A stretch of 64,000 nt of DNA from Limnospira fusiformis SAG 85.79 (GTDB taxonomy: Bacteria > Cyanobacteriota > Cyanobacteriia > Cyanobacteriales > Microcoleaceae), in NCBI RefSeq assembly GCF_012516315.1, contig NZ_CP051185.1, forward strand, positions 3,413,363 to 3,477,362, written 5' to 3'. A model generated the notes under the pieces. It was given only the letters and a program-made list of their open reading frames with translations. It ran no database searches and was not told the DNA's origin. Of this stretch, positions 1-64,000 are shown piece after piece. Made by a program: the position numbers and the translations under genes. Position 1 is the first letter of the stretch, and every line of letters begins with the position of its first letter.

Positions 1-87
1 TATTATCATAGTAATTTATCCCAAAACCTCGCCGGATAAAATGTAAACCTCCGGGGCGAATTGGGGGATTAAGTATAGTTAAAAAAA

Positions 88-1275
88 TCACAAATTTATG
101 AGAGGATTTCCCACGTCAAAAAAATCTTCCATCCAGAGAGAACCAAGCAAGGCACCTTGATTTATAAACTCTTTGACTCCCTGCATATCTGCGGTTTTTT
201 TAGCTTGAGTAAAACCCTGGCTATCTCGATAAAGTACCCATAACTCTTCTGGCTTTAGACTATTTACAAAAAATGGAGAATGGGTAGTTACCATTAATTG
301 AGTATTAGCAGAAGCTGTCCGGCATTCTTCAGCCAGTTGTGGCAATAAAACCGGGTGTAAGTGATTTTCGGGTTCTTCAATGCCGACTAATTGAGGAGGT
401 TTTGGGTCATATAATACAGTTAAATATGCCAATAGTTTTAAAGTTCCGTCTGAGGCAAATTTGGCGAGAATTGGATGAGAAAAAGGTGCGTCTTTTATTT
501 GTAATAACAGACGACCATCTGGCATAATTGATGCTTCTACTTTTTCTAAGCGAGGAATTCGGGAAGATAAAGTTTTTAAGATTTCCTCTAAACGCTGGGG
601 ATGTTGTTCTTTTAAATATTGGATAACATTGGGTAAATTATTCCCCGTTGTGGATAATCTTTCTTGGGTTCCTGCTTCGGGAATGCTGCGGGTATTGTCG
701 GCGGTTAAATAGGATAAATACCATCCGGTGATGAACCGCCTTAAAGCACTAACCCGGGGATGTTTGGCAAATTGCCCCAAAGTATTAACCGCTAATAATT
801 CCGGGGAGTCAAGTTGTTCCGTGATTCTTTCGTCTTGTGGGTCTGGCATTTCCCCACTGATGACTTGTCCTTCCCCATTTTTAAAGTCCAAAAAACGGAA
901 GGGTTTACCTTGTCCTCCTCGTCGCCAATGCAGCCATTCTTCGGCGATAAAAGGGCGATTATTTTCTTCATTGATGGCGAGATGATAGGTAATTAAAGGT
1001 GAGTCGGAGGTTTCTCGGTATTTTAATTCAATCACAATGCAGCCTTGACTATCTCGGGTGCGGAGTTCTCGAAATCTCCCCCGTCTATCCCAGGCTTTGC
1101 TGAGGCTTTCGGTAAAGCATTCAGATAGAAAGGCAAACACATCAAAAATTGTGGATTTGCCACTGCCATTGGGACCTAAAAATACGGTGAGGGGAGTAAT
1201 TCTTTTTAATTCGAGATTTTGTAAGGCGCGGTAATTTATAACTTTGAGATATTCGATTTTGGGAATTGTACTCAT
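88..1275 (-). CDS. AAA family ATPase (AAA_15/AAA_21, RloA/OLD-like ATP-binding protein)
   Basis: N-terminal Walker [13 protein letters not shown]-terminal ABC/SMC-like signature region and Walker B/D-loop ([13 protein letters not shown] ... VTTHSPFF). Partner gene, if any, would lie beyond the window start. Confidence 0.7.
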
Positions 1276-1499
1276 AATTTCGCTGCTAAGACCTACTGCT
1301 AACTATAGCGGTGGGTCGGGGAATCCGCAATTGATAATAGTTGGGAAGAGTTTGTCAGGGTTTCCAGATGGTTGGATTGATGGGACTGTCCACCGGGTCA
1401 AGGGTTCCGATGTGGATTGATTAACTCTGGGGGTCTGGGGGGTTTCCAGAAGGTTTTTGGTCATTACTATCAATTAGTGCCGAGTTGAGCCATACTTAT

Positions 1500-1744
1500 C
1501 AAGAGTTGTAGATGTGACCGAAGAATACACCAGCAAAACCTGTACTCACTGTGGTCATGTCCATTCCCAGCTAGGTGGCTCAAAAGTGTTCCGATGTCCG
1601 GAGTGGGGGTTCACTCTACCACGGGACTGGAACGGTGCTTTTGGAATCTTTCTAAAAGCTTTGCGGGATACCGCCTCTGTTATCTTTACGGGTAATAGTG
1701 CTATCGTCGCATTATCCGGGAACAACCGGAAAAATGTCGCGTAA
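1500..1744 (+). pseudogene. 3' remnant of an IS607/IS605-family tnpB (zinc-ribbon C-terminus only)
   Basis: The 76-aa ORF plus ~5 codons upstream is ~90% identical to the C-terminus of the full tnpB at 43799..44932 (VVDVTEEYTSKTCTHCGHVHSQLGGSKVFRCPE[C>W]GF...). A zinc-finger Cys is mutated to Trp. It ends exactly at the glgP start region. Confidence 0.75.
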
Positions 1745-1771
1745 ATGTATCAGACAGGAAAAGGAGAATTT

Positions 1772-4309
1772 ATGACGCAGCCTCTTATCCCTATCGATCA
1801 ATGTCCAATTCAGATTGAGGACGATCGCACAGGTACAAATGTGGAAACTCTCAAACGGGCTTTTGCAGATAACCTGTTTTATCTTCAGGGTAAGTATGAG
1901 TCCCTGGCTACCCAGGATGACTTTTATATGGCTTTGGCTTACACTTTGCGCGATCGCCTCCTGAGTCGTTGGCTAAAGACCATGAAAACTTACATGGAGA
2001 AAGATGTTAAGGTAGTTTACTACCTCTCCGCTGAGTTTCTCATGGGTCGCCACATGGGTAATAGTCTGATTAACCTCCATCTTTATGATCGGGTACGTCA
2101 GGCCGTCGAAGAGTCTGGGTTAGACTTGGATGAAATCCTCGAACATGAACCCGACCCCGGCTTGGGTAATGGCGGTTTGGGGCGGTTAGCCGCTTGCTTC
2201 GTCGATTCCTTGGCTACTCTGGAAATTCCCGCCGTGGGTTATGGTATTCGCTACGAATTTGGGATTTTTACCCAGGCGATCCGCGATGGATGGCAAGCAG
2301 AAGTCCCTGATAAATGGTTGCGCTTTGGTAATCCTTGGGAAATTGCCCACCCTGACCAAGCCGTTGAGGTGAAATTGGGGGGCCATACCGAAATGTACCA
2401 TAATGAAAAGGGAGAGTATAAGGTTCGTTGGATTCCCGCTAACCGGGTAGTCGGGATTCCCTATGATACTCCCGTTCCCGGTTATGATACTAATACGGTT
2501 AATCCCCTGCGTTTGTGGCGGGCTGAGGCTTCTGATGATTTCAATTTTGATGCCTTCAATGCTGGCAACTATGATGGCGCGGTCGCTGAAAAAATGCGAT
2601 CGGAAACTATCTCTAAGGTGTTATACCCCAACGATAACACCCCCCAAGGTAAGCAATTGCGACTAGAACAACAGTTTTTCTTTGTTTCTTGTTCCCTACA
2701 GGATATTATCCGCACTCACCTACTGCGACATCCTAGCCTGCATAATCTTCATGATACCGCCGCTATCCAACTTAATGATACTCACCCGGCAGTAGCGATC
2801 GCTGAAATGATGCGATTGTTAATGGATGAACATGAGATGGACTGGAATACCGCTTGGCGGGTGACTCAAAAGACCTTCTCCTATACCAACCATACCTTAC
2901 TGCCAGAAGCTCTGGAAAAATGGTCTGTGGGTTTGTTTGAATATCTACTTCCCCGCCACCTAGAGATTATCTATGAAATTAACCGCCGCTTCTTGGAGGA
3001 CGTTAAACGCTGGTATCCTGGTGATGATAATTTGATCAGTCGTCTTTCTCTGATTGATGAGTCCGGCGAAAAGTATGTCCGTATGGCGAATTTGGCTTGC
3101 GTCGGTAGTCATGCTGTTAATGGCGTGGCTGCATTGCATACCCAACTCCTTAAACAAGACACTCTCCGGGATTTCTATAAGTTGTGGCCCGGAAAGTTCA
3201 TTAATAAGACTAATGGTGTCACTCCCCGACGCTGGATTTTGATGTGTAATCCTAAACTCGCTGAACTTTACAACTCGAAAATCGGTGAGGGTTGGTTGAA
3301 AGACCTTAGTCAACTCAAGCAGTTGGAAAAATATGTTGATGACCCCGATTTCTGTCAGCAGTGGCGAGAAATTAAGCTGCACAATAAGCGACAGTTAGCC
3401 CAATATATCTGGGAACATAACGGCATCGAAGTTGACCCCCATTCGATGTTTGATATACAGGTGAAACGGATTCATGAGTACAAGCGTCAGCATTTGAATT
3501 TGCTGCATATTATCGCCCTGTATAATCAGATTAAGCAGAATCCTGACCAGCATATTGTACCCTGTACTTTTATCTTTGGTGGTAAGGCTGCCCCCGGTTA
3601 TTTTATGGCGAAGTTGATTATCAAGCTCACTAATTCCGTGGCTGATGTCATTAACCATGATCCTGATGTTAGAGGTCGCTTAAAGATTGTTTTCCTCAAC
3701 AATTTTAATGTTTCTTTGGGTCAGCGTATCTATCCGGCTGCCGATTTGTCTGAACAAGTTTCTACCGCTGGAAAAGAAGCCTCTGGAACCGGAAACATGA
3801 AGTTTGCTATGAATGGCGCGATGACTATTGGCACCTTGGATGGTGCTAATATTGAAATCCGCGAAGAAGCAGGCGAGGAAAATTTCTTCCTGTTTGGTTT
3901 GACCGCACAGGAAGTCGCTGATACTAAGGCGAAAGGTTATAATCCCAGGGATTATTATAGCAGTAATCCGTCCCTGAAAGCGGTAATCGATCGCATTGCT
4001 GCTGGCTATTTCTCCCACGGTGATAAAGAGCTGTTTAAGCCTTTGGTTGATTCCCTGATGTACCATGATCAGTATATGCTTTTTGCTGATTATCAGGCTT
4101 ATGTGGACTGCCATAAACAGGTCTCCAAAACTTACAGTGATCAGGATAAGTGGACTCGGATGTCTATTTTGAATGCACTGCGGATGGCTAAGTTTTCTAG
4201 CGATCGCACTATTCGAGAGTATTGTAATGAAATCTGGAATGTGCAGCCTGTACCTATTGAGATGGAAGAATACAGCCAAGAAAATGCTGGTTTGAATCTC
4301 GGTAAATAA
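1772..4309 (+). CDS. glgP: glycogen phosphorylase
   Basis: ~845 aa with the pyridoxal-phosphate site EASGTGNMKFAMNGA. AGGAGA RBS before the ATG at 1772; the annotated ORF start at 1745 is probably too early. Confidence 0.95.
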   Translation: MTQPLIPIDQCPIQIEDDRTGTNVETLKRAFADNLFYLQGKYESLATQDDFYMALAYTLRDRLLSRWLKTMKTYMEKDVKVVYYLSAEFLMGRHMGNSLINLHLYDRVRQAVEESGLDLDEILEHEPDPGLGNGGLGRLAACFVDSLATLEIPAVGYGIRYEFGIFTQAIRDGWQAEVPDKWLRFGNPWEIAHPDQAVEVKLGGHTEMYHNEKGEYKVRWIPANRVVGIPYDTPVPGYDTNTVNPLRLWRAEASDDFNFDAFNAGNYDGAVAEKMRSETISKVLYPNDNTPQGKQLRLEQQFFFVSCSLQDIIRTHLLRHPSLHNLHDTAAIQLNDTHPAVAIAEMMRLLMDEHEMDWNTAWRVTQKTFSYTNHTLLPEALEKWSVGLFEYLLPRHLEIIYEINRRFLEDVKRWYPGDDNLISRLSLIDESGEKYVRMANLACVGSHAVNGVAALHTQLLKQDTLRDFYKLWPGKFINKTNGVTPRRWILMCNPKLAELYNSKIGEGWLKDLSQLKQLEKYVDDPDFCQQWREIKLHNKRQLAQYIWEHNGIEVDPHSMFDIQVKRIHEYKRQHLNLLHIIALYNQIKQNPDQHIVPCTFIFGGKAAPGYFMAKLIIKLTNSVADVINHDPDVRGRLKIVFLNNFNVSLGQRIYPAADLSEQVSTAGKEASGTGNMKFAMNGAMTIGTLDGANIEIREEAGEENFFLFGLTAQEVADTKAKGYNPRDYYSSNPSLKAVIDRIAAGYFSHGDKELFKPLVDSLMYHDQYMLFADYQAYVDCHKQVSKTYSDQDKWTRMSILNALRMAKFSSDRTIREYCNEIWNVQPVPIEMEEYSQENAGLNLGK

Positions 4310-4327
4310 CTACATTCTCGTGGGTGT

Positions 4328-4356
4328 TTGGGGCGGCTACAAGTCGCCCTTTTTTC
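4328..4356 (+). terminator. rho-independent terminator after glgP
   Basis: GGGCG-loop-CGCCC hairpin followed by TTTTTT. Confidence 0.55.
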
Positions 4357-4552
4357 GTTCACAGAACTATCGCCGCCTTAAATTATGTCCCACTGCTGAA
4401 AGTCCATATAACTGCTCTGGTTGCCTTCTTGTCTGTGTAGTCGCTGGGAGAATTAGCACCAGAGTTTTAAAAAAAAGCGATCGCCTTAGTCTGCTATAAA
4501 AATTAACGATACAGTCTAAAGTACAAATCAGCCAACCATTATAGGGAAGTTT

Positions 4553-5977
4553 ATGTCAGAGCAAAAATTTGGTGTCATTGGTCTAGCGGTCATGGGTGAA
4601 AACCTCGCCCTAAATGTCGAACGCAATGGCTTTCCTGTCGCTGTTTATAACCGCACCAGTGCCAAAACTGATGAGTTTATGCAAAAACGCGCCCCAGGAA
4701 AAAATGTCAAACCCGCCTACAGCCTCGAAGAATTTGTCCAGTCCCTGGAACGTCCCCGGCGTATCCTCGTCATGGTCAAAGCCGGTAAACCTGTCGATGC
4801 CGTCATTGACCAATTGAAACCCCTGTTGGATCAGGATGATATGATTATCGACGGGGGAAATTCTCTCTATGAGGACACAGAGAGGCGCACCAAGGAACTC
4901 GAAGCTACTGGTTTAGGGTTTATGGGTATGGGTGTCAGTGGTGGCGAGGAAGGCGCATTATGGGGTCCTAGTTTAATGCCCGGAGGAACCGAGAATTCCT
5001 ATCAGGCCCTTGAACCCATTTTAACTAAAATTGCCGCTCAAGTTGATGACGGCCCCTGTGTCACTTATATTGGCCCTGGCGGTGCCGGTCACTATGTCAA
5101 AATGGTTCACAACGGCATTGAATATGGCGATATGCAGCTGATCGCAGAAGCCTATGACCTCCTGCGTAATGTCATTGGCTTGAATGAACAACAGCTTTAT
5201 GAGGTCTTTGCTGAGTGGAACACCACCGATGAGTTAAACTCTTTTCTGGTTGAAATTACTGCCGATATTTTTAAGCAAAAAGACCCCGAAACTGGCAAGC
5301 CTCTCGTTGACTTGATTTTGGACTCGGCTGGACAAAAAGGAACCGGACGCTGGACCGTCGTTAGTGCTTTGGAGTTGGGCGTTTCTATCCCTACCATTAC
5401 TGCTGCTGTGAATAGCCGGATTATTTCTTCCTATAAGGATGAACGGGTAGCCGCCTCTCAGCAATTGCCGGGACCTAGTGCTAATTTTGATGGCGATGTT
5501 AGCGCTTTTATTAATAAGGTTCGTGATGCCTTGTACTGCTCGAAAATCTGTTCTTATGCTCAGGGTATGGCGCTTATTGGTAAGGCTTCTCAGGAGTTTA
5601 ATTATCATCTGAATTTGGGCGAAATTGCCCGCATTTGGAAAGGTGGCTGCATTATTCGGGCGGGATTTTTGAATAAAATTAAGCAGGCTTATGACCAAAA
5701 TCCACAATTGCCTAATTTGCTACTTGCGCCCGAGTTTAAGCAGACTATTCTTGACCGTCAGTCCGCTTGGCGGGAAGTTCTCGTCACTGCCAATACTATG
5801 GGTATTCCCGTCCCGGCTTTTAGTGCTTCTTTGGATTATTTTGATAGTTATCGCCGCGTGAGTTTACCTCAAAATTTAACTCAAGCACAACGAGACTATT
5901 TTGGCGCTCATACTTATGAGCGTATCGATAAACCCCGGGGGCAGTTTTTCCATACTGAATGGACTAATGTTGATTAA
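4553..5977 (+). CDS. gnd: 6-phosphogluconate dehydrogenase (decarboxylating)
   Basis: N-terminal NADP-binding fold [15 protein letters not shown], 474 aa, conserved Gnd core throughout. Confidence 0.95.
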
Positions 5978-6056
5978 TTCTCAGGTTTAGTCCCTTCGTG
6001 ATTAACTGAGTTTTCCCTCACCCACAAACCCCCCACCTCTGGGGGGCTGCTTTATG

Positions 6057-7196
6057 CTATAAGGTGGCTATACATTCTATTTGCACTCGTGCATTTTCCG
6101 GGAGTTGCGACACCGCTACACAGGTACAAATTGGCAGATTTCCATCGGTGAAATAGCTAGAGTAAACGCTATTCATGCGATCGCTTTCCTGCAAGTCTAC
6201 CATAAAAATCGTCGTTTTCACCACCTTAGACCAACCTACTCCCGCCGCCGTTAAAATCGCGCCAATATTATCCATCACTCGCCGCGTCTGGTCGGTAATT
6301 TCGTCATCGCATAACATAATATTTAGGCGGGGGGCTATGGCTATTTGACCCGCAATATATATACAGTCATTAATGATAACTGCTTGGTGAGGACTATTAG
6401 GAGATTTCGGCGCGTTTTCTGTATTAATAAATTCTGCCTTAGTCGAGTTTCTCCCAGACTCCCCCACTTCCATAATCAAATCATCATCGAGGTCATAAAC
6501 TTCACCGTCTGGCATAATTGCGCCAATGATTTGAGCTTCTTGATAGTTAGTTAGGTACAAATTGGCATCAGTTAAATTGGCTCCGACAAAACTCGCATTT
6601 TTAACTTTGGCTTTCATTAGATTAGCTGTTTTGATGTTAGCTTGCTTGAAATTAGCCCCCTCTAAACAAGTCTCTCTCAAGATGGCTTCCTCTAGATTTG
6701 CCATTTTAAAATTACATTTTTTGCAGTTAGCTGCAGCCAAGTTGATGCGGAATCCATAAATGCCAGAAAAATTACATCCTTCTAAATCCAAATACGACCA
6801 ATTTATGGAAAACATTTTACTACCAGAAAAATTAACATTTTTGATTATAGCTTTAGCCATGTTAATATCATCAAATCGACTAGATTCCTCGAATTGAGCC
6901 CCGGTTAAATCTGCCCCAGAAAAATCTATGGTTTGCAAATCAGACTTGATAAAACAGGCGTTAGTTAAGTTGGCATTAACAAATTGTACGGATTGGAAAG
7001 TTGACCCACTAAAGTTACAATTCTTGAGATTAGCATGATCAAAGGTCATCTCTTGAAAGTCAGAGTTGCTTAAATCAGCACCTTCTAAGTTAATCTCACT
7101 CAAATTACATCCTTTCCAAGTAGTATAAGATAAATCGACTCCGGGGAAGTCGCGTTCACCTAGTTTGTATCTGTCAAACAATTTTTGTGCTTCCAT
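6057..7196 (-). CDS. pentapeptide-repeat protein fused to a C-terminal RidA/YjgF (enamine/imine deaminase) domain, copy 1
   Basis: N-terminal half is A(N/D)LxxxxF pentapeptide repeats. C-terminal ~125 aa is RidA-like (HQAVIINDCIYIAGQIAI...DNIGAILTAAG...TTIFM). Confidence 0.8.
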   Translation of the reverse strand: MEAQKLFDRYKLGERDFPGVDLSYTTWKGCNLSEINLEGADLSNSDFQEMTFDHANLKNCNFSGSTFQSVQFVNANLTNACFIKSDLQTIDFSGADLTGAQFEESSRFDDINMAKAIIKNVNFSGSKMFSINWSYLDLEGCNFSGIYGFRINLAAANCKKCNFKMANLEEAILRETCLEGANFKQANIKTANLMKAKVKNASFVGANLTDANLYLTNYQEAQIIGAIMPDGEVYDLDDDLIMEVGESGRNSTKAEFINTENAPKSPNSPHQAVIINDCIYIAGQIAIAPRLNIMLCDDEITDQTRRVMDNIGAILTAAGVGWSKVVKTTIFMVDLQESDRMNSVYSSYFTDGNLPICTCVAVSQLPENARVQIECIATL

Positions 7197-7301
7197 TTTC
7201 AGTTAGTCCTGGTAGATGTGGTTTTGACCCTATCCCAGAGTAGATATCTGCTGGGTATCGCACTATCAATTATATCTGATTATACGCCAATAGTGCATTT
7301 T

Positions 7302-8441
7302 TTAGGTGCTGGCTATACATTGGATTTGGACTCGGGCATTTTCCGGGAGTTGCGACACGGCTACACAGGTACAAATTGGCAGATTTTCATTTGTGAAATA
7401 GCTAGAGTAAACGCTATTCATGCGATCGCTTTCCTGCAAGTTTACCATAAAAATGGTGGTGGTAACCACCTTAGACCAACCTACTCCCGCCGCCGTTAAA
7501 ATCGCGCCAATATTATCCATAACTCGCCGCGTCTGGTCGGTAATTTCGTCATCACATAACATAATATTTAGGCGGGGGTCTATCGCTATTTGACCCGCAA
7601 TATATATACAGTCATTAATGATAACCGCTTGGTGAGGACTATTAGGAGATTTCGGCGCGTTTTCTGTATTAATAAATTCTGCCTTAGTCGAGTTTCCCCC
7701 AGACTCCCCCCCTTCCACAATCGAATCATCATCAGGGTCGTAAACTTCACCGTCTGGCATAATTGCGCCAATGATTTGAGCTTCTTGATAGTTAGTTAGG
7801 TACGAATTGACATCAGTTAAATCGGCTCCTATAAAACTAGCATTTTTAAGTTTTGCTTTCATCAGATTAGCTTTTTTGAGCTTGGCTTGCTTTAAATTAG
7901 CCCCCTCTAAACAAGCCTCTCTGAAGATGGCATTTTCGAGGTTTGCCAGTTTAAAATTGCAGTTTTTGCAGTTAGTTTCTGTCCAATTAGTTCCATGTAA
8001 ATTAGTTTTATAAAAGCTACATCCTTCTAAGTCTAAAAAAGACCAGTTTACGTCGCTAAATTTAACTTTGTCAAAATTGACATTTTTGGTGATGGCTTGA
8101 GCGATTTCACAACAACTAAATTGACGACATTCTCCGAATTGCGCTCCGGTTAAATCTGCCCCAGAAAAATCTATGCCGCGCAAATCAGACTGGATAAAAT
8201 AGGCGTTAGTTAAATCGGCATTAACAAATTTTACGGATTGGAAATTTGACCCACTAAAGTTACAATTCTTGAGATTAGCCCTATTAAAAACCATATTTTT
8301 CAATTCAGAGTTGCTGAAATCAGCACCTTCTAGGTTAATCTCACTCAAATTACATCCTGGCCAATTAGTATCAGATAAATCGACTCCGGGGAAGTCGCGT
8401 TCACCTTGTCTGTATCTGTCAATTAATTCTTGTGGTTTCAT
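7302..8441 (-). CDS. pentapeptide-repeat::RidA fusion protein, copy 2
   Basis: Paralog of 6057..7196. The RidA half is near-identical and the pentapeptide half is diverged. Confidence 0.8.
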   Translation of the reverse strand: MKPQELIDRYRQGERDFPGVDLSDTNWPGCNLSEINLEGADFSNSELKNMVFNRANLKNCNFSGSNFQSVKFVNADLTNAYFIQSDLRGIDFSGADLTGAQFGECRQFSCCEIAQAITKNVNFDKVKFSDVNWSFLDLEGCSFYKTNLHGTNWTETNCKNCNFKLANLENAIFREACLEGANLKQAKLKKANLMKAKLKNASFIGADLTDVNSYLTNYQEAQIIGAIMPDGEVYDPDDDSIVEGGESGGNSTKAEFINTENAPKSPNSPHQAVIINDCIYIAGQIAIDPRLNIMLCDDEITDQTRRVMDNIGAILTAAGVGWSKVVTTTIFMVNLQESDRMNSVYSSYFTNENLPICTCVAVSQLPENARVQIQCIAST

Positions 8442-8546
8442 TTTCAGTTAGTCCTGGTAGATGTGGTTTTGAGCCTATCCCAGAGTAGATATCTGCTGGG
8501 GATGGCACTATCAATTATATCTGATTATACCCCCATAGTGGATTTT

Positions 8547-9686
8547 TTAGGTGCTGGCTATACATTGGATTTGCACTCGTGCATTTTCCGGGAGTTGCGA
8601 CACCGCTACACAGGTACAAATTGGCAGATTTCCATCCGTGAAATAGCTAGAGTAAACGCTATTCATGCGATCGCTTTCCTGCAAGTTTACCATAAAAATG
8701 GTGGTGTTCACCACCTTAGACCAACCTACTCCCGCCGCCGTTAAAATCGCGCCAATATTATCCATAACTCGCCGCGTCTGGTCCGTAATTTCGTCATCAC
8801 ATAACATAATATTTAGGCGGGGGTCTATCGCTATTTGACCCGCAATATATATAAAGCCATTAATGATAACTGCTTGGTGAGGACTATTAGGAGATTTCGG
8901 CGCGTTTTCTGTATTAATAAATACTGCCTTAGTCGAGTTTACCCCAGACTCCACCCCTTCCACAATCGAATAATCATCAGGGTCGTAAACTTCACCGTCT
9001 GGCATAATTGCGCCAATTATTTCAGCTTCTTGATAGTTAGACGCATAAACATAAGCATTAGTTAAATTGGCTCCGATAAAACTAGCATTTTTAACTTTGG
9101 CTTTCATCAGATTAGCTTTTTTGAGGTTGGCTTGCTTTAAATTAGCTCCCTCTAAACAAGTGTCTTTTAAGATAGCATTTTCGAGAATTGCCATTTTAAA
9201 ATTGCAGTTTTTGCAGTTAGAATTAGCTAAGTTTATGCAGGTTCCATTGATGCGAGAAAAATTACAGCCTTCTAAATCAAAAAGCGACCACTTTATCCCA
9301 GTCATATTAATGCCAGAAAAATTGACATTTTTGATAATAGCTTTAGCCATATTAATATCACTAAATCGACTAGATTCCTGGAATTGAACCCCGGTTAAAT
9401 CTGCCCCAGAAAAATCTATGGCGCGCAAATCAGACTCGATAAAACAGGCGTTAGTTAAATCGGCATTAACAAATTCTACGAATTGCAAAGTTGACCCACT
9501 AAAGTTACAATTCTTGAGATTAGCCCTATTAAAAGTCATATTTTTAAAGTCAGAGTTGCTGAAATCAGCACCTTCTAAGTTAATCTCACTCAAATTACAT
9601 CCTTGCCAAGTAGTATAAGATAAATCGACTCCGGGGAAGTCGCGTTCACCTAGTTTGTATTTGTCAAGCAATTCTTGTGGTTGCAT
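8547..9686 (-). CDS. pentapeptide-repeat::RidA fusion protein, copy 3
   Basis: Paralog of 6057..7196, with the same 1245-bp phasing. Confidence 0.8.
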   Translation of the reverse strand: MQPQELLDKYKLGERDFPGVDLSYTTWQGCNLSEINLEGADFSNSDFKNMTFNRANLKNCNFSGSTLQFVEFVNADLTNACFIESDLRAIDFSGADLTGVQFQESSRFSDINMAKAIIKNVNFSGINMTGIKWSLFDLEGCNFSRINGTCINLANSNCKNCNFKMAILENAILKDTCLEGANLKQANLKKANLMKAKVKNASFIGANLTNAYVYASNYQEAEIIGAIMPDGEVYDPDDYSIVEGVESGVNSTKAVFINTENAPKSPNSPHQAVIINGFIYIAGQIAIDPRLNIMLCDDEITDQTRRVMDNIGAILTAAGVGWSKVVNTTIFMVNLQESDRMNSVYSSYFTDGNLPICTCVAVSQLPENARVQIQCIAST

Positions 9687-10050
9687 TTTCAGTTAGTCCT
9701 GGTAGATGTGGTTTTGAGCCTATCCCAGAGTAGATATCTGCTGGGGATGGCACTATCAATTATATCTGATTATACGCCCATAGTGGATTTTTTAGGTGCT
9801 GGCTATACATCAGATTTCTACTCGTGTATTTGGGTTGGGGTGTACCGACGGAGATTATACCATTTTTAAGGTTGGGTGCGCCACAATGATTAATTATTAT
9901 AAAAAACCCCGATTTTGTAGGTGGTGATTTGATGGGGGGAAAACTGTATATCTGTGGATTGGGTCAGGTGAAATCATCCTAACCTACCTTAGACCCACCT
10001 AGTCCCACGACTACATAACAAAATAACCAGTCAGCAAGATATGGGCGGAT

Positions 10051-10914
10051 TTGGGAAAAGAAAATGTGACGATCGCACAAAATCTGTTAGAATGGAAAAC
10101 GATAATTTTGCATCGACCTAGAACTCAAAAACTGATGCTGCCAAGGCAAGAACTACTTAACGGAATTGAAAATCGAGATTGTATCGCCAGAATTATCGAC
10201 CTGGCGGAACAGGCTTTAAAAACCTGGGAAATTACCCAAACCGAGTTTCTCTCACCCCCAGAAATCGCAGAAGCACAAGGAATTTTTCGGCGACTGACAG
10301 AAATACAAGCGTTATCCTGGGGGGGTTATCCGCAAGCAGAACGTCAGCGAATGGCGATCGCACGATCAGAAATCCCCCTCGACTCAAGCCATGTAGAAAT
10401 CGCAGCGATCGACATTTCCGGGAACTTTTTATTTGATACCGCGACTCACCGGGATTTTTTGGGTTCCTTATTAGGGACGGGAATTGTCCGGGAAAAAACT
10501 GGGGATTTAATAGTGTTAGGAGAACGGGGAGCCCAGGCTATTGTGATTCCTGAATTGGTGGAATATCTGGAGATGAACCTAACCCAAGTGCGGACAGTTC
10601 CCGTTAAGGTGCAACCGATTGATTTAAGCGAGTTGAAAGTTCGAGAACCTAAGAAAAAAGCCATGACTACGGTTGAGGCTTCTTTGCGTTTAGATGCGAT
10701 CGCTTCTGCGGGGTTTGGGATGTCTCGGAGTAAAATGGTCAACCTCATTGATGGCGGTGATGTGCGAGTTAATTGGAAAGAAGTTAAACAAGCCAGCATT
10801 GCTATTAAAACCGGAGATTTAATCGCTATTCGCGGGAAAGGCAGATTGGAAATTGGGGAGGTTTCTGTCACCAAAAAACAGCGCTATCGAGTCGAATTAA
10901 CTAGATATAATTAA
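10051..10914 (+). CDS. S4 RNA-binding domain protein (YlmH-like / cyanobacterial 'photosystem II S4 domain protein')
   Basis: C-terminal S4-like motif region and YlmH-like length. The true start may be the internal Met near 10138. Confidence 0.6.
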   Translation: MGKENVTIAQNLLEWKTIILHRPRTQKLMLPRQELLNGIENRDCIARIIDLAEQALKTWEITQTEFLSPPEIAEAQGIFRRLTEIQALSWGGYPQAERQRMAIARSEIPLDSSHVEIAAIDISGNFLFDTATHRDFLGSLLGTGIVREKTGDLIVLGERGAQAIVIPELVEYLEMNLTQVRTVPVKVQPIDLSELKVREPKKKAMTTVEASLRLDAIASAGFGMSRSKMVNLIDGGDVRVNWKEVKQASIAIKTGDLIAIRGKGRLEIGEVSVTKKQRYRVELTRYN

Positions 10915-10928
10915 CTGATAATTAAACT

Positions 10929-13322
10929 ATGTGGCAGGTGCAACCATCCCGAAAAATTCCTGATTGGATGATAGCAGAAATCCGGCGACATCACCCTAAT
11001 ATTTCCGGGAAATACTTGTCTCAACTGTTACTCTCTCGGGGAATTTCTACACCGGAAAAGTTGACTAGATTTCTGGAAATTGACAGCTATCAACCCGCCA
11101 GTCCCGCTGAATTTGGGGCGGAAATGCAGCAGGCGATCGCTCGATTAACTCTCGCTTATCAGAGATGTATCAGCCACAATAACCCTGAAAAAATCGTGAT
11201 TTGGGGAGACTTTGACCCAGACGGTATCACCGCGACCGCCGTTTTGTGGGAAGGGTTGCGACAGTTTTTTGGGTCCTCTGTTTCCTACACTATTCCTAAC
11301 CGTTTGACCGACTCCCACGGACTAAACCAACCGGGAATTGAAACGTTGGCGGCGCAAGGTTGTAGTCTGATTATTACCTGCGATACCGGAAGCACAAACT
11401 TAGCCGAATTACAACTCGCGCAAAATTTGGGTATTGATGTCATTATCACAGACCACCATACCTTACCACCCACACGACCCCCCGTCGTGGCGATTATTAA
11501 TCCCCGCAATTTACCCTCAGACCATCCCCTTTATCATCTCTCAGGAGTAGCGATCGCTTATAAGTTAGTAGAAGCATTATATATGGCTTTACCAGGCGTT
11601 TCTCAACAGCCTTTAGAGAATTTACTCGACTTAGTGGCTATTGGTTTAATTGCGGATTTGGTTGAAATTACCGGAGACTGTCGCTACTTAGCCAAACGGG
11701 GGATTCAACAACTCCAAAAACAACAGAAAAACCCCACCCGTCCGGGAGTTTCCCAATTGCTGAAATTATGCAAAAACAATGGCGATCGCCCTACGGATAT
11801 ATCCTTTGGTATCGGTCCGAGAATTAATGCAGTTAGTCGCATTTATGGGGACGTTAGTTGTGTGGTGGAATTACTCACCACCCGCGACACCCAACAGGCG
11901 TACAAATTAGCCTGGAATACGGAAATAGCCAACAGTCGCCGCCGAGAGTTGCAGAAAAATCTCGCCTATGATGTGCGGAAAAAGCTGCAAAAAATCGACT
12001 TATCTACTACTTATGCGATCGTCCTGAGTGACCCTCAATGGTATGTGGGATTATTAGGATTAGTCGCGGGTCAAATCGCCCAAGAATATCGTCGCCCCAC
12101 TATTTTACTGACTACCGAAGGCGGTACCGAAACCGGACTAGCTAGGGGGTCAGCCAGTTCAATTCATCCTATTGACCTCTATGATTTAGTATATAGTCAA
12201 CGGCATCTATTGCATAGTTTTGGGGGTCATCCTTTCGCCGCCAGCTTGAGTTTACCCATTGAGAATATCCCCATATTTAAACAAGTCATAGACCAGCAAC
12301 TCCGACAACGTATGGGGGGAATATTACTCCCTCAATCTCCCATTATAGTCGATTTGGTTTGTACTGTGGCAGAATTGGGTTATAATTTATTCCAAGAACT
12401 AAAATTGCTCGAACCCTGTGGAATAGGAAATCCAGTCCCCAAGTTATTAATTAAGAATTGTTGGTTTGAGAATGTTTGGAATAAAAATATTGTGGATTTA
12501 CGGGGTAAAAAAGTTAAGTATATTAAGACTACCTATCAGCTATTTGATGATTCTACGGAATCAGGTTGTGCTGGGGTTTGGTGGGGTCACTATAAAGAAG
12601 AATTACCCCCCGGTCGATATGATGCGATAGTCGAGTTGGATTTTAATACTAATAGAAGTAAGTGCGAAGTGCGATTATTAGCTGTGTGTCCAGCCTTATC
12701 AGAAACGGAGATTAACCCGCCATTAATTACTGTTGAGATAGTGGATTTTCGGAATCGTGAACATGGGGAAAGTACAGTTTTTCCTGGTGAGAATAACCCC
12801 ATAGAAAGTAGTTATTTGGTGGTGAGTAATTGTCCGACCAGTTGGGAGGAATTAACAGCCAAGTTTATTGAGGCTTTCAACGCTGAGAAAAAATTGGCGA
12901 TCGCCTATTCTCTCCCTCCCAGAATATCACCCCCAGAAGTGTGGGAAAAACTCACCGAAATCGCGGATAATTTAAGCCATAATCACCAAGGGATTAGTCC
13001 CCAGGAATTACGAGAAATCTTGGGAATTGGGGATATAGCTTTAAGTAGGGGTTTAGATTGTTTAAAATCCCTAGGCTACCAGATAGAATTAGCCGAGGAT
13101 ACCCCATCAAATAAGCAGTTATATATTACCTCCCGGACTACTGCTGACCGGGGGGATATCTGTGAAGATGACGATGATTTTGCCACCTTACTAGACATCT
13201 TTTTTATCACCATTGAAGAAGAAAAATTTACCCGCCAATATTTCTGTGAAGTTTCCCTAGAAACCATCCAGGCTACCTGTAGAATGAGTCAACTCAAATC
13301 AATTTATAGTTTCCCCGGATAG
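10929..13322 (+). CDS. recJ: single-stranded-DNA-specific exonuclease RecJ (DHH/DHHA1 family)
   Basis: Motifs IWGDFDPDGITA and ITDHHTLP (DHH), with a long cyanobacterial-type C-terminal extension. Confidence 0.9.
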   Translation: MWQVQPSRKIPDWMIAEIRRHHPNISGKYLSQLLLSRGISTPEKLTRFLEIDSYQPASPAEFGAEMQQAIARLTLAYQRCISHNNPEKIVIWGDFDPDGITATAVLWEGLRQFFGSSVSYTIPNRLTDSHGLNQPGIETLAAQGCSLIITCDTGSTNLAELQLAQNLGIDVIITDHHTLPPTRPPVVAIINPRNLPSDHPLYHLSGVAIAYKLVEALYMALPGVSQQPLENLLDLVAIGLIADLVEITGDCRYLAKRGIQQLQKQQKNPTRPGVSQLLKLCKNNGDRPTDISFGIGPRINAVSRIYGDVSCVVELLTTRDTQQAYKLAWNTEIANSRRRELQKNLAYDVRKKLQKIDLSTTYAIVLSDPQWYVGLLGLVAGQIAQEYRRPTILLTTEGGTETGLARGSASSIHPIDLYDLVYSQRHLLHSFGGHPFAASLSLPIENIPIFKQVIDQQLRQRMGGILLPQSPIIVDLVCTVAELGYNLFQELKLLEPCGIGNPVPKLLIKNCWFENVWNKNIVDLRGKKVKYIKTTYQLFDDSTESGCAGVWWGHYKEELPPGRYDAIVELDFNTNRSKCEVRLLAVCPALSETEINPPLITVEIVDFRNREHGESTVFPGENNPIESSYLVVSNCPTSWEELTAKFIEAFNAEKKLAIAYSLPPRISPPEVWEKLTEIADNLSHNHQGISPQELREILGIGDIALSRGLDCLKSLGYQIELAEDTPSNKQLYITSRTTADRGDICEDDDDFATLLDIFFITIEEEKFTRQYFCEVSLETIQATCRMSQLKSIYSFPG

Positions 13323-13373
13323 TCGCCATTGTAGCACCGAGAAGCGATCGCCTTTCCAGCCACTTCCGCCATT

Positions 13374-14066
13374 TTAGGGATTGATTGACAATCTTTGTAC
13401 AAATTCCTGATATTCTGGGGTAGCTATTCCTTCCTGTAACTTAGCTAAAACCTGCGCCATATTACCCGATAATAGCGCATTTACATCTAACCATAAACCT
13501 GGGAAAAATGTACTTTTCAGACAACCAGAATTATCTATCTGTTGTAGCTGATAGCGTCCTTCACAGAGTACATACCAGCGAAATTCTGACCCATCAACCA
13601 GCCAGACTAAATATTCCCTTACACCATTACGGCGATAGGCGTGTAGCTTATCGTGGAGGTCTTTTGAGGCGCTACTGGCTGCAATTTCTACAATCAATTC
13701 TGGCGGTCCTTCTATATAATCATCCTCACTAATGCGCGACTGTCCCCCCGCCGCCTCTTCGATACGCAATAAAGCATCTGGTTGCGGTTCATTATCCATG
13801 TCTAGGCGAACACTTGCGTTATCCGCCACTTGAGTCTCTGGTGTAGAAGCTGCATAAACTTGTAACCAAGTGATGATTTTGGCGTGAGGGTCGGCGTGTT
13901 GTCGGACCCTAACAGGGGATGTCATATAAACGACTCCTTCCACTAATTCAGCCTTTTTTATATCCGGTAGCAAACTATAGCGCCGCTCAAATTCTATCAT
14001 CGATAAGCGATCGCCATTTTCCAAAGTTGGGAGAATTGTCTGAGAACCTGATGGAGTATAATTCAT
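13374..14066 (-). CDS. Uma2 family endonuclease (DUF820), copy A
   Basis: Typical Uma2 N-terminus (LSMIEFERRY...AELVEGVVYMTSP) and C-terminal core. 230 aa. Confidence 0.8.
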   Translation of the reverse strand: MNYTPSGSQTILPTLENGDRLSMIEFERRYSLLPDIKKAELVEGVVYMTSPVRVRQHADPHAKIITWLQVYAASTPETQVADNASVRLDMDNEPQPDALLRIEEAAGGQSRISEDDYIEGPPELIVEIAASSASKDLHDKLHAYRRNGVREYLVWLVDGSEFRWYVLCEGRYQLQQIDNSGCLKSTFFPGLWLDVNALLSGNMAQVLAKLQEGIATPEYQEFVQRLSINP

Positions 14067-14149
14067 AACATCACCTAACCATTAAAGTTGTAAAAGTCTA
14101 TTATTTATTATAGCTATCAGCGATCGCCTTTCCAGCCACTTCCGCCATT

Positions 14150-14842
14150 TTAGGGATTGATTGACAATCTTTGTACAAATTCCTGATATTCTGGGGTAGC
14201 TATTCCTTCCTGTAACTTAGCTAAAACCTGCGCCATATTACCCGATAATAGCGCATTTACATCTAACCATAAACCTGGGAAAAATGTACTTTTCAGACAA
14301 CCAGAATTATCTATCTGTTGTAGCTGATAGCGTCCTTCACAGAGTACATACCAGCGAAATTCTGACTCATCAACCAGCCAGACTAAATATTCCCTTACAC
14401 CATTACGGCGATAGGCGTGTAGCTTATCGTGGAGGTCTTTTGAGGCGCTACTGGCTGCAATTTCTACAATCAATTCTGGCGGTCCTTCTATATAATCATC
14501 CTCACTAATGCGCGACTGTCCCCCCCCCGCCTCTTCGATACGCAATAAAGCATCTGGTTGCGGTTCATTATCCATGTCTAGGCGAACACTGGTGTTGTCA
14601 CAAACCATAATGTTAGGCGTAAAACTGCGGTAAAAAACCAGCCAACCCATAACATCACTATGAGGTTTTCCGTGTTGTCGGACCCTAACAGGGGATGTCA
14701 TATAAACGACTCCTTCCACTAATTCAGCCTTTTTTATGTCCGGTAGCAAACTATAGCGCCGCTCAAATTCTATCATCGATAAGCGATCGCCATTTTCCAA
14801 AGTTGGGAGAATTGTCTGAGAACCTGATGGAGTATAATTCAT
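14150..14842 (-). CDS. Uma2 family endonuclease (DUF820), copy B
   Basis: Near-identical to copy A except for a ~30-aa patch (GKPHSDVMGWLVFYRSFTPNIMVCDNTS versus ADPHAKIITWLQVYAASTPETQVADNAS). Confidence 0.8.
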   Translation of the reverse strand: MNYTPSGSQTILPTLENGDRLSMIEFERRYSLLPDIKKAELVEGVVYMTSPVRVRQHGKPHSDVMGWLVFYRSFTPNIMVCDNTSVRLDMDNEPQPDALLRIEEAGGGQSRISEDDYIEGPPELIVEIAASSASKDLHDKLHAYRRNGVREYLVWLVDESEFRWYVLCEGRYQLQQIDNSGCLKSTFFPGLWLDVNALLSGNMAQVLAKLQEGIATPEYQEFVQRLSINP

Positions 14843-14911
14843 AACATCACCTAACCATTAAAGTCTATTATTTATTATAGCTATGATAGCCGGATAATAC
14901 CGCTTCATGAA

Positions 14912-15523
14912 TTAGCAAATAGGTAATTTACCCGATCGCACAGCGTGTATATATTCACTACCAGAATCCGGCCATCCCCGCCGATACGAGGCTTCTCCTG
15001 GCTGTCCCCAACCCAATTGTAACAACATCTCTAAGAAATGGGATTTTTCCCACTTCCAAACACAAGCCCACTCAGTCCTTTGGGCGATCGCATCTATATC
15101 AGAACCCTTAATTTTGCGGTGATTTTTCCCACCATTCAGACTCAAATATAAATCCATATTTTGCGTCACCCGATACCAGAAATCAATCAACCTATCCTTA
15201 GCCTGTTTGAGAATTGCCAAATCTTCTGGTAAAGCAATCAGTTGTTCTCCAATCATCGGATAATCTAGGCTAATTTCTGCCACTTGTATCTGTCGCCACA
15301 CAATCCCAGAAACCTGATTTTCCCGTTGATATTCATGAACCGCCGCCTTAAAATCCTGATAGGCGGTAAACTTCTGAATAGCATCAGGTTTCAAAAAGTG
15401 ATCAATCACCGGATTTCCCACCCCAGGGGTCGCCTTTAAATTCAGTCTTTTACCGTTTAAACAAGCCCTTTTCTCCTCTTGCAAAATGTGTAGCAGTTCC
15501 TGTGTAGTATAAACTTTGGACAT
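14912..15523 (-). CDS. conserved hypothetical protein
   Basis: 203-aa ORF with good coding appearance; no motif I can name. Confidence 0.45.
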   Translation of the reverse strand: MSKVYTTQELLHILQEEKRACLNGKRLNLKATPGVGNPVIDHFLKPDAIQKFTAYQDFKAAVHEYQRENQVSGIVWRQIQVAEISLDYPMIGEQLIALPEDLAILKQAKDRLIDFWYRVTQNMDLYLSLNGGKNHRKIKGSDIDAIAQRTEWACVWKWEKSHFLEMLLQLGWGQPGEASYRRGWPDSGSEYIHAVRSGKLPIC

Positions 15524-15611
15524 GGAAACTATCCCCTAAAAGGCAGCGGGAGGCAGCCCATAACAATTAGTAATTAACTATTAATTGACTCCTCCCGGAA
15601 CTCCTGATTTA

Positions 15612-16737
15612 CTAAGCAGACTGATTATCAATCACCTGATTTTCTTGGCGTAGATAGGCTTGAATAAACCCATCCAATTCACCATTCATCACATCATTAA
15701 TAGCCGTCGTTTCCTCACCAGTCCGCAAATCTTTAACCATCTGATAGGGATGAAATACATAGTTGCGGATTTGATTTCCCCAAGCCGCCTCTACCAGGTC
15801 GCCGCGAATTTCTGCGATCGCCTGCGCCCTTTGTTCCTGCGCCACGACCAATAACTTAGCTTTCAGTAAAGCCATGGCTTTTTCCCGGTTTTGTAGTTGG
15901 CTACGTTCCTGCGTACAACGAACCGCTATCCCCGTGGGAATATGAACTATGCGGACCGCCGTTTCCACCTTATTGACATTCTGACCACCCTTTCCCCCAG
16001 CGCGAGACGTGGTAATTTCCAGGTCTTTTTCCGGGATATCTAAATTTATAGCCCCTTCATCCAGAATCGGCATGATTTCCACTCCCGCGAAACTGGTCTG
16101 GCGTTTACCATTGGCGTTAAATGGGGAAATTCTGACCAGGCGATGGGTTCCTTTTTCTGCCTTTAAATAGCCATAGGCGTAGGGTCCCTCCATTTCCAAA
16201 GTAGCAGATTTAATCCCCGCCTCGTCTCCTTCCGAAATTTCCGCCAGGTGGACCTTATAGCCTTGGGCTTCCCCCCAACGGGTGTACATTCGTAATAGCA
16301 TTTCCGCCCAGTCTTGGGCATCCGTACCCCCCGCCCCAGCGTTAATGGTCAAAACCGCCCCACTGCGATCGTAGGGACCCGATAGCAGTTGCTGTAACTC
16401 CCAGCGATCGATATCCCGACCGAGATGGACTACATTAGACTCAGCCTCCTGTCGTAGGGACTCATCATCCTCTAACTCTAGTAACTCTGCGATCGCCCCA
16501 GTATCTTCCAGCGTCTTTCGCCAGTCCTGCTGTTGTTGCAAAACCGATTTAAGGTCACTCAAAGTCTGGAGCGTCTTTTGTGCCTGGGTTTGATCATCCC
16601 AAAAGTTCGGTTGAGCTGCTAATTGTTCCAAGTCTTGAATTTTGGCTTCAATGGCGGGTACGTCAAAGATACTCCTGGGTTTTACCCAGGCGGTCTGCCA
16701 ACAATTCGATTTCTCGTTTAATCTCTGCCACTTCCAT
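15612..16737 (-). CDS. prfB: peptide chain release factor 2, with programmed +1 ribosomal frameshift
   Basis: GGQ motif and RF2 core in the 339-aa ORF. A 24-codon leader ORF starts with ATG at 16737 ([24 protein letters not shown]) and ends in the canonical CTT TGA C shift site (TGA at 16663..16665). The +1 frame continues DVPAIEAK... into the main ORF. Confidence 0.9.
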
Positions 16738-16805
16738 TGCGATCGTTACACACTCAGCACAGTATCTAGCGATTATAGCGCTATTTGCTAATCAGAAACA
16801 GTCAA

Positions 16806-16848
16806 AAACCCGGTAATGATGTCCCACAGACTCACTACCGGGTTGGTA
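16806..16848 (-). terminator. hairpin plus U-run (AACCCGGUA...UACCGGGUU UUUU) downstream of the PEP-CTERM gene at 17076..17660
   Basis: 9-bp inverted repeat followed by TTTTT on the minus strand, ~230 nt past the stop. Confidence 0.4.
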
Positions 16849-17075
16849 CGCCAATATGAATATATACCTAGTGATTTTTAGTAGATGCCTATTTTTTCCT
16901 GTGGGGGTCAGTTTACAAAACCCCCTCCGAACCGAAAACCAATCTTAGAACCTGCTCCTACACAGCCTGAATGTGACAAGTGATTTGGCGAATACAATAA
17001 TCAACCCTGATATCTAATCTATCGCCTAGTTTTGGAAGCTCAGTCAAGATCTAAATTGTTCCTACTAACTAACGT

Positions 17076-17660
17076 CTAGTTTTTGCCAGAGATCGCTTTT
17101 TGACCAACCATCATACCGCCAACGGCTACCAAACCTAACAGCATTCCCGGTTCGGGAATTTCTGTCCGGCCGCCTGGTCTGCTGCTGGGGGTGTCGAACA
17201 CATACAGAGTCGCATGAGACAAGCCAGGTCTTCCTGTTTCCCAGTTTAAATTCTCTAATTGGTCGATCCCGTCAAACAGATAAGCCGCAAAACCTGGACC
17301 ACCTTTGATCACAAAGGCAAAAGTGGAATCTTTGAGGCTATCATCAAAAAACGTCAGAGTCCCTTTACCTTCACTGGTGCTGGCGATGGTGAAAAAGGCG
17401 TTCTCACCAGTGCTTCTATCAACTTTGTAGTCGTCTAGTCTAAAACCATCGATTACTGTTTGACCAAACATAGATTCAATGGCAGAAACATTGTCATTTC
17501 CACCACTATCTTGGCAAATGTAAGTTAATCCCGCAAACAAATTTTCTTGGCAAGTGGCAACGTTGCGAGGTTTTTGGGCCATGGCATCCGGTGCCAAGGT
17601 GGACACTAAGCCAGCGGCTAAAACTACGGAAGTTACTATATTTAATAATTTAACTTTCAT
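17076..17660 (-). CDS. PEP-CTERM sorting-domain secreted protein
   Basis: N-terminal signal peptide. C-terminal IPEPGMLLGLVAVGGMMVGQK + basic tail, i.e. the PEP-CTERM exosortase motif. Confidence 0.75.
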   Translation of the reverse strand: MKVKLLNIVTSVVLAAGLVSTLAPDAMAQKPRNVATCQENLFAGLTYICQDSGGNDNVSAIESMFGQTVIDGFRLDDYKVDRSTGENAFFTIASTSEGKGTLTFFDDSLKDSTFAFVIKGGPGFAAYLFDGIDQLENLNWETGRPGLSHATLYVFDTPSSRPGGRTEIPEPGMLLGLVAVGGMMVGQKAISGKN

Positions 17661-17752
17661 CTTGGCTCTCCAAAAATCTAGGTGGGACTAGGCTGGAAAC
17701 ATGGCGCTTGTTTCCCTATCTGTTCACCATTATACCCAACACCACCAGAACC

Positions 17753-17800
17753 GTCCTCAGTGTTTGTACTGATTTACAGGATCTTTACATAATGCTCACA
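17753..17800 (-). promoter_or_regulatory. conserved upstream element shared by both PEP-CTERM paralogs (copy 1)
   Basis: cctcagtgtttgtactgatttacaggatctttacataa lies ~95-140 bp upstream of the start. Near-identical text sits at the same offset upstream of the paralog. Confidence 0.5.
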
Positions 17801-18018
17801 CTTACTTTAAGTTTCTGTTAAGTAAAGTATCCGCTATCCAATCCTATCATTTATGGATGCAATACAGTTAATAATTGACGCTAATAGATATTATCAGTTT
17901 ATTTAAACTTCTTTAATTGCGGAAATTCTAGTTATCCTAACTAACTATAGTCGTATTTTCTATGATTCCCGTGAACTTAACCCCTAGAGCCTGACTCTCC
18001 ACAGAACCCCGAAAAGGA

Positions 18019-18066
18019 GATAACCCGGCAATTAGTCTTAAAGACCATAGCACCGGGTTATTGTCC
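18019..18066 (-). terminator. hairpin terminator after the PEP-CTERM gene at 18102..18674
   Basis: Perfect 9-10-bp inverted repeat ATAACCCGG/CCGGGTTAT followed by a U-rich tract on the minus strand. Confidence 0.45.
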
Positions 18067-18101
18067 CTAGTTTTTGAAGTTGAGTAGAGATGCTAATTCA
18101 T

Positions 18102-18674
18102 CTAGCTTTTGCGAGAGATGGCTTTTTGACCAACCATCACACCACCAATGGCTACTAAACCTAACAGGGTTCCGGGTTCAGGAACTGGTATTGGGGGAAT
18201 TGGGCTATCGAACACATACAGAGTCGCGTGAGACAGACCAGGGCCACCAGTTGACCAGCTTAAATCAGTTAGTTGGCTAATACCGTCAAACAGATAAGCT
18301 GCAAAACCGTTACCACCTTTGATCACAAAGGCAAAGGTAGAATTAGCCAGTGTGGAGTCGAGGAAGTTCATGGTCCCGACACCTTCACCAGTGCTGGTGA
18401 TGTCGAAAACATTTGCGATCGCGCCACTGCTGTCATCAACTTTGAAATCGGCAATTACTTCTCGTTCAAATAGCGCTGCAATGCGAGTAGCATTGTCATT
18501 TCCAGCGGGTCCACCAGATTGTTCCCGACACTCTTCAAACAAGCCACCAAAAATATTATCTTGGCAAGTGGCAGCGTTGCCAGGTCTTTGGGCCATGGCA
18601 TCGGGTGCAAAGGCGGACACTAAACCAGTGGCTAAAACTGCGGCTGTGGCAATATTTAAAAATCTAACTTTCAT
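18102..18674 (-). CDS. PEP-CTERM sorting-domain secreted protein (paralog)
   Basis: Signal peptide. C-terminal VPEPGTLLGLVAIGGVMVGQKAISRKS. Confidence 0.75.
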   Translation of the reverse strand: MKVRFLNIATAAVLATGLVSAFAPDAMAQRPGNAATCQDNIFGGLFEECREQSGGPAGNDNATRIAALFEREVIADFKVDDSSGAIANVFDITSTGEGVGTMNFLDSTLANSTFAFVIKGGNGFAAYLFDGISQLTDLSWSTGGPGLSHATLYVFDSPIPPIPVPEPGTLLGLVAIGGVMVGQKAISRKS

Positions 18675-18767
18675 TTCCGTCCTCCAAAAATATAAATTTA
18701 ACTAAGCACTAAACACGAGGTTAGCTGTTTCAATATAGTAATTATTATACACGAGATGACCCATTCT

Positions 18768-18812
18768 GTCTTCAGTGTTTCTACTGATTTATAGTATATT
18801 TACATAAGGTTT
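18768..18812 (-). promoter_or_regulatory. conserved upstream element shared by both PEP-CTERM paralogs (copy 2)
   Basis: cttcagtgtttctactgatttatagtatatttacataa at the same offset as copy 1. Confidence 0.5.
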
Positions 18813-18967
18813 AGATGGGCTTTATAACTTTAGGGAAATTAACCCAAGATGATAAAATATTGTTAGCTGTAGACAACAAGTAATTAAGAATTGACTGTTT
18901 TTGATTATATGCAATTTTTTTTTGCGGGGGAAATTTTAGTGAGAGTAGCTAGATATGGTCCAATTTT

Positions 18968-20137
18968 CTACCATTGAGGTGAACTTAACCCCCTCAGTTT
19001 TACATCTTCGGAGAAGGTACCCTGGATCAGAACCCCAAAGTTACCTAATCCCATGGGGTCAATTAGGGAATGTAAAGCCTCCCGCCGCCGTAATACTTGG
19101 GAAATTTTTGGGCCTTCGGAAACGGTGGCTATACGATCGCCTAATCCCAAAGCCATCATAAATAAAGCCTGTTGGGTAAAGCCGATGGTTTGGAGTCCCA
19201 GCGATCGCCCTTTTTGCTGTAAGGCGGTAAAATCTACATGGGCGGTTATATCCTGTTCACCTATATATATATAGGGGTTATTATGATGGCGATGTTGATA
19301 GTAACATTGTAGGGTTCCTTCCCGGCGGGTCGGACTATAAAGGCGATCGGCACTATAGCCATAATCAATAGTTAGCACAAATCCCCGCCGCAATTTTCTA
19401 GCCACAGTTTCTACCCACCCCAAAGCGGCTAGATTAACCTCGGTTCGGTAGCCTTCGGGGTAAGCCTCCGATAATAAATCAATACCGACTAACCGAAAAT
19501 AGTCAGCTAGTTGGGGGGTGGAAAGTTCCCCGACTACTTCGGCTAATTGGTAATCGGATTTTGACCCGGTAGTGGTTAGATAAATTTCCTGTAATTGATT
19601 ATTCTGGCGGGTGACTAAATGCACCGGGAAAGCGTCGATTAATTCATTGGAGAAAAAACATCCGGTAATTGAATGGTTGGCAATTTCATCTAAATCACAC
19701 CAACGGATTTGGGTAAAGGGTGCGCCCAATTGCTGAAAGCGCCGCTGTTGTTCGGTTTTTAGTCGCGTGGATTTTTCGGCGATCGCATAATCTAATACCC
19801 CGACAACTTGGGGATATTGTCCTTGCAGATAGCCGATAATATCCGCAGCTAAAATTCCTTGACCCGCCCCCATTTCCACTAAGGTAAACGGTTCCGGCTT
19901 TCCCAAAATTTCCCACATTTCTACTAACTGTTCAGCTAGTAACTCGCCAAAATCTGAACCTAGGTGAGGGGAAGTGAAAAAGTCCCCCTGTGCGCCTATT
20001 TGGGGGGAGTTATGGTTATAGTAGCCCTGTTTGGGGTCATAGAGTGCCATCTCCATATACTCCGCAAAAGTAATCCGATTTTGGGGATGGTTGCCAATTC
20101 GTTGACTAATGCGATCGACCAGGGTTACAGATACCAT
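18968..20137 (-). CDS. class I SAM-dependent methyltransferase, MidA/DUF185 (NDUFAF7-like) family
   Basis: LVEMGAGQGILAADI glycine-rich SAM motif; length and architecture of COG1565. Confidence 0.65.
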   Translation of the reverse strand: MVSVTLVDRISQRIGNHPQNRITFAEYMEMALYDPKQGYYNHNSPQIGAQGDFFTSPHLGSDFGELLAEQLVEMWEILGKPEPFTLVEMGAGQGILAADIIGYLQGQYPQVVGVLDYAIAEKSTRLKTEQQRRFQQLGAPFTQIRWCDLDEIANHSITGCFFSNELIDAFPVHLVTRQNNQLQEIYLTTTGSKSDYQLAEVVGELSTPQLADYFRLVGIDLLSEAYPEGYRTEVNLAALGWVETVARKLRRGFVLTIDYGYSADRLYSPTRREGTLQCYYQHRHHNNPYIYIGEQDITAHVDFTALQQKGRSLGLQTIGFTQQALFMMALGLGDRIATVSEGPKISQVLRRREALHSLIDPMGLGNFGVLIQGTFSEDVKLRGLSSPQW

Positions 20138-20469
20138 ATATCACCAAAATTTCCGCCCACAACTTCCCATTATATCATAGAAATTTTCCCCAACCTAATG
20201 ATTTATATGGTAGTGGAATAATCCCCGGAATAGGGGATTTCCTCCCCAATTTCCCCTAGTCTTCTATTACCAAGATATCCCCATATTTGGGAGGCTTTAT
20301 TTTTCCGTTAAACTTGATTCCCATCATAATGGTCAATGCGGTTAACCTCCCCATTGGGGTGATGCTTTAGGTCAGCGACTGTGGGGGATTAATGGGAATA
20401 GCCCCGAGGTGGCTTTGTTTTTCCAGAACTTACCCCGGAGACTGTCACCCCCAAATTGACGATTTATTA

Positions 20470-21420
20470 AGTTTTTACCATGGCTTCTTGATGGTGCGAT
20501 CGCCCTTTTTGTCCCTACAGTTCAAAAATGTGCTATCTTGGGGTTAACTATTTGTCCAAAATATCTACAGCTAATGGGTTCGGAGATGGAAATTTTCTCG
20601 GAGGTCGGCAATGGCACTACTTTTCAATTTAAATTAAATGTGCTAGTCCGAGAACATCACCCTAGGGACAATGGTGCTAAAACTTATCAAAATTATCAGC
20701 CAAAATTAGACGATTATCCTCGGGTAAATAATCGGCGTGGTCAACATCTGATTTTGATGGTTGAGGAGAATTATTATAATCGGCAATTACTCCACCAAAT
20801 TCTATCACCTCATTTTGGAATTAATGCAAGCGGTGGCTACTCAACTTAGTTTTCCCCGGCCACAGGCTGGTCTTGATCAACAACTTAAACAAGCTAATTT
20901 TAAACTAGACCGTTTGGCGCGCTTAGATGGATTAACTCAGTTGGCAAACCGTGGCAATTTTCATGAATTTTGGTGGCGGGAGTGGCGGCGTATGCACCGG
21001 TAAAAGTTGCCTTTATCCTTGATTCTGTGTGATGTCGATTACTTGAAAAAATATAACGATACTTACGGACATTTAGCGGGTGATAATTGCTTAATTAGAG
21101 TAGCTCAAGCTATCCAAGAATCAGCTATGCGTCCGGGGGATTTGGTGGCTCGTTATGGGGGGGGAAGAGTTTGCCATTATTTGATCAAATACTAACTGCG
21201 AAGGTGCTATACAAGTGGCTATGCGAATCTAGGTGGCAATTCAACAATTAAATATTCCCCTGCCTCTCTGGTGAGCGATCGCATTACTGTTAGCCAGGGT
21301 ATTTCTAGCATAATTCCATCTATTAATACCTCCCCGAACTGTTAAAATCCGCAGAGTCTGCCCTATATCAAGCTCAAGAAAAAAGCCGCAATACTTATAT
21401 GGTATGCAAAATGGAACGGG
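20470..21420 (+). pseudogene. decayed multidomain signalling gene (HATPase_c end, receiver-like region, GGDEF) split by several frameshifts and missing its N-terminus
   Basis: Three short ORFs in different frames read GLTICPKYLQLMGSEMEIFSEVGNGTTFQF (histidine-kinase ATPase end), [24 protein letters not shown]...RYGGG (GGDEF) and ITVSQGISSI...LYQAKKK (GGDEF end). Confidence 0.6.
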
Positions 21421-21513
21421 GCTAATTCTTAATTATTCATTAACTTTTTGATAACCACTTGCTAGTTATAGTATGATAGGATAGTATAGTTATCAATTCA
21501 GGATAAATTAACT

Positions 21514-23055
21514 ATGGATCAAGTTGCTAATTGGGACTGGAAAAAGCTACAAAATGGGTCGGATATTCGGGGAGTCGCCATAGCAGGTGTAGCCAATGAA
21601 CCAGTTAACCTAACTCCTGAAATTGCCACTATCTTAGGTAAAGCCTTCGCGAGTTGGGTCAGCCAAAAACTGGGTAAAAATACCGCAGAATTAACTATGG
21701 CGGTAGGTAGAGATAGTCGTCTATCTGGACCTGTGCTAAGTCAAGCAGTTATGGAGGGAATTATATCCACTGGGGCTCAGGTTTATGATTTGGCGATCGC
21801 CTCAACTCCCGCCATGTTTATGAGTACCGTTACCCCCGGCTGGGAATGTGATGGCGCAATTATGTTAACCGCCAGCCACCTCCCCTTTAACCGTAATGGC
21901 TTAAAGTTTTTTACCCCCCAAGGAGGCTTAGGAAAGCCGGATATTTCCGAGATTTTGGAGTTAGCGAAACTCAACGATTTTGCCAAATCTCCCACCCCTG
22001 GTTCTATTATACAACATGATTTTATTTCTGTCTATGCCGAAGGATTAGTTAATACCATTCGCCAAGGTGTCAATCATCCCACCAACTTGGAACAGCCTTT
22101 AACTGGATTAAAAATAATCGTTGATGCTGGCAATGGTGCGGGGGGATTTTATGCCGAAAAAGTCTTAAAACCCCTAGGGGCTGATACCACAGGGAGCCAA
22201 TTTTTAGACCCTGATGGCACATTCCCTAATCATGTTCCCAACCCGGAAAATCAAGCGGCTATGCAGTCAATTTGTCAAGCGGTTATTGACAATAAAGCCG
22301 ATTTTGGGATTATTTTTGATACCGATGTAGATCGGGGTGCAGCCGTTGATCAGTTGGGGAAAGAACTTAACCGAAATCGCCTAATTGCCTTAATTTCGGC
22401 GATAGTTTTACGAGAACATCCCGGTTCTGCGATCGTCACTGATTCCATTACTTCCGATGGCTTAACTCATTTTATCGAGCAGGAATTAAAAGGGGTTCAT
22501 CATCGCTTTAAGCGCGGTTACAAAAATGTAATTAATGAAGCCATACGACTTAATGAAAGCGGACAGGAATCTTGGCTGGCGATTGAAACTTCCGGTCATG
22601 GTGCTATGAAAGAGAACTACTTTTTAGATGATGGTGCATATTTAGTTAGCAAGCTGTTAATTGAACTAGCTAAAACCCACCTAAAAGGTAAATCTCTCAC
22701 CGATTTAATTGCCAATTTACAGGAACCCGCCGAGAGTGAAGAAGTGCGGATCACTATTCAAAATGATGATTTTAAATCATTAGGTAATAACGTGATTGAA
22801 AAACTCACTCAGTTTGTCTCCCAACAAACCGACTGGGAAATTGTCCCCAAAAACTACGAGGGGGTTCGGGTTTCCTGTGGGTCCCCCGACGAGGATGGCT
22901 GGTTTTTATTGCGCCTATCCCTTCATGATCCGGTTTTACCGTTAAATATTGAATCAAATGTGGTCGGTGGCGTGGCGAAAATTGCTAACCGTTTATTAGG
23001 GTTTTTCCAAGGTATCGACTCCCTAGATATCTCGACATTTTCGGGAATTAAATAA
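21514..23055 (+). CDS. phosphoglucomutase/phosphomannomutase family (alpha-D-phosphohexomutase)
   Basis: Active-site loop TASHLPFNRNG (the TASHNP variant); four-domain length of 513 aa. Confidence 0.8.
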   Translation: MDQVANWDWKKLQNGSDIRGVAIAGVANEPVNLTPEIATILGKAFASWVSQKLGKNTAELTMAVGRDSRLSGPVLSQAVMEGIISTGAQVYDLAIASTPAMFMSTVTPGWECDGAIMLTASHLPFNRNGLKFFTPQGGLGKPDISEILELAKLNDFAKSPTPGSIIQHDFISVYAEGLVNTIRQGVNHPTNLEQPLTGLKIIVDAGNGAGGFYAEKVLKPLGADTTGSQFLDPDGTFPNHVPNPENQAAMQSICQAVIDNKADFGIIFDTDVDRGAAVDQLGKELNRNRLIALISAIVLREHPGSAIVTDSITSDGLTHFIEQELKGVHHRFKRGYKNVINEAIRLNESGQESWLAIETSGHGAMKENYFLDDGAYLVSKLLIELAKTHLKGKSLTDLIANLQEPAESEEVRITIQNDDFKSLGNNVIEKLTQFVSQQTDWEIVPKNYEGVRVSCGSPDEDGWFLLRLSLHDPVLPLNIESNVVGGVAKIANRLLGFFQGIDSLDISTFSGIK

Positions 23056-23200
23056 CTCTGATTTCCTGCGTCAGACCTATAGTGGCTGGCGCATTCCCCC
23101 CAACCCAGAAATTAACCGGATCTAGTATAATCAAGCTATGGCATGAATTACAGCCTATCTGTGTATAGATCCATATCATCAACCTAAGGATGCTTAAATC

Positions 23201-24388
23201 ATGACTCCAGCTAAATCGGCAAATACTGCTGTTAATTATGATATAGAAAATGAAGTTTTAGAACGCTATAAAGCCGGGGCGAAAGATGTTCAGCCTTCCC
23301 TGTGTTGTCCGACATCATATAATGGTAATTATCTGGAGATTTTGCCATCAGAAATTATTGAGAAAGACTATGGCTGTGGCGACCCCACCCAATATATTAA
23401 TTCTGGGGAAGTGGTGGTAGATTTGGGGTCTGGTGCTGGCAAAAATTGCTATATTATCGCCCAAAAAGTCGGCAAAGATGGGCGAGTAATTGGGGTTGAT
23501 TTTAATGATGATATGCTGGCGCTTTCCCGTAAGTATCAAGATGAAATTGCCGATAAGTTGGGCTATAAAAATACTGAGTTTGTTAAGGGAAAAATCCAGG
23601 ATTTGGGGCTAAATTTGGCTATGGTGCAAACCTGGTTAAATGATAATCCTATTACCTCCATAGAAGATGTATCCCGGTTTGAGGCAATGTGCGATCGCCT
23701 CCGCCAAAACCAGCCTTTAATCCCTGATGCAACTGTGGATGTAGTCGTGTCTAACTGCGTGCTTAACCTAGTTAAATCTCAGGATAAAGTGAAACTATTT
23801 ACGGAGATTTACCGAGTCTTAAAAGTCGGAGGAAGGGCGGTTATTTCTGATATTGTGTGTGACGAACCCCCCACCGAAACAATTATCAACGACCCCGAAT
23901 TGTGGAGTGGTTGCATTGCTGGCGCTTTTCAAGAACACGAATTTTTACAAATGTTTGAAAATGCCGGATTTTATGGGGTCGAAATCTTAACCCGTCAGAC
24001 CGAACCTTGGCAGGTAATTGATGGCATTGAATTTCGGTCTGTCACAGTTTGCGCCTACAAAGGGAAAGAAGGTCCTTGTTTAGAACGCCATCAAGCAGTA
24101 ATTTATAAAGGACCTTGGAAACAGGTAGTTGATGATGATGGTCATACCCTTTATCGAGGTCAACCTATGGCAGTTTGTGATAAAACCTTTAACATCTATA
24201 CTAGGAGTCCCTACAGTGACGATATTATCCCCATTCCTCCCTATCAAAATATTGATCTAAAGGATGCTAAAGAATTTGATTGTCGGCAAAATGCCATCCG
24301 CGACCCTAAACTAACTAAAGGTGAGAATTACCACGTCACTAATATTAATAACGACGAGTCTTGTTGTTCTCCATCAAGTTGTTGTTAG
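23201..24388 (+). CDS. arsM: arsenite S-adenosylmethionine methyltransferase-like (ArsM/AS3MT family)
   Basis: YGCGDP motif; SAM motif VVDLGSGAGKNCY; conserved Cys positions (VVSNCVLNL, SGCIAG); Cys-rich C-terminus CCSPSSCC. Confidence 0.7.
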   Translation: MTPAKSANTAVNYDIENEVLERYKAGAKDVQPSLCCPTSYNGNYLEILPSEIIEKDYGCGDPTQYINSGEVVVDLGSGAGKNCYIIAQKVGKDGRVIGVDFNDDMLALSRKYQDEIADKLGYKNTEFVKGKIQDLGLNLAMVQTWLNDNPITSIEDVSRFEAMCDRLRQNQPLIPDATVDVVVSNCVLNLVKSQDKVKLFTEIYRVLKVGGRAVISDIVCDEPPTETIINDPELWSGCIAGAFQEHEFLQMFENAGFYGVEILTRQTEPWQVIDGIEFRSVTVCAYKGKEGPCLERHQAVIYKGPWKQVVDDDGHTLYRGQPMAVCDKTFNIYTRSPYSDDIIPIPPYQNIDLKDAKEFDCRQNAIRDPKLTKGENYHVTNINNDESCCSPSSCC

Positions 24389-24410
24389 GGTCTGATTATC
24401 AGCTATTTGA

Positions 24411-27400
24411 TTAGAGAAACTCCCATACTACTACGCGATCGCGTCCTTGGTTTTTTGCCAGATATAAAGCATCATCAGCCAGTCTCAGTAAATCATCTAA
24501 AGTTTGGGCGTGTTCTGGGAAACTAGCCACCCCAAAAGAAGCCGTAATTTGACCGAGATCTCGGTTGTGGTGTTGCCGTTTTAATCCGCGAATTCCCTCA
24601 CATAAAAACTGGGCGCGATCGCTCGCTATTTCTAGGGTAGTGTCTGGCAAAATTAACGTCATTTCTTCCCCCCCATAACGGCAAGCCGTATCAGAACTTC
24701 TGATATTTGTTTGGATGAAATGAGCAATTTCTTGCAAAACTAAGTCCCCAGCTTCATGACCAAACGTATCATTGAAGTGTTTAAAATGGTCAATATCTAT
24801 CATGATAATACATAAGGGTTGATTTTTGCGGTGAGCCTTGGCTAAGGCTTGATTGAGCGTTTCTTGCAGATAGCGACGGTTAAAGAGTCCAGTCAAAGGA
24901 TCTCGGATACTTTCTAGGCGTAATTGTTCCTGAAGTTTCAAGTTGAATAAAGCCAAAGATAACTGATCAGCAACAGTGCGCCCTAGTTGTTCGGAAGACT
25001 CCATATTAACTAAAGACGATTCAGTAATCATGTATAATAATCCCCAAATTTTGGTTTTGGCAATTAGGGGAATACATAAAGAATGTTTAGGTAGCAGTTC
25101 AGAATTTATATGATTACAAAATAAACCCGATTGCTGGTCACTGGCGGTATGAATTTTTCCCCTTCGTAACGTCCAACAATCTTTGAAAGGAAATTTTATC
25201 TCCTGATGTGGGAGTTCACCAAATGTAGAAACCGCTTCTAAATCCGATTCCGGGCTATCAGGATCTATTACCAATACCGCCCCAGCAAAATCGGGAAAAA
25301 GCTGTTTCAGAAATTCCGAAATCGCCCCATATCCCTCCTCAACTGCATCGCAGGCTTGCAGAAATTCAATCATTTTTCGGACAATTTCCATTTCCCGATT
25401 TTTTTGCTTGAGATGCTGATAAGTAGTGTGTAATATTTCTTCGGTTTGTTTGCGATCGGTGAAATCTGTCGCCGTCCCTAAAATTTCTTGAACCCGTCCA
25501 TCTGAATGGCGACTAAAAACGAGATCCCGACTCAGTAACCAACGCCATTCTCCATTTGCTTTTTGAACGCGATATTCTACGGTATATATTTGACCATCTT
25601 GTGCTTTGGACATATCTTGAAAGTGTTTTTCGACGATGGGTAAATCTTCAGGATGGATAATTTCATAGAGTAAAGTGCCTCCGGTTTCTTGAATTTGTTG
25701 GTAGGTGTATCCGAGGATATCTTGAATATTGCGATTGATATAAACATTGCGCTTTTTGATGATGTCGAATATATACAAAATATTGGGGATATAATCAGTA
25801 ACTTTCTGAATAAATGTTTTACTGTTTTGGAGTTGTTCAAGCATGAGTTTTCGGGAGGTAATATCTTCGGCAATTCCCGCCCAACGATAGATTTTTCCTG
25901 ATTTATCAGTGACTGGAAAAACCCGCGCTGCTACCCATCTAATTGTACTATCAGGGCGAATAATTCTGTATTCCTCATCAAAAACCAACTTATCCTGAAA
26001 CTGGCGCTGATATGCTTCTATCACCCGCTGTAGATCTTCTGGATGTACAGAATTAATCCAATGTTGAGGGTTTTCGTAGAGACTGGCGCAACTTTGCCCC
26101 CAAATTTTCTCGTAGGCAGGATTAATATACAGAATTGTTTGACCATCAAAAGATGTCATAAAAAACACTTCTCGCACTGTTTCAGCAATTTGACGGAATT
26201 TTTCCTCGCTTTCTTGGAGGGCAATTTCTGTCTCTTTCTTGTCAGTAATATTAATCATAACTCCCTGGAGGAATGTGGGGTTGCCTTGGTCATCGAGGAC
26301 AACTTGGCCGTTATCACGCACCCAGACCACATTTCCCGATCGCGAAAACATCCGATATTCAACACTAAAGCCTTGATTTTCTTCGATACCTTGACGGATT
26401 TCCTCCAACAGGCGATCGCGATCTTCTGGATGCACTAACTCCAGCCAATCCTTACTATTTTTTAACCACTCACTGGCTGAAATACCCAGCAAACGCTCAA
26501 TTTGAGGACTAATATAAAGTATGCTCAATTTGTCATCTAAATTAGCCGTATAGGTAGCCGCTGGCATTTGTTCAATCAGACGGCGATATTTAGCCTCAGA
26601 AGCACTTAAAGCCATCTCTGCTTGTCTTTTTTCGGTGATATCAATTACCGAGCCAAATAAGCGTAATGGTTGCCATTCTGCATCATGTTCAACCCCTCCC
26701 ATACCTTGAATATAACGAATTTCTCCACTGGGACGAACCAGACGATATTCTGTATAAAAAGGTTCTCCCAAGGTTAACGATCGCTCCGTATCTTCCGCGT
26801 GGCGATCGCGATCATCCGGGTGCATTTTTTCTCGTAATTCTGCTAAAGTAGGTTCCCCTTGGGTCGGGTCCATGCCATAAATCCGGAACACCTCTTCTGA
26901 CCAAGTAATTTTACCCGAACTTACATTATATTCCCAAGTGCCAATCCCAGCTATTTTTTGAGAGTTGAGCAAATCTTGAGTAATTTTATATAATTGATAT
27001 TCGGTTTTTTTGGCTTGGGTAATATCCTCAGCAATGTAGCAAAACCTCAACTTGTCTAAGCCGGAATTTAGGATAGGCGAAACCGTAACCGATAAGTGAT
27101 GTTCCCCATCATTTAGGGTGTGAATATACTCAAATTTAATCGGTTTCCCAAGCTGTTGACTTTCCCGATAATGTTGACACCATAACTCAATAATTGAGGC
27201 GGGTACACCCATTTCACTACACCGGGCATTTTTCAGAGCTTCAGGACTCACACCCCAAAATTCAGCCGTTGCATTATTACTAAAAATGTGGATAATATCC
27301 CCATCTAGGAGTTCTACTACACCCATCATCATGCTGGTGCTATTATAGAAACTATACAAGATCGCCTCTCGTTCCGCTGCTGCTATTTCTGCTTGTTTGC

Positions 27401-29366
27401 GATCGCTAATATCAAAACCATAGCCCACCACTTCTCTGGGTTTTCCCGCCGCATCTAATACTAACCTTAGATGTTCTTGCATCCAGCGATAACTACCATC
27501 CCCATGGCGAAAACGATATTCATAAAAAGATGTCCCCTTCGTCAAAACCTCACGAACTTTAGACCAGGCAAAATCTCGGTCTTCTGGATGAACTCTCTCT
27601 TCCCAAAACTCGACACTTTCTTGGAATTCTTTTTGAGTATATCCCAGGACATTTGGCACATTACTACTAATGAATGTCACCCGCAGAGTTTCCGGGTCAC
27701 AGCTATAGATAATTGCCAAACTTGAATTAAGTAAATCATTCAATCTTTCTTGAGAAAAGATTAGCTGTTTTTGAATCTGATTTACCTGATTAATTTCCAG
27801 TTCTAGTTGATGTTTACTCTCCGCAATTTCAGAGGTTTTTGACTCTACTTGTTCTTCCAGGGATGATGCTAATTGGCGATAGGCTTCCTTCTGGGATTCT
27901 AACTCAATTCCTGACCGTCTCCGTTCGGTAATATCTTCTCCCGTGCCGATAATATATTCCACTTGCCCATCATCATCACATAAAATTGTATTAGACCAGG
28001 CAATTAAACGGCGATCGCCTGTTTTCGTCACCCAATAATTTTCATGATAACTGGGAAAATTCCCCGCTGTTAAATCCGCAAACCCCTTTTTTACGCTGTT
28101 CACTTCTTCAGGAACTAATAAAATCTCCCAAAACGGTCGATCTTGAACTTCTTGCCCAGAATATCCCGTAATTTTCACACAGGCTTGATTAAATTTGACG
28201 ATGTAACCTTGGGTATTTAAAACCACAATTAAAGCCGGAACCGTATCTAAGATAGCCTCGGTAAAATCTCGCTGTTTTTGCAGTTCTTCGCGAGTCTGAT
28301 GGTGGTCATTTTGCATCTGTTTGATCCGTTCACCTTGTAATTTATTAACCTGCTGTTGTAGGGCTTCAATGGTATTATAAAGTTCCAGGGGATTAAGAGT
28401 TTGCAGTAAACTGGTTTGAGTCAAAATACCCACTAATTGCTGTTGTTCATCACACACCACTAACCGACGGACTCCCCGTTGCTGCATTTGTTCATGGGCT
28501 ACCCATAAATTTTCTGTGGGGTGCAAACACCATAGGGGGCTACTCATAATGTCAGCCGCCATCATCCGATCAAAATTAAGATCCAGGGCTGAACACTTGA
28601 CAATATATCTTTCTGTGACTATTCCCACAGGATGGCACAGGAAACTATCCCCGATTTTGGGTTCAGCAATGACCACACAACTAACCCGATATTCCGCCAT
28701 CAATTGAGCCAGATGTAAAATAGAAGCGTTAGGGGTAGCATGGATCACGTCTCGCGTCATGGCTTCGGCGACTTGACGTAATTTGAACAAATCCCCTGGT
28801 TGCAAACACTCGCGCAGGGTTTGTGTGGAAATTAATCCCACCAGCTCACCAGTTTTCGACAAAACCGGAAGATGGCGAATCTGATGTTGACGCATCAGGG
28901 TAATAGCAGTAAAAATGTCTTGATGGGGTTCTATTGATAGGGTGACTAGATCGCGAGTCATCACCGCCGCTAAGGTTAAATGGTCAAAGCTGCGATATTG
29001 GGTAGCCAGGCGCACGAGATCCCTTTCCGTAATTAAACCGACCAGTTTTCCCTGTTCTACGGCCAGGACGCAACTTTTCCGGTGTGGCTGGGTTTCCCTG
29101 TCAGAGTCACTTTTTGGCTGTGGGCTGATCATGGAGATGACCCCCATTAAGGGAGTTTCAGGAGAAGCCGTCAGTGGGTGTCGATCAATTGCCTTATATA
29201 ACGGCAAATTCGAGAACAGTAGATCTTGGCTAATCATTAGCTTAGTTAGGAGATGGTGAATAGGGATTGATTCTGTGGCACTGGCATCAAATACATTATC
29301 CCATGGGCGAATAGCCGGAAACAAAACTAAGAAAGCCGAGGGTGTGATAGCTATTCTAGGTAACAC
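24411..29366 (-). CDS. large sensor diguanylate cyclase: CBS pairs, multiple PAS/PAC, GAF, C-terminal GGDEF (GGEEM variant)
   Basis: 1651 aa. C-terminus ...DIDHFKHFNDTFGHEAGDLVL...RYGGEEM. Repeated PAS/PAC signatures. Confidence 0.85.
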   Translation of the reverse strand: MLPRIAITPSAFLVLFPAIRPWDNVFDASATESIPIHHLLTKLMISQDLLFSNLPLYKAIDRHPLTASPETPLMGVISMISPQPKSDSDRETQPHRKSCVLAVEQGKLVGLITERDLVRLATQYRSFDHLTLAAVMTRDLVTLSIEPHQDIFTAITLMRQHQIRHLPVLSKTGELVGLISTQTLRECLQPGDLFKLRQVAEAMTRDVIHATPNASILHLAQLMAEYRVSCVVIAEPKIGDSFLCHPVGIVTERYIVKCSALDLNFDRMMAADIMSSPLWCLHPTENLWVAHEQMQQRGVRRLVVCDEQQQLVGILTQTSLLQTLNPLELYNTIEALQQQVNKLQGERIKQMQNDHHQTREELQKQRDFTEAILDTVPALIVVLNTQGYIVKFNQACVKITGYSGQEVQDRPFWEILLVPEEVNSVKKGFADLTAGNFPSYHENYWVTKTGDRRLIAWSNTILCDDDGQVEYIIGTGEDITERRRSGIELESQKEAYRQLASSLEEQVESKTSEIAESKHQLELEINQVNQIQKQLIFSQERLNDLLNSSLAIIYSCDPETLRVTFISSNVPNVLGYTQKEFQESVEFWEERVHPEDRDFAWSKVREVLTKGTSFYEYRFRHGDGSYRWMQEHLRLVLDAAGKPREVVGYGFDISDRKQAEIAAAEREAILYSFYNSTSMMMGVVELLDGDIIHIFSNNATAEFWGVSPEALKNARCSEMGVPASIIELWCQHYRESQQLGKPIKFEYIHTLNDGEHHLSVTVSPILNSGLDKLRFCYIAEDITQAKKTEYQLYKITQDLLNSQKIAGIGTWEYNVSSGKITWSEEVFRIYGMDPTQGEPTLAELREKMHPDDRDRHAEDTERSLTLGEPFYTEYRLVRPSGEIRYIQGMGGVEHDAEWQPLRLFGSVIDITEKRQAEMALSASEAKYRRLIEQMPAATYTANLDDKLSILYISPQIERLLGISASEWLKNSKDWLELVHPEDRDRLLEEIRQGIEENQGFSVEYRMFSRSGNVVWVRDNGQVVLDDQGNPTFLQGVMINITDKKETEIALQESEEKFRQIAETVREVFFMTSFDGQTILYINPAYEKIWGQSCASLYENPQHWINSVHPEDLQRVIEAYQRQFQDKLVFDEEYRIIRPDSTIRWVAARVFPVTDKSGKIYRWAGIAEDITSRKLMLEQLQNSKTFIQKVTDYIPNILYIFDIIKKRNVYINRNIQDILGYTYQQIQETGGTLLYEIIHPEDLPIVEKHFQDMSKAQDGQIYTVEYRVQKANGEWRWLLSRDLVFSRHSDGRVQEILGTATDFTDRKQTEEILHTTYQHLKQKNREMEIVRKMIEFLQACDAVEEGYGAISEFLKQLFPDFAGAVLVIDPDSPESDLEAVSTFGELPHQEIKFPFKDCWTLRRGKIHTASDQQSGLFCNHINSELLPKHSLCIPLIAKTKIWGLLYMITESSLVNMESSEQLGRTVADQLSLALFNLKLQEQLRLESIRDPLTGLFNRRYLQETLNQALAKAHRKNQPLCIIMIDIDHFKHFNDTFGHEAGDLVLQEIAHFIQTNIRSSDTACRYGGEEMTLILPDTTLEIASDRAQFLCEGIRGLKRQHHNRDLGQITASFGVASFPEHAQTLDDLLRLADDALYLAKNQGRDRVVVWEFL

Positions 29367-29437
29367 AACCAGACTATGTGGGTGGCTGTTGGCAATTAGA
29401 GGTAGGATTGTAGTTAGGTTATTTTGACAGTCTTTTT

Positions 29438-29836
29438 ATGAAATACTTTGTTTCTCGCCTGGTTGCCCTACTGATGGTCGTTACCGTTGCCCTGGTGGGC
29501 TGTGGTAACTCACCCGATGGTCTAACAGGAAATTATAGCCAGGATACCTTAGCAGTTGTGAATAGTTTGAGAACTGCGATCGCTTTACCGGAAGATGCCC
29601 CAGAAAAGGCCGCCGCCCAGGCGGAAGCCCGGACCCTGATTAATAGTTTCGCTTCCCGCTACCGTCGAGACCCAGCGGTTTCTACTTCCAGTTCCTTTAC
29701 TACTATGCGGACTGCCTTAAATGCCCTAGCAGGTCATTACAGTTCCTACCCTAACCGTCCCGTTCCTGATAAACTCAAGCAAAGACTAGAACAGGAGTTT
29801 AAACAAGTAGAAGCGGCTGTGAAACGGGGCGCTTAA
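29438..29836 (+). CDS. psb27: photosystem II assembly lipoprotein Psb27
   Basis: Lipobox LVGC. GLTGNYSQDTLAVVNSLRTAI and SFTTMRTALNALAGHYSSY match Psb27 closely. Confidence 0.9.
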   Translation: MKYFVSRLVALLMVVTVALVGCGNSPDGLTGNYSQDTLAVVNSLRTAIALPEDAPEKAAAQAEARTLINSFASRYRRDPAVSTSSSFTTMRTALNALAGHYSSYPNRPVPDKLKQRLEQEFKQVEAAVKRGA

Positions 29837-29899
29837 CTCCCGCTAACCTGATGGGGAAATTAACCGAGGCAACTCAATCTGATCTGTAATGATTAAGAG

Positions 29900-31499
29900 T
29901 TGCTTTTATGTGGTATATGTGCTATGGCTAAATCACCGATCGCCTTAAATTGGCTTCACCGTCTGCTGAGTCTCTATAAACCCATGTTAGGGGCTATATT
30001 ATTAAGCCTGTTGGCCACTAGCCCAGGGCGATCGCAAACCATAGCCTTTTGTCGCCTCTCCCCAGAGGCGATCGCCTCTAAAGAAAGCCTGCGCCAAAGC
30101 GCTCTATCGGGGGATAGCAACGCCCAACAGCAATATAACCAGATCCTGATTCAACACGCCCAAGCTGTATATCGCTGTCGTCAGCAAAGCCGCCCCCAAA
30201 ATCAGGCCTTATGGTTAAGACTATATAGCTGTGATGCCCAACCCGGAGCCATCGAAAAGCTGTTAGATGACATCATCAACAAAGGCTATAACCAAGTTTA
30301 CCTAGAAGTATTTTATGACGGTCAGGTGTTACTTCCCGCCGCCAATAACCCCACCCCTTGGCCGTCAGTGATGCGATCGCCCGGCTTGGAACAAGTAGAC
30401 CTCCTCGCGCAAACCATCGAAAAAGGCAGACAACGGGGGCTACAGGTTTACGCCTGGATGTTTATGCTCAACTTTGGTTATACCTACACCCTACTACCTA
30501 ACCGCGCCGGAGTCCTTGCGGTCAATGGTAGTGGGGAAACCACCGTCACCGCGAATTTAGACGAGCACCGCCAGCAACGATTTTGGGGAAAGCTACATCA
30601 ATCAGGGTTTCGTTGACCCCTATAATCCCACCGCACGACAAGATTTTAATACCCTCCTGAATGCCGTCCTTAGCCGTCGCCCCAGTGGTGTTCTGTTTGA
30701 CTATGTTCGCTATCCCAGGGGTTTGGGACCTCAATCAGTAGCCAGCCGGGTTAAGGATTTATGGATTTATGGGGATGCTTCCCTGTCCGCCTTGCTGCAA
30801 CGAGCCAACAACGACCGGGGACGGGAACTGCTACAACGCTATGTTAGCCAGGGTTTTGTCACCGAAAATGATGTTAATCAGATCAATCAAAAGTATCCTG
30901 AGCCAACGGAGCCAACACCAGCAGAGCCACAGGAACCACAGCCACAGGAACCACAGCCACAAGAAAAACCACCCCTGTGGCATGATGAAACCGCCCTCCC
31001 CGCTCTCAGTGGCATTCCCAGCCTGGGAAATACCTTTAATCAACAATTGTGGCGGTTGAGTGTGGCTCACGCCCAACAGGGGATTCTGGACTTTTTAAAT
31101 ATGTTTAGCCAGCCAGTACAATCACGCGGCATTCCGGCTGGGGCGGTGTTTTTCCCGGAGGCTAACCGTCGCGTTGGGGAACAGGGTTTTGATTCCCGGC
31201 TGCAACCTTGGGATCGGTTCCCTAGTGCGATCGAATGGCATCCCATGGCCTATGGAGTTTGTGGCACCACAAGCTGTATAGTTGAACAAGTGGAAACTGT
31301 TGCTAACCAAGCCCAACCGGGAACTAAAATTATCCCAGCGATCGCTGGAGACTGGGGCAAATCCATTAAAAACCGCCCCCCCCTAGAACATCAGATGCGC
31401 GACATTATCAATGCTATTCCCCAAATTCAGTCAATCAGCCATTATTCCTACGATTGGCAAGAACCACAACTTACACGCGATCGTCAATCATGTCGGTAA
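29900..31499 (+). pseudogene. glycoside-hydrolase-like GHL10 (YngK-like) lipoprotein gene, interrupted by a +1 frameshift
   Basis: ORFs 29900..30616 and 30723..31499 form one protein. The second frame is open from 30561 and reads ...FGESYINQGFVDPYNPTARQDF...FDYVRYP (GHL10 signature). The shift maps to the T4G4 homopolymer at 30581..30588. Confidence 0.6.
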
Positions 31500-31577
31500 T
31501 CGGCAAAACCTTTAAACTAGAAGATGATGCTTTCCAGCCTCTTCTATACTGTCGTTCATAACTAAGGAGTTATAACT

Positions 31578-32423
31578 TTGAAAAGCGCACAACCCCAACA
31601 GGGTTTACCAGCCATTGTTCTGGGAATTATCGTCGCACTGGCTATTCTGATTGGGCTTAATTCTTTTGTAATTATTAATCCTGGTCAAGCCGCCGTGTTA
31701 AGTATTCTCGGAAAGGCCCAGGATGGCGCACTACTAGAGGGGTTACACTTTAAGCCTCCCATAATTTCCGCCGTCGATATTTATGATGTCACTGTCCAGA
31801 AGTTTGAAGTTCCCGCCCAAAGTTCCACCAAGGATCTACAGCAACTTTCCGCTAGTTTTGCCATCAACTTCCGCCTTGACCCCGTAAATGTCGTGCAAGT
31901 CCGCCGGGAACAAGGTACTCTACAAAATGTGGTATCTAAAATTGTCGCGCCCCAAACTCAGGAATCTTTTAAAATTGCCGCTGCTAAACGTACCATTGAG
32001 GAAGCCATTACTCAACGGGAGGAACTGAAAGCAGATTTTGACGAGGCTCTGGTGTCACGATTAGATAAATATGGCATTATTGTTTTAGATACCAGTGTTG
32101 TCGATCTGACTTTCTCCCCTGAATTTGCTCGCGCCGTTGAAGAAAAACAAATCGCTGAACAACGGGCGCGGCGGGCTGTCTATGTCGCTAAAGAAGCTGA
32201 ACAACAAGCCCAAGCCGACATTAACCGCGCTAAGGGTCGGGCGGAAGCTCAACGCTTATTAGCCGAAACTCTCAAGGCTCAAGGTGGTGAGTTGGTACTG
32301 CAAAAAGAGGCGATCGAGGCTTGGCGACAAGGGGGTTCTCAAATGCCTAAAGTCCTGATTTTGGGTGATTCTAAAAGTAAGGTTCCCTTCTTATTTAACG
32401 TCGGCGACCTAACTAAATCCTAA
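31578..32423 (+). CDS. SPFH/band-7 (prohibitin-like) membrane protein
   Basis: N-terminal TM helix followed by a PHB domain. TTG start with an AGGAG RBS. Confidence 0.8.
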   Translation: MKSAQPQQGLPAIVLGIIVALAILIGLNSFVIINPGQAAVLSILGKAQDGALLEGLHFKPPIISAVDIYDVTVQKFEVPAQSSTKDLQQLSASFAINFRLDPVNVVQVRREQGTLQNVVSKIVAPQTQESFKIAAAKRTIEEAITQREELKADFDEALVSRLDKYGIIVLDTSVVDLTFSPEFARAVEEKQIAEQRARRAVYVAKEAEQQAQADINRAKGRAEAQRLLAETLKAQGGELVLQKEAIEAWRQGGSQMPKVLILGDSKSKVPFLFNVGDLTKS

Positions 32424-32511
32424 TCATTGTCACCCAGTTGTTATTTCCTAGTAGGGGCATCCGCCCCTATTTAAACTATTAATATTTGCCAATAAAGCCC
32501 TTAGCTAAAAG

Positions 32512-34449
32512 ATGAATATATTAACTCTACAATCAGTTCAAAAAGACTTCGGGACTAAAGAAATTCTTAGGGATGCTAACCTGAATTTAGGAGTTATGGA
32601 TAAAGTGGGTTTAATTGGAACTAATGGTTCTGGAAAATCCACCCTACTAAAAATGATTGTAGGTAGCGAACATATTGATGGCGGTCAACTCTGGGTTAAC
32701 CCGAAAATTAAACTAATATATTTGCCGCAACAACCAGAACTTGATGAAAATAACACCGTTTTAGAACAGGTTTTTGCTGATAGTGGTGATAAACTGCATC
32801 TGATTCAGGAATATGAGGAACTTTCCTTAAAAATTGCTAAATTTCCCGATGATGAAAGCCTCATGACTCGCTTTTCCGAAATTATGCAGCGCATGGATGC
32901 TAGTAATGCTTGGGAGTTGGAAACTCAGGCAAAAATTATTTTAACTAAATTGGGAATCGAGGATTTTGATGCCAAAATTGGCAGCCTTTCGGGAGGATAT
33001 CGCAAACGTATTGCTTTGGCGGCGGCGCTATTGCGAGAACCAGATGTTTTATTAATGGATGAACCGACTAACCATCTTGATGCTATGTCTGTGGAATGGT
33101 TACAGGATTATTTGAATAGTTATCGGGGCGCTTTGTTTTTAATTACTCACGATCGCTATTTTTTAGATAGGGTCACTAACCGCATTATTGAAATCGATCG
33201 CGGTGATTTATATACCTACTCCGGCAATTATTCCTATTACTTGGAAAAAAAAGCCGAAATGGAAGATGTAGCCGTCAGCCAACAACATAAACATAAAGGA
33301 GTTTTGCGCCGAGAATTAGAATGGTTAAAGCGAGGACCCAAAGCCAGAAGCACTAAGCAAAAAGCCCGGATTCAACGCATTGAAGAAATGCAGGATGTTG
33401 AGTTTAAATCAACCCTCGGCAAAGTCGAAATTTCTACCCCCGGTCGCCGCATAGGTAAGAAGGTAATTGAGTTAAAGGATATTGCGAAATCCTATGATGA
33501 CAAAACTTTAATTAAAGATTTTACCTATACATTTAACCCCCAAGACCGCGTGGGAATTATTGGCAGTAATGGAGTCGGAAAATCTACCCTTTTAGATTTA
33601 ATTACGGGTCGGGTTGAACCGGACTCGGGAACTGTGGAAATTGGCAGCACTATTCATATTGGCTATTTTGACCAACATTGTGATAACCTGCTGGAAGCGA
33701 TGAATGAAAATCAGCGGGTTATTGATTATTTAAAAGAGGTCGCAGAATATGTGACTACCGCTGACGGAACCCAAATTACCGCTTCCCAAATGTTGGAGAG
33801 GTTTCTATTTCCTCCCGCCCAACAATATGCTCCCTTAAATAAGCTATCTGGCGGCGAAAAACGGCGTTTGTTTCTGTTACGGGTATTAATGGAAGCACCC
33901 AATGTTCTGATTTTAGATGAACCGACTAATGATTTAGATGTGCAGACTCTTTCGGTGTTGGAAGAGTATTTAGAGGAGTTTAATGGATGCGCGATCGTGG
34001 TGTCTCACGATCGCTATTTTTTAGATCGCACCGTCGATATGATTTTCGCCTTTGAGTCTCAGGGAGTCCTCCGTCAATATCCCGGTAATTATTCGGTTTA
34101 TTTGGACTATAAACAAGCGGAAGAAGTCGCCAAAGCACAGTCACAGCAAATGCAGGTCGAGGCTACCCCCAGCCAACCAGAACCGGAAAAATCCCCCCGC
34201 TATTCCTGGGGGAAAGACGGGCGGCGCAAACTTTCCTCTAAGGAAAAGCGAGAGTATGAAAACCTGGAAAAAGAAATCGCTAAGTTAGAGGAGAAAAAAC
34301 AGCAGTTAGAGGCGGAACTTTACCAAGCCTCATCAACTTCTGTCAGTCGGGTGCAGGAGTTACATCAGCAAGTTGAGTCCTTGACAGTGGAAATTGATCA
34401 GGCGACAGAAAGATGGATGGAGTTGGCAGAAATTGCCAGTTCATCTTAG
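32512..34449 (+). CDS. ABC-F family ATPase (Uup/EttA-like, two ABC cassettes plus C-terminal coiled coil)
   Basis: Two Walker A sites (GTNGSGKST, GSNGVGKST), two LSGG signature sequences and a C-terminal coiled coil. Confidence 0.9.
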   Translation: MNILTLQSVQKDFGTKEILRDANLNLGVMDKVGLIGTNGSGKSTLLKMIVGSEHIDGGQLWVNPKIKLIYLPQQPELDENNTVLEQVFADSGDKLHLIQEYEELSLKIAKFPDDESLMTRFSEIMQRMDASNAWELETQAKIILTKLGIEDFDAKIGSLSGGYRKRIALAAALLREPDVLLMDEPTNHLDAMSVEWLQDYLNSYRGALFLITHDRYFLDRVTNRIIEIDRGDLYTYSGNYSYYLEKKAEMEDVAVSQQHKHKGVLRRELEWLKRGPKARSTKQKARIQRIEEMQDVEFKSTLGKVEISTPGRRIGKKVIELKDIAKSYDDKTLIKDFTYTFNPQDRVGIIGSNGVGKSTLLDLITGRVEPDSGTVEIGSTIHIGYFDQHCDNLLEAMNENQRVIDYLKEVAEYVTTADGTQITASQMLERFLFPPAQQYAPLNKLSGGEKRRLFLLRVLMEAPNVLILDEPTNDLDVQTLSVLEEYLEEFNGCAIVVSHDRYFLDRTVDMIFAFESQGVLRQYPGNYSVYLDYKQAEEVAKAQSQQMQVEATPSQPEPEKSPRYSWGKDGRRKLSSKEKREYENLEKEIAKLEEKKQQLEAELYQASSTSVSRVQELHQQVESLTVEIDQATERWMELAEIASSS

Positions 34450-34523
34450 AATATGGGAGGGGGTCTAGGCTTGCACAATCACCATTTCACCGTAGCATCT
34501 TTAGCAAGAAAGCAGAAGTTATC

Positions 34524-37388
34524 ATGGCTAAGTTAGACCCGCTTCCCGAAATTCTTGATGCCCTAGCCCGGTCAATGGAAAAGCAATTCCAGGGGGGACT
34601 CTGTTCGATTTTACTATGCGATCGCCACGGGAAACTACACCACGGCGCAGCCCCTAATTTGCCCAAGGCTTACTCCCAGGCTTTAGATGGGATGATCATT
34701 GGTCCCGAAGCTGGTTCCTGTGGAAAAGCTGCTTTTTGTCGGGATATTGTCATCGTTGCTGATATTGCGACAGACCCCCTATGGCAAAACTTCAGACATT
34801 TAGCCCTAGAACATCAATTGCGTGCTTGTTGGTCGGCTCCGGCGATCGGTAGTGATCAGCAAGTTTTAGGAACTTTTGCGGTTTATTTCAAGACCTGTCG
34901 CACTCCCCAAAATCAAGACTTAGAAATTCTCAGCCTTAGCGCCCATATTGCCTCCATTGCTATTGAACGCGATCGGACTACCCAAGCCTTAGCCGACTTA
35001 AATCAACAGTTAGAAGTGCGGGTAGAAGAACGTACCGCCGCCCTCAGAGAAAGTGAAGCTAAGTTAGAAGCAATGCTTAATTTTGCTCCGGCGGTAATTT
35101 ATGTCAAAGACTTACAAGGACGACATACCTTTGTTAACAGGGCATTTCTGAAATTATTTAACTGTACTCTAGCAGATATCATTGGCAAAGTTAACCATGA
35201 TTTTTACCCACCCGAAGTCGCTGATGTTTTTGAAAAAAATGACCGCATAGTAATTGAATCTTGTCACTTCCATCAGCTCGAGGAAGAGGTGACCATCCAT
35301 GACCAAAATTATACTTTCCTCTCCCATAAGTTTATCCTGTTTGACCAAAATCAGCAACCCTACGCCCTCTGTGGTATTTCCAATGATATTACCCAGCGCA
35401 AGGCTTTCTACAATGCCCTCCAACGCAGTCAAGAACAACTCAAGGCAACTTTGCAAGCCATTCCCGACCTAGTATTTAGACTGAACAGCCAAGGGGAATA
35501 TCTGGCTATTTATCCATCCGAATATGTCGGAAATTTAGTGGACATCAAATTAGCCATTGGTCACTCAATCAAGGAACTATTACCCCCCCCTATTGCGGCG
35601 AAATATAGTCAGGTTACGCAAACAGCCCTAGCCACTAACACCCTACAAACCTATGAACAAGATGTAGTGATTGATGGGGTTTTGCGTCATGAAGAAGTCC
35701 GGGTGGCTCCCTGTGGTGACCATGAGGTAGTTTTTGTCATTCGGGATATTAGCGAACAGCAAGCAGCACTCCGTGAACGCCAAAAAGCCGCCGCCACTAT
35801 CAGGAAAAGTGAGGACAGATTTGCACGCATTGCCAATAATATGCCGGGGGTTTTATATCAATATGTTTTGCATCCTGATGGCTCCCATAATTTTATCTAT
35901 ATTAGTGAACGCTGCCAACAAATTTTTGGTTTAGATGCTGATACAATCACCAGAGATGCTAATGAGTTATTCAGACTTTTTGAGTCGGAAGATTTTATCT
36001 CTCTTAAATCCTCAATTTTGCTATCTGCAAGCACCTTAAACACCTGGTCTTGGGAAGGAAAATTGATTACCCCATTTGGTGAAAAAAAATGGATACAGGG
36101 TATTTCTCAACCGGAACAACAACCTAATGGCGATATTCTTTGGGATGGGGTAGTGGTAGACATCAGTGAACGTAAATTGATGGAAATCAAATTACAAAAA
36201 ACTGTAGCCGAGTTAGACCGGGCTACCCGCCTTAAAGATGAGTTTCTGGCAAATATGAGCCATGAACTGCGTACCCCTCTTAATGGGATTTTGGGGATGT
36301 CGGAAGCGTTAAAACAAGGCATATTAGGGACATTGAACCCTAATCAACATCATGCGATCGCGATGATTGAAAAAAGTGGTAAACACTTACTAGAATTAAT
36401 TAGCGATATTCTGGATCTGTCCAAAATAGAGGCGGGGAAACTCGAACTATATCTAACGGAAGTATCAGTGCAGGAACTATGTAACTCTAGTTTAACTTTA
36501 GTCAATCACTTGGCATTTACCAAACAAATTAATATAGAGAGTAACATACCCCAGCAATTACAAAAAACTTTCATCAAAGTAGATAATCGGCGGCTGCGTC
36601 AAGTCCTGATTAACTTGCTAAGTAATGCGGTAAAATTTACCCATAAAGCTGGTAAAATTAACTTAAATGTTGGCATAAAACCATCTACAAATCTGGCTAT
36701 TTCAACCCCTCAGTCTATCTATTTTTCCGTCGTAGATAATGGGATTGGTATTGCTACCGATGATTTAGATAAACTGTTTTTACCTTTCACCCAAATTGAT
36801 AGTAGTCTGAATCGTCAATATAGTGGTACTGGACTGGGATTAGCTTTGGTTAAACAAATCATAGAATTACATGGCGGTTGTGTTGAGGTGAGCAGTCAAC
36901 TGGGTAAAGGTAGCTGCTTTACAGTTTATTTACCCTATAATGAAACCTCAAATAATATGAGCAACTTACCCGATAGTTATAGATGGGAATTGCCTAGTTA
37001 TTTGAATGTAATAAATCCTCAGTCTCCATTAATTATGCTGGCGGTAGAGAAGGAGGCTCATTTGATTACACTGTCTAGTTATCTGGAAGCTAAAGGCTAT
37101 AGTTTATTGATAGCCAGAAATGGACAGGAGGCGATCGCATTAATCGAATCCCAATCTCCCCAATTAGTTGTAATTGATATTCAAATACCTGTGCTTGAGG
37201 GTTTAGCAGCCATTAAATATATTCGCCAAAATCTCAAGTTAACTAACTTGCCAATTATTGCCTTAACTGCTGTAGAAACCACTGGCGAACCGGAAAAATT
37301 ACGAGAAGCGGGAGCCAATGAATATCTAACTCAACCGATTAAATTAAAACATTTATCTAACCTAATTCATAACCTTTTAAACCCCTAA
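34524..37388 (+). CDS. hybrid sensor histidine kinase (GAF, PAS/PAC x3, HisKA, HATPase_c, C-terminal receiver)
   Basis: H-box MSHELRTPLNGI; G-boxes; receiver domain at the C-terminus. Start taken at MAKLDPLPE to avoid overlap with the ABC-F gene. Confidence 0.85.
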   Translation: MAKLDPLPEILDALARSMEKQFQGGLCSILLCDRHGKLHHGAAPNLPKAYSQALDGMIIGPEAGSCGKAAFCRDIVIVADIATDPLWQNFRHLALEHQLRACWSAPAIGSDQQVLGTFAVYFKTCRTPQNQDLEILSLSAHIASIAIERDRTTQALADLNQQLEVRVEERTAALRESEAKLEAMLNFAPAVIYVKDLQGRHTFVNRAFLKLFNCTLADIIGKVNHDFYPPEVADVFEKNDRIVIESCHFHQLEEEVTIHDQNYTFLSHKFILFDQNQQPYALCGISNDITQRKAFYNALQRSQEQLKATLQAIPDLVFRLNSQGEYLAIYPSEYVGNLVDIKLAIGHSIKELLPPPIAAKYSQVTQTALATNTLQTYEQDVVIDGVLRHEEVRVAPCGDHEVVFVIRDISEQQAALRERQKAAATIRKSEDRFARIANNMPGVLYQYVLHPDGSHNFIYISERCQQIFGLDADTITRDANELFRLFESEDFISLKSSILLSASTLNTWSWEGKLITPFGEKKWIQGISQPEQQPNGDILWDGVVVDISERKLMEIKLQKTVAELDRATRLKDEFLANMSHELRTPLNGILGMSEALKQGILGTLNPNQHHAIAMIEKSGKHLLELISDILDLSKIEAGKLELYLTEVSVQELCNSSLTLVNHLAFTKQINIESNIPQQLQKTFIKVDNRRLRQVLINLLSNAVKFTHKAGKINLNVGIKPSTNLAISTPQSIYFSVVDNGIGIATDDLDKLFLPFTQIDSSLNRQYSGTGLGLALVKQIIELHGGCVEVSSQLGKGSCFTVYLPYNETSNNMSNLPDSYRWELPSYLNVINPQSPLIMLAVEKEAHLITLSSYLEAKGYSLLIARNGQEAIALIESQSPQLVVIDIQIPVLEGLAAIKYIRQNLKLTNLPIIALTAVETTGEPEKLREAGANEYLTQPIKLKHLSNLIHNLLNP

Positions 37389-37535
37389 CCTTGTCCCTAT
37401 AGTCCCACCCATCATCAAAGCCAGTCCCGTTAACTATCGCCCCTCAATTATAGCAATAAATGTGGTCGGTTAGATGTTGTTGTCAGAGGCGATCGCCTTT
37501 TTATATTGACTGAAAAGTGCGATCGCTTTTGGGAG

Positions 37536-38552
37536 TCAGGGAACCTCGGCTAAAGCGGCTTTAACTACTTCCACCCCAGCACCGGGAAGGTGTGCGTTTT
37601 CGCTTAAATATCGCTTCCAGGCTTTAGTCCCTGGTTGTCCAGCGAAAAGTTGTAGGATATGGCGGACAACGCTGTTAAGTCGCCCTCCCTGACTTAACCA
37701 ATTTTCGATATAGGGAAGCATTTGTTCTACTACTTGATGACGGGTGGGTGGGTTGATATTTTCGCCGTAAATTTCTCGGTCAGCGATCGCAAATAAATAG
37801 GGATTATCATAGGCGGCGCGACCAATCATTACCGCATCAACTTTTGTGAGTTGTTGTTTCACCTGTTCAAGGGTAGTAAATCCTCCATTAATTTCAATTG
37901 TCAAATCGGGAAATTCTGCCTTGAGACGGTGAACATCTCCATAACGCAGGGGGGGTATATTTCGGTTATCTTTGGGGCTTAATCCTTGTAGCCATGCTTT
38001 GCGCGCGTGAACAGTAAAACGCTGACACCCAGAGGCGGCGACCACCCGCACAAATGCGGCCATATCTTCATAGCGATCGTGATTATCGATACCAATACGA
38101 TGCTTAACTGTTACCGGAATATTAACGGCTTTTTTCATGGCTGAGATGGCTTGAGCAACTCTTTCCGGTTCCGCCATTAAACAAGCGCCAAAGTTACCAT
38201 TTTGCACCCGCGCACTCGGACAACCTACGTTGAGGTTAATCTCATCATAACCCCAATCTTCGGCGATTTTAGCACAGGTCGCCAGTTCATTAGGATCATC
38301 TCCCCCAACCTGTAAGGCGAGGGGTTTTTCTTCTGGTGAAAAGTCCAGTAATTTGTGGTGATCGCCGTTAATAATTGCAGCACTTGTCACCATTTCTGTA
38401 TACAGTAGGGGACGGCGGGTAATTTGTCGCATGAAGTAACGAAAATGGCGATCGGTCCTATCCATCATGGGTGCAATACTCAGGATATGACTTTGATAAT
38501 TGTCCTCACTTAACCTCAGTTGTGGACTGATAGCTGTCATGTTTAAAATCAT
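37536..38552 (-). CDS. dusA: tRNA-dihydrouridine synthase A
   Basis: SIAPMMDRTDRHFRYF and the TIM-barrel FMN motif region, about 330 aa. Confidence 0.85.
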   Translation of the reverse strand: MILNMTAISPQLRLSEDNYQSHILSIAPMMDRTDRHFRYFMRQITRRPLLYTEMVTSAAIINGDHHKLLDFSPEEKPLALQVGGDDPNELATCAKIAEDWGYDEINLNVGCPSARVQNGNFGACLMAEPERVAQAISAMKKAVNIPVTVKHRIGIDNHDRYEDMAAFVRVVAASGCQRFTVHARKAWLQGLSPKDNRNIPPLRYGDVHRLKAEFPDLTIEINGGFTTLEQVKQQLTKVDAVMIGRAAYDNPYLFAIADREIYGENINPPTRHQVVEQMLPYIENWLSQGGRLNSVVRHILQLFAGQPGTKAWKRYLSENAHLPGAGVEVVKAALAEVP

Positions 38553-38827
38553 AGACTATACTATAATTAGAGTATCTAAGACTATCTAATAATAGTATAC
38601 CATGACTAATTTTTATGGCAATCTTTCCCCCCAACCATTCCGCCCAAATATCTGATCAATACTCACCAACTGCTCAATGTTCAGCCCGGATTAACTCATC
38701 ACTCTGCGCCATATCTTCCCCCATGACATCATCGATATTAATCAACCCGTGATTAGGCAAAAAATTACAGGTAAAACTTGATATAATTAGTGGGCTTACT
38801 GATTACTTACTGAGTCCATAATTAACC

Positions 38828-39721
38828 ATGCTAGAACCAGGGACATTACTGTTAAAACTTCAACAGCAAACCGCACGGGCTTTAGAGGTCGGTGCATTAC
38901 AGCCTATTAGCACCCATTATCAGCTCATTGAACAGGCGGAAATCCCTTTTTTGGTCAGGGTGATAGATAATCTACAACGCAAGGCTACAGTCCAGGAAAA
39001 GCAGGAAAAAACCCAGACCGCCACCGGGGTAGAATTTAATCCTTTTTTACCTTATGACCCTGATTTATTTGTCGAGAATTTATCAGCTACTCATGTGGGT
39101 TTACTTAATAAGTTTAATGTCGTTGATTATCATCTGTTGATAGTAACGCGGGATTTTCAAGAACAGGATAGTTTACTAACCTTAGAAGATTTTGAGGCTA
39201 TGTGGCTGGCTTTGACCGAAATTGACGGTTTAGCCTTCTATAATGGTGGTCGAGAGGCGGGGGCTAGTCAACGCCATAAACACCTTCAACTTGTGCCGTT
39301 TCCCCTAATTCCTAATGGTTTAAATGTACCGATTGAAAAGGCGATCGCATCTAGTATTTTTTCCGGTTCAATCGGTAAAATACCCCCCTTTGAGTTTCGC
39401 CATACTTTATCATTATTTGAACCCGGTTTAGTCAATGATTATAAATTAGCCGCCCAAGTAACTTTGGCAGAGTATTTAAAATCCTTGGATTTCCTGAAAA
39501 TCTCAATTAATGATAATGGGAAACCCGCCACACATTATAACTTATTGGCGACTCGAAATTGGCTGTTAATTATACCGCGATCGCAAGAAAGTTGGGACGA
39601 CATATCCGTTAATTCTTTAGGGTTTGCGGGGGCGCTACTGGTTCGTAATCATCAACAATTGGCACAACTAAAGCAACAACAACCCTTAACTATTCTCAAG
39701 TCTGTGGCTTTCCCTATTTAA
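38828..39721 (+). CDS. putative Ap4A phosphorylase / ATP adenylyltransferase family protein (HIT/GalT-like)
   Basis: Single HxHxQ motif (SQRHKHLQLVPFP) and the overall size of cyanobacterial Apa2-like proteins. Confidence 0.45.
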   Translation: MLEPGTLLLKLQQQTARALEVGALQPISTHYQLIEQAEIPFLVRVIDNLQRKATVQEKQEKTQTATGVEFNPFLPYDPDLFVENLSATHVGLLNKFNVVDYHLLIVTRDFQEQDSLLTLEDFEAMWLALTEIDGLAFYNGGREAGASQRHKHLQLVPFPLIPNGLNVPIEKAIASSIFSGSIGKIPPFEFRHTLSLFEPGLVNDYKLAAQVTLAEYLKSLDFLKISINDNGKPATHYNLLATRNWLLIIPRSQESWDDISVNSLGFAGALLVRNHQQLAQLKQQQPLTILKSVAFPI

Positions 39722-40641
39722 GCTACAGATAGCGCCTGTTTAATGCGTTGAACAAATGATGCAGGCATTCCCGCCACCCATTTTTCTCGGATGATACCAT
39801 CTTCCACTATTACAGCGGTGGGGACAGTATCAATTTTTAGGCGATCGTATGCTACGCTATCTAAAGCGACCACCGAAAAATTGAGTTGATAACTATCAAC
39901 AAACCACCGCATTTCATCATAATTAGTAAACGCGACAACCCCTAAAACATCAGGCAATTCCGGGCAATCATGGACAATTTTTAACACCTGTAACCAGTCC
40001 TTGCACTGAGGACAGCGGGGACTCATAAAAACGATTAATTTTGAACCCAAACTGAGGTCTAAATCTACTGCTTCTCCTAACCATTGATTTTGCCAGGGTC
40101 GGTTAGCTTGAATCGGCGCTAAATCAAGGAATGGATAGCCATGAATATCTAAATAGGCTAGGGAAGCTGAGGCGGCTGTATAGCTAACTAAAAACGTCGC
40201 TATAACAATCATCCACCGCCATAAAATAGTCCCTGTGTTATAGTTGCCAATTAAACCTACACCTAGGAAAATAATATATAATAAATTCAGCAGTAAACTT
40301 TGATTGGGGGTGATTTTTAGCCAGCCATTATAACAGCCACAATCTTCCGTTTTTCCCGTCGATGTACTCCCATAAGTTAACCACGACAGACCCATTAAAA
40401 TTATGATACTAAACGGGATCATAATGGCGGGTGTCGCCCCGAAAATTAACGCGGTTCCTATGGTCGCTTCAACAGCTATAAAAGTGATGGTTATCGGTTC
40501 AATTAACCCAGAAGTAAATAGCCTCAGTTGGGCGATGTGTTGGGCGAATTTCCAAGGTTCAATAATTTTGGCGATCGCTGTTAGTAAAAATACACTTCCG
40601 ACAAATACAATACCAAAATTAGCTAATGTTGCGGATATCAT
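39718..40641 (-). CDS. membrane protein with MauE/DoxX-like N-terminal TM domain fused to a thioredoxin-like domain (CPQC)
   Basis: Multiple TM helices, then FMSPRCPQCKDWL (CxxC). Confidence 0.5.
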   Translation of the reverse strand: MISATLANFGIVFVGSVFLLTAIAKIIEPWKFAQHIAQLRLFTSGLIEPITITFIAVEATIGTALIFGATPAIMIPFSIIILMGLSWLTYGSTSTGKTEDCGCYNGWLKITPNQSLLLNLLYIIFLGVGLIGNYNTGTILWRWMIVIATFLVSYTAASASLAYLDIHGYPFLDLAPIQANRPWQNQWLGEAVDLDLSLGSKLIVFMSPRCPQCKDWLQVLKIVHDCPELPDVLGVVAFTNYDEMRWFVDSYQLNFSVVALDSVAYDRLKIDTVPTAVIVEDGIIREKWVAGMPASFVQRIKQALSVA

Positions 40642-41086
40642 AGTTAAATCATGGTTAAGCGTTAATCACAGGGGTTGGGCTTCCTACAGGTTATCCCCGA
40701 ATCAACTAGAGACCCAGGGAAACCTATATACACTGGGGAAAGGACATCTGACAATTATGTGATAAAACTTTGCATTGTTCAAGATTTAACCTTCCCATAT
40801 CTATGATATCATTGTTTATCTTCAATAGTAGCTTTACCTCATTTTGGTATCCCCAACTGAGGCGATCGCTTGCTTATTTGGGAGGGACACAAAATCTATA
40901 GCAATTCCTGATTGATCTACATCTAAACTCCCCTTACCCTATTGGGGAGAGGGGTTAGCAGTGAGGGATTAGATAAGTTAAAATCTGATTAATACCCATG
41001 AAACAATCCCTTAATACTTCATAATTCAGTCAGGTTAATAACTGCTATAGAAGACTCTTGTAAATTACCAGTATACTTATAGAAAA

Positions 41087-42058
41087 GTGGGAACTAGAAT
41101 TAACAACCTACAAGTTACTAAAGTTGTAGATGGAGATACTATCAAAGTCTTGCTAAATGGTCGCCGAGAACCTCTGCGATTGCATTGCGTTGATACCGAG
41201 GAATCATTTGCTAAAGGTTCCAAACCTGTCACGCAAACCGGAATAGAGGCTTCAGCTATGGCTAAAAAATACTTCACCGAAGCTGATGGAACCTTAACCC
41301 AAGTTGATTTGGAATTTGATAGTCATGATTCCTTAAAAGTCTGCTTAGACAAATACCGAGATACCTATGGTCGTTTGATTTGCTATGTTCATAAGGGCGA
41401 TGATAATTATAACTTGCGATTAATTCAAGAAGGTTGGAGTCCCTATTATATTAAATATGGGCGATCGCAATTTTATCACCGCCAAATGATGGAAGCAGAA
41501 GCGATCGCTCAATCCCATAATCTCATCATTTGGAATCGTAATTTACCTCAAAATAAGCCATTTCGTGATTATGAACTATTAAGCTGTTGGTGGTCATTAA
41601 GGGATAGTATTATTCAAGATTATCGCCATCATGGCAAAACAGCCGGAGTGCTTTCTGTCCGTTTTGATTATCCCGAAATTCTAGCCGCCGCCGCTAGTCA
41701 ACAATGGATTACTGTATTTTGTGACTTACAAGATGGTATCACCAAATGGATTGGTAATAGTGCCTTAATTCATACAGGGTCAAAAGACCATATTATCAAG
41801 TTATGGATACCAGAAGCCAAAAGCGATAAAAATGCACCCATTGTCCGATTGATTAATCGTCGATATGCTGGTCTCGGTCGAGGATATGTTTATATTACTG
41901 GTCGGGTTATTATGTATCGAGATAAACCCGAAATCACCATAAATCACCCACAGCAATTATCTGATTTTTGTCCTACACCACATCACTTACAGCAATTGAT
42001 AGCACTTGGGGAGCCTGATCATGTACAATCAAAGATAATTGTTGAATCTAGGAGTTAA
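41087..42058 (+). CDS. staphylococcal-nuclease-like (SNase/thermonuclease) domain protein with a ~180-aa uncharacterized C-terminal extension
   Basis: VVDGDTIKVLLNGRREPLRLHCVDTEE is the SNase active-site region. Only a GTG start is available. Confidence 0.55.
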   Translation: MGTRINNLQVTKVVDGDTIKVLLNGRREPLRLHCVDTEESFAKGSKPVTQTGIEASAMAKKYFTEADGTLTQVDLEFDSHDSLKVCLDKYRDTYGRLICYVHKGDDNYNLRLIQEGWSPYYIKYGRSQFYHRQMMEAEAIAQSHNLIIWNRNLPQNKPFRDYELLSCWWSLRDSIIQDYRHHGKTAGVLSVRFDYPEILAAAASQQWITVFCDLQDGITKWIGNSALIHTGSKDHIIKLWIPEAKSDKNAPIVRLINRRYAGLGRGYVYITGRVIMYRDKPEITINHPQQLSDFCPTPHHLQQLIALGEPDHVQSKIIVESRS

Positions 42059-42063
42059 GAAAA

Positions 42064-42582
42064 ATGCCAGCCGATTTACCAAAAGGATTCCCAGAACCCA
42101 CAGCCATTGGAACTATTGAAGTTAAAAAATACCCCCATTATCGGGCTGTTACCTACCGTCATCAGGGAGATTTAACCATCGCCACCCGCATGGCATTCAA
42201 CCCCCTATTTCAACATATTAGCACTAATAATATCGCCATGACAACCCCCGTCGAGGCGCGATATTTACAGGAAGATTCCTGGGAAGAAACATCGGCGGCT
42301 GATGTGTCTTTTTTATATTCTCAACCCGAAATTAATCCCCAAACTGTTGATTCTGATGTCACCGTAACAGATACCCCAGAAATGATCGTCGTTAGCATTG
42401 GGATTCAAGGTCCTTATACCTGGGAAAGCTACCAAATACATTTGGATAAATTGAAAGACTGGTTACAACAGCATCCCGAATATCAAATTTTTGGACCCCC
42501 AAGACGCTTGTTTTATAATTCCCCCATGACTCCCCCCTATTTAAAATATAGTGAAGTACAAATCCCCATTACTCCCCGTTAA
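42064..42582 (+). CDS. SOUL heme-binding family protein
   Basis: IAMTTPV motif and the SOUL-type C-terminus. 6 nt after the nuclease gene, so a probable bicistron. Confidence 0.55.
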   Translation: MPADLPKGFPEPTAIGTIEVKKYPHYRAVTYRHQGDLTIATRMAFNPLFQHISTNNIAMTTPVEARYLQEDSWEETSAADVSFLYSQPEINPQTVDSDVTVTDTPEMIVVSIGIQGPYTWESYQIHLDKLKDWLQQHPEYQIFGPPRRLFYNSPMTPPYLKYSEVQIPITPR

Positions 42583-42592
42583 CCGCTGGGGG

Positions 42593-42622
42593 TTGACAAG
42601 TTTTGGCGACTTATCATATAAT
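42593..42622 (+). promoter_or_regulatory. consensus sigma-70-type promoter (TTGACA-18-TATAAT) with no ORF downstream
   Basis: TTGACA at 42593..42598 and TATAAT at 42617..42622. It points toward the 3' end/antisense of cysH. A perfect 9-bp inverted repeat TTGTAACAA-11-TTGTTACAA lies at 42747..42775. Confidence 0.45.
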
Positions 42623-42849
42623 ATTGACATATTCTTTTTTCATAATTGGAATGTTTTAGTCAAAAAAAAAATGTGTATTTCCCCATTATATAAATAATAC
42701 CACAGCCTCACCCCAAAATCAAGACGCGACCCCCAACCAGAAATTTTTGTAACAATTATTAATTTTTTGTTACAAAAGTTAATCTAATTATCAGAATAGA
42801 CCGATACCGGGGAATCGCCCTGGGTGTAACCATAACAGGCGGGACTATG

Positions 42850-43671
42850 TTAGAGGGAACTAGAATCCAAGCTCTTGGCTTCTTCGTCGCTTTGGGGAAG
42901 GTGTAAGCCGCACTCTTGTTTAAGTCCCCGGAACCGGGTATCACGATCGCTTTGATCACTATCAGTCACCGGGCGACTGGAATGCCAATCACCAACAGTA
43001 GTGTAACCGAGGTCAAAATAGGGATGATAGGGGAGGTCGTGGGCGGTTAGATATTGATAGACATCGCGGGAATGCCAATTAAGAATCGGGTAAACCTTAT
43101 AACGACCCGATTGGTAATCAATAGAACGCAAAGTTTGGCGGTGTGCGGTCTGATCAGCCCTAAGTCCCGCCAACCAAGCCGTAGCCCCAAGTTCATTTAA
43201 AGCCCGTTGCATAGGTTCAACCTTGCGGATTTGGTCATAGCGGTTAAAGGCTTCGAGATCATTTTGTTCCCACAGACGACCATAAAGTGCTTCCATCCTA
43301 GCCGGAGACAGGGAAGATTGATAGACTTTCAGATTGAGTTGGAGGCGCTGAGTCAATTCTTCAGCAAAGCGGTAGGTTTCAATGGGAAGATAACCCGTAT
43401 CGACCCAAATCACCGGAATATCTGGAACTACCTGGGTAACTAGATGTAGCATCACAGCCGATTGGATACCGAAACTGGTACTCATCAACAACCCTGACCC
43501 AAAAGTTTCCGCAGCCCATTTCACAATATCAGTAGCATTAGCATTTTTGAGGCGATCGTTAATGCTATCGAGATCCAGTTGCTCTAAAGTGCGATCGTCA
43601 CAGCACCCGTTTTGGTCTGACGGGATAGATGCAGATTGTCCGTTGGAATTAATTAGACTCAAATTCGTCAT
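42850..43671 (-). CDS. cysH: phosphoadenosine phosphosulfate (PAPS/APS) reductase
   Basis: PAPS_reduct core ([28 protein letters not shown]) and C-terminal ...KQECGLH. Confidence 0.85.
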
Positions 43672-43798
43672 CTTTTTTCCCTCCTAGAGACCCCCGCCAT
43701 AGCTGTATTCAGCTGGGCTGGCTGCCGGAGTAAACGAGGGGCAGCACTTAGTTGGCATACGAATAACCATCCTTCTTGTGAATATTTGACTGATACAT

Positions 43799-44932
43799 TT
43801 ACGCGACATTTTTCCGGTTGTTCCCGGACAATGCAACGATAGCACTATTACCCGTTAAGGTAACAGAGGCGGTATCCCGCAAAGCTTTTAGAAAGATTCC
43901 AAAAGCACCGTTCCAGTCCCTAGGTAGAGTGAACCCACACTCCGGACATCGGAACACTTTTGAGCCACCTAGCTGGGAATGCACATGACCACAGTGAGTA
44001 CAGGTTTTGCTGGTGTATTCTTCCGTCACATCTACAACTGTGGTTCCAGTTATTTCCCCTTGATGTCTCAGGGTTAGTTTGAATCGATAATGCGCCCATG
44101 TCAGCATGGCGCGGGCAGTCTTAGACCTGATTAGACGCTTCACCTTGGCAACCATATCGGAAGTCTCGAAGGTGGGCAAAAAAATTAGGCTGTAGTTGTG
44201 AGTCAAGTAGTGAGCAATTTGTTTGTGGGCTTCATCAACTAGATTGCGGATTTTGGTTCTCATTCGTTGAGCCGCTTGCCTCATCCGTCGCCTCCTTGAA
44301 CGACAGGGTTCCTTGGCGATTCGGCTCATTAAATCATCCAAATGTTGACATAGCCTAGTAATGCGTCCAATATCCCCGGAGCCCAATTCCAGAAATCGTG
44401 AACCATCAAACCCGGTTATGAAAGTTCGCACACCCGGGTCTAATGCAATCACGCCAGTAGCGTCAGTTGGGGTAACGGCAACTGGTTCAGGGAAAATCGC
44501 CAACCATCGACCTTTGGTAAACACCAACTGAGTCCCTTGCCCGCAAGTTTTAGGGATGGGTTCGGAAACCATGAAAGTTAATCCTTTCGTGAGTCTTGGA
44601 TACCAACTCCCTGAAGAGAAATTAGCATCGTTAAACTTGATGGCTTGAGAACTATCCCGACAGCTCCTAAACCTTGCGCCAGGACTGGCTGAAAAGGCGA
44701 GATAGGCATCAAAGATAGCATTCTGCCGAATGTGGCAGGGTGTTTCTTTGACCCATGCAGGCAAGTCGCTCTGCATCACTTCGTTGCGTAATTTCAGTTT
44801 GCTTAGTCGTTTACCACTCCGGGATAATGCAATTGCTTGGTTGTAGCAATACCGACAAGCGGCCAACCATTTGCGCCAGACTTGATTTAGCTCGGGGCTG
44901 GGGTAAATCCGGATCTTCTTTGACCTGAGTTT
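43799..44932 (-). CDS. tnpB: TnpB (OrfB_IS605, RuvC-like + zinc ribbon) of the IS607-like element
   Basis: KIRIYPSPELNQVWRKWLAACRYCYNQAI N-terminus; RuvC motifs; C-terminal CTHCG...CPECG zinc finger. No canonical ATG at the expected start, so translation may be coupled to the tnpA frame. Confidence 0.75.
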   Translation of the reverse strand, partial: KLRSKKIRIYPSPELNQVWRKWLAACRYCYNQAIALSRSGKRLSKLKLRNEVMQSDLPAWVKETPCHIRQNAIFDAYLAFSASPGARFRSCRDSSQAIKFNDANFSSGSWYPRLTKGLTFMVSEPIPKTCGQGTQLVFTKGRWLAIFPEPVAVTPTDATGVIALDPGVRTFITGFDGSRFLELGSGDIGRITRLCQHLDDLMSRIAKEPCRSRRRRMRQAAQRMRTKIRNLVDEAHKQIAHYLTHNYSLIFLPTFETSDMVAKVKRLIRSKTARAMLTWAHYRFKLTLRHQGEITGTTVVDVTEEYTSKTCTHCGHVHSQLGGSKVFRCPECGFTLPRDWNGAFGIFLKALRDTASVTLTGNSAIVALSGNNRKNVA

Positions 44933-45480
44933 TGTATTTACTCCGTCCGTATAATCGGGAACTGAAGCAGTGGAGGATGGCGAGGATGTCCTCAACCATT
45001 TCTGGTTCTGGACTGAGACTTGTCTGGTTGAGAACCATGAGTGAACACCTGTTTTGCTCACAGAGCCATCGAAACAAGTCAAATCCCCATATTGCCAATC
45101 AGTCTTTGTGGGCAACGACAACCATGCCGACATCTCCTGACAAATGATGTCCCAGTAAGGCCAGCATTTTCTTTCCCTTGAAGTTGAGCCCGCCTCGGAT
45201 TTCTGAGACGACTTCTGCTTCGGGGTAGAGGTTGGACAGTGCGGCCACCTGTCGGTTGAGGTCTGACTGCTGGGCGCGGCTACTAACTCTGGCATAGATA
45301 ACGACTTTGCGTTTGTCACTGCCTGATTTGGCAGCAGTATATCACTCAACGTTGTATCGTCGTTGCCCAGCGGGGGTTCTGATGGTCTCGATTGAGCCAT
45401 TGTCGTCCCATCTGCGGAGTGTTCTTTCATGGACTCCAAGGATTTGGGTGGCTTCCTTGGGTTTGACATATCTGGCAATA
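44811..45480 (-). pseudogene. tnpA: IS607-type serine recombinase tnpA, disrupted
   Basis: Frame B reads ...RRYNVE*YTAAKSGSDKRKVVIYARVSSRAQQSDLNRQ...VVVAHKD*. It then shifts to the 95-aa ORF RLARFGFDLFRWLCEQ...ILHCFSSRLYGRSKYK (resolvase catalytic Ser in YARVSS). Confidence 0.7.
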
Positions 45481-46079
45481 GGTTTATCCTCAACCCTTCT
45501 CGCTTATTATACTGTATTGCCCTAAAATATTAACCGAATTTGTGATTAAATCATGCTCTCTCCACGCTAAAGCAACGGAGATTCGGGAATGAACCAAAAG
45601 TTCTCACAGGCGTAGTCAAAGCGCCCCTATAGGTAGCCATAAGGCTTCCCTTTACTTTTTTTCGATGTCCCTTTTGCCTCTCGCCGATGAAACCACTTTG
45701 CTACCGACATTTCTGCATTATGCAAGTCTGCCCTCACGGGATGTTAAGCCCCTTTCATTCGGGTCTTAGAGAAGGCAGTTATATGATACCATAGCACCCG
45801 CCGGCGTAAGCACGCCTGTCGCTTTTCCTCCCCGTTAAAGAGACGGGGCTACCAAGCCACCGAGCTTTCAGCGTGTTGAGATCTTAAAACTTCCAGCAGT
45901 AGCCGTGGTGCAACCCACAGAATCAATCGTCCGGTATGATGACTTATCCGCAGTCCCCACAGCGGGTTTAGGCATAACCCAAACAAATCTTACCCAAAAA
46001 TTCCCTGAGCAACTACCCTTGTTTTGACGCTCCCCGCTCTAAATAGACGGGGATTCTTCATTCATAGACTTGCCATAAT

Positions 46080-47099
46080 TTAGCAGGATTTCTCCAACCA
46101 AACTAGAGGGCAAATCTCTGAAGCTTGAGATTTGGTGCGCCCCACCATACTTAATCCTTTTGGCAATATGTTTAAAGCAGCGTTTCTATCACGGAAGTCT
46201 GTATATCTGCAATGAGGGCAGACATGAGTGCGAGTAGATAACGACTTTTCTACCCTTTGGTCACAATTAGAACAATTCTGAGAAGTATTATGGGGTGGAA
46301 CAGCAATAACCAATTTGCCATACTTATCCCCAAAATACCCTCGCCATCGTTTAAAAGTAGCCCATCCTGCATCGGTTATCGACTTGGCTAAACGATGATT
46401 TATAACCATACCTCGAACATTCAAGTCTTCACAAACTACCAAACCGTTAGATTGGACTAAACGGAGTGCCACGCTTTTGACAAACTCTTCTCGCTGTCTG
46501 CTTACTCTTAAATGTTTTTTGGCCTAAGGAGTTAAAGGGGTTATGGTATCTCTAGGATCTAATTTTATGGAGAATTGAACATAATATCCATCTGCTTGTC
46601 TAATAATCCTCACTCGCTTAATCTGTTCAGGCTGATAGTAATTAATATCCCTAGAGCCGATCAGCTTGAGCTTACCAATACCTTTTTGGTCGGTAAAAGT
46701 GATCTGCCGTTTATTGTCTGATAGTTTCCATCCAGAGACTTTATATTCTACCGAACGAGAATGTTTTTTGAATCTTGGATACCCCTTCTTCCCCTTGACC
46801 TGGTTTTGGCAATTCTCGTAAAAACGAGTAATGGCACCGAGAACCCTTTCAACTGTCGTTTGACAAGCATGATAGTTTAAATCCTTGACCAAATCAAACA
46901 CCTTCCGCAGTGCTGTGTTGCATCGAAATAAGTCAACCTTACCTATGCCACGATTGTCCATCCAATAACGAAGCACCTTATTGCCGACAAACTGTGCTGT
47001 CCGTATTGCTTCATCAATGGCTTCGACTTGATGTGGCTTGGGTTGGACTTTGTATTCGATCACCAACATTTTGACACTGTACGCGCTGGTATCAGCCAT
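46080..47099 (-). pseudogene. second tnpB (IS605/IS1341-type), internally deleted (RuvC-I region missing) and split
   Basis: The 191-aa N-terminal part (MLVIEYKVQPKP...) and the 130-aa C-terminal part (VVCEDLNVRGM...NTSQNCSNCDQ...HVCPHCRYT) are only 52 bp apart, so ~70 aa including the GIDxG motif are absent. A CGCGGGTT-AA-AACCCGCG hairpin at 47118..47140 resembles an IS200/605 end structure. Confidence 0.7.
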
Positions 47100-47409
47100 T
47101 ATAGCCTAAAAAATAAACGCGGGTTAAAACCCGCGAGTCGCCCTAACCCTCCCTTGAAAGACGAGGGCTTGCGGGCATCCCGTGTGATTTTCGTCAGATC
47201 CATAGCCAAAATTTTGGTGAAAATTTCTTGATTTCCTCCACAAGATCTTCACAATCTCATGGTTTGATGAGAATTAACTACTTTAGTAAACCGCCAGCAC
47301 CCCTTTTATAAAATCGCTGGCCTATATGATCAAAGCATAGCCTGAGTCCATCGGACTTGGGCTATGTTGTCTGCGAGGAAAAAGTTGGTTTTTGCCGGGG
47401 CGGGTTTAT

Positions 47410-48051
47410 TTACAGTTCCAGAACAGCAACCACTAGCCTGTAACATAGAAGCTGATCATCAGAATTCCGCTTTTTCCAAGGTTGAGAAAGGCTAAGAACC
47501 ACCAGACATTCAGGACTTAAAATATAGTCATTGTCTAGTTTAGTACAAAGCTCTGGATCAGTCACGTTTAAGACCAAGCTGTTACCGCCCTCTAAAGGAA
47601 TTTCCCCTTTCCACTTCCCGTAATTATTGCACCAAGTTTTAAACCCGTCAACCTTGACTATTTGTAATGTACGTCTTTGATGGCGAGGCAATGAAGATAT
47701 GTATGAATAGGGGATAGCATTCAGCCAATCATGACAATGACTATGAATAATTTCATCATCACAATAACAAACTACGTCCATAGGGCTAACTCTGCCAATG
47801 TGCTTCCAGGAACCCCTTAAAATCAGTCTATTCTCGTATTCATATCCATTTCCTGTATCACTTAGAGGTATATCAACGATATCCAGAGGTTGGATAAGCC
47901 TTCCATTAATCTGAGACATATTTACCGGAATGCGACCATCATCCAATCTAGTCACAGGACGAACCCATTTACCTGTAGATATTTCTATCCCAGCAATACA
48001 ACGGTCATTGTTCTTCCGAGAATTAGCAAGACAAATTAATTTTGACATCAT
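47410..48051 (-). CDS. hypothetical Cys/His-rich protein (N-terminal MMSKLICLANSRKNNDRCIAG)
   Basis: 213-aa ORF, 9 bp downstream of the DUF488 gene. Contains a CYCDDEIIHSHCHDW cluster. Confidence 0.5.
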   Translation of the reverse strand: MMSKLICLANSRKNNDRCIAGIEISTGKWVRPVTRLDDGRIPVNMSQINGRLIQPLDIVDIPLSDTGNGYEYENRLILRGSWKHIGRVSPMDVVCYCDDEIIHSHCHDWLNAIPYSYISSLPRHQRRTLQIVKVDGFKTWCNNYGKWKGEIPLEGGNSLVLNVTDPELCTKLDNDYILSPECLVVLSLSQPWKKRNSDDQLLCYRLVVAVLEL

Positions 48052-48060
48052 CCTTACGAC

Positions 48061-48540
48061 TTATAGGTGATGAATGTTTATATTTCCCCATTTTTGGTTT
48101 AAGTATTCAGCAACTAAGCGACGATGACAGTTATGAGGTTTAGCCTCACTGCAAAGCAAACAGGCTCCATGAGCTAAATCTGGGGACAGTTTTTTTTCGA
48201 TTTGACGCTCCTCCATCAGCGTTAAAAATTTCTGCTCGTATATCGACCAATCTCCTTTTTTCTTTTTGTACTCATCAAGAATATCTTTGGTGGGAGCCAA
48301 GTCTAAAATATGCACATAATCAATATCGTTGATAGTTTTCAAGAAATACTCTAAGTCGGCTCTTTTAGCGAATCCCGCCAATTGAGATACGTTATTTAGG
48401 CGAGTGTCTATAACTGTCTTAACACCTGCTTTTTTAAGAGTTTCAAAGAAATTTTGTGCGCTCTTTTTAGTGAAACCTATGGTGAATAAATCAACCTTAT
48501 TTTTCATGGCTATTATCCGGTTCGACATAAGCAATCTCAT
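48061..48540 (-). CDS. DUF488 family protein
   Basis: DLFTIGFTKKSAQNFFETLKKAGVKTVIDTRLNN ... LLCSEAKPHNCHRRLVAEYL are both DUF488 hallmarks. Confidence 0.65.
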   Translation of the reverse strand: MRLLMSNRIIAMKNKVDLFTIGFTKKSAQNFFETLKKAGVKTVIDTRLNNVSQLAGFAKRADLEYFLKTINDIDYVHILDLAPTKDILDEYKKKKGDWSIYEQKFLTLMEERQIEKKLSPDLAHGACLLCSEAKPHNCHRRLVAEYLNQKWGNINIHHL

Positions 48541-49129
48541 CCCCCTGAAGTCGATAAGCTTGGCTCAAGCATTCTTCTCTTGTCGGTAAAATTTGGGGGG
48601 AAAATAGGGAAAGCTGAACTTCTTGTGAATCGCCAAAATCCCTAAAACCATGCTTGACAAGCATTCTATCTTCCAAATGCTCATGAGATTCTAAATCACC
48701 ATTCTTGAGGATGTGATTTATAGGGATATCCAAATCCCGTAAGTGCTGACAGACCAAGATGGCTCTGTGACAGGTTAATGGATCTTTTTCAGCACACATC
48801 AGCGAAATCTTATGTTTTTTCAAACCTTTCTGAAGTCGCTTAATTCCTTGGTGAAACGCATCTGTGAGGGCAATTCTTTCATATACGGCTTTACCATTGA
48901 TATAGCAGTCGGGGTTACTAGGTCTTGCACCCAGTTCCCGTCCCAGAAAAACATATTGAATTCCCTCTTTAGCGAGAAACTCTTGTAGGGATGAGCGATT
49001 GAAATGTGACAAGAATCGGCTGTAGGGATGTGAACGTACATCAGCAACAGCGGTTACTTGATGCTTTTGGAGCAGGGAGATAAAAGCATCTATCTCATGA
49101 TTAGAGTGACCGATACTGAATAACTCCAT
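48497..49129 (-). CDS. DUF488 family protein (long form with C-terminal extension)
   Basis: MELFSIGHSNHEIDAFISLLQKHQVTAVADVRSHPYSR ... LMCAEKDPLTCHRAILVCQHL. Overlaps the next gene by 44 nt. Confidence 0.65.
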   Translation of the reverse strand: MELFSIGHSNHEIDAFISLLQKHQVTAVADVRSHPYSRFLSHFNRSSLQEFLAKEGIQYVFLGRELGARPSNPDCYINGKAVYERIALTDAFHQGIKRLQKGLKKHKISLMCAEKDPLTCHRAILVCQHLRDLDIPINHILKNGDLESHEHLEDRMLVKHGFRDFGDSQEVQLSLFSPQILPTREECLSQAYRLQGDEIAYVEPDNSHEK

Positions 49130-49315
49130 GCTGCTCCTCTGTTGTTACCTAGTCATACCATCTTATATAGTAGGGTTCATCCAGGTATATGAACCGTGGT
49201 TATTATGATAGTACAGACGCGCTTGGCTTGTCAATCTTAACCAGTTTCCCAATCAGGTAGAGGGGGGATATCTAACTATTCATCAGACAAGGGCAACTCA
49301 GCACAACTGCGATCG

Positions 49316-49390
49316 CCCTATCCCATAACCCCTATGCCATAGGCCATAACCCATAACCCCTATCCCATAACCCCTATGCCATAGGCCAAT
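49316..49390. repeat. short tandem repeat (CCCATAA / CCCCTAT[C/G]CCATAGG units)
   Basis: cccataacccctatgccataggccataacccataacccctatcccataacccctatgccatagg; STRR-like heptamer-based repeats. Confidence 0.6.
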
Positions 49391-49557
49391 TATCCCCCGG
49401 ATTAGCTTCCCAGGGAAAAGCGATCGCTTCTGCAAACATTAACGGGGAGGTGGAGGCGAAAATTGCCCCCAATGTATTCGCACACGCAGCAGGATTTTGG
49501 CACTGGGGAGTTGATAACCCGTAACTACCCCAACGCCCAGGGCTATAATTATCCCGA

Positions 49558-50023
49558 TCAACCCCCGATCGCCACAAACGCAGCCCAGTAGTAAGGAGAT
49601 GAAAAAGGTTGACTCTCGGATTTTTTGCCCCATTGCAAGGTAAATTTCATCTGCTCCTGCCATTTCGGTGCAATCGCCGGACAACTATCAATCCAGTCTA
49701 ACAAATTTTGCACTGTGGCTTCTCGCAGCCATTTCTGAGTCTGCTGCAACGCCGGAGCCACTGATGAATTAGGCTGCTGGTGGAGAATTTCATAAAAGCG
49801 AATCATTAAGATGGCAGTGGATAAATCATGTACACTCCACAGGGAGCAGACCACATTAGCAGAACCCGCCAAAAGAAATCCACTGGCTAAACTGATATAT
49901 TCATCGGTTTGGTCAACGGCGACTTGTCCAGTTTCAGAGGCGGAAAGGGTTACAAGGCGGCAGTTGCTCAGGTTCAGTTGGGTGATGATTTGTTCTAGGG
50001 GATTGGTGACAACTTAAGGCTAG
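49558..50023 (-). pseudogene. C-terminal fragment of a CHAT-domain (caspase-like) protease, N-terminus deleted
   Basis: Reads VVTNPLEQIITQLNLSNCRLVTLSASETGQVAVDQ...LLAGSANVVCSLWSVHDLSTAILMIRFYE...SPYYWAAFVAIGG. These are CHAT C-terminal signatures, but Ser replaces the usual catalytic Cys in SAC-E-T. Confidence 0.65.
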
Positions 50024-50473
50024 AGTGTAATTGTCAAGCTACTTTCGACAGCAGTTTGATGGAATGAGTCGTCCTCGCAAAAACAACCCAGATCATACTC
50101 GCCGCCACAATATGCCAGGGCCAAGTAGCGACGCGATTAAAGCCCACCTGAGCGACTTGTTGAGACCTGTGGTTCACGAGCAATTGAAATACTATCGCCA
50201 GTTGGGGTTGCGCTAACGAATTGTGGGGCTTCCTCTAATGGTGGCAGCAGTGTTGAGCCTGTTATGGCCTCAAAATGTGGGATCTCAAACCTTTCCATCC
50301 AAACCTCTAGCAACCTCTGAAAAAAACTGGGAGTTCCAACCAAGAAACCCCAGCTTTTTCCTTGTCTTCAAAAATGTGATCGCCCTGATCTGTAGTCTGT
50401 CTGAAACGTCCCTGCATCATGACCCAGCCTACTATTGATCACCATGACCCACAGGAAGCCATATCTGCGCAAA

Positions 50474-52471
50474 CTAGCGAATGTACTTTTTAAGAATACT
50501 ATTGCGATCGGAATGGCGGAGTTTACGCAACGCTTTAGCCTCAATTTGGCGAATGCGTTCGCGAGTCACATTAAAAATTTTGCCGATTTCTTCAAGAGTT
50601 TTCATCCGCCCATCATCGAGCCCGTAACGAAGTCGCAGGATATCCCGTTCACTGGGGCTTAATGTATCTAAGACACTTTCAAGATCTTCGCGCAACAACT
50701 TTTTAGAGACTTGAGCTTCAGGGGTTTCACCATCAGATTCAATGAAATCCCCCGGCTCTGGCTCTTCGGTAGGTGGGGGCGGTTCCTCAACTACAGAGGA
50801 GGATTCCAACTGTTCCGCATACTCTATATATGCTCCTCCCAATGACCTTAAAACCTGAGCCGTTACCCGGGCAAAAGCGATCGCATTCCCCTGAACTTCC
50901 CCTTCCCCTAACTGTTGCGGATTTCTCAAAATCGCCCCAAAATCTTCTACCGCAAAGCCCAAATTCCTCGCCACATAACCAGAAATCTCATCAATCACCC
51001 TCACCGTCTCATCCACCGGCATCAACTCTAACAATAACTCCCGGACTCCCGGCATAAAATCATATTGCACCAACTCTGGGTCAGTATCGATATTAATCTC
51101 CGATATCGGCTGCAATAACCCACCCAAAAACACCTCCGCTACATGGACTGGCAACGACTCTTTTAACAAATTTTCCTGAATCAACCGCACCACAGGTAAG
51201 GTAATCACAGGGGCTGCCGCCAACAACCCGGCTAATTTCCGCCCTACCCGAGAAGCCGTTGCCCGAAACCCGTTTACCCGCTTTTCCGCCGTCAATTCTC
51301 CCCCAGAATTGGGTCTGCGCCTCCGTCCTTGATGTTCTGCACACTTAAATAGATATCCTGCCGCCCAAACTTTACCTTTCCCCGCCAATAATCGCGCCCA
51401 AGTCCCTACGGATTCCGGTTCTAAGGTAAAAATCGGCACTTTCACCACCGAATGAGCCACTTCCTCATCCCACCACAAGGGGAATTCATCAACCTTTAAA
51501 TTCTGATTCCAATCTCCGGGATTGAGTCCCTGTAACCTCACCAACGCTTCCCAACCTAAACCGCTTCTTTTCCACATCCATTCAGGCAGCATCTGCAAAA
51601 TAGCCATCGACCCCCGTTTCGCCCACAGGTCTAAAATGGGAGTCATTTTCCCCTCTCGCCACACTTTCGAGACACAATCACTCACCACAATCACTAACCG
51701 TCGCCCAGTGGGGTCGATTAATTCCTTGGGACTGCGAGGGGCTTGATGTTTCGCCGTTGCCCCAATCCCCCGCCGAATTTTGACCGCTTCCGGGTTATCG
51801 GTGAGCAAACTCCAAACTCGGACATCTCGGAAAATTCCATAGTTCTTGAGGAGTTTTTCTAAGTCTCGCAGGGTATGCCGCCACAGCAACATCGAGAGGG
51901 AATCCTCAATCACTAAATCTAAGTCTAACCAAGGTTCTAGGCGAGGTTTTAAAACCGGAATCCAAATCCCTTGGCTGGCAATTTGTTCGCTAGTGGCGAC
52001 TTCATCAATCACCCAATCTCGTCCCCCAGAAACTCGACGCATCAGGGGTTTTAAGGCTCTGGCTAAGGTCAGAGGTTCCCGGAGTGAGGGGGCATCGGAA
52101 ACTCGAATGGGTAAACCCCCTCCACCCGCAGCGGTTTGACTGGGTTCCGGTTTAGGGACAATTTCCCCTTGGGGCGGTTGGGGGGTTGCTGGGGTAGCAG
52201 GGGCAGGAGGTTGGTTTTCTGGGAGATTCTCTGGAGGGGTTGTGGCGGAATCCTCTGGGGTAGGGGGTTGAGGGGCTGGTTCTGTGGGCGGTTGGGATGA
52301 ACTGCTGCTGTCGGTGGGGGGTTCAGCCCCAGGAGAAGCACTGGCTTCCTCTGGGGGGGTTACAGATTCAGAATATTGGTCAATGTGGCAAGCCAGCCAA
52401 AAGACATCCGCAATATCTTGGGCGGAGAGTTGAAATTCCTGTTGTAAGGCTTGAACCAAGTCGGGATTCAT
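50474..52471 (-). CDS. MoxR-associated protein: Pro-rich N-terminal linker, possible vWA-like middle region, C-terminal sigma-70 region 3.2-4 module
   Basis: The last ~95 aa ([92 protein letters not shown]) are near-consensus group 1/2 sigma region 3.2 + 4.2. The start ATG overlaps the MoxR stop (ATGA). Confidence 0.6.
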
Positions 52472-53553
52472 TAGTCTTCTGAACTGTTCAGATACTTCAT
52501 TAAGATTGTTACCAAATCTTGCTCGTCGCTGACTTCCGGTTTTAAGTCTCGCGTCACCATATAAATGGCATTTAAGAGTTGGTCGGTGGCGAGGTCTCCC
52601 TGGCTGCGACGCTTGATAAACTGGTCGATGAGTTGATTAATTTTTGCGGGGTTTTGGGTGAGGCTATCTTCCCCTAAATGGGCTTCGACAATTTCTTTTA
52701 AGGCGGTAGAATTGGGTTGATAGGGCATGGATAGTCTTAAACAACGCCGGAGAAAAGCTGGGGGAAAATCCCGTTCTCCATTGTTGGTGAGGATAATCAA
52801 GGGAAAGTTACAGCAGCGAATTTTCCCATTTTGGACGGGAACTGAAATTCCATCAGCGGTGGTGACTTCGACTTGATTTTGCTCTGGGCTAATGCGGGCG
52901 AGTTCGGGAATGGGGAATTCCCCTTCTTCAAATAGGTTGAGGAGGTCGTTGGGGAGGTTGATGTCACTTTTATCAATCTCATCGATGAGTAGAACTCTGG
53001 GACGATGAGCGGGTAAGAGGGCGGTTCCTAATGGACCGAGGGTGATGTAACGACCGATATCTTTACTTTGGTCGCCCATTTGAACGTCCTGGAGACGGGC
53101 GATCGCATCATAACGATAGAGTCCATCTTGCAAGGTGGAACGAGCGGTAATATACCACGGCAACACCGGACCCAGTTTCAATTCGTAAGCCACCGCATAG
53201 GCTAAGGAGGTTTTCCCCGTTCCCGGTTTCCCGGTTACTAACAGGGGTCGCCTCAGATATAAGGCAGCATTGACCATATTCACCACCCGATTTTGCTCCT
53301 GGGTCTCAGGGCTATGAATCCGAAAACTTTTCCCCCGTTTTTGGTCGCGAGTTTCCGAGTCCAAAGTCTGTAAAAAATCGTTCCAGCGGCTGGCAATTTC
53401 TGCCACCAAACTCTCTTCTACTCCCGTAAACTGTCGCCAACTCGGAGGCGGCGGCAATTTCTCAATCCCATCATGGGGGTCATGATTTCCTTGAAAGATT
53501 TTCCAGGTGTTCATAGGGTTAGGTGGGTTATTCTCCGGGTTGCATGAGTTCAA
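52471..53553 (-). CDS. MoxR-type AAA+ ATPase (AAA_5)
   Basis: Walker [16 protein letters not shown]; Walker [12 protein letters not shown]; sensor regions; ~100-aa N-terminal extension. Confidence 0.8.
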
Positions 53554-55681
53554 TCATCATCTCAGGGGTGAGACGATAAGGGTCTTCCCAGAGAAAGCCT
53601 AAATGACATCCGAGATGATCGGGTCCATTTCCTCGGGATTGCGATCGCAGTTCTTGGACTGACTCCGTTAACTGACGCAAAGGGCGACAGGTGAGGAGTT
53701 GATTGATACTCTCAGCATAGTTGGAATTGGCATCAGGGCATCGGGGCCAAAGGGCGATCGGTGTTGCTGCTTGTAACATGGCTTTGACTAAAACCTGGAA
53801 CTGCTCAGAGGCGGTGGGACAAGTCAGCTTTAAGCCTATTTTCTGGGTTAATTGGTGGGGCAGTTGCCGAGAGTTGAAGCTGTGGAGGTCTTCTAGGCTC
53901 TCAAAACTTTCTAACGGGGGATATTGGTCTAAAATCTGGCTGACTTTCCCCCAGTTTTCATACCACTGATTGAGGTAATTGTCAAGATAATCGAGATTTA
54001 ATCGTTCAAGCGATCGCACTCGCAGTCCGTACCTCATTCCCCAACAAAATTCACTATCAATGGGGTCAAATTCTAATTGCCATTGGTCAACTTCGGTACT
54101 GAGAAACTCTTGGGGCAAAAACACTTCAATAGTTAAATGATACCGCTTTCCTCTCAGCAACTTTAAGGCTTTTCTGAGACATTGATTTAACACACTCTGA
54201 ATCTCCGCCTGAGTACAACTTAACCCATATTCCCCAGGTTCATCTAACAGCGGCTTAAACGCGGTATTGGGGTCATTTTGGATTAAGGAATTATCCTTCA
54301 CTAGCCAAGCCTTGACGATGAATTGCTCAGACTTTTTCTGGGACTCCACAGTAACCAGCACATAAGACTCTAAGGGATGGGGTAAATTATCGGCTTCTTT
54401 CTGGGATGTCTGATTTTCCAATAAGTTTAAGAATTTATCTAAGCATTGATACCGCAAAATCTGGGTCAAGCTGCTGAGTTCAGAAGGTGAAAATTTATCC
54501 TCTAAAATAGCATCATCTGGTAATTCAGTATGGGCAAACTCTATGACATCTTTATCATAACCAATACCCTGCAATATTTGAAGAATTTGTTGCGATATCC
54601 CTTCAAAATTCATAGGTTTTCTATCTTCAAACATCCCAGGAATGGGGAGGATAGTCGATGATTTTAATAGAGTTTTGATTTCCTCAATCCCTTGATTGGC
54701 TTGGTCAACCCCGGCTTGAAGTTCTTCAAGTTGCCAGGGAATGCTCTGTAAAATCTCTCGAATACTGCCATAACTCGACTCAAGGCTTGCGGAAATCTCT
54801 CGCAGGGTTTGCCGTTGTTGTTCTTCGCTAACCTCCTTAAGTTTACCCTGTAAGTCATCAAAATGTTGTTGGATTTTGGCAAACTCTAGAATCTGATAGG
54901 CTTGACTGGCTTCGCCGTCATTTTTGAGTTGCAGTAATTGGCTTAAAACACTTCCAAACTGAGTATTTTGCTGTTCATTTAGCCCAGCCAAGTCAGTCTG
55001 CAACCTGGTCAGTAAATCCAACATTAACCCCGCGAAAGCCTTACCATCTTCGGCAAAATCTTCCTTGAGGGTTTGACGGAAGGCTTGGGGGAACTCATCA
55101 TAAAGCAATTCGGAGACTGTGGCAGAAACTCCATCAGGAAACTGAAATCCTCCACCCGGACAGGCTTCCATATTCAGCCGTCTAAAAATATCTTGCCAAT
55201 CTTCCAGTTCCAGGATTTCATCACCCTTTGGAATCAGGATATCTGGGAGTTTACCCTCACCAAGTTCTGGGTATCTTTCCGATTCTCCTGTCTCTTCATT
55301 TAGCCAACGACTCCATAAATCTACCCATTTGTCGGGGGTGATTTCGGCAATCTTCAGAAGATGGTGACGAGTCTTTCTATCATGCTTAAACTTAGGGACG
55401 GCTTTATCGGTAATAATGGCGGCGATCGCTTTGCCAACGGCTTGAATTAAATCCTGGTTTTTTAAAGAAACCCCAGGATGTCCGGTGGTGGCATCCCCTA
55501 ACTCATTCGCCACATTTCCGGCTATAACTGAGCCAATAGCCTTGCAAGTTTCTCCCAAAAACTCTTGAGCCTCTGGGTTCGAGAGTAACCCCACGACACC
55601 CAAGGCTGGGGGGAATGTGCAGGTTGCAACATAGCAGGCTCCAAATACTCCCAGCCGATAGAGGGTCTTTTTGACCGCCAT
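53528..55681 (-). CDS. large uncharacterized protein (717 aa, central coiled coil), first gene of the MoxR operon
   Basis: Long ORF overlapping the MoxR start by 26 nt. Central heptad-rich region; no motif I can name. Confidence 0.5.
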   Translation of the reverse strand: MAVKKTLYRLGVFGACYVATCTFPPALGVVGLLSNPEAQEFLGETCKAIGSVIAGNVANELGDATTGHPGVSLKNQDLIQAVGKAIAAIITDKAVPKFKHDRKTRHHLLKIAEITPDKWVDLWSRWLNEETGESERYPELGEGKLPDILIPKGDEILELEDWQDIFRRLNMEACPGGGFQFPDGVSATVSELLYDEFPQAFRQTLKEDFAEDGKAFAGLMLDLLTRLQTDLAGLNEQQNTQFGSVLSQLLQLKNDGEASQAYQILEFAKIQQHFDDLQGKLKEVSEEQQRQTLREISASLESSYGSIREILQSIPWQLEELQAGVDQANQGIEEIKTLLKSSTILPIPGMFEDRKPMNFEGISQQILQILQGIGYDKDVIEFAHTELPDDAILEDKFSPSELSSLTQILRYQCLDKFLNLLENQTSQKEADNLPHPLESYVLVTVESQKKSEQFIVKAWLVKDNSLIQNDPNTAFKPLLDEPGEYGLSCTQAEIQSVLNQCLRKALKLLRGKRYHLTIEVFLPQEFLSTEVDQWQLEFDPIDSEFCWGMRYGLRVRSLERLNLDYLDNYLNQWYENWGKVSQILDQYPPLESFESLEDLHSFNSRQLPHQLTQKIGLKLTCPTASEQFQVLVKAMLQAATPIALWPRCPDANSNYAESINQLLTCRPLRQLTESVQELRSQSRGNGPDHLGCHLGFLWEDPYRLTPEMMIELMQPGE

Positions 55682-55971
55682 ATCCTGCTCCGTCTAACTC
55701 ATGGACTGATTCTACCAGAAACCGCCTAGAAATCTGATGTCTGGGGTCATGGTTTTCTGGGATTTTTGATTCCACCGGATTAACCTTCTGCTGCTGTCTG
55801 GGAATTCTTGTGCCGCTAGGCTTGACAGGTGCTGCCAAGCCATGATACTATATCTATGTACAGTTTCATAATTGAGATATTTATTCTTTAAAAAAAATTA
55901 GCAATATTCCCATTATGTAAAAGTATAGCCCAGGTTTCCCAAAAAAGCAAGGAACCCCCCCAGAAAAAAAA

Positions 55972-56008
55972 TTTTCGTAACATTTCGTAACATTTCGTAA
56001 CATTTCTT
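55972..56008. repeat. 10-bp direct repeat TTTCGTAACA x3.5 in the divergent promoter region
   Basis: ttttcgtaacatttcgtaacatttcgtaacatttc sits between the MoxR operon start (55681, minus) and the redoxin gene (56075, plus). Confidence 0.8.
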
Positions 56009-56074
56009 TACAGAAGTTAACATAATTATGAATTACATTGATAGCTAATCAAGCAGAGTAGATATGAGATTGAG

Positions 56075-56626
56075 ATGATGCTAACTTCCAATGACTTTAG
56101 TGGGTTACTGAATCAAAGATTTTTCCGAAACTTTTTACCCATTCCGGCGACTGGGACTTTACACTTAGGGAAAAAGACCCCAGACTTTGAATTACCAGAC
56201 ATCACGAATAATGGGAAAGTGCGTCTGTCTGAATACCGAGGTAATACGCCTGTTATTCTGGCGTTTACGCGAATTTTTACGGAAAAGCAGTATTGTCCCC
56301 TATGCTACCCCCACATAAAAGCTCTCAATGAAAATTATGCAGCTTTTGTGGAGCGTGGCGCTGAAATATTGATGATTACCAGTACAGACACAGCACAAAG
56401 CCAGACCGTGGTTAAAGATTTAGGTCTAAAAATGCCGTTGTTAAGTGATTCTAGCTGTGGTATTTTCCGACTTTATCATGTAGGTCAAGCCTTGGGCGCA
56501 CCTCTTCCGGCTCAATTTGTTTTAGACCGTGAGGGAATCTTACAATATCGCCATTTATTTTCGTTTCTTGAACCCAATGCGACAGTCCCTAAACTGCTGA
56601 GTGTTCTGGATGAACTAGCTAATTAA
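56075..56626 (+). CDS. AhpC/TSA-redoxin family thiol-disulfide oxidoreductase
   Basis: Thioredoxin-fold with a CPLC motif; GNTPVILAFTRIF... Confidence 0.65.
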   Translation: MMLTSNDFSGLLNQRFFRNFLPIPATGTLHLGKKTPDFELPDITNNGKVRLSEYRGNTPVILAFTRIFTEKQYCPLCYPHIKALNENYAAFVERGAEILMITSTDTAQSQTVVKDLGLKMPLLSDSSCGIFRLYHVGQALGAPLPAQFVLDREGILQYRHLFSFLEPNATVPKLLSVLDELAN

Positions 56627-57666
56627 AAACCAGGCTGCCAATCTTTGGATTCTAAGCGTTTGAGCTGTTGTAGGTAACGAGAAAAATAACCATGATTTAA
56701 GCGGCTGTAGTCGTACATTTTGGCGCTTTGTAAGCTAATCGCCCAGGACCAAATTTGGGCAACTTGGGTGAAGGCGGGTAAGGTATATTTTTCCCAATCA
56801 GTGAGGGGGTAAATATCTTGATATCCTTGTATAAAAGCGTCTCGGCTACTACGTCCTAACCCGGCTTGTAGGGAAACTTGTAAAAATTTGGCGATGTCAA
56901 AAATGCGCCAACCATAGCCACATTGATCAAAGTCGAATAGGGTGATATCTCCTGAATTGGTAAAATGGGCGTTTCCACTGTGGGGGTCTCCCCAACAAAT
57001 TCCCCATAGGTCAGCGTTTTTGGGGAAATCAGCTAGTTGAGCCCGGATTGTCTCTGCTGTATTATGTAAGTCTGATAGGTCAGACGATCGCAATTGTAGG
57101 AAGGGGGCGATCGCTTCTACGGAACGATCTAAGAGGTATTCTAGGGTTAGTGGCGATCGGTAATGGTCTGTATGGAAGTGACGAGAAACCTGATGAAGAC
57201 GGGCGACAGTTTGACCTAGTTGGCGACTTTGGCTAGAGTTTAAGTCTCCTAGGGGGATTTGTCCTGATGCGTAGGTGAACAGGGCTGCATATCGTTTCCC
57301 CTCCGGTGCATTAATTTCTACTAACAGTTGATTCTCCCAAGTCCTTAACGGGTGCGAAACGGGAATATCTCGTTTCCGCAGAAAGTCCAACAGGTCTAAC
57401 TCGAATTGGGTTTCTGACCTGGACCGCCAATGATGATGGGACACTCTGAGAATGTAGGATCTGATCGATGTTTCGATTACATATATATCACTCAAGCCTC
57501 GATGCCAAAATTCACAACTCTGGACTGCTTCGAGTCTATACTTAGGCAGTACCTTGGAAAGTAAAGCATCACAGGCTAGGGTTGAGTAACTGACGGGAAA
57601 TGTCTCTTCTGTAGTCGTTAGGCTTAGTCTAGATCCTTTGCTTTTGGTGCGACTAACAGCAATCAT
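56623..57666 (-). CDS. aminoglycoside/choline-kinase-like phosphotransferase (APH family)
   Basis: Brenner motif WGDPHSGNAHF and DFDQCGYG. Confidence 0.65.
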   Translation of the reverse strand: MIAVSRTKSKGSRLSLTTTEETFPVSYSTLACDALLSKVLPKYRLEAVQSCEFWHRGLSDIYVIETSIRSYILRVSHHHWRSRSETQFELDLLDFLRKRDIPVSHPLRTWENQLLVEINAPEGKRYAALFTYASGQIPLGDLNSSQSRQLGQTVARLHQVSRHFHTDHYRSPLTLEYLLDRSVEAIAPFLQLRSSDLSDLHNTAETIRAQLADFPKNADLWGICWGDPHSGNAHFTNSGDITLFDFDQCGYGWRIFDIAKFLQVSLQAGLGRSSRDAFIQGYQDIYPLTDWEKYTLPAFTQVAQIWSWAISLQSAKMYDYSRLNHGYFSRYLQQLKRLESKDWQPGF

Positions 57667-58260
57667 GGCTTTATACCTCCAAAGTTATTTGATGAGTGTT
57701 GACGGCTTCTCTGGTCCCACACAGATGCGATCGCTTTAGCTGGCTAACGGTTTCCCTCCGTTGTTGGTAGCATCTGTATTGACTATTTCCCTTTTTTGGA
57801 TCAATTGGCTGATTCCTCGCCTGATTCCCTCAACTATCCGGTTATTTCTACCATCAAAAATTATCAAACCTTTTTGGTATAAATGACAAGCTATGGCGAC
57901 GTTGAACCACCAATCGATCACACCATTTGATTCATTATCATATTTCTTCTAGCCTAAAATTGTAAGATAAAAATGACATTTTTATATTTTTTTTCCAGAT
58001 GATTTTCCCGGTCAATAATTCTTAACTATTTATTTGTATTTTTCCCGAAAACTGATATAATGGACGATTATGCCATTCCACCAAGCCATACTACAAATCG
58101 AATTTTTTGGCAAGTCTGATTTGAACAAAATCTGCGATTTCTGGTTGATCACTTAGCAACTATCCTCAAATTTGGTAAAATTGATTACAGTTTTTGTAGT
58201 GGTTATGCGCTATGGCTGACCTGATAGCTGGGAATATGAAACCAATTAAATCAATGGGAC

Positions 58261-58896
58261 ATGGAAGTGATGAGATGTCTGATTAAATCAGCCAAGGAAA
58301 AAGCTAATCAGCCTCATGATTTCACGAGGTTAACAGATAACAGGTCTCGCTTGCACGCGATCGCCAAACCCGCTATGGTATTTGAGGACGGTTATCAGGT
58401 CTACGCCCATCATGGCTGGATTTTCCGAGAAGATTATCTATGGGGGGTTGAGTTAATCCGTCATAGTGTGGATGAAAGCGATCGCCTCCACGCCGAAGGG
58501 GAAGCCGCCATCGAATTTTCCGATGGATTTTGCTGTCACGTCCAGGGGGTAAGGTTACCGGAAAAATACGGCAAACTGCACCCAAATCCATGGCAATCAC
58601 AATGGTTATTAACGGAACCAAATGCGGAACGAATAAGGGTGTTAATTGAGGGGATAGGTTATGGCAGAATTTGCCAAGAACTCGATTCGGTAGAATTAGA
58701 TAATTGGCGGGAATATAATTTATTAAAAATTGATAACTATCAGGAAAACGAGCCAATTTTATTATTAAAAATGACCTGTGGGAGTACCAAATCAATTCAT
58801 GTCCTGCGGGTTCCCCCAGATATGACCTCAGCTAGGGCGGCGATTAAGTGGGTGAACTGGGGGATTGACCCGGAAGAATTTGCAGTGTCAACTTAA
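58261..58896 (+). CDS. hypothetical protein
   Basis: 211-aa ORF; no recognisable motif. Confidence 0.4.
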   Translation: MEVMRCLIKSAKEKANQPHDFTRLTDNRSRLHAIAKPAMVFEDGYQVYAHHGWIFREDYLWGVELIRHSVDESDRLHAEGEAAIEFSDGFCCHVQGVRLPEKYGKLHPNPWQSQWLLTEPNAERIRVLIEGIGYGRICQELDSVELDNWREYNLLKIDNYQENEPILLLKMTCGSTKSIHVLRVPPDMTSARAAIKWVNWGIDPEEFAVST

Positions 58897-59019
58897 ACAA
58901 TATTTAATGATTATGCGATCGGCAAAATGTCTCGTTCAATTCTAGCCATATCGAGATAAAAATGTTACCATCTATTCTACAATTGTAGCATCTAATGGTT
59001 TGAGAGTTGGGCTTTTTTT

Positions 59020-60285
59020 ATGGATTATAAACAAGAATTAATTACCACAATCCACGATTTTGGCTGTGACCTAGAATTATTAGAAGGTCGCTTAACCCAA
59101 CTCAGTGAAATTTCCCCAACAGCCGTCCTAATTCCGGCGTTGTATGAAGAACTAGAAAGACCGGCGCTGACTCAAATTCGCGATTGCTTAAAAGACTGTG
59201 AATTTGTCAGAACTGTTGTAATATGTGTGCGAGCAACCACCTTAGAACAATATGCCAGCACGGTTCAATTTTTTGAAATCATGCCCCAACCGACCCTAGT
59301 AATTTGGGAAAACGGACCCCGCGTGACTCAACTTTTGAACAAATTAAGGGAAAAGGGGCTAGATCTATTGAGTTTTAAAGGTAAAGGTCAAGCGGTATGG
59401 TTAGGACTAGGTTTAGCATCCCTGCAAGCGGAAGCGATCGCTCTCCATGATGCAGATATTACCACCTATGATAAATCCTATCCGCTCAAATTGTTATTTC
59501 CCCTAGTGGAGAAGGACTTAGGCTTGGCCTTCAATAAAGCCTACTACGCGCGCATAGGAGGGGAACCCCTAGGTTTTCATGGTCGGGTAGTGCGTCTGTT
59601 TGTGACACCGTTACTGACAGCAATGATGGATGTATTTGGCTATAACAATTACCTCCGGTATCTTAGCGCCTATCGTTACCCCCTGTCGGGAGAATTTGCC
59701 CTGACCGATGACCTGGCCCTGAATACTCGCATTCCGGGTAACTGGGGGTTAGAAATCGGGTTATTAGCAGAAGTCTACCGCAATGTTGCCGATAAACGTA
59801 TCGCCCAAATCGACTTAGGGATTTTCGACCATAAACATCAAAGCCTAGGAAGATCCAGCAATGAAGGCCTGCGGAAGATGTGCCGGGATATTTTCCGTTC
59901 AATTCTCAGAACCCTAGTAGAAATGGAAAGAGTTACCATTAGCCGGGAACAAATCCATACTTTGCGGGTAAAATTTCGGCGAGAAGCACAAGACTACACG
60001 AGACAATATTTTCTTGATGCCCGATTTAATAACCTACACTACGATCGCCACCAGGAAGAAATGACTGTAGAAATCTTTGAACAGGTGATCGCAGAAGCCG
60101 GGGACGAATATTTCCGCAACCCAGCGGGGGCGCAAATTCCTGACTGGACTAGGGCGTTAGCGGTAATGCCAGCCCTGCGGGAACAACTACGGGAAGCCAC
60201 CCGGCGCGATATGGTACAAGGGAGGGAACTTACCGAAAAAAATGCTGGTGAACCTTCGCCGGAGGCTGACTCGGAAGCAAATTAG
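59020..60285 (+). CDS. gpgS: glucosyl-3-phosphoglycerate synthase-like glycosyltransferase (GT81, GpgS family) with terminal extensions
   Basis: HDADITTYD; GRVVRLFVTPLL; GLEIGLLAEVY; IAQIDLGIFDHKHQSL. These parallel the GpgS motifs GGRVTELVARPLL, GVEIGLLVDTY and IAQVNLGVRAHRNRPL. Confidence 0.6.
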   Translation: MDYKQELITTIHDFGCDLELLEGRLTQLSEISPTAVLIPALYEELERPALTQIRDCLKDCEFVRTVVICVRATTLEQYASTVQFFEIMPQPTLVIWENGPRVTQLLNKLREKGLDLLSFKGKGQAVWLGLGLASLQAEAIALHDADITTYDKSYPLKLLFPLVEKDLGLAFNKAYYARIGGEPLGFHGRVVRLFVTPLLTAMMDVFGYNNYLRYLSAYRYPLSGEFALTDDLALNTRIPGNWGLEIGLLAEVYRNVADKRIAQIDLGIFDHKHQSLGRSSNEGLRKMCRDIFRSILRTLVEMERVTISREQIHTLRVKFRREAQDYTRQYFLDARFNNLHYDRHQEEMTVEIFEQVIAEAGDEYFRNPAGAQIPDWTRALAVMPALREQLREATRRDMVQGRELTEKNAGEPSPEADSEAN

Positions 60286-60387
60286 ACTGTTGTGGGTTCT
60301 CGTCTTGTTTCTCAGAACGGTTATTGTATTAAAAGGAACTAAAAGACGCGATCGCCTGATTTTTGGGACTCGACAAAAAGGAAGAGA

Positions 60388-61881
60388 ATGTTTATTGCAT
60401 CGGACAACACTACAATTTTTATCTTACTAATTTCCCTAGGGATTCTGACTTGGGGGTACTACCGCGCTAGACCTTATGGAAAAGCTGGCATTCTCTCATG
60501 GCTACAGTCAGTATCTCTGATGGGACCCTGGCTATTATTTTTTGGGCTAACTGCCTTTGGCATCTATATTAACTTTGTCAGCATTCTGCTGTTATTCGTC
60601 GCCGCCACGGGTATTTACATTTACTTGGGGCGAAAACTGCGATCGCTGGCTGAAGAATTAGATGACAACAACCCACAGATTCCTCAAGAGGGGGAAACTC
60701 CTACCCCAGAAGCTGTTAACCTCAGCGACACCAGCCGGGAAACACCAGGGACTCCCCAAACTGAAACTACAGCTATCAACCCAGAAGACCTAAAAGTTAT
60801 CCAAGGTATTTTTGGCATTGATACCTTTTTCGCCACGGAAACTTTCCCCTATCAAGAGGGAGTGATTTTTAAGGGGAACCTTCGCAGTGACCCGGAAGAG
60901 GTCCATGGTCGTCTCAGCCGCAGCCTTCAAGAAAAAATGGGCGATCGCTTCCGTTTATTTTTAATCGAAAATCCTGACGGTAAACCCGTTGTCATTGTCC
61001 TTCCCAGTAGCAAAGACCCCCAACCCGCTACAGATGGACAAAAAATCCTCGCCCTGGTTTTACTGGTGATTACAGTCGCCACTATTTTTCAAGCCGGGGG
61101 TCTACTTTTGGGCTTCGACTTCTTTGGTGAACATAATCGTTATGGGGAAGTCTTACCTATTGCGATCGGTATAGGATCGGTTCTCGCCGCCCATGAAATC
61201 GCCCATCAAGTTATCGCCAACCGCCACCAGGTTAAATTTAGTCTCCCCTTTTTCATTCCTACTGTACAAATCGGCACCTTTGGCGCTTTTAACCGATTTG
61301 AGTCTCTACTTCCCAACCGGAAGGTTTTATTTGATGTCGCCCTAGCTGGACCCGCCGCCGGGGGTTTGTTATCACTACTTATGCTATTGGCTGGATTGAT
61401 ACTTTCCCACCAAGGTAGTTTGTTTCAAGTTCCCACTAGCTTTTTCCAGGGTTCTGTTTTGGTCGGGCTACTTTCCAAATTGATTCTCGGAAACGCCCTC
61501 AAACAAAGTATTGTCGATGTTCATCCCTTGACTATTATTGGTTGGCTAGGCTTGGTGATTACTGCTATTAATTTAATGCCAGCCGGACAGTTAGATGGTG
61601 GTCGCATTATCCAGTCTATCTTTGGGCGCAAAGTCGCTGGAAGGTCTACTTTTGCTACTTTTATTGTTTTGGCGATCGCTTCTTTGGTCAATCCCCTGGC
61701 TTTGTATTGGGCGGCGGTTATCCTGATTTTACAGCGTAACCTCGAACGTCCTAGCCTTAATGAACTCACTGAACCCGACGACACCCGCGCCGCTTTGGGA
61801 CTCCTGGCTATCTTTATGATGATTATTACCCTCTTTCCCCTTACCCCTACCTTAGCCAGTCGCTTGGGAATTGGCGGTTGA
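60388..61881 (+). CDS. site-2 protease family (M50) membrane zinc metalloprotease
   Basis: HEIAH (HExxH) in a TM helix and NLMPAGQLDGGRI (LDG motif); polytopic membrane protein. Confidence 0.75.
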   Translation: MFIASDNTTIFILLISLGILTWGYYRARPYGKAGILSWLQSVSLMGPWLLFFGLTAFGIYINFVSILLLFVAATGIYIYLGRKLRSLAEELDDNNPQIPQEGETPTPEAVNLSDTSRETPGTPQTETTAINPEDLKVIQGIFGIDTFFATETFPYQEGVIFKGNLRSDPEEVHGRLSRSLQEKMGDRFRLFLIENPDGKPVVIVLPSSKDPQPATDGQKILALVLLVITVATIFQAGGLLLGFDFFGEHNRYGEVLPIAIGIGSVLAAHEIAHQVIANRHQVKFSLPFFIPTVQIGTFGAFNRFESLLPNRKVLFDVALAGPAAGGLLSLLMLLAGLILSHQGSLFQVPTSFFQGSVLVGLLSKLILGNALKQSIVDVHPLTIIGWLGLVITAINLMPAGQLDGGRIIQSIFGRKVAGRSTFATFIVLAIASLVNPLALYWAAVILILQRNLERPSLNELTEPDDTRAALGLLAIFMMIITLFPLTPTLASRLGIGG

Positions 61882-62119
61882 TCTCACCCCATACACAAAC
61901 CACCCCCTGTCTCTATATCGGCTATTGTGTTAATTTATGTAACAAAAAATTAAGAAGTGTTAGAAAAAACGGCTTTTTGGCACTGGGGGGGTTGATTTTG
62001 TAGGTGGCTCGTGGTACTATGTTACATAATGGGAATGTTAGCAATTTTATTTTTTGGGTCAATTATCCATTATGCTATAAACTATATGTCAATAGCCTAT
62101 CACGACTCGACAACAGTTG

Positions 62120-64000
62120 TCAACCCCCAGAATGATTCAACCATTGTTGAAAGACAAGATTTCTGTCATCATCAGGGATAAGTAATTGATAGACCCGATG
62201 TCGTTTTTTGGCATAAGTTTCGAGACGATCGCATTTTAAGCCATAGCCAATTTGATCAAGAAAGCGACTTAATACCATAATGGGGGTAGATCGTGGTGCT
62301 AACCCTATTCCGATAATAGACTTAATAGCAGTGCGATCGCCTAAAGCCAGCTTCGCCATTTGCTGTAAATCAGGATCAGTATTTTTAAACTCCCGATTTT
62401 CCTGTTGTAATAAAGTAGGAAAGCGTAATAATTCCAGAGTAGCGACGACCGCGCCTAATTGCGATCGGTTAAAATCAGGACCAAATAAACTACCTTTTCC
62501 TCGTTGTCCCAAATCCTGTGCTATTCGCGCATCTCTCGCGGACAGGAAAGGGCGACCCACAGTTAAGAAATAATGCAATTTTAATTTTTCATACCATCCC
62601 TGGTCATCCTTAGTTATCAATTCAGGATTAACGGGAATACCATAGCGCAATTTTAACTGATGTTTGCGTAAAGATTGACTTTCAGCAGGAGTTTTAAACA
62701 CTTTTTTTTGCAAAACATGATATGCCAAATCACTTAAATCTGTAGCGTTAGATATAGCCCAGCATTCGGTCTGATAATTGCGATCGCGCACAGCGTCAAT
62801 CAAATCAGTTAAACTAGGTTTAAGGTGATGGTCAGCCACCAAATCAGAATCAGAAGTTTCGCAAGGGGGAGAAACGGGTGATAATTGATGACCTTCAGCT
62901 TCCAAGCCAGCCAATACAGATTCCCGATAGCGGGTCATAGTAGCATTAAACCGGACGGCAATTTTAGCCCAACACATTAAAGACTCAGCTTGAAACCCCA
63001 TTTCCAAATCATCAAAATCATCAAAATCTGACTGTTGTAATAAACGAATGTTTAACTGAGTTAAGCGATGGCTACAACTCAGCAGGGAAGCCATAGATAA
63101 AGCGCCATTTCCCAACCTATTTAAACCGTGGGAAGCTATCCACAGATGTCGAGGTATATTTTCGCGAATTCTAGCCAAAGCCTGACGCACAGAATTTTCA
63201 GATTGAACCCCTTGGGCGATACCCCATACGGAGGTAAAATGACCTTTTAAATCAATACTCACCCCAGTTTCAATAGCAGGGGAAGCCAAAACCAGATCAT
63301 AATCTGCTAAAATATGATTAAGTCGGTTGATGCAACCGTAGGCGGGATGATGAGGGTCAGCCAAAGACTGGGAATCAATACGGAGGATTTTCAGTTGAGG
63401 AAATTGCGCTTTAAAATAGGCTTCTAAGGTGGAAGTCCCCCACTTACTAGCTAACTTTTGGGCGGACAAACACACAAAGGGACGACCGCCATTAGCGAGA
63501 TGATTTTCTAGGTCTTTAACTAATTGTTTAGGAGTATGACCGCCATAGTGATAAACATTCCAAGCCTGATCAGCAGCAGGTCGAAAATGGTTTTCGATAA
63601 TAAAGGGAGTTAGGGGAATTCCCGATAAGGCTTTGAGATAATCAATAGTAGTATCACTGAGGTCAGCATCAGCGATAACTACCCGACCATTGGACATGAA
63701 GACATTTTGCAATAAAACTTTTAGCGATCGCAATATAGCGACTCGATATTGGCGACAGGTGTCGGAATTTAGACCATGCCAAATTATCTGTTCAACTTCA
63801 TCAAAAATCACCAAAGTATTAGACCAATTATTGGGGTTAAAACCCAGGGAGGAAGAGGGATGCAGGGAATCAATACATAATCCATAACCCTCCCCAGGAC
63901 GACTGATAACCGTCCCCATTCCGGCTTTCATATAGTTTAAACCAAACCGCTGACAGAGAGATTCTACTAAGCGGATACGATGACCGATAACCAGGACAGA
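62120..64000 (-). CDS. partial CDS (N-terminus beyond window): large protein, possibly plasmid-type replication/primase-helicase-like (CyRepA-like)
   Basis: The ORF stays open upstream of the annotated Met to the window edge (SVLVIGHRIRLVESLCQRFGLNYMKAG...). Family assignment is by gestalt only. Confidence 0.35.
   Translation of the reverse strand, partial: SVLVIGHRIRLVESLCQRFGLNYMKAGMGTVISRPGEGYGLCIDSLHPSSSLGFNPNNWSNTLVIFDEVEQIIWHGLNSDTCRQYRVAILRSLKVLLQNVFMSNGRVVIADADLSDTTIDYLKALSGIPLTPFIIENHFRPAADQAWNVYHYGGHTPKQLVKDLENHLANGGRPFVCLSAQKLASKWGTSTLEAYFKAQFPQLKILRIDSQSLADPHHPAYGCINRLNHILADYDLVLASPAIETGVSIDLKGHFTSVWGIAQGVQSENSVRQALARIRENIPRHLWIASHGLNRLGNGALSMASLLSCSHRLTQLNIRLLQQSDFDDFDDLEMGFQAESLMCWAKIAVRFNATMTRYRESVLAGLEAEGHQLSPVSPPCETSDSDLVADHHLKPSLTDLIDAVRDRNYQTECWAISNATDLSDLAYHVLQKKVFKTPAESQSLRKHQLKLRYGIPVNPELITKDDQGWYEKLKLHYFLTVGRPFLSARDARIAQDLGQRGKGSLFGPDFNRSQLGAVVATLELLRFPTLLQQENREFKNTDPDLQQMAKLALGDRTAIKSIIGIGLAPRSTPIMVLSRFLDQIGYGLKCDRLETYAKKRHRVYQLLIPDDDRNLVFQQWLNHSGG

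Follow-up and report, generated by a model that had tools for sequence, protein, structure and literature searches.

In the 64,000-nucleotide stretch of Limnospira fusiformis SAG 85.79 DNA analyzed here (the window), three adjacent genes on the reverse strand encode a VMAP protein, a MoxR-like ATPase, and a 665-aa protein whose end closely resembles that of a primary sigma factor. The VMAP and MoxR genes lie directly upstream of the third gene, and gene remnants lie beyond its stop codon. By window position, the features are as follows:

49558..49977, reverse strand: 3′ remnant of a CHAT (caspase-like) gene, a 139-aa ORF (Pfam CHAT, E 7e-27)
50031..50438, forward strand: remnant of an IS4-family transposase gene (tblastn match to IS4 family transposases)
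50474..52471, reverse strand: fusion ORF of vWA subunit and sigma tail, 665 aa, complete
50477..50752, reverse strand: sigma piece, aa 574–665 (92 aa), comprising the C-terminal half of region 3.2 and regions 4.1 and 4.2
50753..50754: left junction, the end of homology to TPR-CHAT alleles
50753..52471, reverse strand: vWA-subunit part, aa 1–573 (NCBIfam NF041121, E 9e-145)
52471..53553, reverse strand: MoxR-like AAA+ ATPase gene, 360 aa (Pfam AAA_5, E 6e-10; AAA, E 5e-9)
53528..55681, reverse strand: VMAP gene, the third subunit, 717 aa (716 aa in related records; Pfam PF20028, VMAP-C)

The stop of the MoxR gene overlaps the start codon of the fusion ORF on the same strand. Thus, the adjacency and shared operon that a first, sequence-only reading had proposed for these two genes hold. 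The MoxR clade is assigned from the AAA_5 match together with gene context, and not from a phylogeny. In the VMAP protein, the VMAP-C domain occupies aa 453–701 (117 bits against a cut-off of 27, E 1.5e-33), and the same gene is called in L001, L003, and L086. Its N-terminal 450 aa have no family match in Pfam, and Pfam recognizes neither a peptidase nor an EAD in it. PDC-M45-like genes adjoin the locus, and these neighbors suggest that it lies in a defense island.

The first 573 residues of the 665-aa protein comprise, in order, SAV_2336-type N-terminal helices, a Pro-rich disordered stretch, the vWA core, a helical region, and a linker. The SAV_2336_NTERM model (NF041121) covers aa 17–505 with 483 bits against a cut-off of 200 (E 9e-145). 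The alpha/beta core spans approximately aa 147–376 and carries EDSLS as its ExSxS/DxSxS MIDAS-like motif; this E/DxSxS motif and an SDC motif are conserved in the vWA subunit as invariant alignment columns. The helical region reaches approximately aa 557 and is followed by a P/E-rich linker that ends in TEEPEP. In an AlphaFold model of the protein, pLDDT is 80–89 across the core and ∼57–66 in the tail, which is low because only 3 of the 64 aligned sequences carry a tail of this kind. The top Foldseek match of the predicted core in the PDB is a chain of the NorQD complex (9qhe_G), which is itself a MoxR–vWA pair, though at no better than E 9e-4 and TM 0.36.

Gene triads of this type have been described as VMAP-MoxR-vWA "classical ternary" conflict systems, in which the C-terminal position of the vWA subunit swaps modules (Kaur, Burroughs, Iyer, and Aravind 2020, eLife; PMC7159879). 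That survey counted 163 architectures and 86 C-terminal domains in vWA subunits, including unspecified HTH domains, and found the systems to be enriched in filamentous cyanobacteria, with tails that differ between close relatives; their action against invaders or in threshold-triggered cell death is predicted only (PMC7159879). The same variability is seen among 498 homologs of the present protein, in which the core is conserved to near aa 552 and is followed by any of dozens of C-terminal domains. Modules among the 120 homologs listed include GUN4, caspase, Ras-like GTPase, FGE, EVE, NACHT, and others. Judged by its domains and gene context, the 665-aa protein is the vWA subunit of a VMAP-MoxR-vWA ternary conflict (defense-like) system.

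A region 4 of the SigA type

The C-terminal end of the 665-aa ORF is exactly the sequence that the sequence-only reading had quoted as a sigma-70 region 3.2 + 4.2 graft on a non-sigma protein. The graft is confirmed, with region 3.2 present by half only, and its proposed coordinates were right to within 8 nt. The piece runs to the native sigma C-terminus and uses the sigma gene's own stop codon (50474–50476). Pfam Sigma70_r4 (PF04545) matches aa 600–653 (70 bits against a cut-off of 24, E 8.7e-20), and the NCBIfam cyanobacterial RpoD model PRK07406 matches aa 562–665 at profile positions 294–397 only (180 bits, E 7e-53). Upstream of GDFIE, the sequence is vWA-family linker. Profile searches found no Sigma70_r2 or Sigma70_r3 match in the protein, and Pfam and NCBIfam profiles found none of regions 1.2, 2, or 3.0/3.1. 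The absence of sigma character upstream of the tail, also claimed in the first reading, is therefore borne out, aa 17–505 being SAV_2336_NTERM. What that reading had missed is that the host is the vWA subunit of a system and not an orphan; the graft, the MoxR operon, and the GDFIE breakpoint stand.

These results bear on the names given in databases. GenBank record QJB27134.1 (Limnospira fusiformis SAG 85.79) is identical to the fusion protein, and NCBI calls both it and P0121 a "sigma-70 family RNA polymerase sigma factor." It is highly improbable that the protein is a genuine sigma factor as named, or that the tail is made as a separate 166-aa sigma-4 protein from an internal GTG, as called in PMC strains. 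RpoD and Sig models all match only from approximately profile position 294 onward, the RpoD score being 180 bits against a cut-off of 500, and the missing sigma-2 domain, together with the lack of region 3.0/3.1, refutes a sigma-factor identity. The 166-aa call begins inside the conserved helical region of the vWA family, whereas the ORF is open for 665 codons. By its predicted domain content, the fusion protein cannot itself act as a sigma factor.

Against the consensus of 205 cyanobacterial SigA C-termini, the sigma piece shows 89% identity, and its identity to single members of that panel does not exceed 91.3%, whereas genuine SigAs are at least 93.5% identical to the consensus. Seven of its residues never occur in the panel, and no known SigA comes closer to it than 8 residue differences. 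An "almost residue for residue" match to SigA, as first described, is thus slightly too strong. As these comparisons indicate, the piece is of the primary, SigA type without being a verbatim SigA copy.

Contact residues were taken from a published list for −35 DNA and core (PMC4943231). At 15 of the 16 listed −35-contact positions the piece has the cyanobacterial SigA consensus, the exception being R554S (E. coli numbering), and at the listed core-binding positions it has the consensus in all six. The recognition helix (19 residues) is intact, and R584, E585, R588, and Q589 (E. coli numbering), which mark the region 4 helix-turn-helix with its −35 recognition helix, are present. R554S, V558I, and P601S alter positions that do not vary across 40 unique cyanobacterial and 74 other bacterial RpoD sequences, and N602D and E609K are further changes at invariant surface residues. 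The private substitutions are not enriched at tolerant sites (Mann–Whitney p = 0.59). Changes at invariant sites without a bias toward tolerant ones fit relaxed constraint. Selection on the piece is not measurable, since there are no nucleotide differences within it among Limnospira strains, nor between the modules of L084 and L085. Third-position identity to sigA genes of Hormoscilla and others is ∼0.45–0.49, which is saturated and so silent on age.

Several possible sources of the piece were also considered. There is no second copy in the 64-kb window, and neither its S34+I38 peptide nor an exact 30-mer found a match in two metagenome scans. A viral or plasmid origin was rejected, as the closest viral sequence reaches 64% and the closest plasmid sequence 72% over half of the piece. 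So was adenine mutagenesis of the DGR type, as only approximately 2 of 8 changes fall at adenines when codons are compared with consensus residues.

Junction, replaced tail, and alleles

Alignment to TPR-CHAT alleles places the DNA breakpoint between 50754 and 50753, after codon 573, where TEEPEP meets GDFIE, and so bears out the breakpoint first proposed. In sister strains the same gene continues past codon 573 into a TPR-CHAT protease tail, for a total of 1436 aa. The 25 nt upstream of the junction differ from TPR-CHAT alleles at six positions, all synonymous third positions. L. maxima CS-328 (L086) is collinear on both sides of a segment in which 1154 bp here replace 2542 bp of TPR-CHAT. 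Three parts make up the 1154 bp: the sigma piece, what is left of a truncated IS4 transposase gene, and a divergent remnant of a CHAT 3′ end.

The IS4 remnant is 44–53% identical to annotated IS4 transposases on Nostoc and Calothrix plasmids (tblastn, E 6e-16). It retains only the N-terminal ∼100–135 codons, with an in-frame stop at 50217–50219, and is truncated on the side facing the sigma piece. We found neither a DDE domain in the remnant nor inverted repeats bracketing it; it is not an intact IS4 insertion sequence. The CHAT remnant covers profile positions 185–288 of 289. By blastn, its segment 49600–49973 represents a divergent allele with 80% identity to the copy in L. indica; at 49599 and below, identity to L. 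maxima is 99%. In this allele, the cargo position has been filled, in an IS4-associated replacement, by the C-terminal 92 residues of a primary, SigA-type sigma factor, in frame.

The sequence-only reading had also named, as a possible objection to its view, an assembly chimera with a mis-join at ∼50760. An abrupt change of homology is all that speaks for such an artifact, which we would place at ∼50755. The same junction, however, is identical, with the same flanks, in at least 21 independent assemblies: the two complete genomes, that of the window's strain and CP162027.1, plus 19 contigs of draft or MAG origin. A chimera is contradicted by these independent assemblies and is extremely improbable. 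Even together with a true sigma factor or a separate protein, it accounts for very little of the total probability.

The sigma junction is found on two different N-terminal alleles. These differ at 57 nt in the vWA part (33 synonymous and 22 nonsynonymous codons), are identical from codon 535 onward, and share a private set of six synonymous linker changes. When the two sigma-bearing strains are compared, their divergence clusters in the three genes of the system. The upstream flank of the junction is nucleotide-identical to a TPR-CHAT allele over codons ∼440–563. Because the piece is 8 or more residues removed from every known SigA while this flank is identical to a TPR-CHAT allele, the piece predates the present arrangement. 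The 665-aa ORF is intact in L002, and in the complete genome L001 it has a 1-nt insertion at codon 90. The L. indica gene is split by an inserted 347-aa ORF. Within Limnospira, then, three states of the tail occur: TPR-CHAT, a tail interrupted by an inserted ORF, and sigma-4. The sigma allele is real; the genus is polymorphic for it, and recombination has placed it on two or more N-terminal backgrounds.

What the tail may do

The sequence swap is real regardless of whether the tail is functional or a relic left by an IS-linked rearrangement. Our tentative preference, with a probability of roughly 45%, is that the tail has been retained as a working module directed at −35 elements or RNA polymerase. 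In this family a variable cargo position follows the conserved vWA core, and in this allele TPR-CHAT has been exchanged there for sigma-4. In the mechanism we propose, the sigma-4 helix-turn-helix would still recognize −35-type hexamers, the beta-flap of RNA polymerase, or both. The vWA–MoxR chaperone pair would keep the tail silent, and firing of the system would expose or release it. Once exposed, the tail could block or redirect SigA-dependent transcription.

Several observations suggest such a function: the intact recognition helix, the 15 of 16 and 6 of 6 consensus positions, the existing record of HTH cargo, the ECF-type sigma tails of other homologs, and a SigA-type region 4 in P0009 and P0010. 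These two, from Nostocales-like ENA metagenomes, belong to complete VMAP-MoxR-vWA operons and carry the region directly after the vWA core. Their module follows another SigA lineage, and its 5′ breakpoint also differs (∼T10 versus G1), so their capture of SigA region 4 was independent of that in Limnospira. An independent capture at the same architectural position suggests that the sigma tail is a usable cargo module.

Against a working module, the start in mid-region 3.2, the native stop, and the adjoining truncated IS together have the look of a captured gene fragment. An accidental in-frame join has a chance of one in three, the VMAP has no recognizable peptidase that could release the tail, and L001 carries the frameshifting insertion at codon 90. 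It is nearly as probable that the tail does nothing: an IS4-linked rearrangement would have destroyed the TPR-CHAT effector tail, a stray sigA-like 3′ piece would have landed in frame, and the allele would be an effector-less or dead ternary system. In the nearest orthologs (L. maxima, L. indica, A. platensis C1, and PMC 894.15), the tail is TPR-CHAT and the sigma module is missing, and the truncated IS4 and CHAT 3′ remnants lie directly downstream. The orthologs and remnants favor a recombination scar, the alternative raised in the sequence-only reading. The junction shared across assemblies on two N-terminal alleles and the separate capture in P0009 and P0010 exclude a chimera and leave room for a functional reading. 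The degraded state of the locus elsewhere, in the split L. indica gene and in L001, points the same way, as do the substitutions at universally invariant sigma positions without bias to variable sites. Elsewhere among cyanobacteria, too, genomes contain sigma-4 fragments that stand alone or are damaged (P0123, P0147, and P0154).

An inert scar accounts poorly, however, for a second lineage with SigA region 4 at the same architectural position. Two chance captures are very unlikely, because each would have to strike the same ∼300 bp within a genome of ∼6 Mb. Nor would a scar lead one to expect an ORF intact on two allelic backgrounds, a DNA-recognition helix and core-binding residues that are unchanged, or a piece older than the present arrangement.

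The tail could also be an integrated decoy or sensor. Its SigA-like region 4 would then lure phage proteins (AsiA-, gp39-, or P7-type) that take over the host's primary sigma factor or the beta-flap, and vWA and MoxR would pass the binding signal on to the VMAP effector. There is ample documentation of phage factors aimed at sigma region 4 or the beta-flap (PMC6755090, PMC3950348, and PMC3985653), and a published alternative model treats the vWA tail as a sensor and not an effector (bioRxiv 10.1101/2023.09.22.558884). Both lineages carry the primary-sigma type at 89–93% identity to the authentic target with interaction surfaces kept, and the locus sits in a defense island beside the PDC-M45-like genes. 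However, no Limnospira phage factor of the AsiA, gp39, or P7 kind is known. R554S, P601S, N602D, and E609K alter the invariant bait surface and would make a poorer mimic, and the VMAP N-terminus has no recognizable effector domain. We consider a decoy unlikely; by analogy, it would resemble the integrated decoys of plant NLR receptors, in this case evolved at least twice in filamentous cyanobacteria.

If the tail does work, as we tentatively prefer, the consequences would be several. First, ternary MoxR–vWA systems would be able to use a piece of the housekeeping sigma factor as cargo. Second, the tail could serve as a transcription blocker or a bait for phage sigma-hijackers, which would link ternary systems directly to RNA polymerase. 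Third, a module of 92 residues whose ligands, −35 DNA and the beta-flap, are known would offer a simple experimental handle. If the tail is a scar, the locus records the remodeling of defense genes by IS elements, and "sigma-70 family RNA polymerase sigma factor" would be a misleading name for QJB27134.1 and for the 166-aa calls. Finally, Limnospira (Spirulina) is an industrial organism and provides natural strains with TPR-CHAT, interrupted, and sigma-tailed alleles for comparison.

Comparison with known systems

In kind, this is a known system, a ternary one with swappable vWA cargo; what is new is a fragment of primary-sigma region 4 as the cargo. The gene triad and its order, the SAV_2336-type core, and the swappable modules after the core are those of the published systems (PMC7159879). 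The differences are that the cargo here is a housekeeping sigma fragment and that the Limnospira VMAP has no recognizable peptidase or EAD. The word "sigma" is absent from the main text and one supplement of that study. Among the best 150 region-4 matches from 1.84 billion representatives, there were no further SigA-type region-4 grafts on non-sigma proteins, and the long proteins among those 150 were complete sigmas with extensions.

Sigma-derived tails of another type are known. ECF-sigma-like HTH domains are fused to TRADD-N and other conflict-system proteins (Kaur et al. 2021, eLife; PMC8195603), and the homologs P0035, P0047, P0052, and P0088 carry ECF-type sigma tails. Like the Limnospira tail, these are sigma-derived DNA-binding modules at a variable position, read as transcriptional output. 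However, they contain region 2 and region 4 and are potentially complete minimal sigmas, whereas the Limnospira tail is limited to a region 4 of primary-sigma type.

MzaA of the Mza anti-phage system (NCBIfam NF041931, PADLOC PDLC02203) is also a sigma-70-related protein in a defense system, and the tail matches its region 4. The match, however, covers only positions 586–667 of 683 in the PADLOC model and 627–714 of 726 in the NCBIfam model, with 103 bits against a cut-off of 800. A PADLOC scan of six neighboring genes found no other Mza genes. An identity with MzaA was rejected on the score, the restriction to region 4, and the lack of companion genes.

T4 AsiA/MotA, P23-45 gp39, and Xp10 P7 likewise concern sigma region 4 and the beta-flap, a surface that a free region-4 module might occupy or imitate. 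In contrast to the Limnospira tail, they are phage proteins that bind sigma-4 and are not copies of it, and they are relevant here only as possible decoy ligands. P0009 and P0010 share with Limnospira the operon type, the SigA-type region 4 after the core, an intact recognition helix, and an altered RHPNR turn. They differ in that the VMAP of their operons carries EAD10, with caspase and NACHT genes nearby, and in that the sigma module of P0010 is internal and followed by a STAND NTPase.

Sigma region 4 at the end of a vWA protein

The C-terminal sequence noted in the sequence-only reading is the exact end of a 665-aa ORF, and its description as sigma regions 3.2 and 4.2 on a non-sigma protein is borne out: half of region 3.2 is followed by regions 4.1 and 4.2, all of primary type, and the rest of the protein is non-sigma. 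Sigma70_r4 (aa 600–653, E 8.7e-20) is its only Pfam domain. The NCBIfam cyanobacterial RpoD model aligns aa 562–665 with model positions 294–397 only, reaching 180 bits (cut-off 500), and models for sigma regions 1.2, 2 and 3.0/3.1 give no match. The identical database entry, QJB27134.1 of Limnospira fusiformis SAG 85.79, bears the NCBI name "sigma-70 family RNA polymerase sigma factor." That name derives from region 4 alone, as does that of the 166-aa call P0121 (MDT9178231.1 and others), whose start is an internal GTG within the 665-codon ORF. Sigma-factor activity of the 665-aa protein is impossible because the sigma-2 domain is missing.

Most of the protein (aa 17–505) matches SAV_2336_NTERM (NCBIfam, E 9e-145). 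An AlphaFold model from 64 homologs confidently predicts an alpha/beta core at aa ~147–376, which in the PDB most resembles one chain of the NorQD MoxR-vWA complex, at only E 9e-4; the E/DxSxS and SDC motifs are conserved. The MoxR neighbor proposed earlier is indeed present, its gene overlapping the start codon of the fusion gene.

50474–52471, minus strand: fusion ORF, 665 aa (ORF call)
52471–53553, immediately upstream of the vWA gene and overlapping its start codon: AAA_5/AAA ATPase gene (domain search)
53528–55681, next gene after the ATPase: VMAP-C gene (VMAP-C domain, E 1.5e-33)
47410–49129, minus strand: DUF488, DUF488 and DuOB, matching all three PADLOC PDC-M45 components (E 1.6e-23 to 1.3e-74)
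46524–47099, minus strand: TnpB RNA-guided endonuclease N-terminal fragment, 191 aa (NF040570, E 2.4e-17)

The triad of fusion gene, AAA ATPase and VMAP-C is the VMAP-MoxR-vWA "classical ternary" conflict system of Kaur et al. 2020 (PMC7159879). Since the DUF488-DUF488-DuOB genes directly downstream match PDC-M45, a candidate defence system, the ternary system lies in a defence island. In related loci, a separate 130-aa ORF with a Cas12f1-like_TNB domain adjoins the TnpB fragment.

Replacement of the TPR-CHAT tail

Among 498 homologs of the vWA protein (5.8 billion proteins searched), the conserved core stops near aa 552, and the modules beyond it vary widely: GUN4, caspase, Ras-like GTPase, FGE-sulfatase, EVE, cyanophycinase, NACHT, TPR and others. 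The L. maxima CS-328 counterpart (P0243, 1436 aa) matches the window protein up to residue 573, with about eight substitutions, all within the first ~290 residues, and then continues with TPR repeats and a CHAT caspase-like domain. The DNA of the two loci is collinear on either side of the replaced stretch (window 60000–50754 with 2485–11718 of the L. maxima locus, L086, and window 49599–44741 with L086 14261–19117), and downstream both have the DUF488, DUF488, DuOB and TnpB genes. Between these blocks, 1154 bp of the window (50753–49600) stand where L086 has 2542 bp of TPR-CHAT coding sequence, and they are composed as follows.

50752–50474, minus strand: sigma piece with its own stop codon
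~500 bp, strand opposite to the sigma piece: IS4-family transposase remnant, first ~100–135 codons (tblastn with annotated IS4 transposases, E 6e-16); it contains an internal stop and is cut off on the side toward the sigma piece
374 bp: 3′ end of a divergent CHAT sequence, sharing 80% identity with the L. indica copy (Pfam CHAT, E 7e-27)

The TPR-CHAT module was therefore replaced by the sigma piece through an IS-marked event. In L. indica (CP060212.1), the gene is split after residue 686 by an inserted 347-aa ORF (12139–13180 of that locus, L003). This insertion and the swap in the window make the locus a hotspot of structural change; in Limnospira, several kinds of decay or turnover affect it. 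Immediately downstream of the CHAT remnant, at window 49316–49388, is a short tandem array repeating every 14 nt (CCCATAACCCCTAT-like), and HIP1 motifs (GCGATCGC) are scattered across the region.

Origin and spread of the sigma tail

The tail had been said to match SigA almost residue for residue. Against a panel of 205 cyanobacterial SigA proteins (40 unique 92-aa C-termini), this holds insofar as it is 89% identical to the consensus. However, no real SigA falls below 93.5% identity to that consensus, the tail reaches a maximum of 91.3% with any single one (Microcoleus/Tychonema type), and seven of its residues are absent from the panel (K18, S34, I38, K58, S81, D82 and K89). Three of these seven positions, R554, V558 and P601 in E. 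coli sigma-70 numbering (piece residue number + 520), are also invariant in 74 RpoD sequences of other phyla. The private changes show no bias to variable sites (Mann-Whitney p = 0.59), the recognition helix is unchanged, and the residue of cyanobacterial SigA is kept at 15 of 16 −35-contact and 6 of 6 core-binding positions (lists from PMC4943231), the exception being R554S. Composition (GC 0.44, GC3 0.39) equals the window average, and the piece has no close viral or plasmid relative. Together, these properties mark the tail, at the sequence level, as copied from the 3′ end of a native-type sigA and since diverged, released from some primary-sigma constraints. The changes at invariant residues would also suit the main rival to a functional tail, an inert scar in an effector-less allele, as would the adjacent IS remnant, the breakpoint in mid-region 3.2 and the use of the sigma gene's native stop codon. 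We consider such a scar a serious possibility.

A functional reading is kept alive by two ENA metagenome proteins, P0009 (646 aa) and P0010 (1040 aa), in which the vWA core runs straight into a SigA-type region 4 of their own. With about 55% identity in the vWA part, they sit in complete VMAP-MoxR-vWA operons (L084 and L085); in P0010, region 4 is internal and a STAND-type NTPase follows. At SigA-variable positions, their module fits the K26/S30 SigA type (e.g., Gloeocapsopsis) and the Limnospira piece the S26/T30/I86 Oscillatoriales type, and the 5′ breakpoints differ (about T10 versus G1). Thus, the same ~300-bp end of a housekeeping sigma gene was captured twice independently, and two such captures at one architectural position are hard to ascribe to chance. 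As a post-hoc observation, the otherwise invariant RHPNR turn is altered in both, by P81S and N82D in Limnospira and by H80D and N84T in P0009. No further SigA region-4 graft occurs among the best 150 matches in 1.84 billion representative proteins. Other vWA homologs (P0035, P0047, P0052 and P0088) bear ECF-type sigma tails, and ECF-like HTH modules have been reported from related conflict systems (PMC8195603). In the L084 system (3288–8637), EAD10 adaptor domains are found on VMAP and three neighboring genes; it adjoins caspase and NACHT genes, an effector set richer than that of Limnospira. Sigma 3′ fragments occur at other loci too, since short ORFs in other cyanobacterial assemblies (P0123, P0147 and P0154) are damaged or partial SigA C-termini, either fused from region 2 to region 3.1 by an internal deletion or consisting of region 4 only. 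Five proteins of 589–1692 aa (P0455, P0456, P0493, P0506 and P0508) contain 7–15 tandem sigma-region-4-like stretches each.

The suspicion of a mis-join or assembly chimera at the junction is dispelled by the last 166 aa recurring on 20 contigs, including complete genome CP162027.1, and by the two loci compared, L001 (CP162027.1) and L002, which are collinear with the window right across the junction at about 99% identity. L002 keeps the 665-codon ORF intact; in L001, a single nucleotide is inserted at codon 90, in the Pro-rich region. Over the vWA part, the window and L002 alleles differ by 57 nt (33 synonymous and 22 nonsynonymous codons); from codon 535 to beyond the end of the sigma piece, they do not differ. 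Over the 19.5 kb that the window shares with L001, divergence clusters in the three system genes, peaking at ~7% in the vWA core (51000–51500) and the VMAP gene (54500–55000), and the flanking 10 kb hardly differ. Such peaks look like the allelic or recombination hotspots that immune-like loci typically show. The window N-terminal allele equals the L. maxima TPR-CHAT allele at the nucleotide level (codons ~440–563), and the L002 allele resembles TPR-CHAT proteins P0245 and P0001, so the sigma tail has recombined onto at least two backgrounds. In-frame, the sigma allele persists across strains and backgrounds. In the 25 nt upstream of the junction, both sigma-bearing alleles depart from the TPR-CHAT alleles at the same six sites, each time by a synonymous third-position change; thus, the sigma allele has its own linker history, older than the present combination.

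Possible roles and known systems

Our favored reading, to which we give a probability of about 45%, is that the tail is usable cargo, a sigma-4 helix-turn-helix that interferes with SigA-dependent transcription. Modeled on the effector proposal of Kaur et al. (PMC7159879), the vWA-MoxR pair would keep the tail inactive and expose it upon activation; once exposed, it could bind −35-type hexamers and/or the beta-flap and so disturb transcription by SigA. That the tail instead serves as bait for phage proteins aimed at sigma region 4 or the beta-flap (such as AsiA, gp39 or P7), following the sensor model of Dore et al. (bioRxiv 10.1101/2023.09.22.558884), seems improbable. The tail would become highly interesting only if a decoy or transcription-blocking role were demonstrated.

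The ternary system and its tail swapping are already known. Kaur et al. count 163 architectures and 86 C-terminal domains, unspecified HTH domains included, and neither their main text nor one supplement mentions a primary-sigma region-4 tail (PMC7159879). The Limnospira module after the vWA core sits at their "effector position," which is continually displaced between close relatives.

Follow-up and report, generated by a model that had tools for sequence, protein, structure and literature searches.

The OmpR sites F1-F2-F3 and C1-C2-C3 upstream of ompF and ompC in Escherichia coli are contiguous 10-bp half-sites, and the Pho boxes of PhoB and SphR form contiguous rows of 11-bp half-sites. 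In such OmpR/PhoB systems, the regulators occupy half-sites with a TTTAC- or GTTAC-like core in a hierarchical, cooperative manner along one DNA face; these half-sites adjoin or replace the -35 box and are fixed in number rather than polymorphic. The iterons of plasmid and phage replication origins are also direct repeats made of helically phased protein-binding units, but these measure 17-22 bp, are served by a Rep initiator and are accompanied by an AT-rich unwinding region and DnaA boxes. Small modular intergenic repeats with promoters or with sub-repeats of variable number include the Correia elements of Neisseria, the BOX elements of Streptococcus pneumoniae and the NsiR1 tandem array of Nostoc.

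In cyanobacteria, the closest described site is HLR1 (high-light regulatory 1), which is bound by the response regulator RpaB (Ycf27), with the consensus KTTACAWW-N2-KTTACAWW, i.e., a direct repeat spaced 10 bp (PMC6525291, PMC13421787). HLR1 centred between -66 and -45 from the transcription start site (TSS) mediates activation, and centred between -38 and +23 it mediates repression (PMC6525291, PMC13421787); in the RpaB-repressed PsrR1 promoter, HLR1 spans the -35 to -10 region (PMC6525291). HLR1 sites have been reported to function in either orientation, and Bcp/Slr0242, another thiol peroxidase, is a predicted RpaB-repressed target in Synechocystis. The box of the peroxide sensor PerR (FurC), a 19-bp palindrome, has the consensus CAAAATCATAACGACTTTG (PMC10406281), and there is experimental support for the 2-Cys peroxiredoxin gene (prx; prxA/tpxA) as a PerR/FurC target.

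A repeat array in 10-bp register upstream of a redoxin gene

The array described here lies in a stretch of 64,000 nucleotides from Limnospira fusiformis SAG 85.79, referred to as the window (features in Table 1). Tandem Repeats Finder (TRF) gave 3.4 copies of a 10-bp unit, TTTCGTAACA, with 100% matches, which confirmed the exact direct repeat that a sequence-only reading had reported at 55972-56008; read on the minus strand, it is GTTACGAAAT three times over. The repeat is far beyond chance: over all lags from 4 to 30, the window yields a single run of 24 or more consecutive matches, at lag 10 in this very repeat, and 200 Markov-1 simulated windows yield none. Neither the 10-mer nor the 8-mer TCGTAACA occurs a second time elsewhere within the 64 kb. 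An independent assembly (Logan SRR13447461, L115) contains the identical five-unit sequence, thus the repeat is not an assembly artefact. Immediately 5′ of it lie C7 (55955-55961), A8 (55964-55971) and T4 (55972-55975); the A8-T4 tract had been described correctly in the same reading.

Table 1. Features of the array, its host element and the neighbouring genes (window coordinates)
Feature	Position	Strand	Basis or description
C7-AG-A8-T4 tract before the array	55955-55975	+	sequence; element-copy alignments
Exact tandem repeat of TTTCGTAACA, x3.4	55973-56006	+	TRF; sequence; chance test; independent assembly
Full array, five hexamers in strict 10-bp register	55977-56022	+	lag identity; motif counts
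Element copy B	55817-56035	+	nhmmer E 2.7e-50; alignments; array is its 3′ part
Element copy A, convergent intergenic region	42586-42797	+	
Element copy C, convergent intergenic region	61914-62129	-	
Inverted repeat in element, block 2 CATAATTG... / block 3 ...TTCCCATTATGTAA	55859-55925	.	23-nt arms, 74% complementary
P1, near-consensus promoter-like module at element 5′ end	55822-55851	+	TTGACA-N18-TACTAT, with TG
P3, leftward promoter-like module inside element	55922-55950	-	TTGCTT-N17-TATACT
P2, predicted promoter-like site facing redoxin	55997-56026	+	promoter scan; coordinates; strain alleles
Weak FurC/PerR-box-like 19-mer CAATCTCATATCTACTCTG	56054-56072	-	5 mismatches to CAAAATCATAACGACTTTG
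Redoxin gene, AhpC/TSA-Redoxin family, CPLC motif, ResA-like	56075-56626	+	Pfam; NCBIfam
VMAP-C gene, divergent neighbour, first gene of its operon	53528-55681	-	Pfam; NCBIfam

The exact repeat is the homogenised left part of an array of five hexamers: GTAACA at 55977, 55987 and 55997, TTTACA at 56007 and TTAACA at 56017. The extent given earlier needs correction in one respect: the register runs on through the last two, non-identical units, and identity at lag 10 is 80% over 55973-56026 compared with 15-44% at other lags. The pattern KTWACA-N4-KTWACA has five matches in the window, four of them in the array, against 0.12 expected. The HLR1 consensus, scored as published rather than by a weight matrix and with up to two mismatches allowed, has 12 matches in the window against 3.4 ± 2.0 expected, and six of these overlap one another in the array.

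The minus-strand unit GTTACGAA is an HLR1 half-site with G in place of A at position 6, and the TTTACA and TTAACA units read as half-sites on the plus strand. The phasing fits the suggestion that a 10-bp period would suit cooperative binding of a regulator along one DNA face, and the units match a half-site of the OmpR family, of the HLR1/RpaB type. Like HLR1, the array would have 8-nt half-sites, a 2-nt spacer and a 10-bp period, and it would lie over the -35-to--10 region as in PsrR1. It differs from HLR1 in several respects. HLR1 consists of two half-sites and the Arthrospira arrays of four to five in a row; the window array mixes orientations, its first three units being of the minus-strand type and its last two of the plus-strand type; its TTACG and TAACA variants deviate from the published consensus, the best HLR1 18-mers carrying two mismatches each; and it sits on a dispersed repeat. 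Between 55940 and 56075, on both strands, patterns for NtcA (GTAN8TAC), CRP (TGTGAN6TCACA), LexA (RGTACNNNDGTWCB) and a Pho-box pair (YTTAAYYW twice, 11-bp period) were absent, and these four identities were rejected for the array. The array also departs from the OmpR and PhoB rows in its polymorphic number of units and in belonging to other organisms and regulators. A literature search with four exact array strings returned no paper, and we found no usable Arthrospira TSS map or description of the repeat.

The intergenic region that holds the array is divergent, as had been stated, and measures 393 bp (55682-56074) rather than 394 bp. To its left, the operon runs VMAP-C, AAA (MoxR-like), and a protein combining SAV_2336-N with sigma70 region 4. 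From the end of the array to the redoxin ATG there are 53 bp, and from the array to the VMAP-C ATG 296 bp. The array overlaps the predicted site P2, whose -35 box is array unit 3 (GTAACA, or TTTACA in most strains), followed by an 18-nt spacer and the -10 box CATAAT at 56021-56026. The P2 TSS is predicted at about 56033, which would put the centres of the HLR1-like pairs near -28 and -18, within the range for repression.

A dispersed element and its strain alleles

The array forms the 3′ end of a non-coding dispersed element of about 215 bp, of which the window contains three copies. The array of copy A reads GTAACA (42749), TTAATT (42759), GTTACA (42769) and TTAATC (42779), and that of copy C, on the minus strand (61963..61928), CTAACA, TTAATT, GTTACA and TTAACA. 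Upstream of moaA in Limnospira, up to 11 copies occur in 12 kb, some as tandem pairs, and copies there carry TTTACAAA-AC-TTTACAAA, a perfect HLR1. Elsewhere in Arthrospira, over about 49 kb of sequence, all HLR1 matches with at most one mismatch lie inside element copies. The C-, A- and T-runs ahead of the array are kept in position in all copies. Across copies and strains, the invariant part of the array is the hexamer core T-W-ACA, in which ACA never changes; the spacer is T-rich (TTTC) in some copies and A-rich (AAAC) in others, and the phase is constant.

Copies differ in unit number (2-4), which also varies between strains at two loci. At copy B, all 11 other Arthrospira strains examined (11/11), PCC 8005 among them, have four units and the window strain has five. 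Five strains carry TTTACATT-TC-TTTACATA at the orthologous position, a 16/16 match to HLR1, and three more are one base off; every strain allele retains the 10-bp register and the invariant ACA. Judged from these alleles, the fifth unit of the window is a 10-bp slippage allele, a strain-specific expansion, and the exactness of the repeat reads as a strain-specific 10-bp duplication without conservation. Variation in the copy B intergenic region is concentrated in the array, with four SNP columns and a 10-bp indel in 46 bp compared with six variable columns in the remaining 347 bp or so. In contrast, the strains do not differ in the arrays of copies A and C (100% conservation). We suggest that duplication of a single 10-bp unit by strand slippage, or its conversion, would have produced the perfect tandem identity, which would carry no special meaning in itself, and that the same process would alter unit number in other element copies.

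Besides the array, the element contains promoter-like modules. P1, whose TSS in copy B is predicted at about 55858, is kept in every copy and matches the consensus at 12/12 positions in copy A, and the promoter scan found an equivalent of P3 in copy A (TTGATT-17-TATTAT with TG). The inverted-repeat blocks 2 and 3 are conserved among copies. The only terminal inverted repeat found was a 9-nt inverted GGGGGTTGA at the element ends, in copy C; we saw no target-site duplications at the copies, no long terminal inverted repeats and no associated transposase. All strains examined (6-11) have the element at loci A, B and C, i.e., there is no presence/absence polymorphism among them. In complete Arthrospira genomes this region lies on the chromosome, and the window also encodes a TnpB protein.

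Rfam gave no match at the gathering threshold over the whole window and none that was credible at E up to 10 for copy A, RNAalifold on eight diverged element bodies returned 0 consensus pairs, and six-frame translation of five copies met stops in all frames and no shared ORF, results that speak against a structured non-coding RNA or small ORF. A tRNA/tmRNA scan was negative, and the two convergent intergenic regions (copies A and C) contain no intrinsic terminators. We considered a type I toxin-like peptide encoded on the P3 transcript and rejected it because its length is not conserved, ranging from 2 to over 40 aa. The element resembles Correia, BOX and NsiR1 repeats in its length of about 200 bp, its non-coding, intergenic and multi-copy nature, its occasional tandem arrangement, its promoter-like boxes and its variable sub-repeat. 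It differs from them in having no sequence relationship to them and no conserved RNA structure or sRNA, and in carrying an array of regulator sites. BLAST against plasmid and phage collections gave no real match to the element, a viral-contig scan yielded chance matches only, and a metagenome pattern scan returned one true locus (L104) and four chance matches. The name iteron, which the sequence-only reading had used, does not fit in its replication sense, given a 10-bp unit, the absence of a rep gene, and a chromosomal, intergenic site with no plasmid or phage match.

Relation to the 2-Cys peroxiredoxin promoter

In at least 68 of 79 non-Arthrospira loci, the redoxin ortholog immediately follows the 2-Cys prx gene, whereas in Arthrospira it is separated from prx. 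In 53 other cyanobacterial loci, the prx promoter has a conserved direct repeat, TCGTAACAnnTCGTAA, immediately 3′ of the -10 box. This repeat shares with the window array the 8-mer TCGTAACA, the strand relative to the gene and the 10-bp spacing, and 15/18 positions match between a window unit pair and the prx operator. Its reverse complement, TTTACGAnCTGTTACRAN, is HLR1-like, and HLR1-like matches with at most two mismatches occur in 26% of prx loci compared with 1.5% of shuffles. TCGTAAC is about 23-fold enriched in the prx promoter zone, and within 758 kb the pattern NTTACRW-N3-KTTACRWN is essentially confined to the prx promoter and the Arthrospira arrays. The genes downstream of the prx operator include the redoxin ortholog. 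The two arrangements differ in that the prx operator has two half-sites just 3′ of the -10 box (around +1 to +20), after an upstream FurC/PerR box, and in the window three copies, followed by two diverged units, lie upstream of the promoter or overlap it. We found no paper that names the TCGTAACAnnTCGTAA direct repeat of 2-Cys prx promoters and none that links 2-Cys prx or this redoxin gene to RpaB. The prx direct repeat could belong to another factor, given that prx is a PerR/FurC target and that no paper linking it to RpaB was found.

A proposed operator row, alternatives and implications

We put at roughly one half the probability that the array is a set of tandem operator half-sites for an OmpR-family regulator, with RpaB as the named candidate, over the proximal promoter of the redoxin gene. 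The sequence and its register, the motif match, the polymorphism among strains, the place within a dispersed element and the half-site shared with the 2-Cys prx operator are observed, and from consensus matches we infer which protein binds, where transcription starts and in which direction the gene is regulated. The proposed operator would consist of half-sites in a row, 10 bp apart, recognised by a winged-helix response regulator from the OmpR/PhoB family, with an expanded allele in the window; regulator dimers would bind side by side on one helix face and cover the -35 box and spacer of P2. Because HLR1 centred from -38 to +23 represses, the redoxin gene would be kept off at low light or in a reduced state and derepressed by high-light or redox stress. 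An alternative, leaderless-type promoter near the ATG would instead put the array in an activating position. Perfect HLR1 matches in several orthologous alleles and in moaA-type copies are in line with the operator, as are the excess of motif matches in the array, the HLR1-like prx direct repeat, the PsrR1-like layout, the presence of the Bcp thiol peroxidase among predicted RpaB targets, and the negative RNA and ORF searches. Against it stand the two mismatches of every HLR1 18-mer in the window allele, and copies A and C, which lie between convergent genes without an obvious protein-coding target.

The array most likely controls the redoxin gene rather than the MoxR operon, to whose promoter the sequence-only reading had assigned it. 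That assignment is not supported by the distances to the two start codons, by the overlap with P2 facing redoxin, by the same 8-mer, strand and spacing in the prx/redoxin promoters of 53 other cyanobacteria with no such operon nearby, or by similar arrays in other element copies with unrelated neighbours. We consider it highly improbable that the array regulates the VMAP-C/MoxR/sigma-r4 operon from upstream, perhaps through binding of the sigma-region-4 fusion protein which that operon encodes. The conserved P3, with a TSS predicted at about 55915, would transcribe into the operon in the sense direction and would put the array at about -59 to -107, the three minus-strand GTTACGAAAT units falling at about -59 to -86; HLR1 sites are reported to act in either orientation, and region 4 should recognise -35-like hexamers. 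The nearest HLR1-like pair would nevertheless be centred at about -67, just outside the activating window, with 296 bp still separating the array from the VMAP-C ATG. Similar arrays lie at loci without the operon (copies A and C, moaA copies), the half-site of the prx-redoxin promoters recurs in genera that have no VMAP-C/MoxR neighbourhood, and nothing ties the sigma-r4 protein to the array sites. It is unlikely, if less so, that the array is a slippage-prone minisatellite in a dispersed and possibly mobile repeat, with hexamers that serve the element's own biology (e.g., transposase or recombinase binding, or nucleoid organisation) or nothing, next to redoxin by accident. The abundance of the element (three times in 64 kb, up to 11 times in 12 kb near moaA), the variable unit number among copies and strains, the concentration of copy B variation in the array, the short inverted GGGGGTTGA ends, and copies A and C having no downstream gene in the same orientation would all suit a minisatellite. 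The lack of a transposase, of target-site duplications, of presence/absence polymorphism at loci A, B and C in 6-11 strains and of copies in plasmid, phage or viral collections would not, nor would the full conservation of the copy A and C arrays, and half-sites identical to those of the prx operator in other genera are hard to explain if the units serve the element only.

Two further explanations, both improbable in our view, concern how the promoter itself might be read. PerR (FurC), as a peroxide sensor of the Fur family, would spread on TCGT-containing repeats and repress redoxin until inactivated by H2O2. Beyond the status of 2-Cys prx as a PerR target, the FurC box agrees at 16/19 positions with a conserved prx-promoter block, CAAAATCGTTATGAGTATG, that lies 6 nt from the TCGTAAC direct repeat, and a TCGT(T/A)A core is found in both; redoxin would be a sensible target, and the FurC-box-like 19-mer just 5′ of its ATG is among the four best matches in the window. 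In A. platensis PCC 7345, however, this 19-mer is not conserved. The array units are direct repeats with 10-bp spacing and lack the CAAAGTC arms of the palindromic FurC box, the best FurC-box match inside the array has 8/19 mismatches, and in most alleles and in moaA-type copies the TTTACA units lack TCGT. Similarly low is the chance that no dedicated regulator is involved and that -35-like hexamers with phased A/T tracts act by curvature or alternative RNA-polymerase docking, as a UP element or promoter cluster. TTTACA, GTTACA and GTAACA do match TTGACA at 4-5 of 6 positions, T3-4 or A4 tracts recur every 10 bp after A8T4, and a spacer that is TTTC or AAAC by copy with its phase kept would be expected if tract phasing alone mattered. 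Yet it is the T-W-ACA core that is invariant across copies and strains and not the tracts, and the 8-mer conserved 3′ of the prx -10 box in distant genera has no A-tracts and is unusable there as a -35 box or upstream bend. Part of the array signal could still be promoter- or curvature-related, given the likeness of the hexamers to a -35 box and their phased A/T tracts.

It is tempting to speculate, although we hold it doubtful, that the Arthrospira/Limnospira elements of about 215 bp are 'plug-in' promoter cassettes whose dispersal brought redoxin and moaA under light/redox control. Such a cassette would hold two convergent consensus-like promoters and an outward promoter under an RpaB-type half-site row of variable length; redoxin would have detached from an ancestral prx operon, and the cassettes would have multiplied by tandem duplication as well as dispersal. 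Antisense transcripts might enter the 3′ ends of convergent genes, for copies A and C those encoding a PAPS reductase and an M50 protease, and slippage of the 10-bp unit might tune operator strength from strain to strain, like a contingency locus. The perfect sites, being many, could titrate RpaB.

If the operator row is real, the repeat would be the visible trace of regulon rewiring rather than the curiosity of one promoter, with redoxin moved away from the prx promoter and re-equipped with the same operator half-site through a repeated sequence module. Cyanobacterial 2-Cys prx promoters would have a conserved second operator beside the known PerR box, which suggests joint control of thiol peroxidases by peroxide, through PerR, and by photosynthetic redox state, through an RpaB-type regulator. 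For Arthrospira, which is used in industry and for which few genetic tools exist, the element would then be a source of candidate promoters switchable by light or redox state, and its natural four-unit and five-unit alleles would be suited to relating half-site number to promoter output.

A row of hexamers upstream of the redoxin gene

The intergenic repeat preceding the AhpC/TSA-redoxin gene has a period of 10 bp and comprises 3.4 copies of the unit TTTCGTAACA at 100% identity according to Tandem Repeats Finder, which confirms the exact direct repeat described in the sequence-only reading. The A8-T4 tract ahead of it (the sequence reads C7-AG-A8-T4) and its position between two divergent genes, 393 bp apart, were likewise borne out. 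Scanning all lags from 4 to 30 for 24 or more successive matches picks out a single run in the window and none in 200 simulated windows, and an independent assembly (Logan SRR13447461) carries the identical repeat sequence. Random recurrence was a concern for such a motif, and neither the 10-mer nor the 8-mer TCGTAACA is present elsewhere in the 64 kb. On its sequence content the window is assigned to Arthrospira/Limnospira; the cyanobacterial signature HIP1 (GCGATCGC) occurs 69 times versus 0.4 expected, and the redoxin protein shares 98% identity with its A. platensis PCC 7345 counterpart and is found unchanged on 25 Arthrospira contigs. Another tandem repeat, CCCTATCCCATAAC x4.9, which also has a period of 7 (CCCATAA), is intergenic, upstream of the 3' neighbor of the sigma-r4 fusion gene, with HIP1 sites on both sides.

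The 10-bp register runs past 56006 and includes five hexamers, each exactly 10 bp from the next (the array). Identity at lag 10 across 55973-56026 is 80%, compared with 15%-44% at other lags. In PCC 7345 and ten Arthrospira genomes with an identical redoxin protein, the array consists of four units instead of five, with the alleles GTAACA-TTTACA-TTTACA-TTAACA (two sub-alleles), GTAACA-GTAACA-TGTACA-TTAACA, and GTAACA-TTAACA-GTTACA-TTAACA. Among the eleven strains, 6 columns vary in the ∼347 bp of the 393-bp region outside the array, versus 4 in the 46-bp array, plus a 10-bp insertion specific to the window; within the array, only the first three hexamer positions and the first base of the spacer change, and ACA is invariant. 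As other strains have four units and variation is concentrated in the array, the perfect 3.4-fold repeat is an allele that arose recently, by slippage or conversion, from an older array of four units; its exactness is a detail of this allele.

Coordinates and sequences of the features discussed
Feature	Position	Strand	Sequence or remark
379-aa genes	6057-9686	minus	three tandem copies, period 1245 bp
TnpB gene	43799-45493	minus	564 aa
CCCTATCCCATAAC repeat	49316-49383		
VMAP-C / AAA_5/MoxR-like / sigma-r4 operon	50474-55681	minus	
VMAP-C gene	53528..55681	minus	left flank of 393-bp region
Redoxin gene	56075..56626	plus	right flank of 393-bp region
Exact repeat	55973..56006		
Array units 1-3	55977, 55987, 55997	plus	GTAACA
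Array unit 4	56007	plus	TTTACA
Array unit 5	56017	plus	TTAACA
Predicted redoxin promoter	55997-56026		GTAACA-N18-CATAAT (promoter scan)
FurC-like site	56054-56072	minus	CAATCTCATATCTACTCTG
Weaker alternative promoter	56063-56068		TATGAG
Element copy A	42586-42797	plus	nhmmer
Element copy B	55817-56035	plus	nhmmer; contains exact repeat
Element copy C	62129-61914	minus	nhmmer
P1, 5' promoter-like box			GGGGG-TTGACA-N18-TAnnnT; near-consensus
Inverted repeat			CATAATTGGAAT / ATTCCCATTATG; between P1 and P3
P3, leftward promoter-like box			TTGMYT-N17-TAnnnT; TG frequent
C-run, A-run, T-run			between P3 and hexamer array
-10-like box			[CT]ATAAT; after hexamer array, terminal copies
prx block part 1			CAAAATCGTTATGAGTATG; FurC/PerR-box-like, overlaps TATGAT -10

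The units resemble HLR1, the binding site of the response regulator RpaB, a pair of direct repeats with a period of 10 bp, KTTACAWW-N2-KTTACAWW (PMC6525291; PMC13421787). KTWACA-N4-KTWACA matches five times in the window versus 0.12 expected, four times in the array and once in copy C of the element described below, and HLR1 at up to two mismatches matches 12 times versus 3.4 expected, with six matches within the array. GTAAC is the reverse complement of GTTAC, so the minus strand of units 1-3 reads GTTACGAA, i.e., HLR1 with A to G at position 6. In five strains the array position holds a perfect HLR1, TTTACATT-TC-TTTACATA. The array unit belongs to a known type of site, the HLR1-class half-site, which the window allele matches approximately, and rows of OmpR/PhoB half-sites offer a general analogy, but the array differs from described HLR1 sites in having four to five half-sites in a row and in mixed orientation.

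A dispersed element carrying the array

The array forms the 3' part of a non-coding module of ∼215 bp, of which the window contains three copies (nhmmer E 1e-50 to 1e-55; mean column identity 69%). Further copies were reached by scanning metagenomes for the pattern and by searching proteins with a spurious ORF predicted inside the element. They lie upstream of moaA in Limnospira, with up to 11 copies in 12 kb, partly as tandem pairs and interspersed with duplicated PQQ-propeller genes. All copies share the order P1, inverted repeat, P3, C/A/T runs, and hexamer array, the P1 and P3 boxes being convergent and consensus-like. Copies A and C lie between convergent genes, and their arrays are 100% conserved in six strains each. 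In the moaA copies the array reads TTCACAAAAC(TTTACAAAAC)n, where n varies from copy to copy, and the moaA-proximal copy has 3 or 4 units depending on the strain; unit-number instability is thus a general property of the element family. These copies contain a perfect HLR1, TTTACAAA-AC-TTTACAAA, which in tandem pairs ends ∼17 nt upstream of the P1 -35 box in the following copy (center ∼-62). All HLR1 matches with at most one mismatch in ∼49 kb of other Arthrospira DNA fall within element copies. Searches for an Rfam match, a consensus RNA structure, a conserved ORF, and relatives in plasmid, phage, and viral collections found none.

In copy A, hexamers 1 and 3 form a 14-nt inverted repeat (42742-42780; AATTTTTGTAACAA / TTGTTACAAAAGTT; 93% complementary, arms 11 nt apart), which allows A-type arrays an alternative reading as two perfect half-sites that point outward. 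Elsewhere in the window, the tandem 379-aa genes encode pentapeptide repeats joined to an L-PSP/RidA endoribonuclease domain, with a 30-bp repeat inside each gene (TRF 7834-7901 and 9079-9147). An IS605-family OrfB/TnpB gene with a Cas12f-like TNB domain adjoins a PAPS-reductase gene and is missing from the corresponding position in some strains (L092-L095); no record of the exact protein was found in the public protein collection.

The operator of 2-Cys peroxiredoxin genes

Outside Arthrospira, the redoxin gene lies directly 3' of the 2-Cys peroxiredoxin gene (prx). A promoter block ∼100 nt upstream of the prx ATG is conserved across Oscillatoriales and Nostocales (L003-L080) and reads tCAAAATCGTTATGAGTATGATata-GTCGTAACAG(A/T)TCGTAA(A/T), while sequence farther downstream diverges freely. 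Part 1 agrees at 16/19 positions with CAAAATCATAACGACTTTG, the box of the peroxide sensor FurC (PerR); this box and prxA as a FurC target have been described (PMC10406281), and prx is likewise reported as a PerR/FurC target in S. elongatus. Part 2, directly after part 1, is a direct repeat at 10-bp spacing, the reverse complement of which, TTTACGAnCTGTTACRAN, is HLR1-like. With up to two mismatches HLR1-like sequences occur in 18/68 prx loci versus 1.5% of shuffles, and with up to three in 37/68 versus 15%. NTTACRW-N3-KTTACRWN has 76 matches in 758 kb: 53 in prx promoters (strand and position constant throughout), 20 in element copies, 2 in the window array, and 1 elsewhere. TCGTAAC is enriched ∼23-fold in the prx promoter zone. 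Together these patterns suggest that prx promoters contain a second operator, HLR1-like, next to the PerR box.

Compared with the prx operator TTTGTAACAGTTCGTAAA, the window unit pair TTCGTAACATTTCGTAAC agrees at 15/18 positions and has the same orientation toward the redox gene that follows. In Arthrospira, the redoxin gene lies apart from prx, which is followed by a GSDH-family gene (seven loci); in the four Limnospira loci the prx operator is degenerate, and a tRNA-like sequence and a different promoter are found there. By sequence comparison, then, redoxin bears the same cis half-site in two different genomic arrangements, and nothing else argues as strongly that redoxin, not the MoxR operon, is what the array serves. 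Three A. platensis assemblies (NIES-39, Paraca, and one other) have a group II intron (RVT_N, RVT_1, GIIM, HNH; 1034-2841) upstream of prx, and it directly precedes a leftover half-operator TCGTAACA.

Proposed control of the redoxin promoter

We propose that the array is bound by an OmpR-family regulator, with RpaB as the most plausible candidate. Given a predicted transcription start near 56033, HLR1-like pairs would be centered at ∼-28 and ∼-18, and these predicted centers fall within the range of -38 to +23 from which RpaB represses at HLR1 sites; the PsrR1 promoter has the same architecture as that inferred here. The regulator would occupy the row of half-sites cooperatively and block the redoxin promoter, and high-light or redox stress would lift the block. 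In most strains the -35 is TTTACA, a better match than the GTAACA of the window allele, which also has one extra minus-type half-site; the window allele should therefore differ quantitatively from four-unit alleles. Alternatively, a weaker promoter by the ATG would place the array upstream, where it might activate.

The array could instead be a neutral sub-repeat, prone to slippage, within an element that may be mobile, as copy number and polymorphism might indicate. We consider this unlikely, since it leaves the cross-genus operator identity unaccounted for and signatures of mobility were looked for and not found. Action of PerR/FurC on the units is attractive and somewhat less probable still: PerR is known to target prx, and a site with 5 mismatches to the Anabaena FurC/PerR box, among the four best matches in 64 kb, ends 2 nt before the redoxin ATG, but this box is not kept in PCC 7345, the units have no palindromic CAAAGTC arms, and TCGT is absent from most alleles. 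Phased A/T tracts do exist in the array, yet pure curvature, or a mere cluster of -35-like hexamers, is about equally improbable because the conserved positions are the hexamer cores and prx promoters carry the same 8-mer downstream of the -10.

The sequence-only reading had placed the repeat in the MoxR operon promoter. This assignment is not supported, as the array ends 53 bp from the redoxin ATG and lies 296 bp from that of VMAP-C, and the prx half-site points to redoxin. Regulation of the operon might occur via P3 (predicted start ∼55915, which would put the array at ∼-59 to -107), but it has the lowest probability of the readings weighed here, as nothing links the array specifically to the operon or its sigma-region-4 protein. 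The operon encodes VMAP-C (717 aa), an AAA_5/MoxR-like ATPase (360 aa), and an SAV_2336-N/sigma-70 region 4 fusion (665 aa), and from these domains looks like a vWA-MoxR-associated conflict or defense system. The fusion protein is weakly similar to anti-phage MzaA, and the VMAP-C gene encodes 716, 717, or 761 aa depending on the strain and is split in GCA_025200965.1.

In the literature, we found no description of four to five mixed-orientation half-sites in a row, of such half-sites being carried by a dispersed element of ∼215 bp that has three promoter-like modules, or of unit-number variation between copies and strains, and no paper describing a second, HLR1-like operator next to the PerR box of 2-Cys prx promoters in cyanobacteria. 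The parts worth pursuing are the element and the link to prx.
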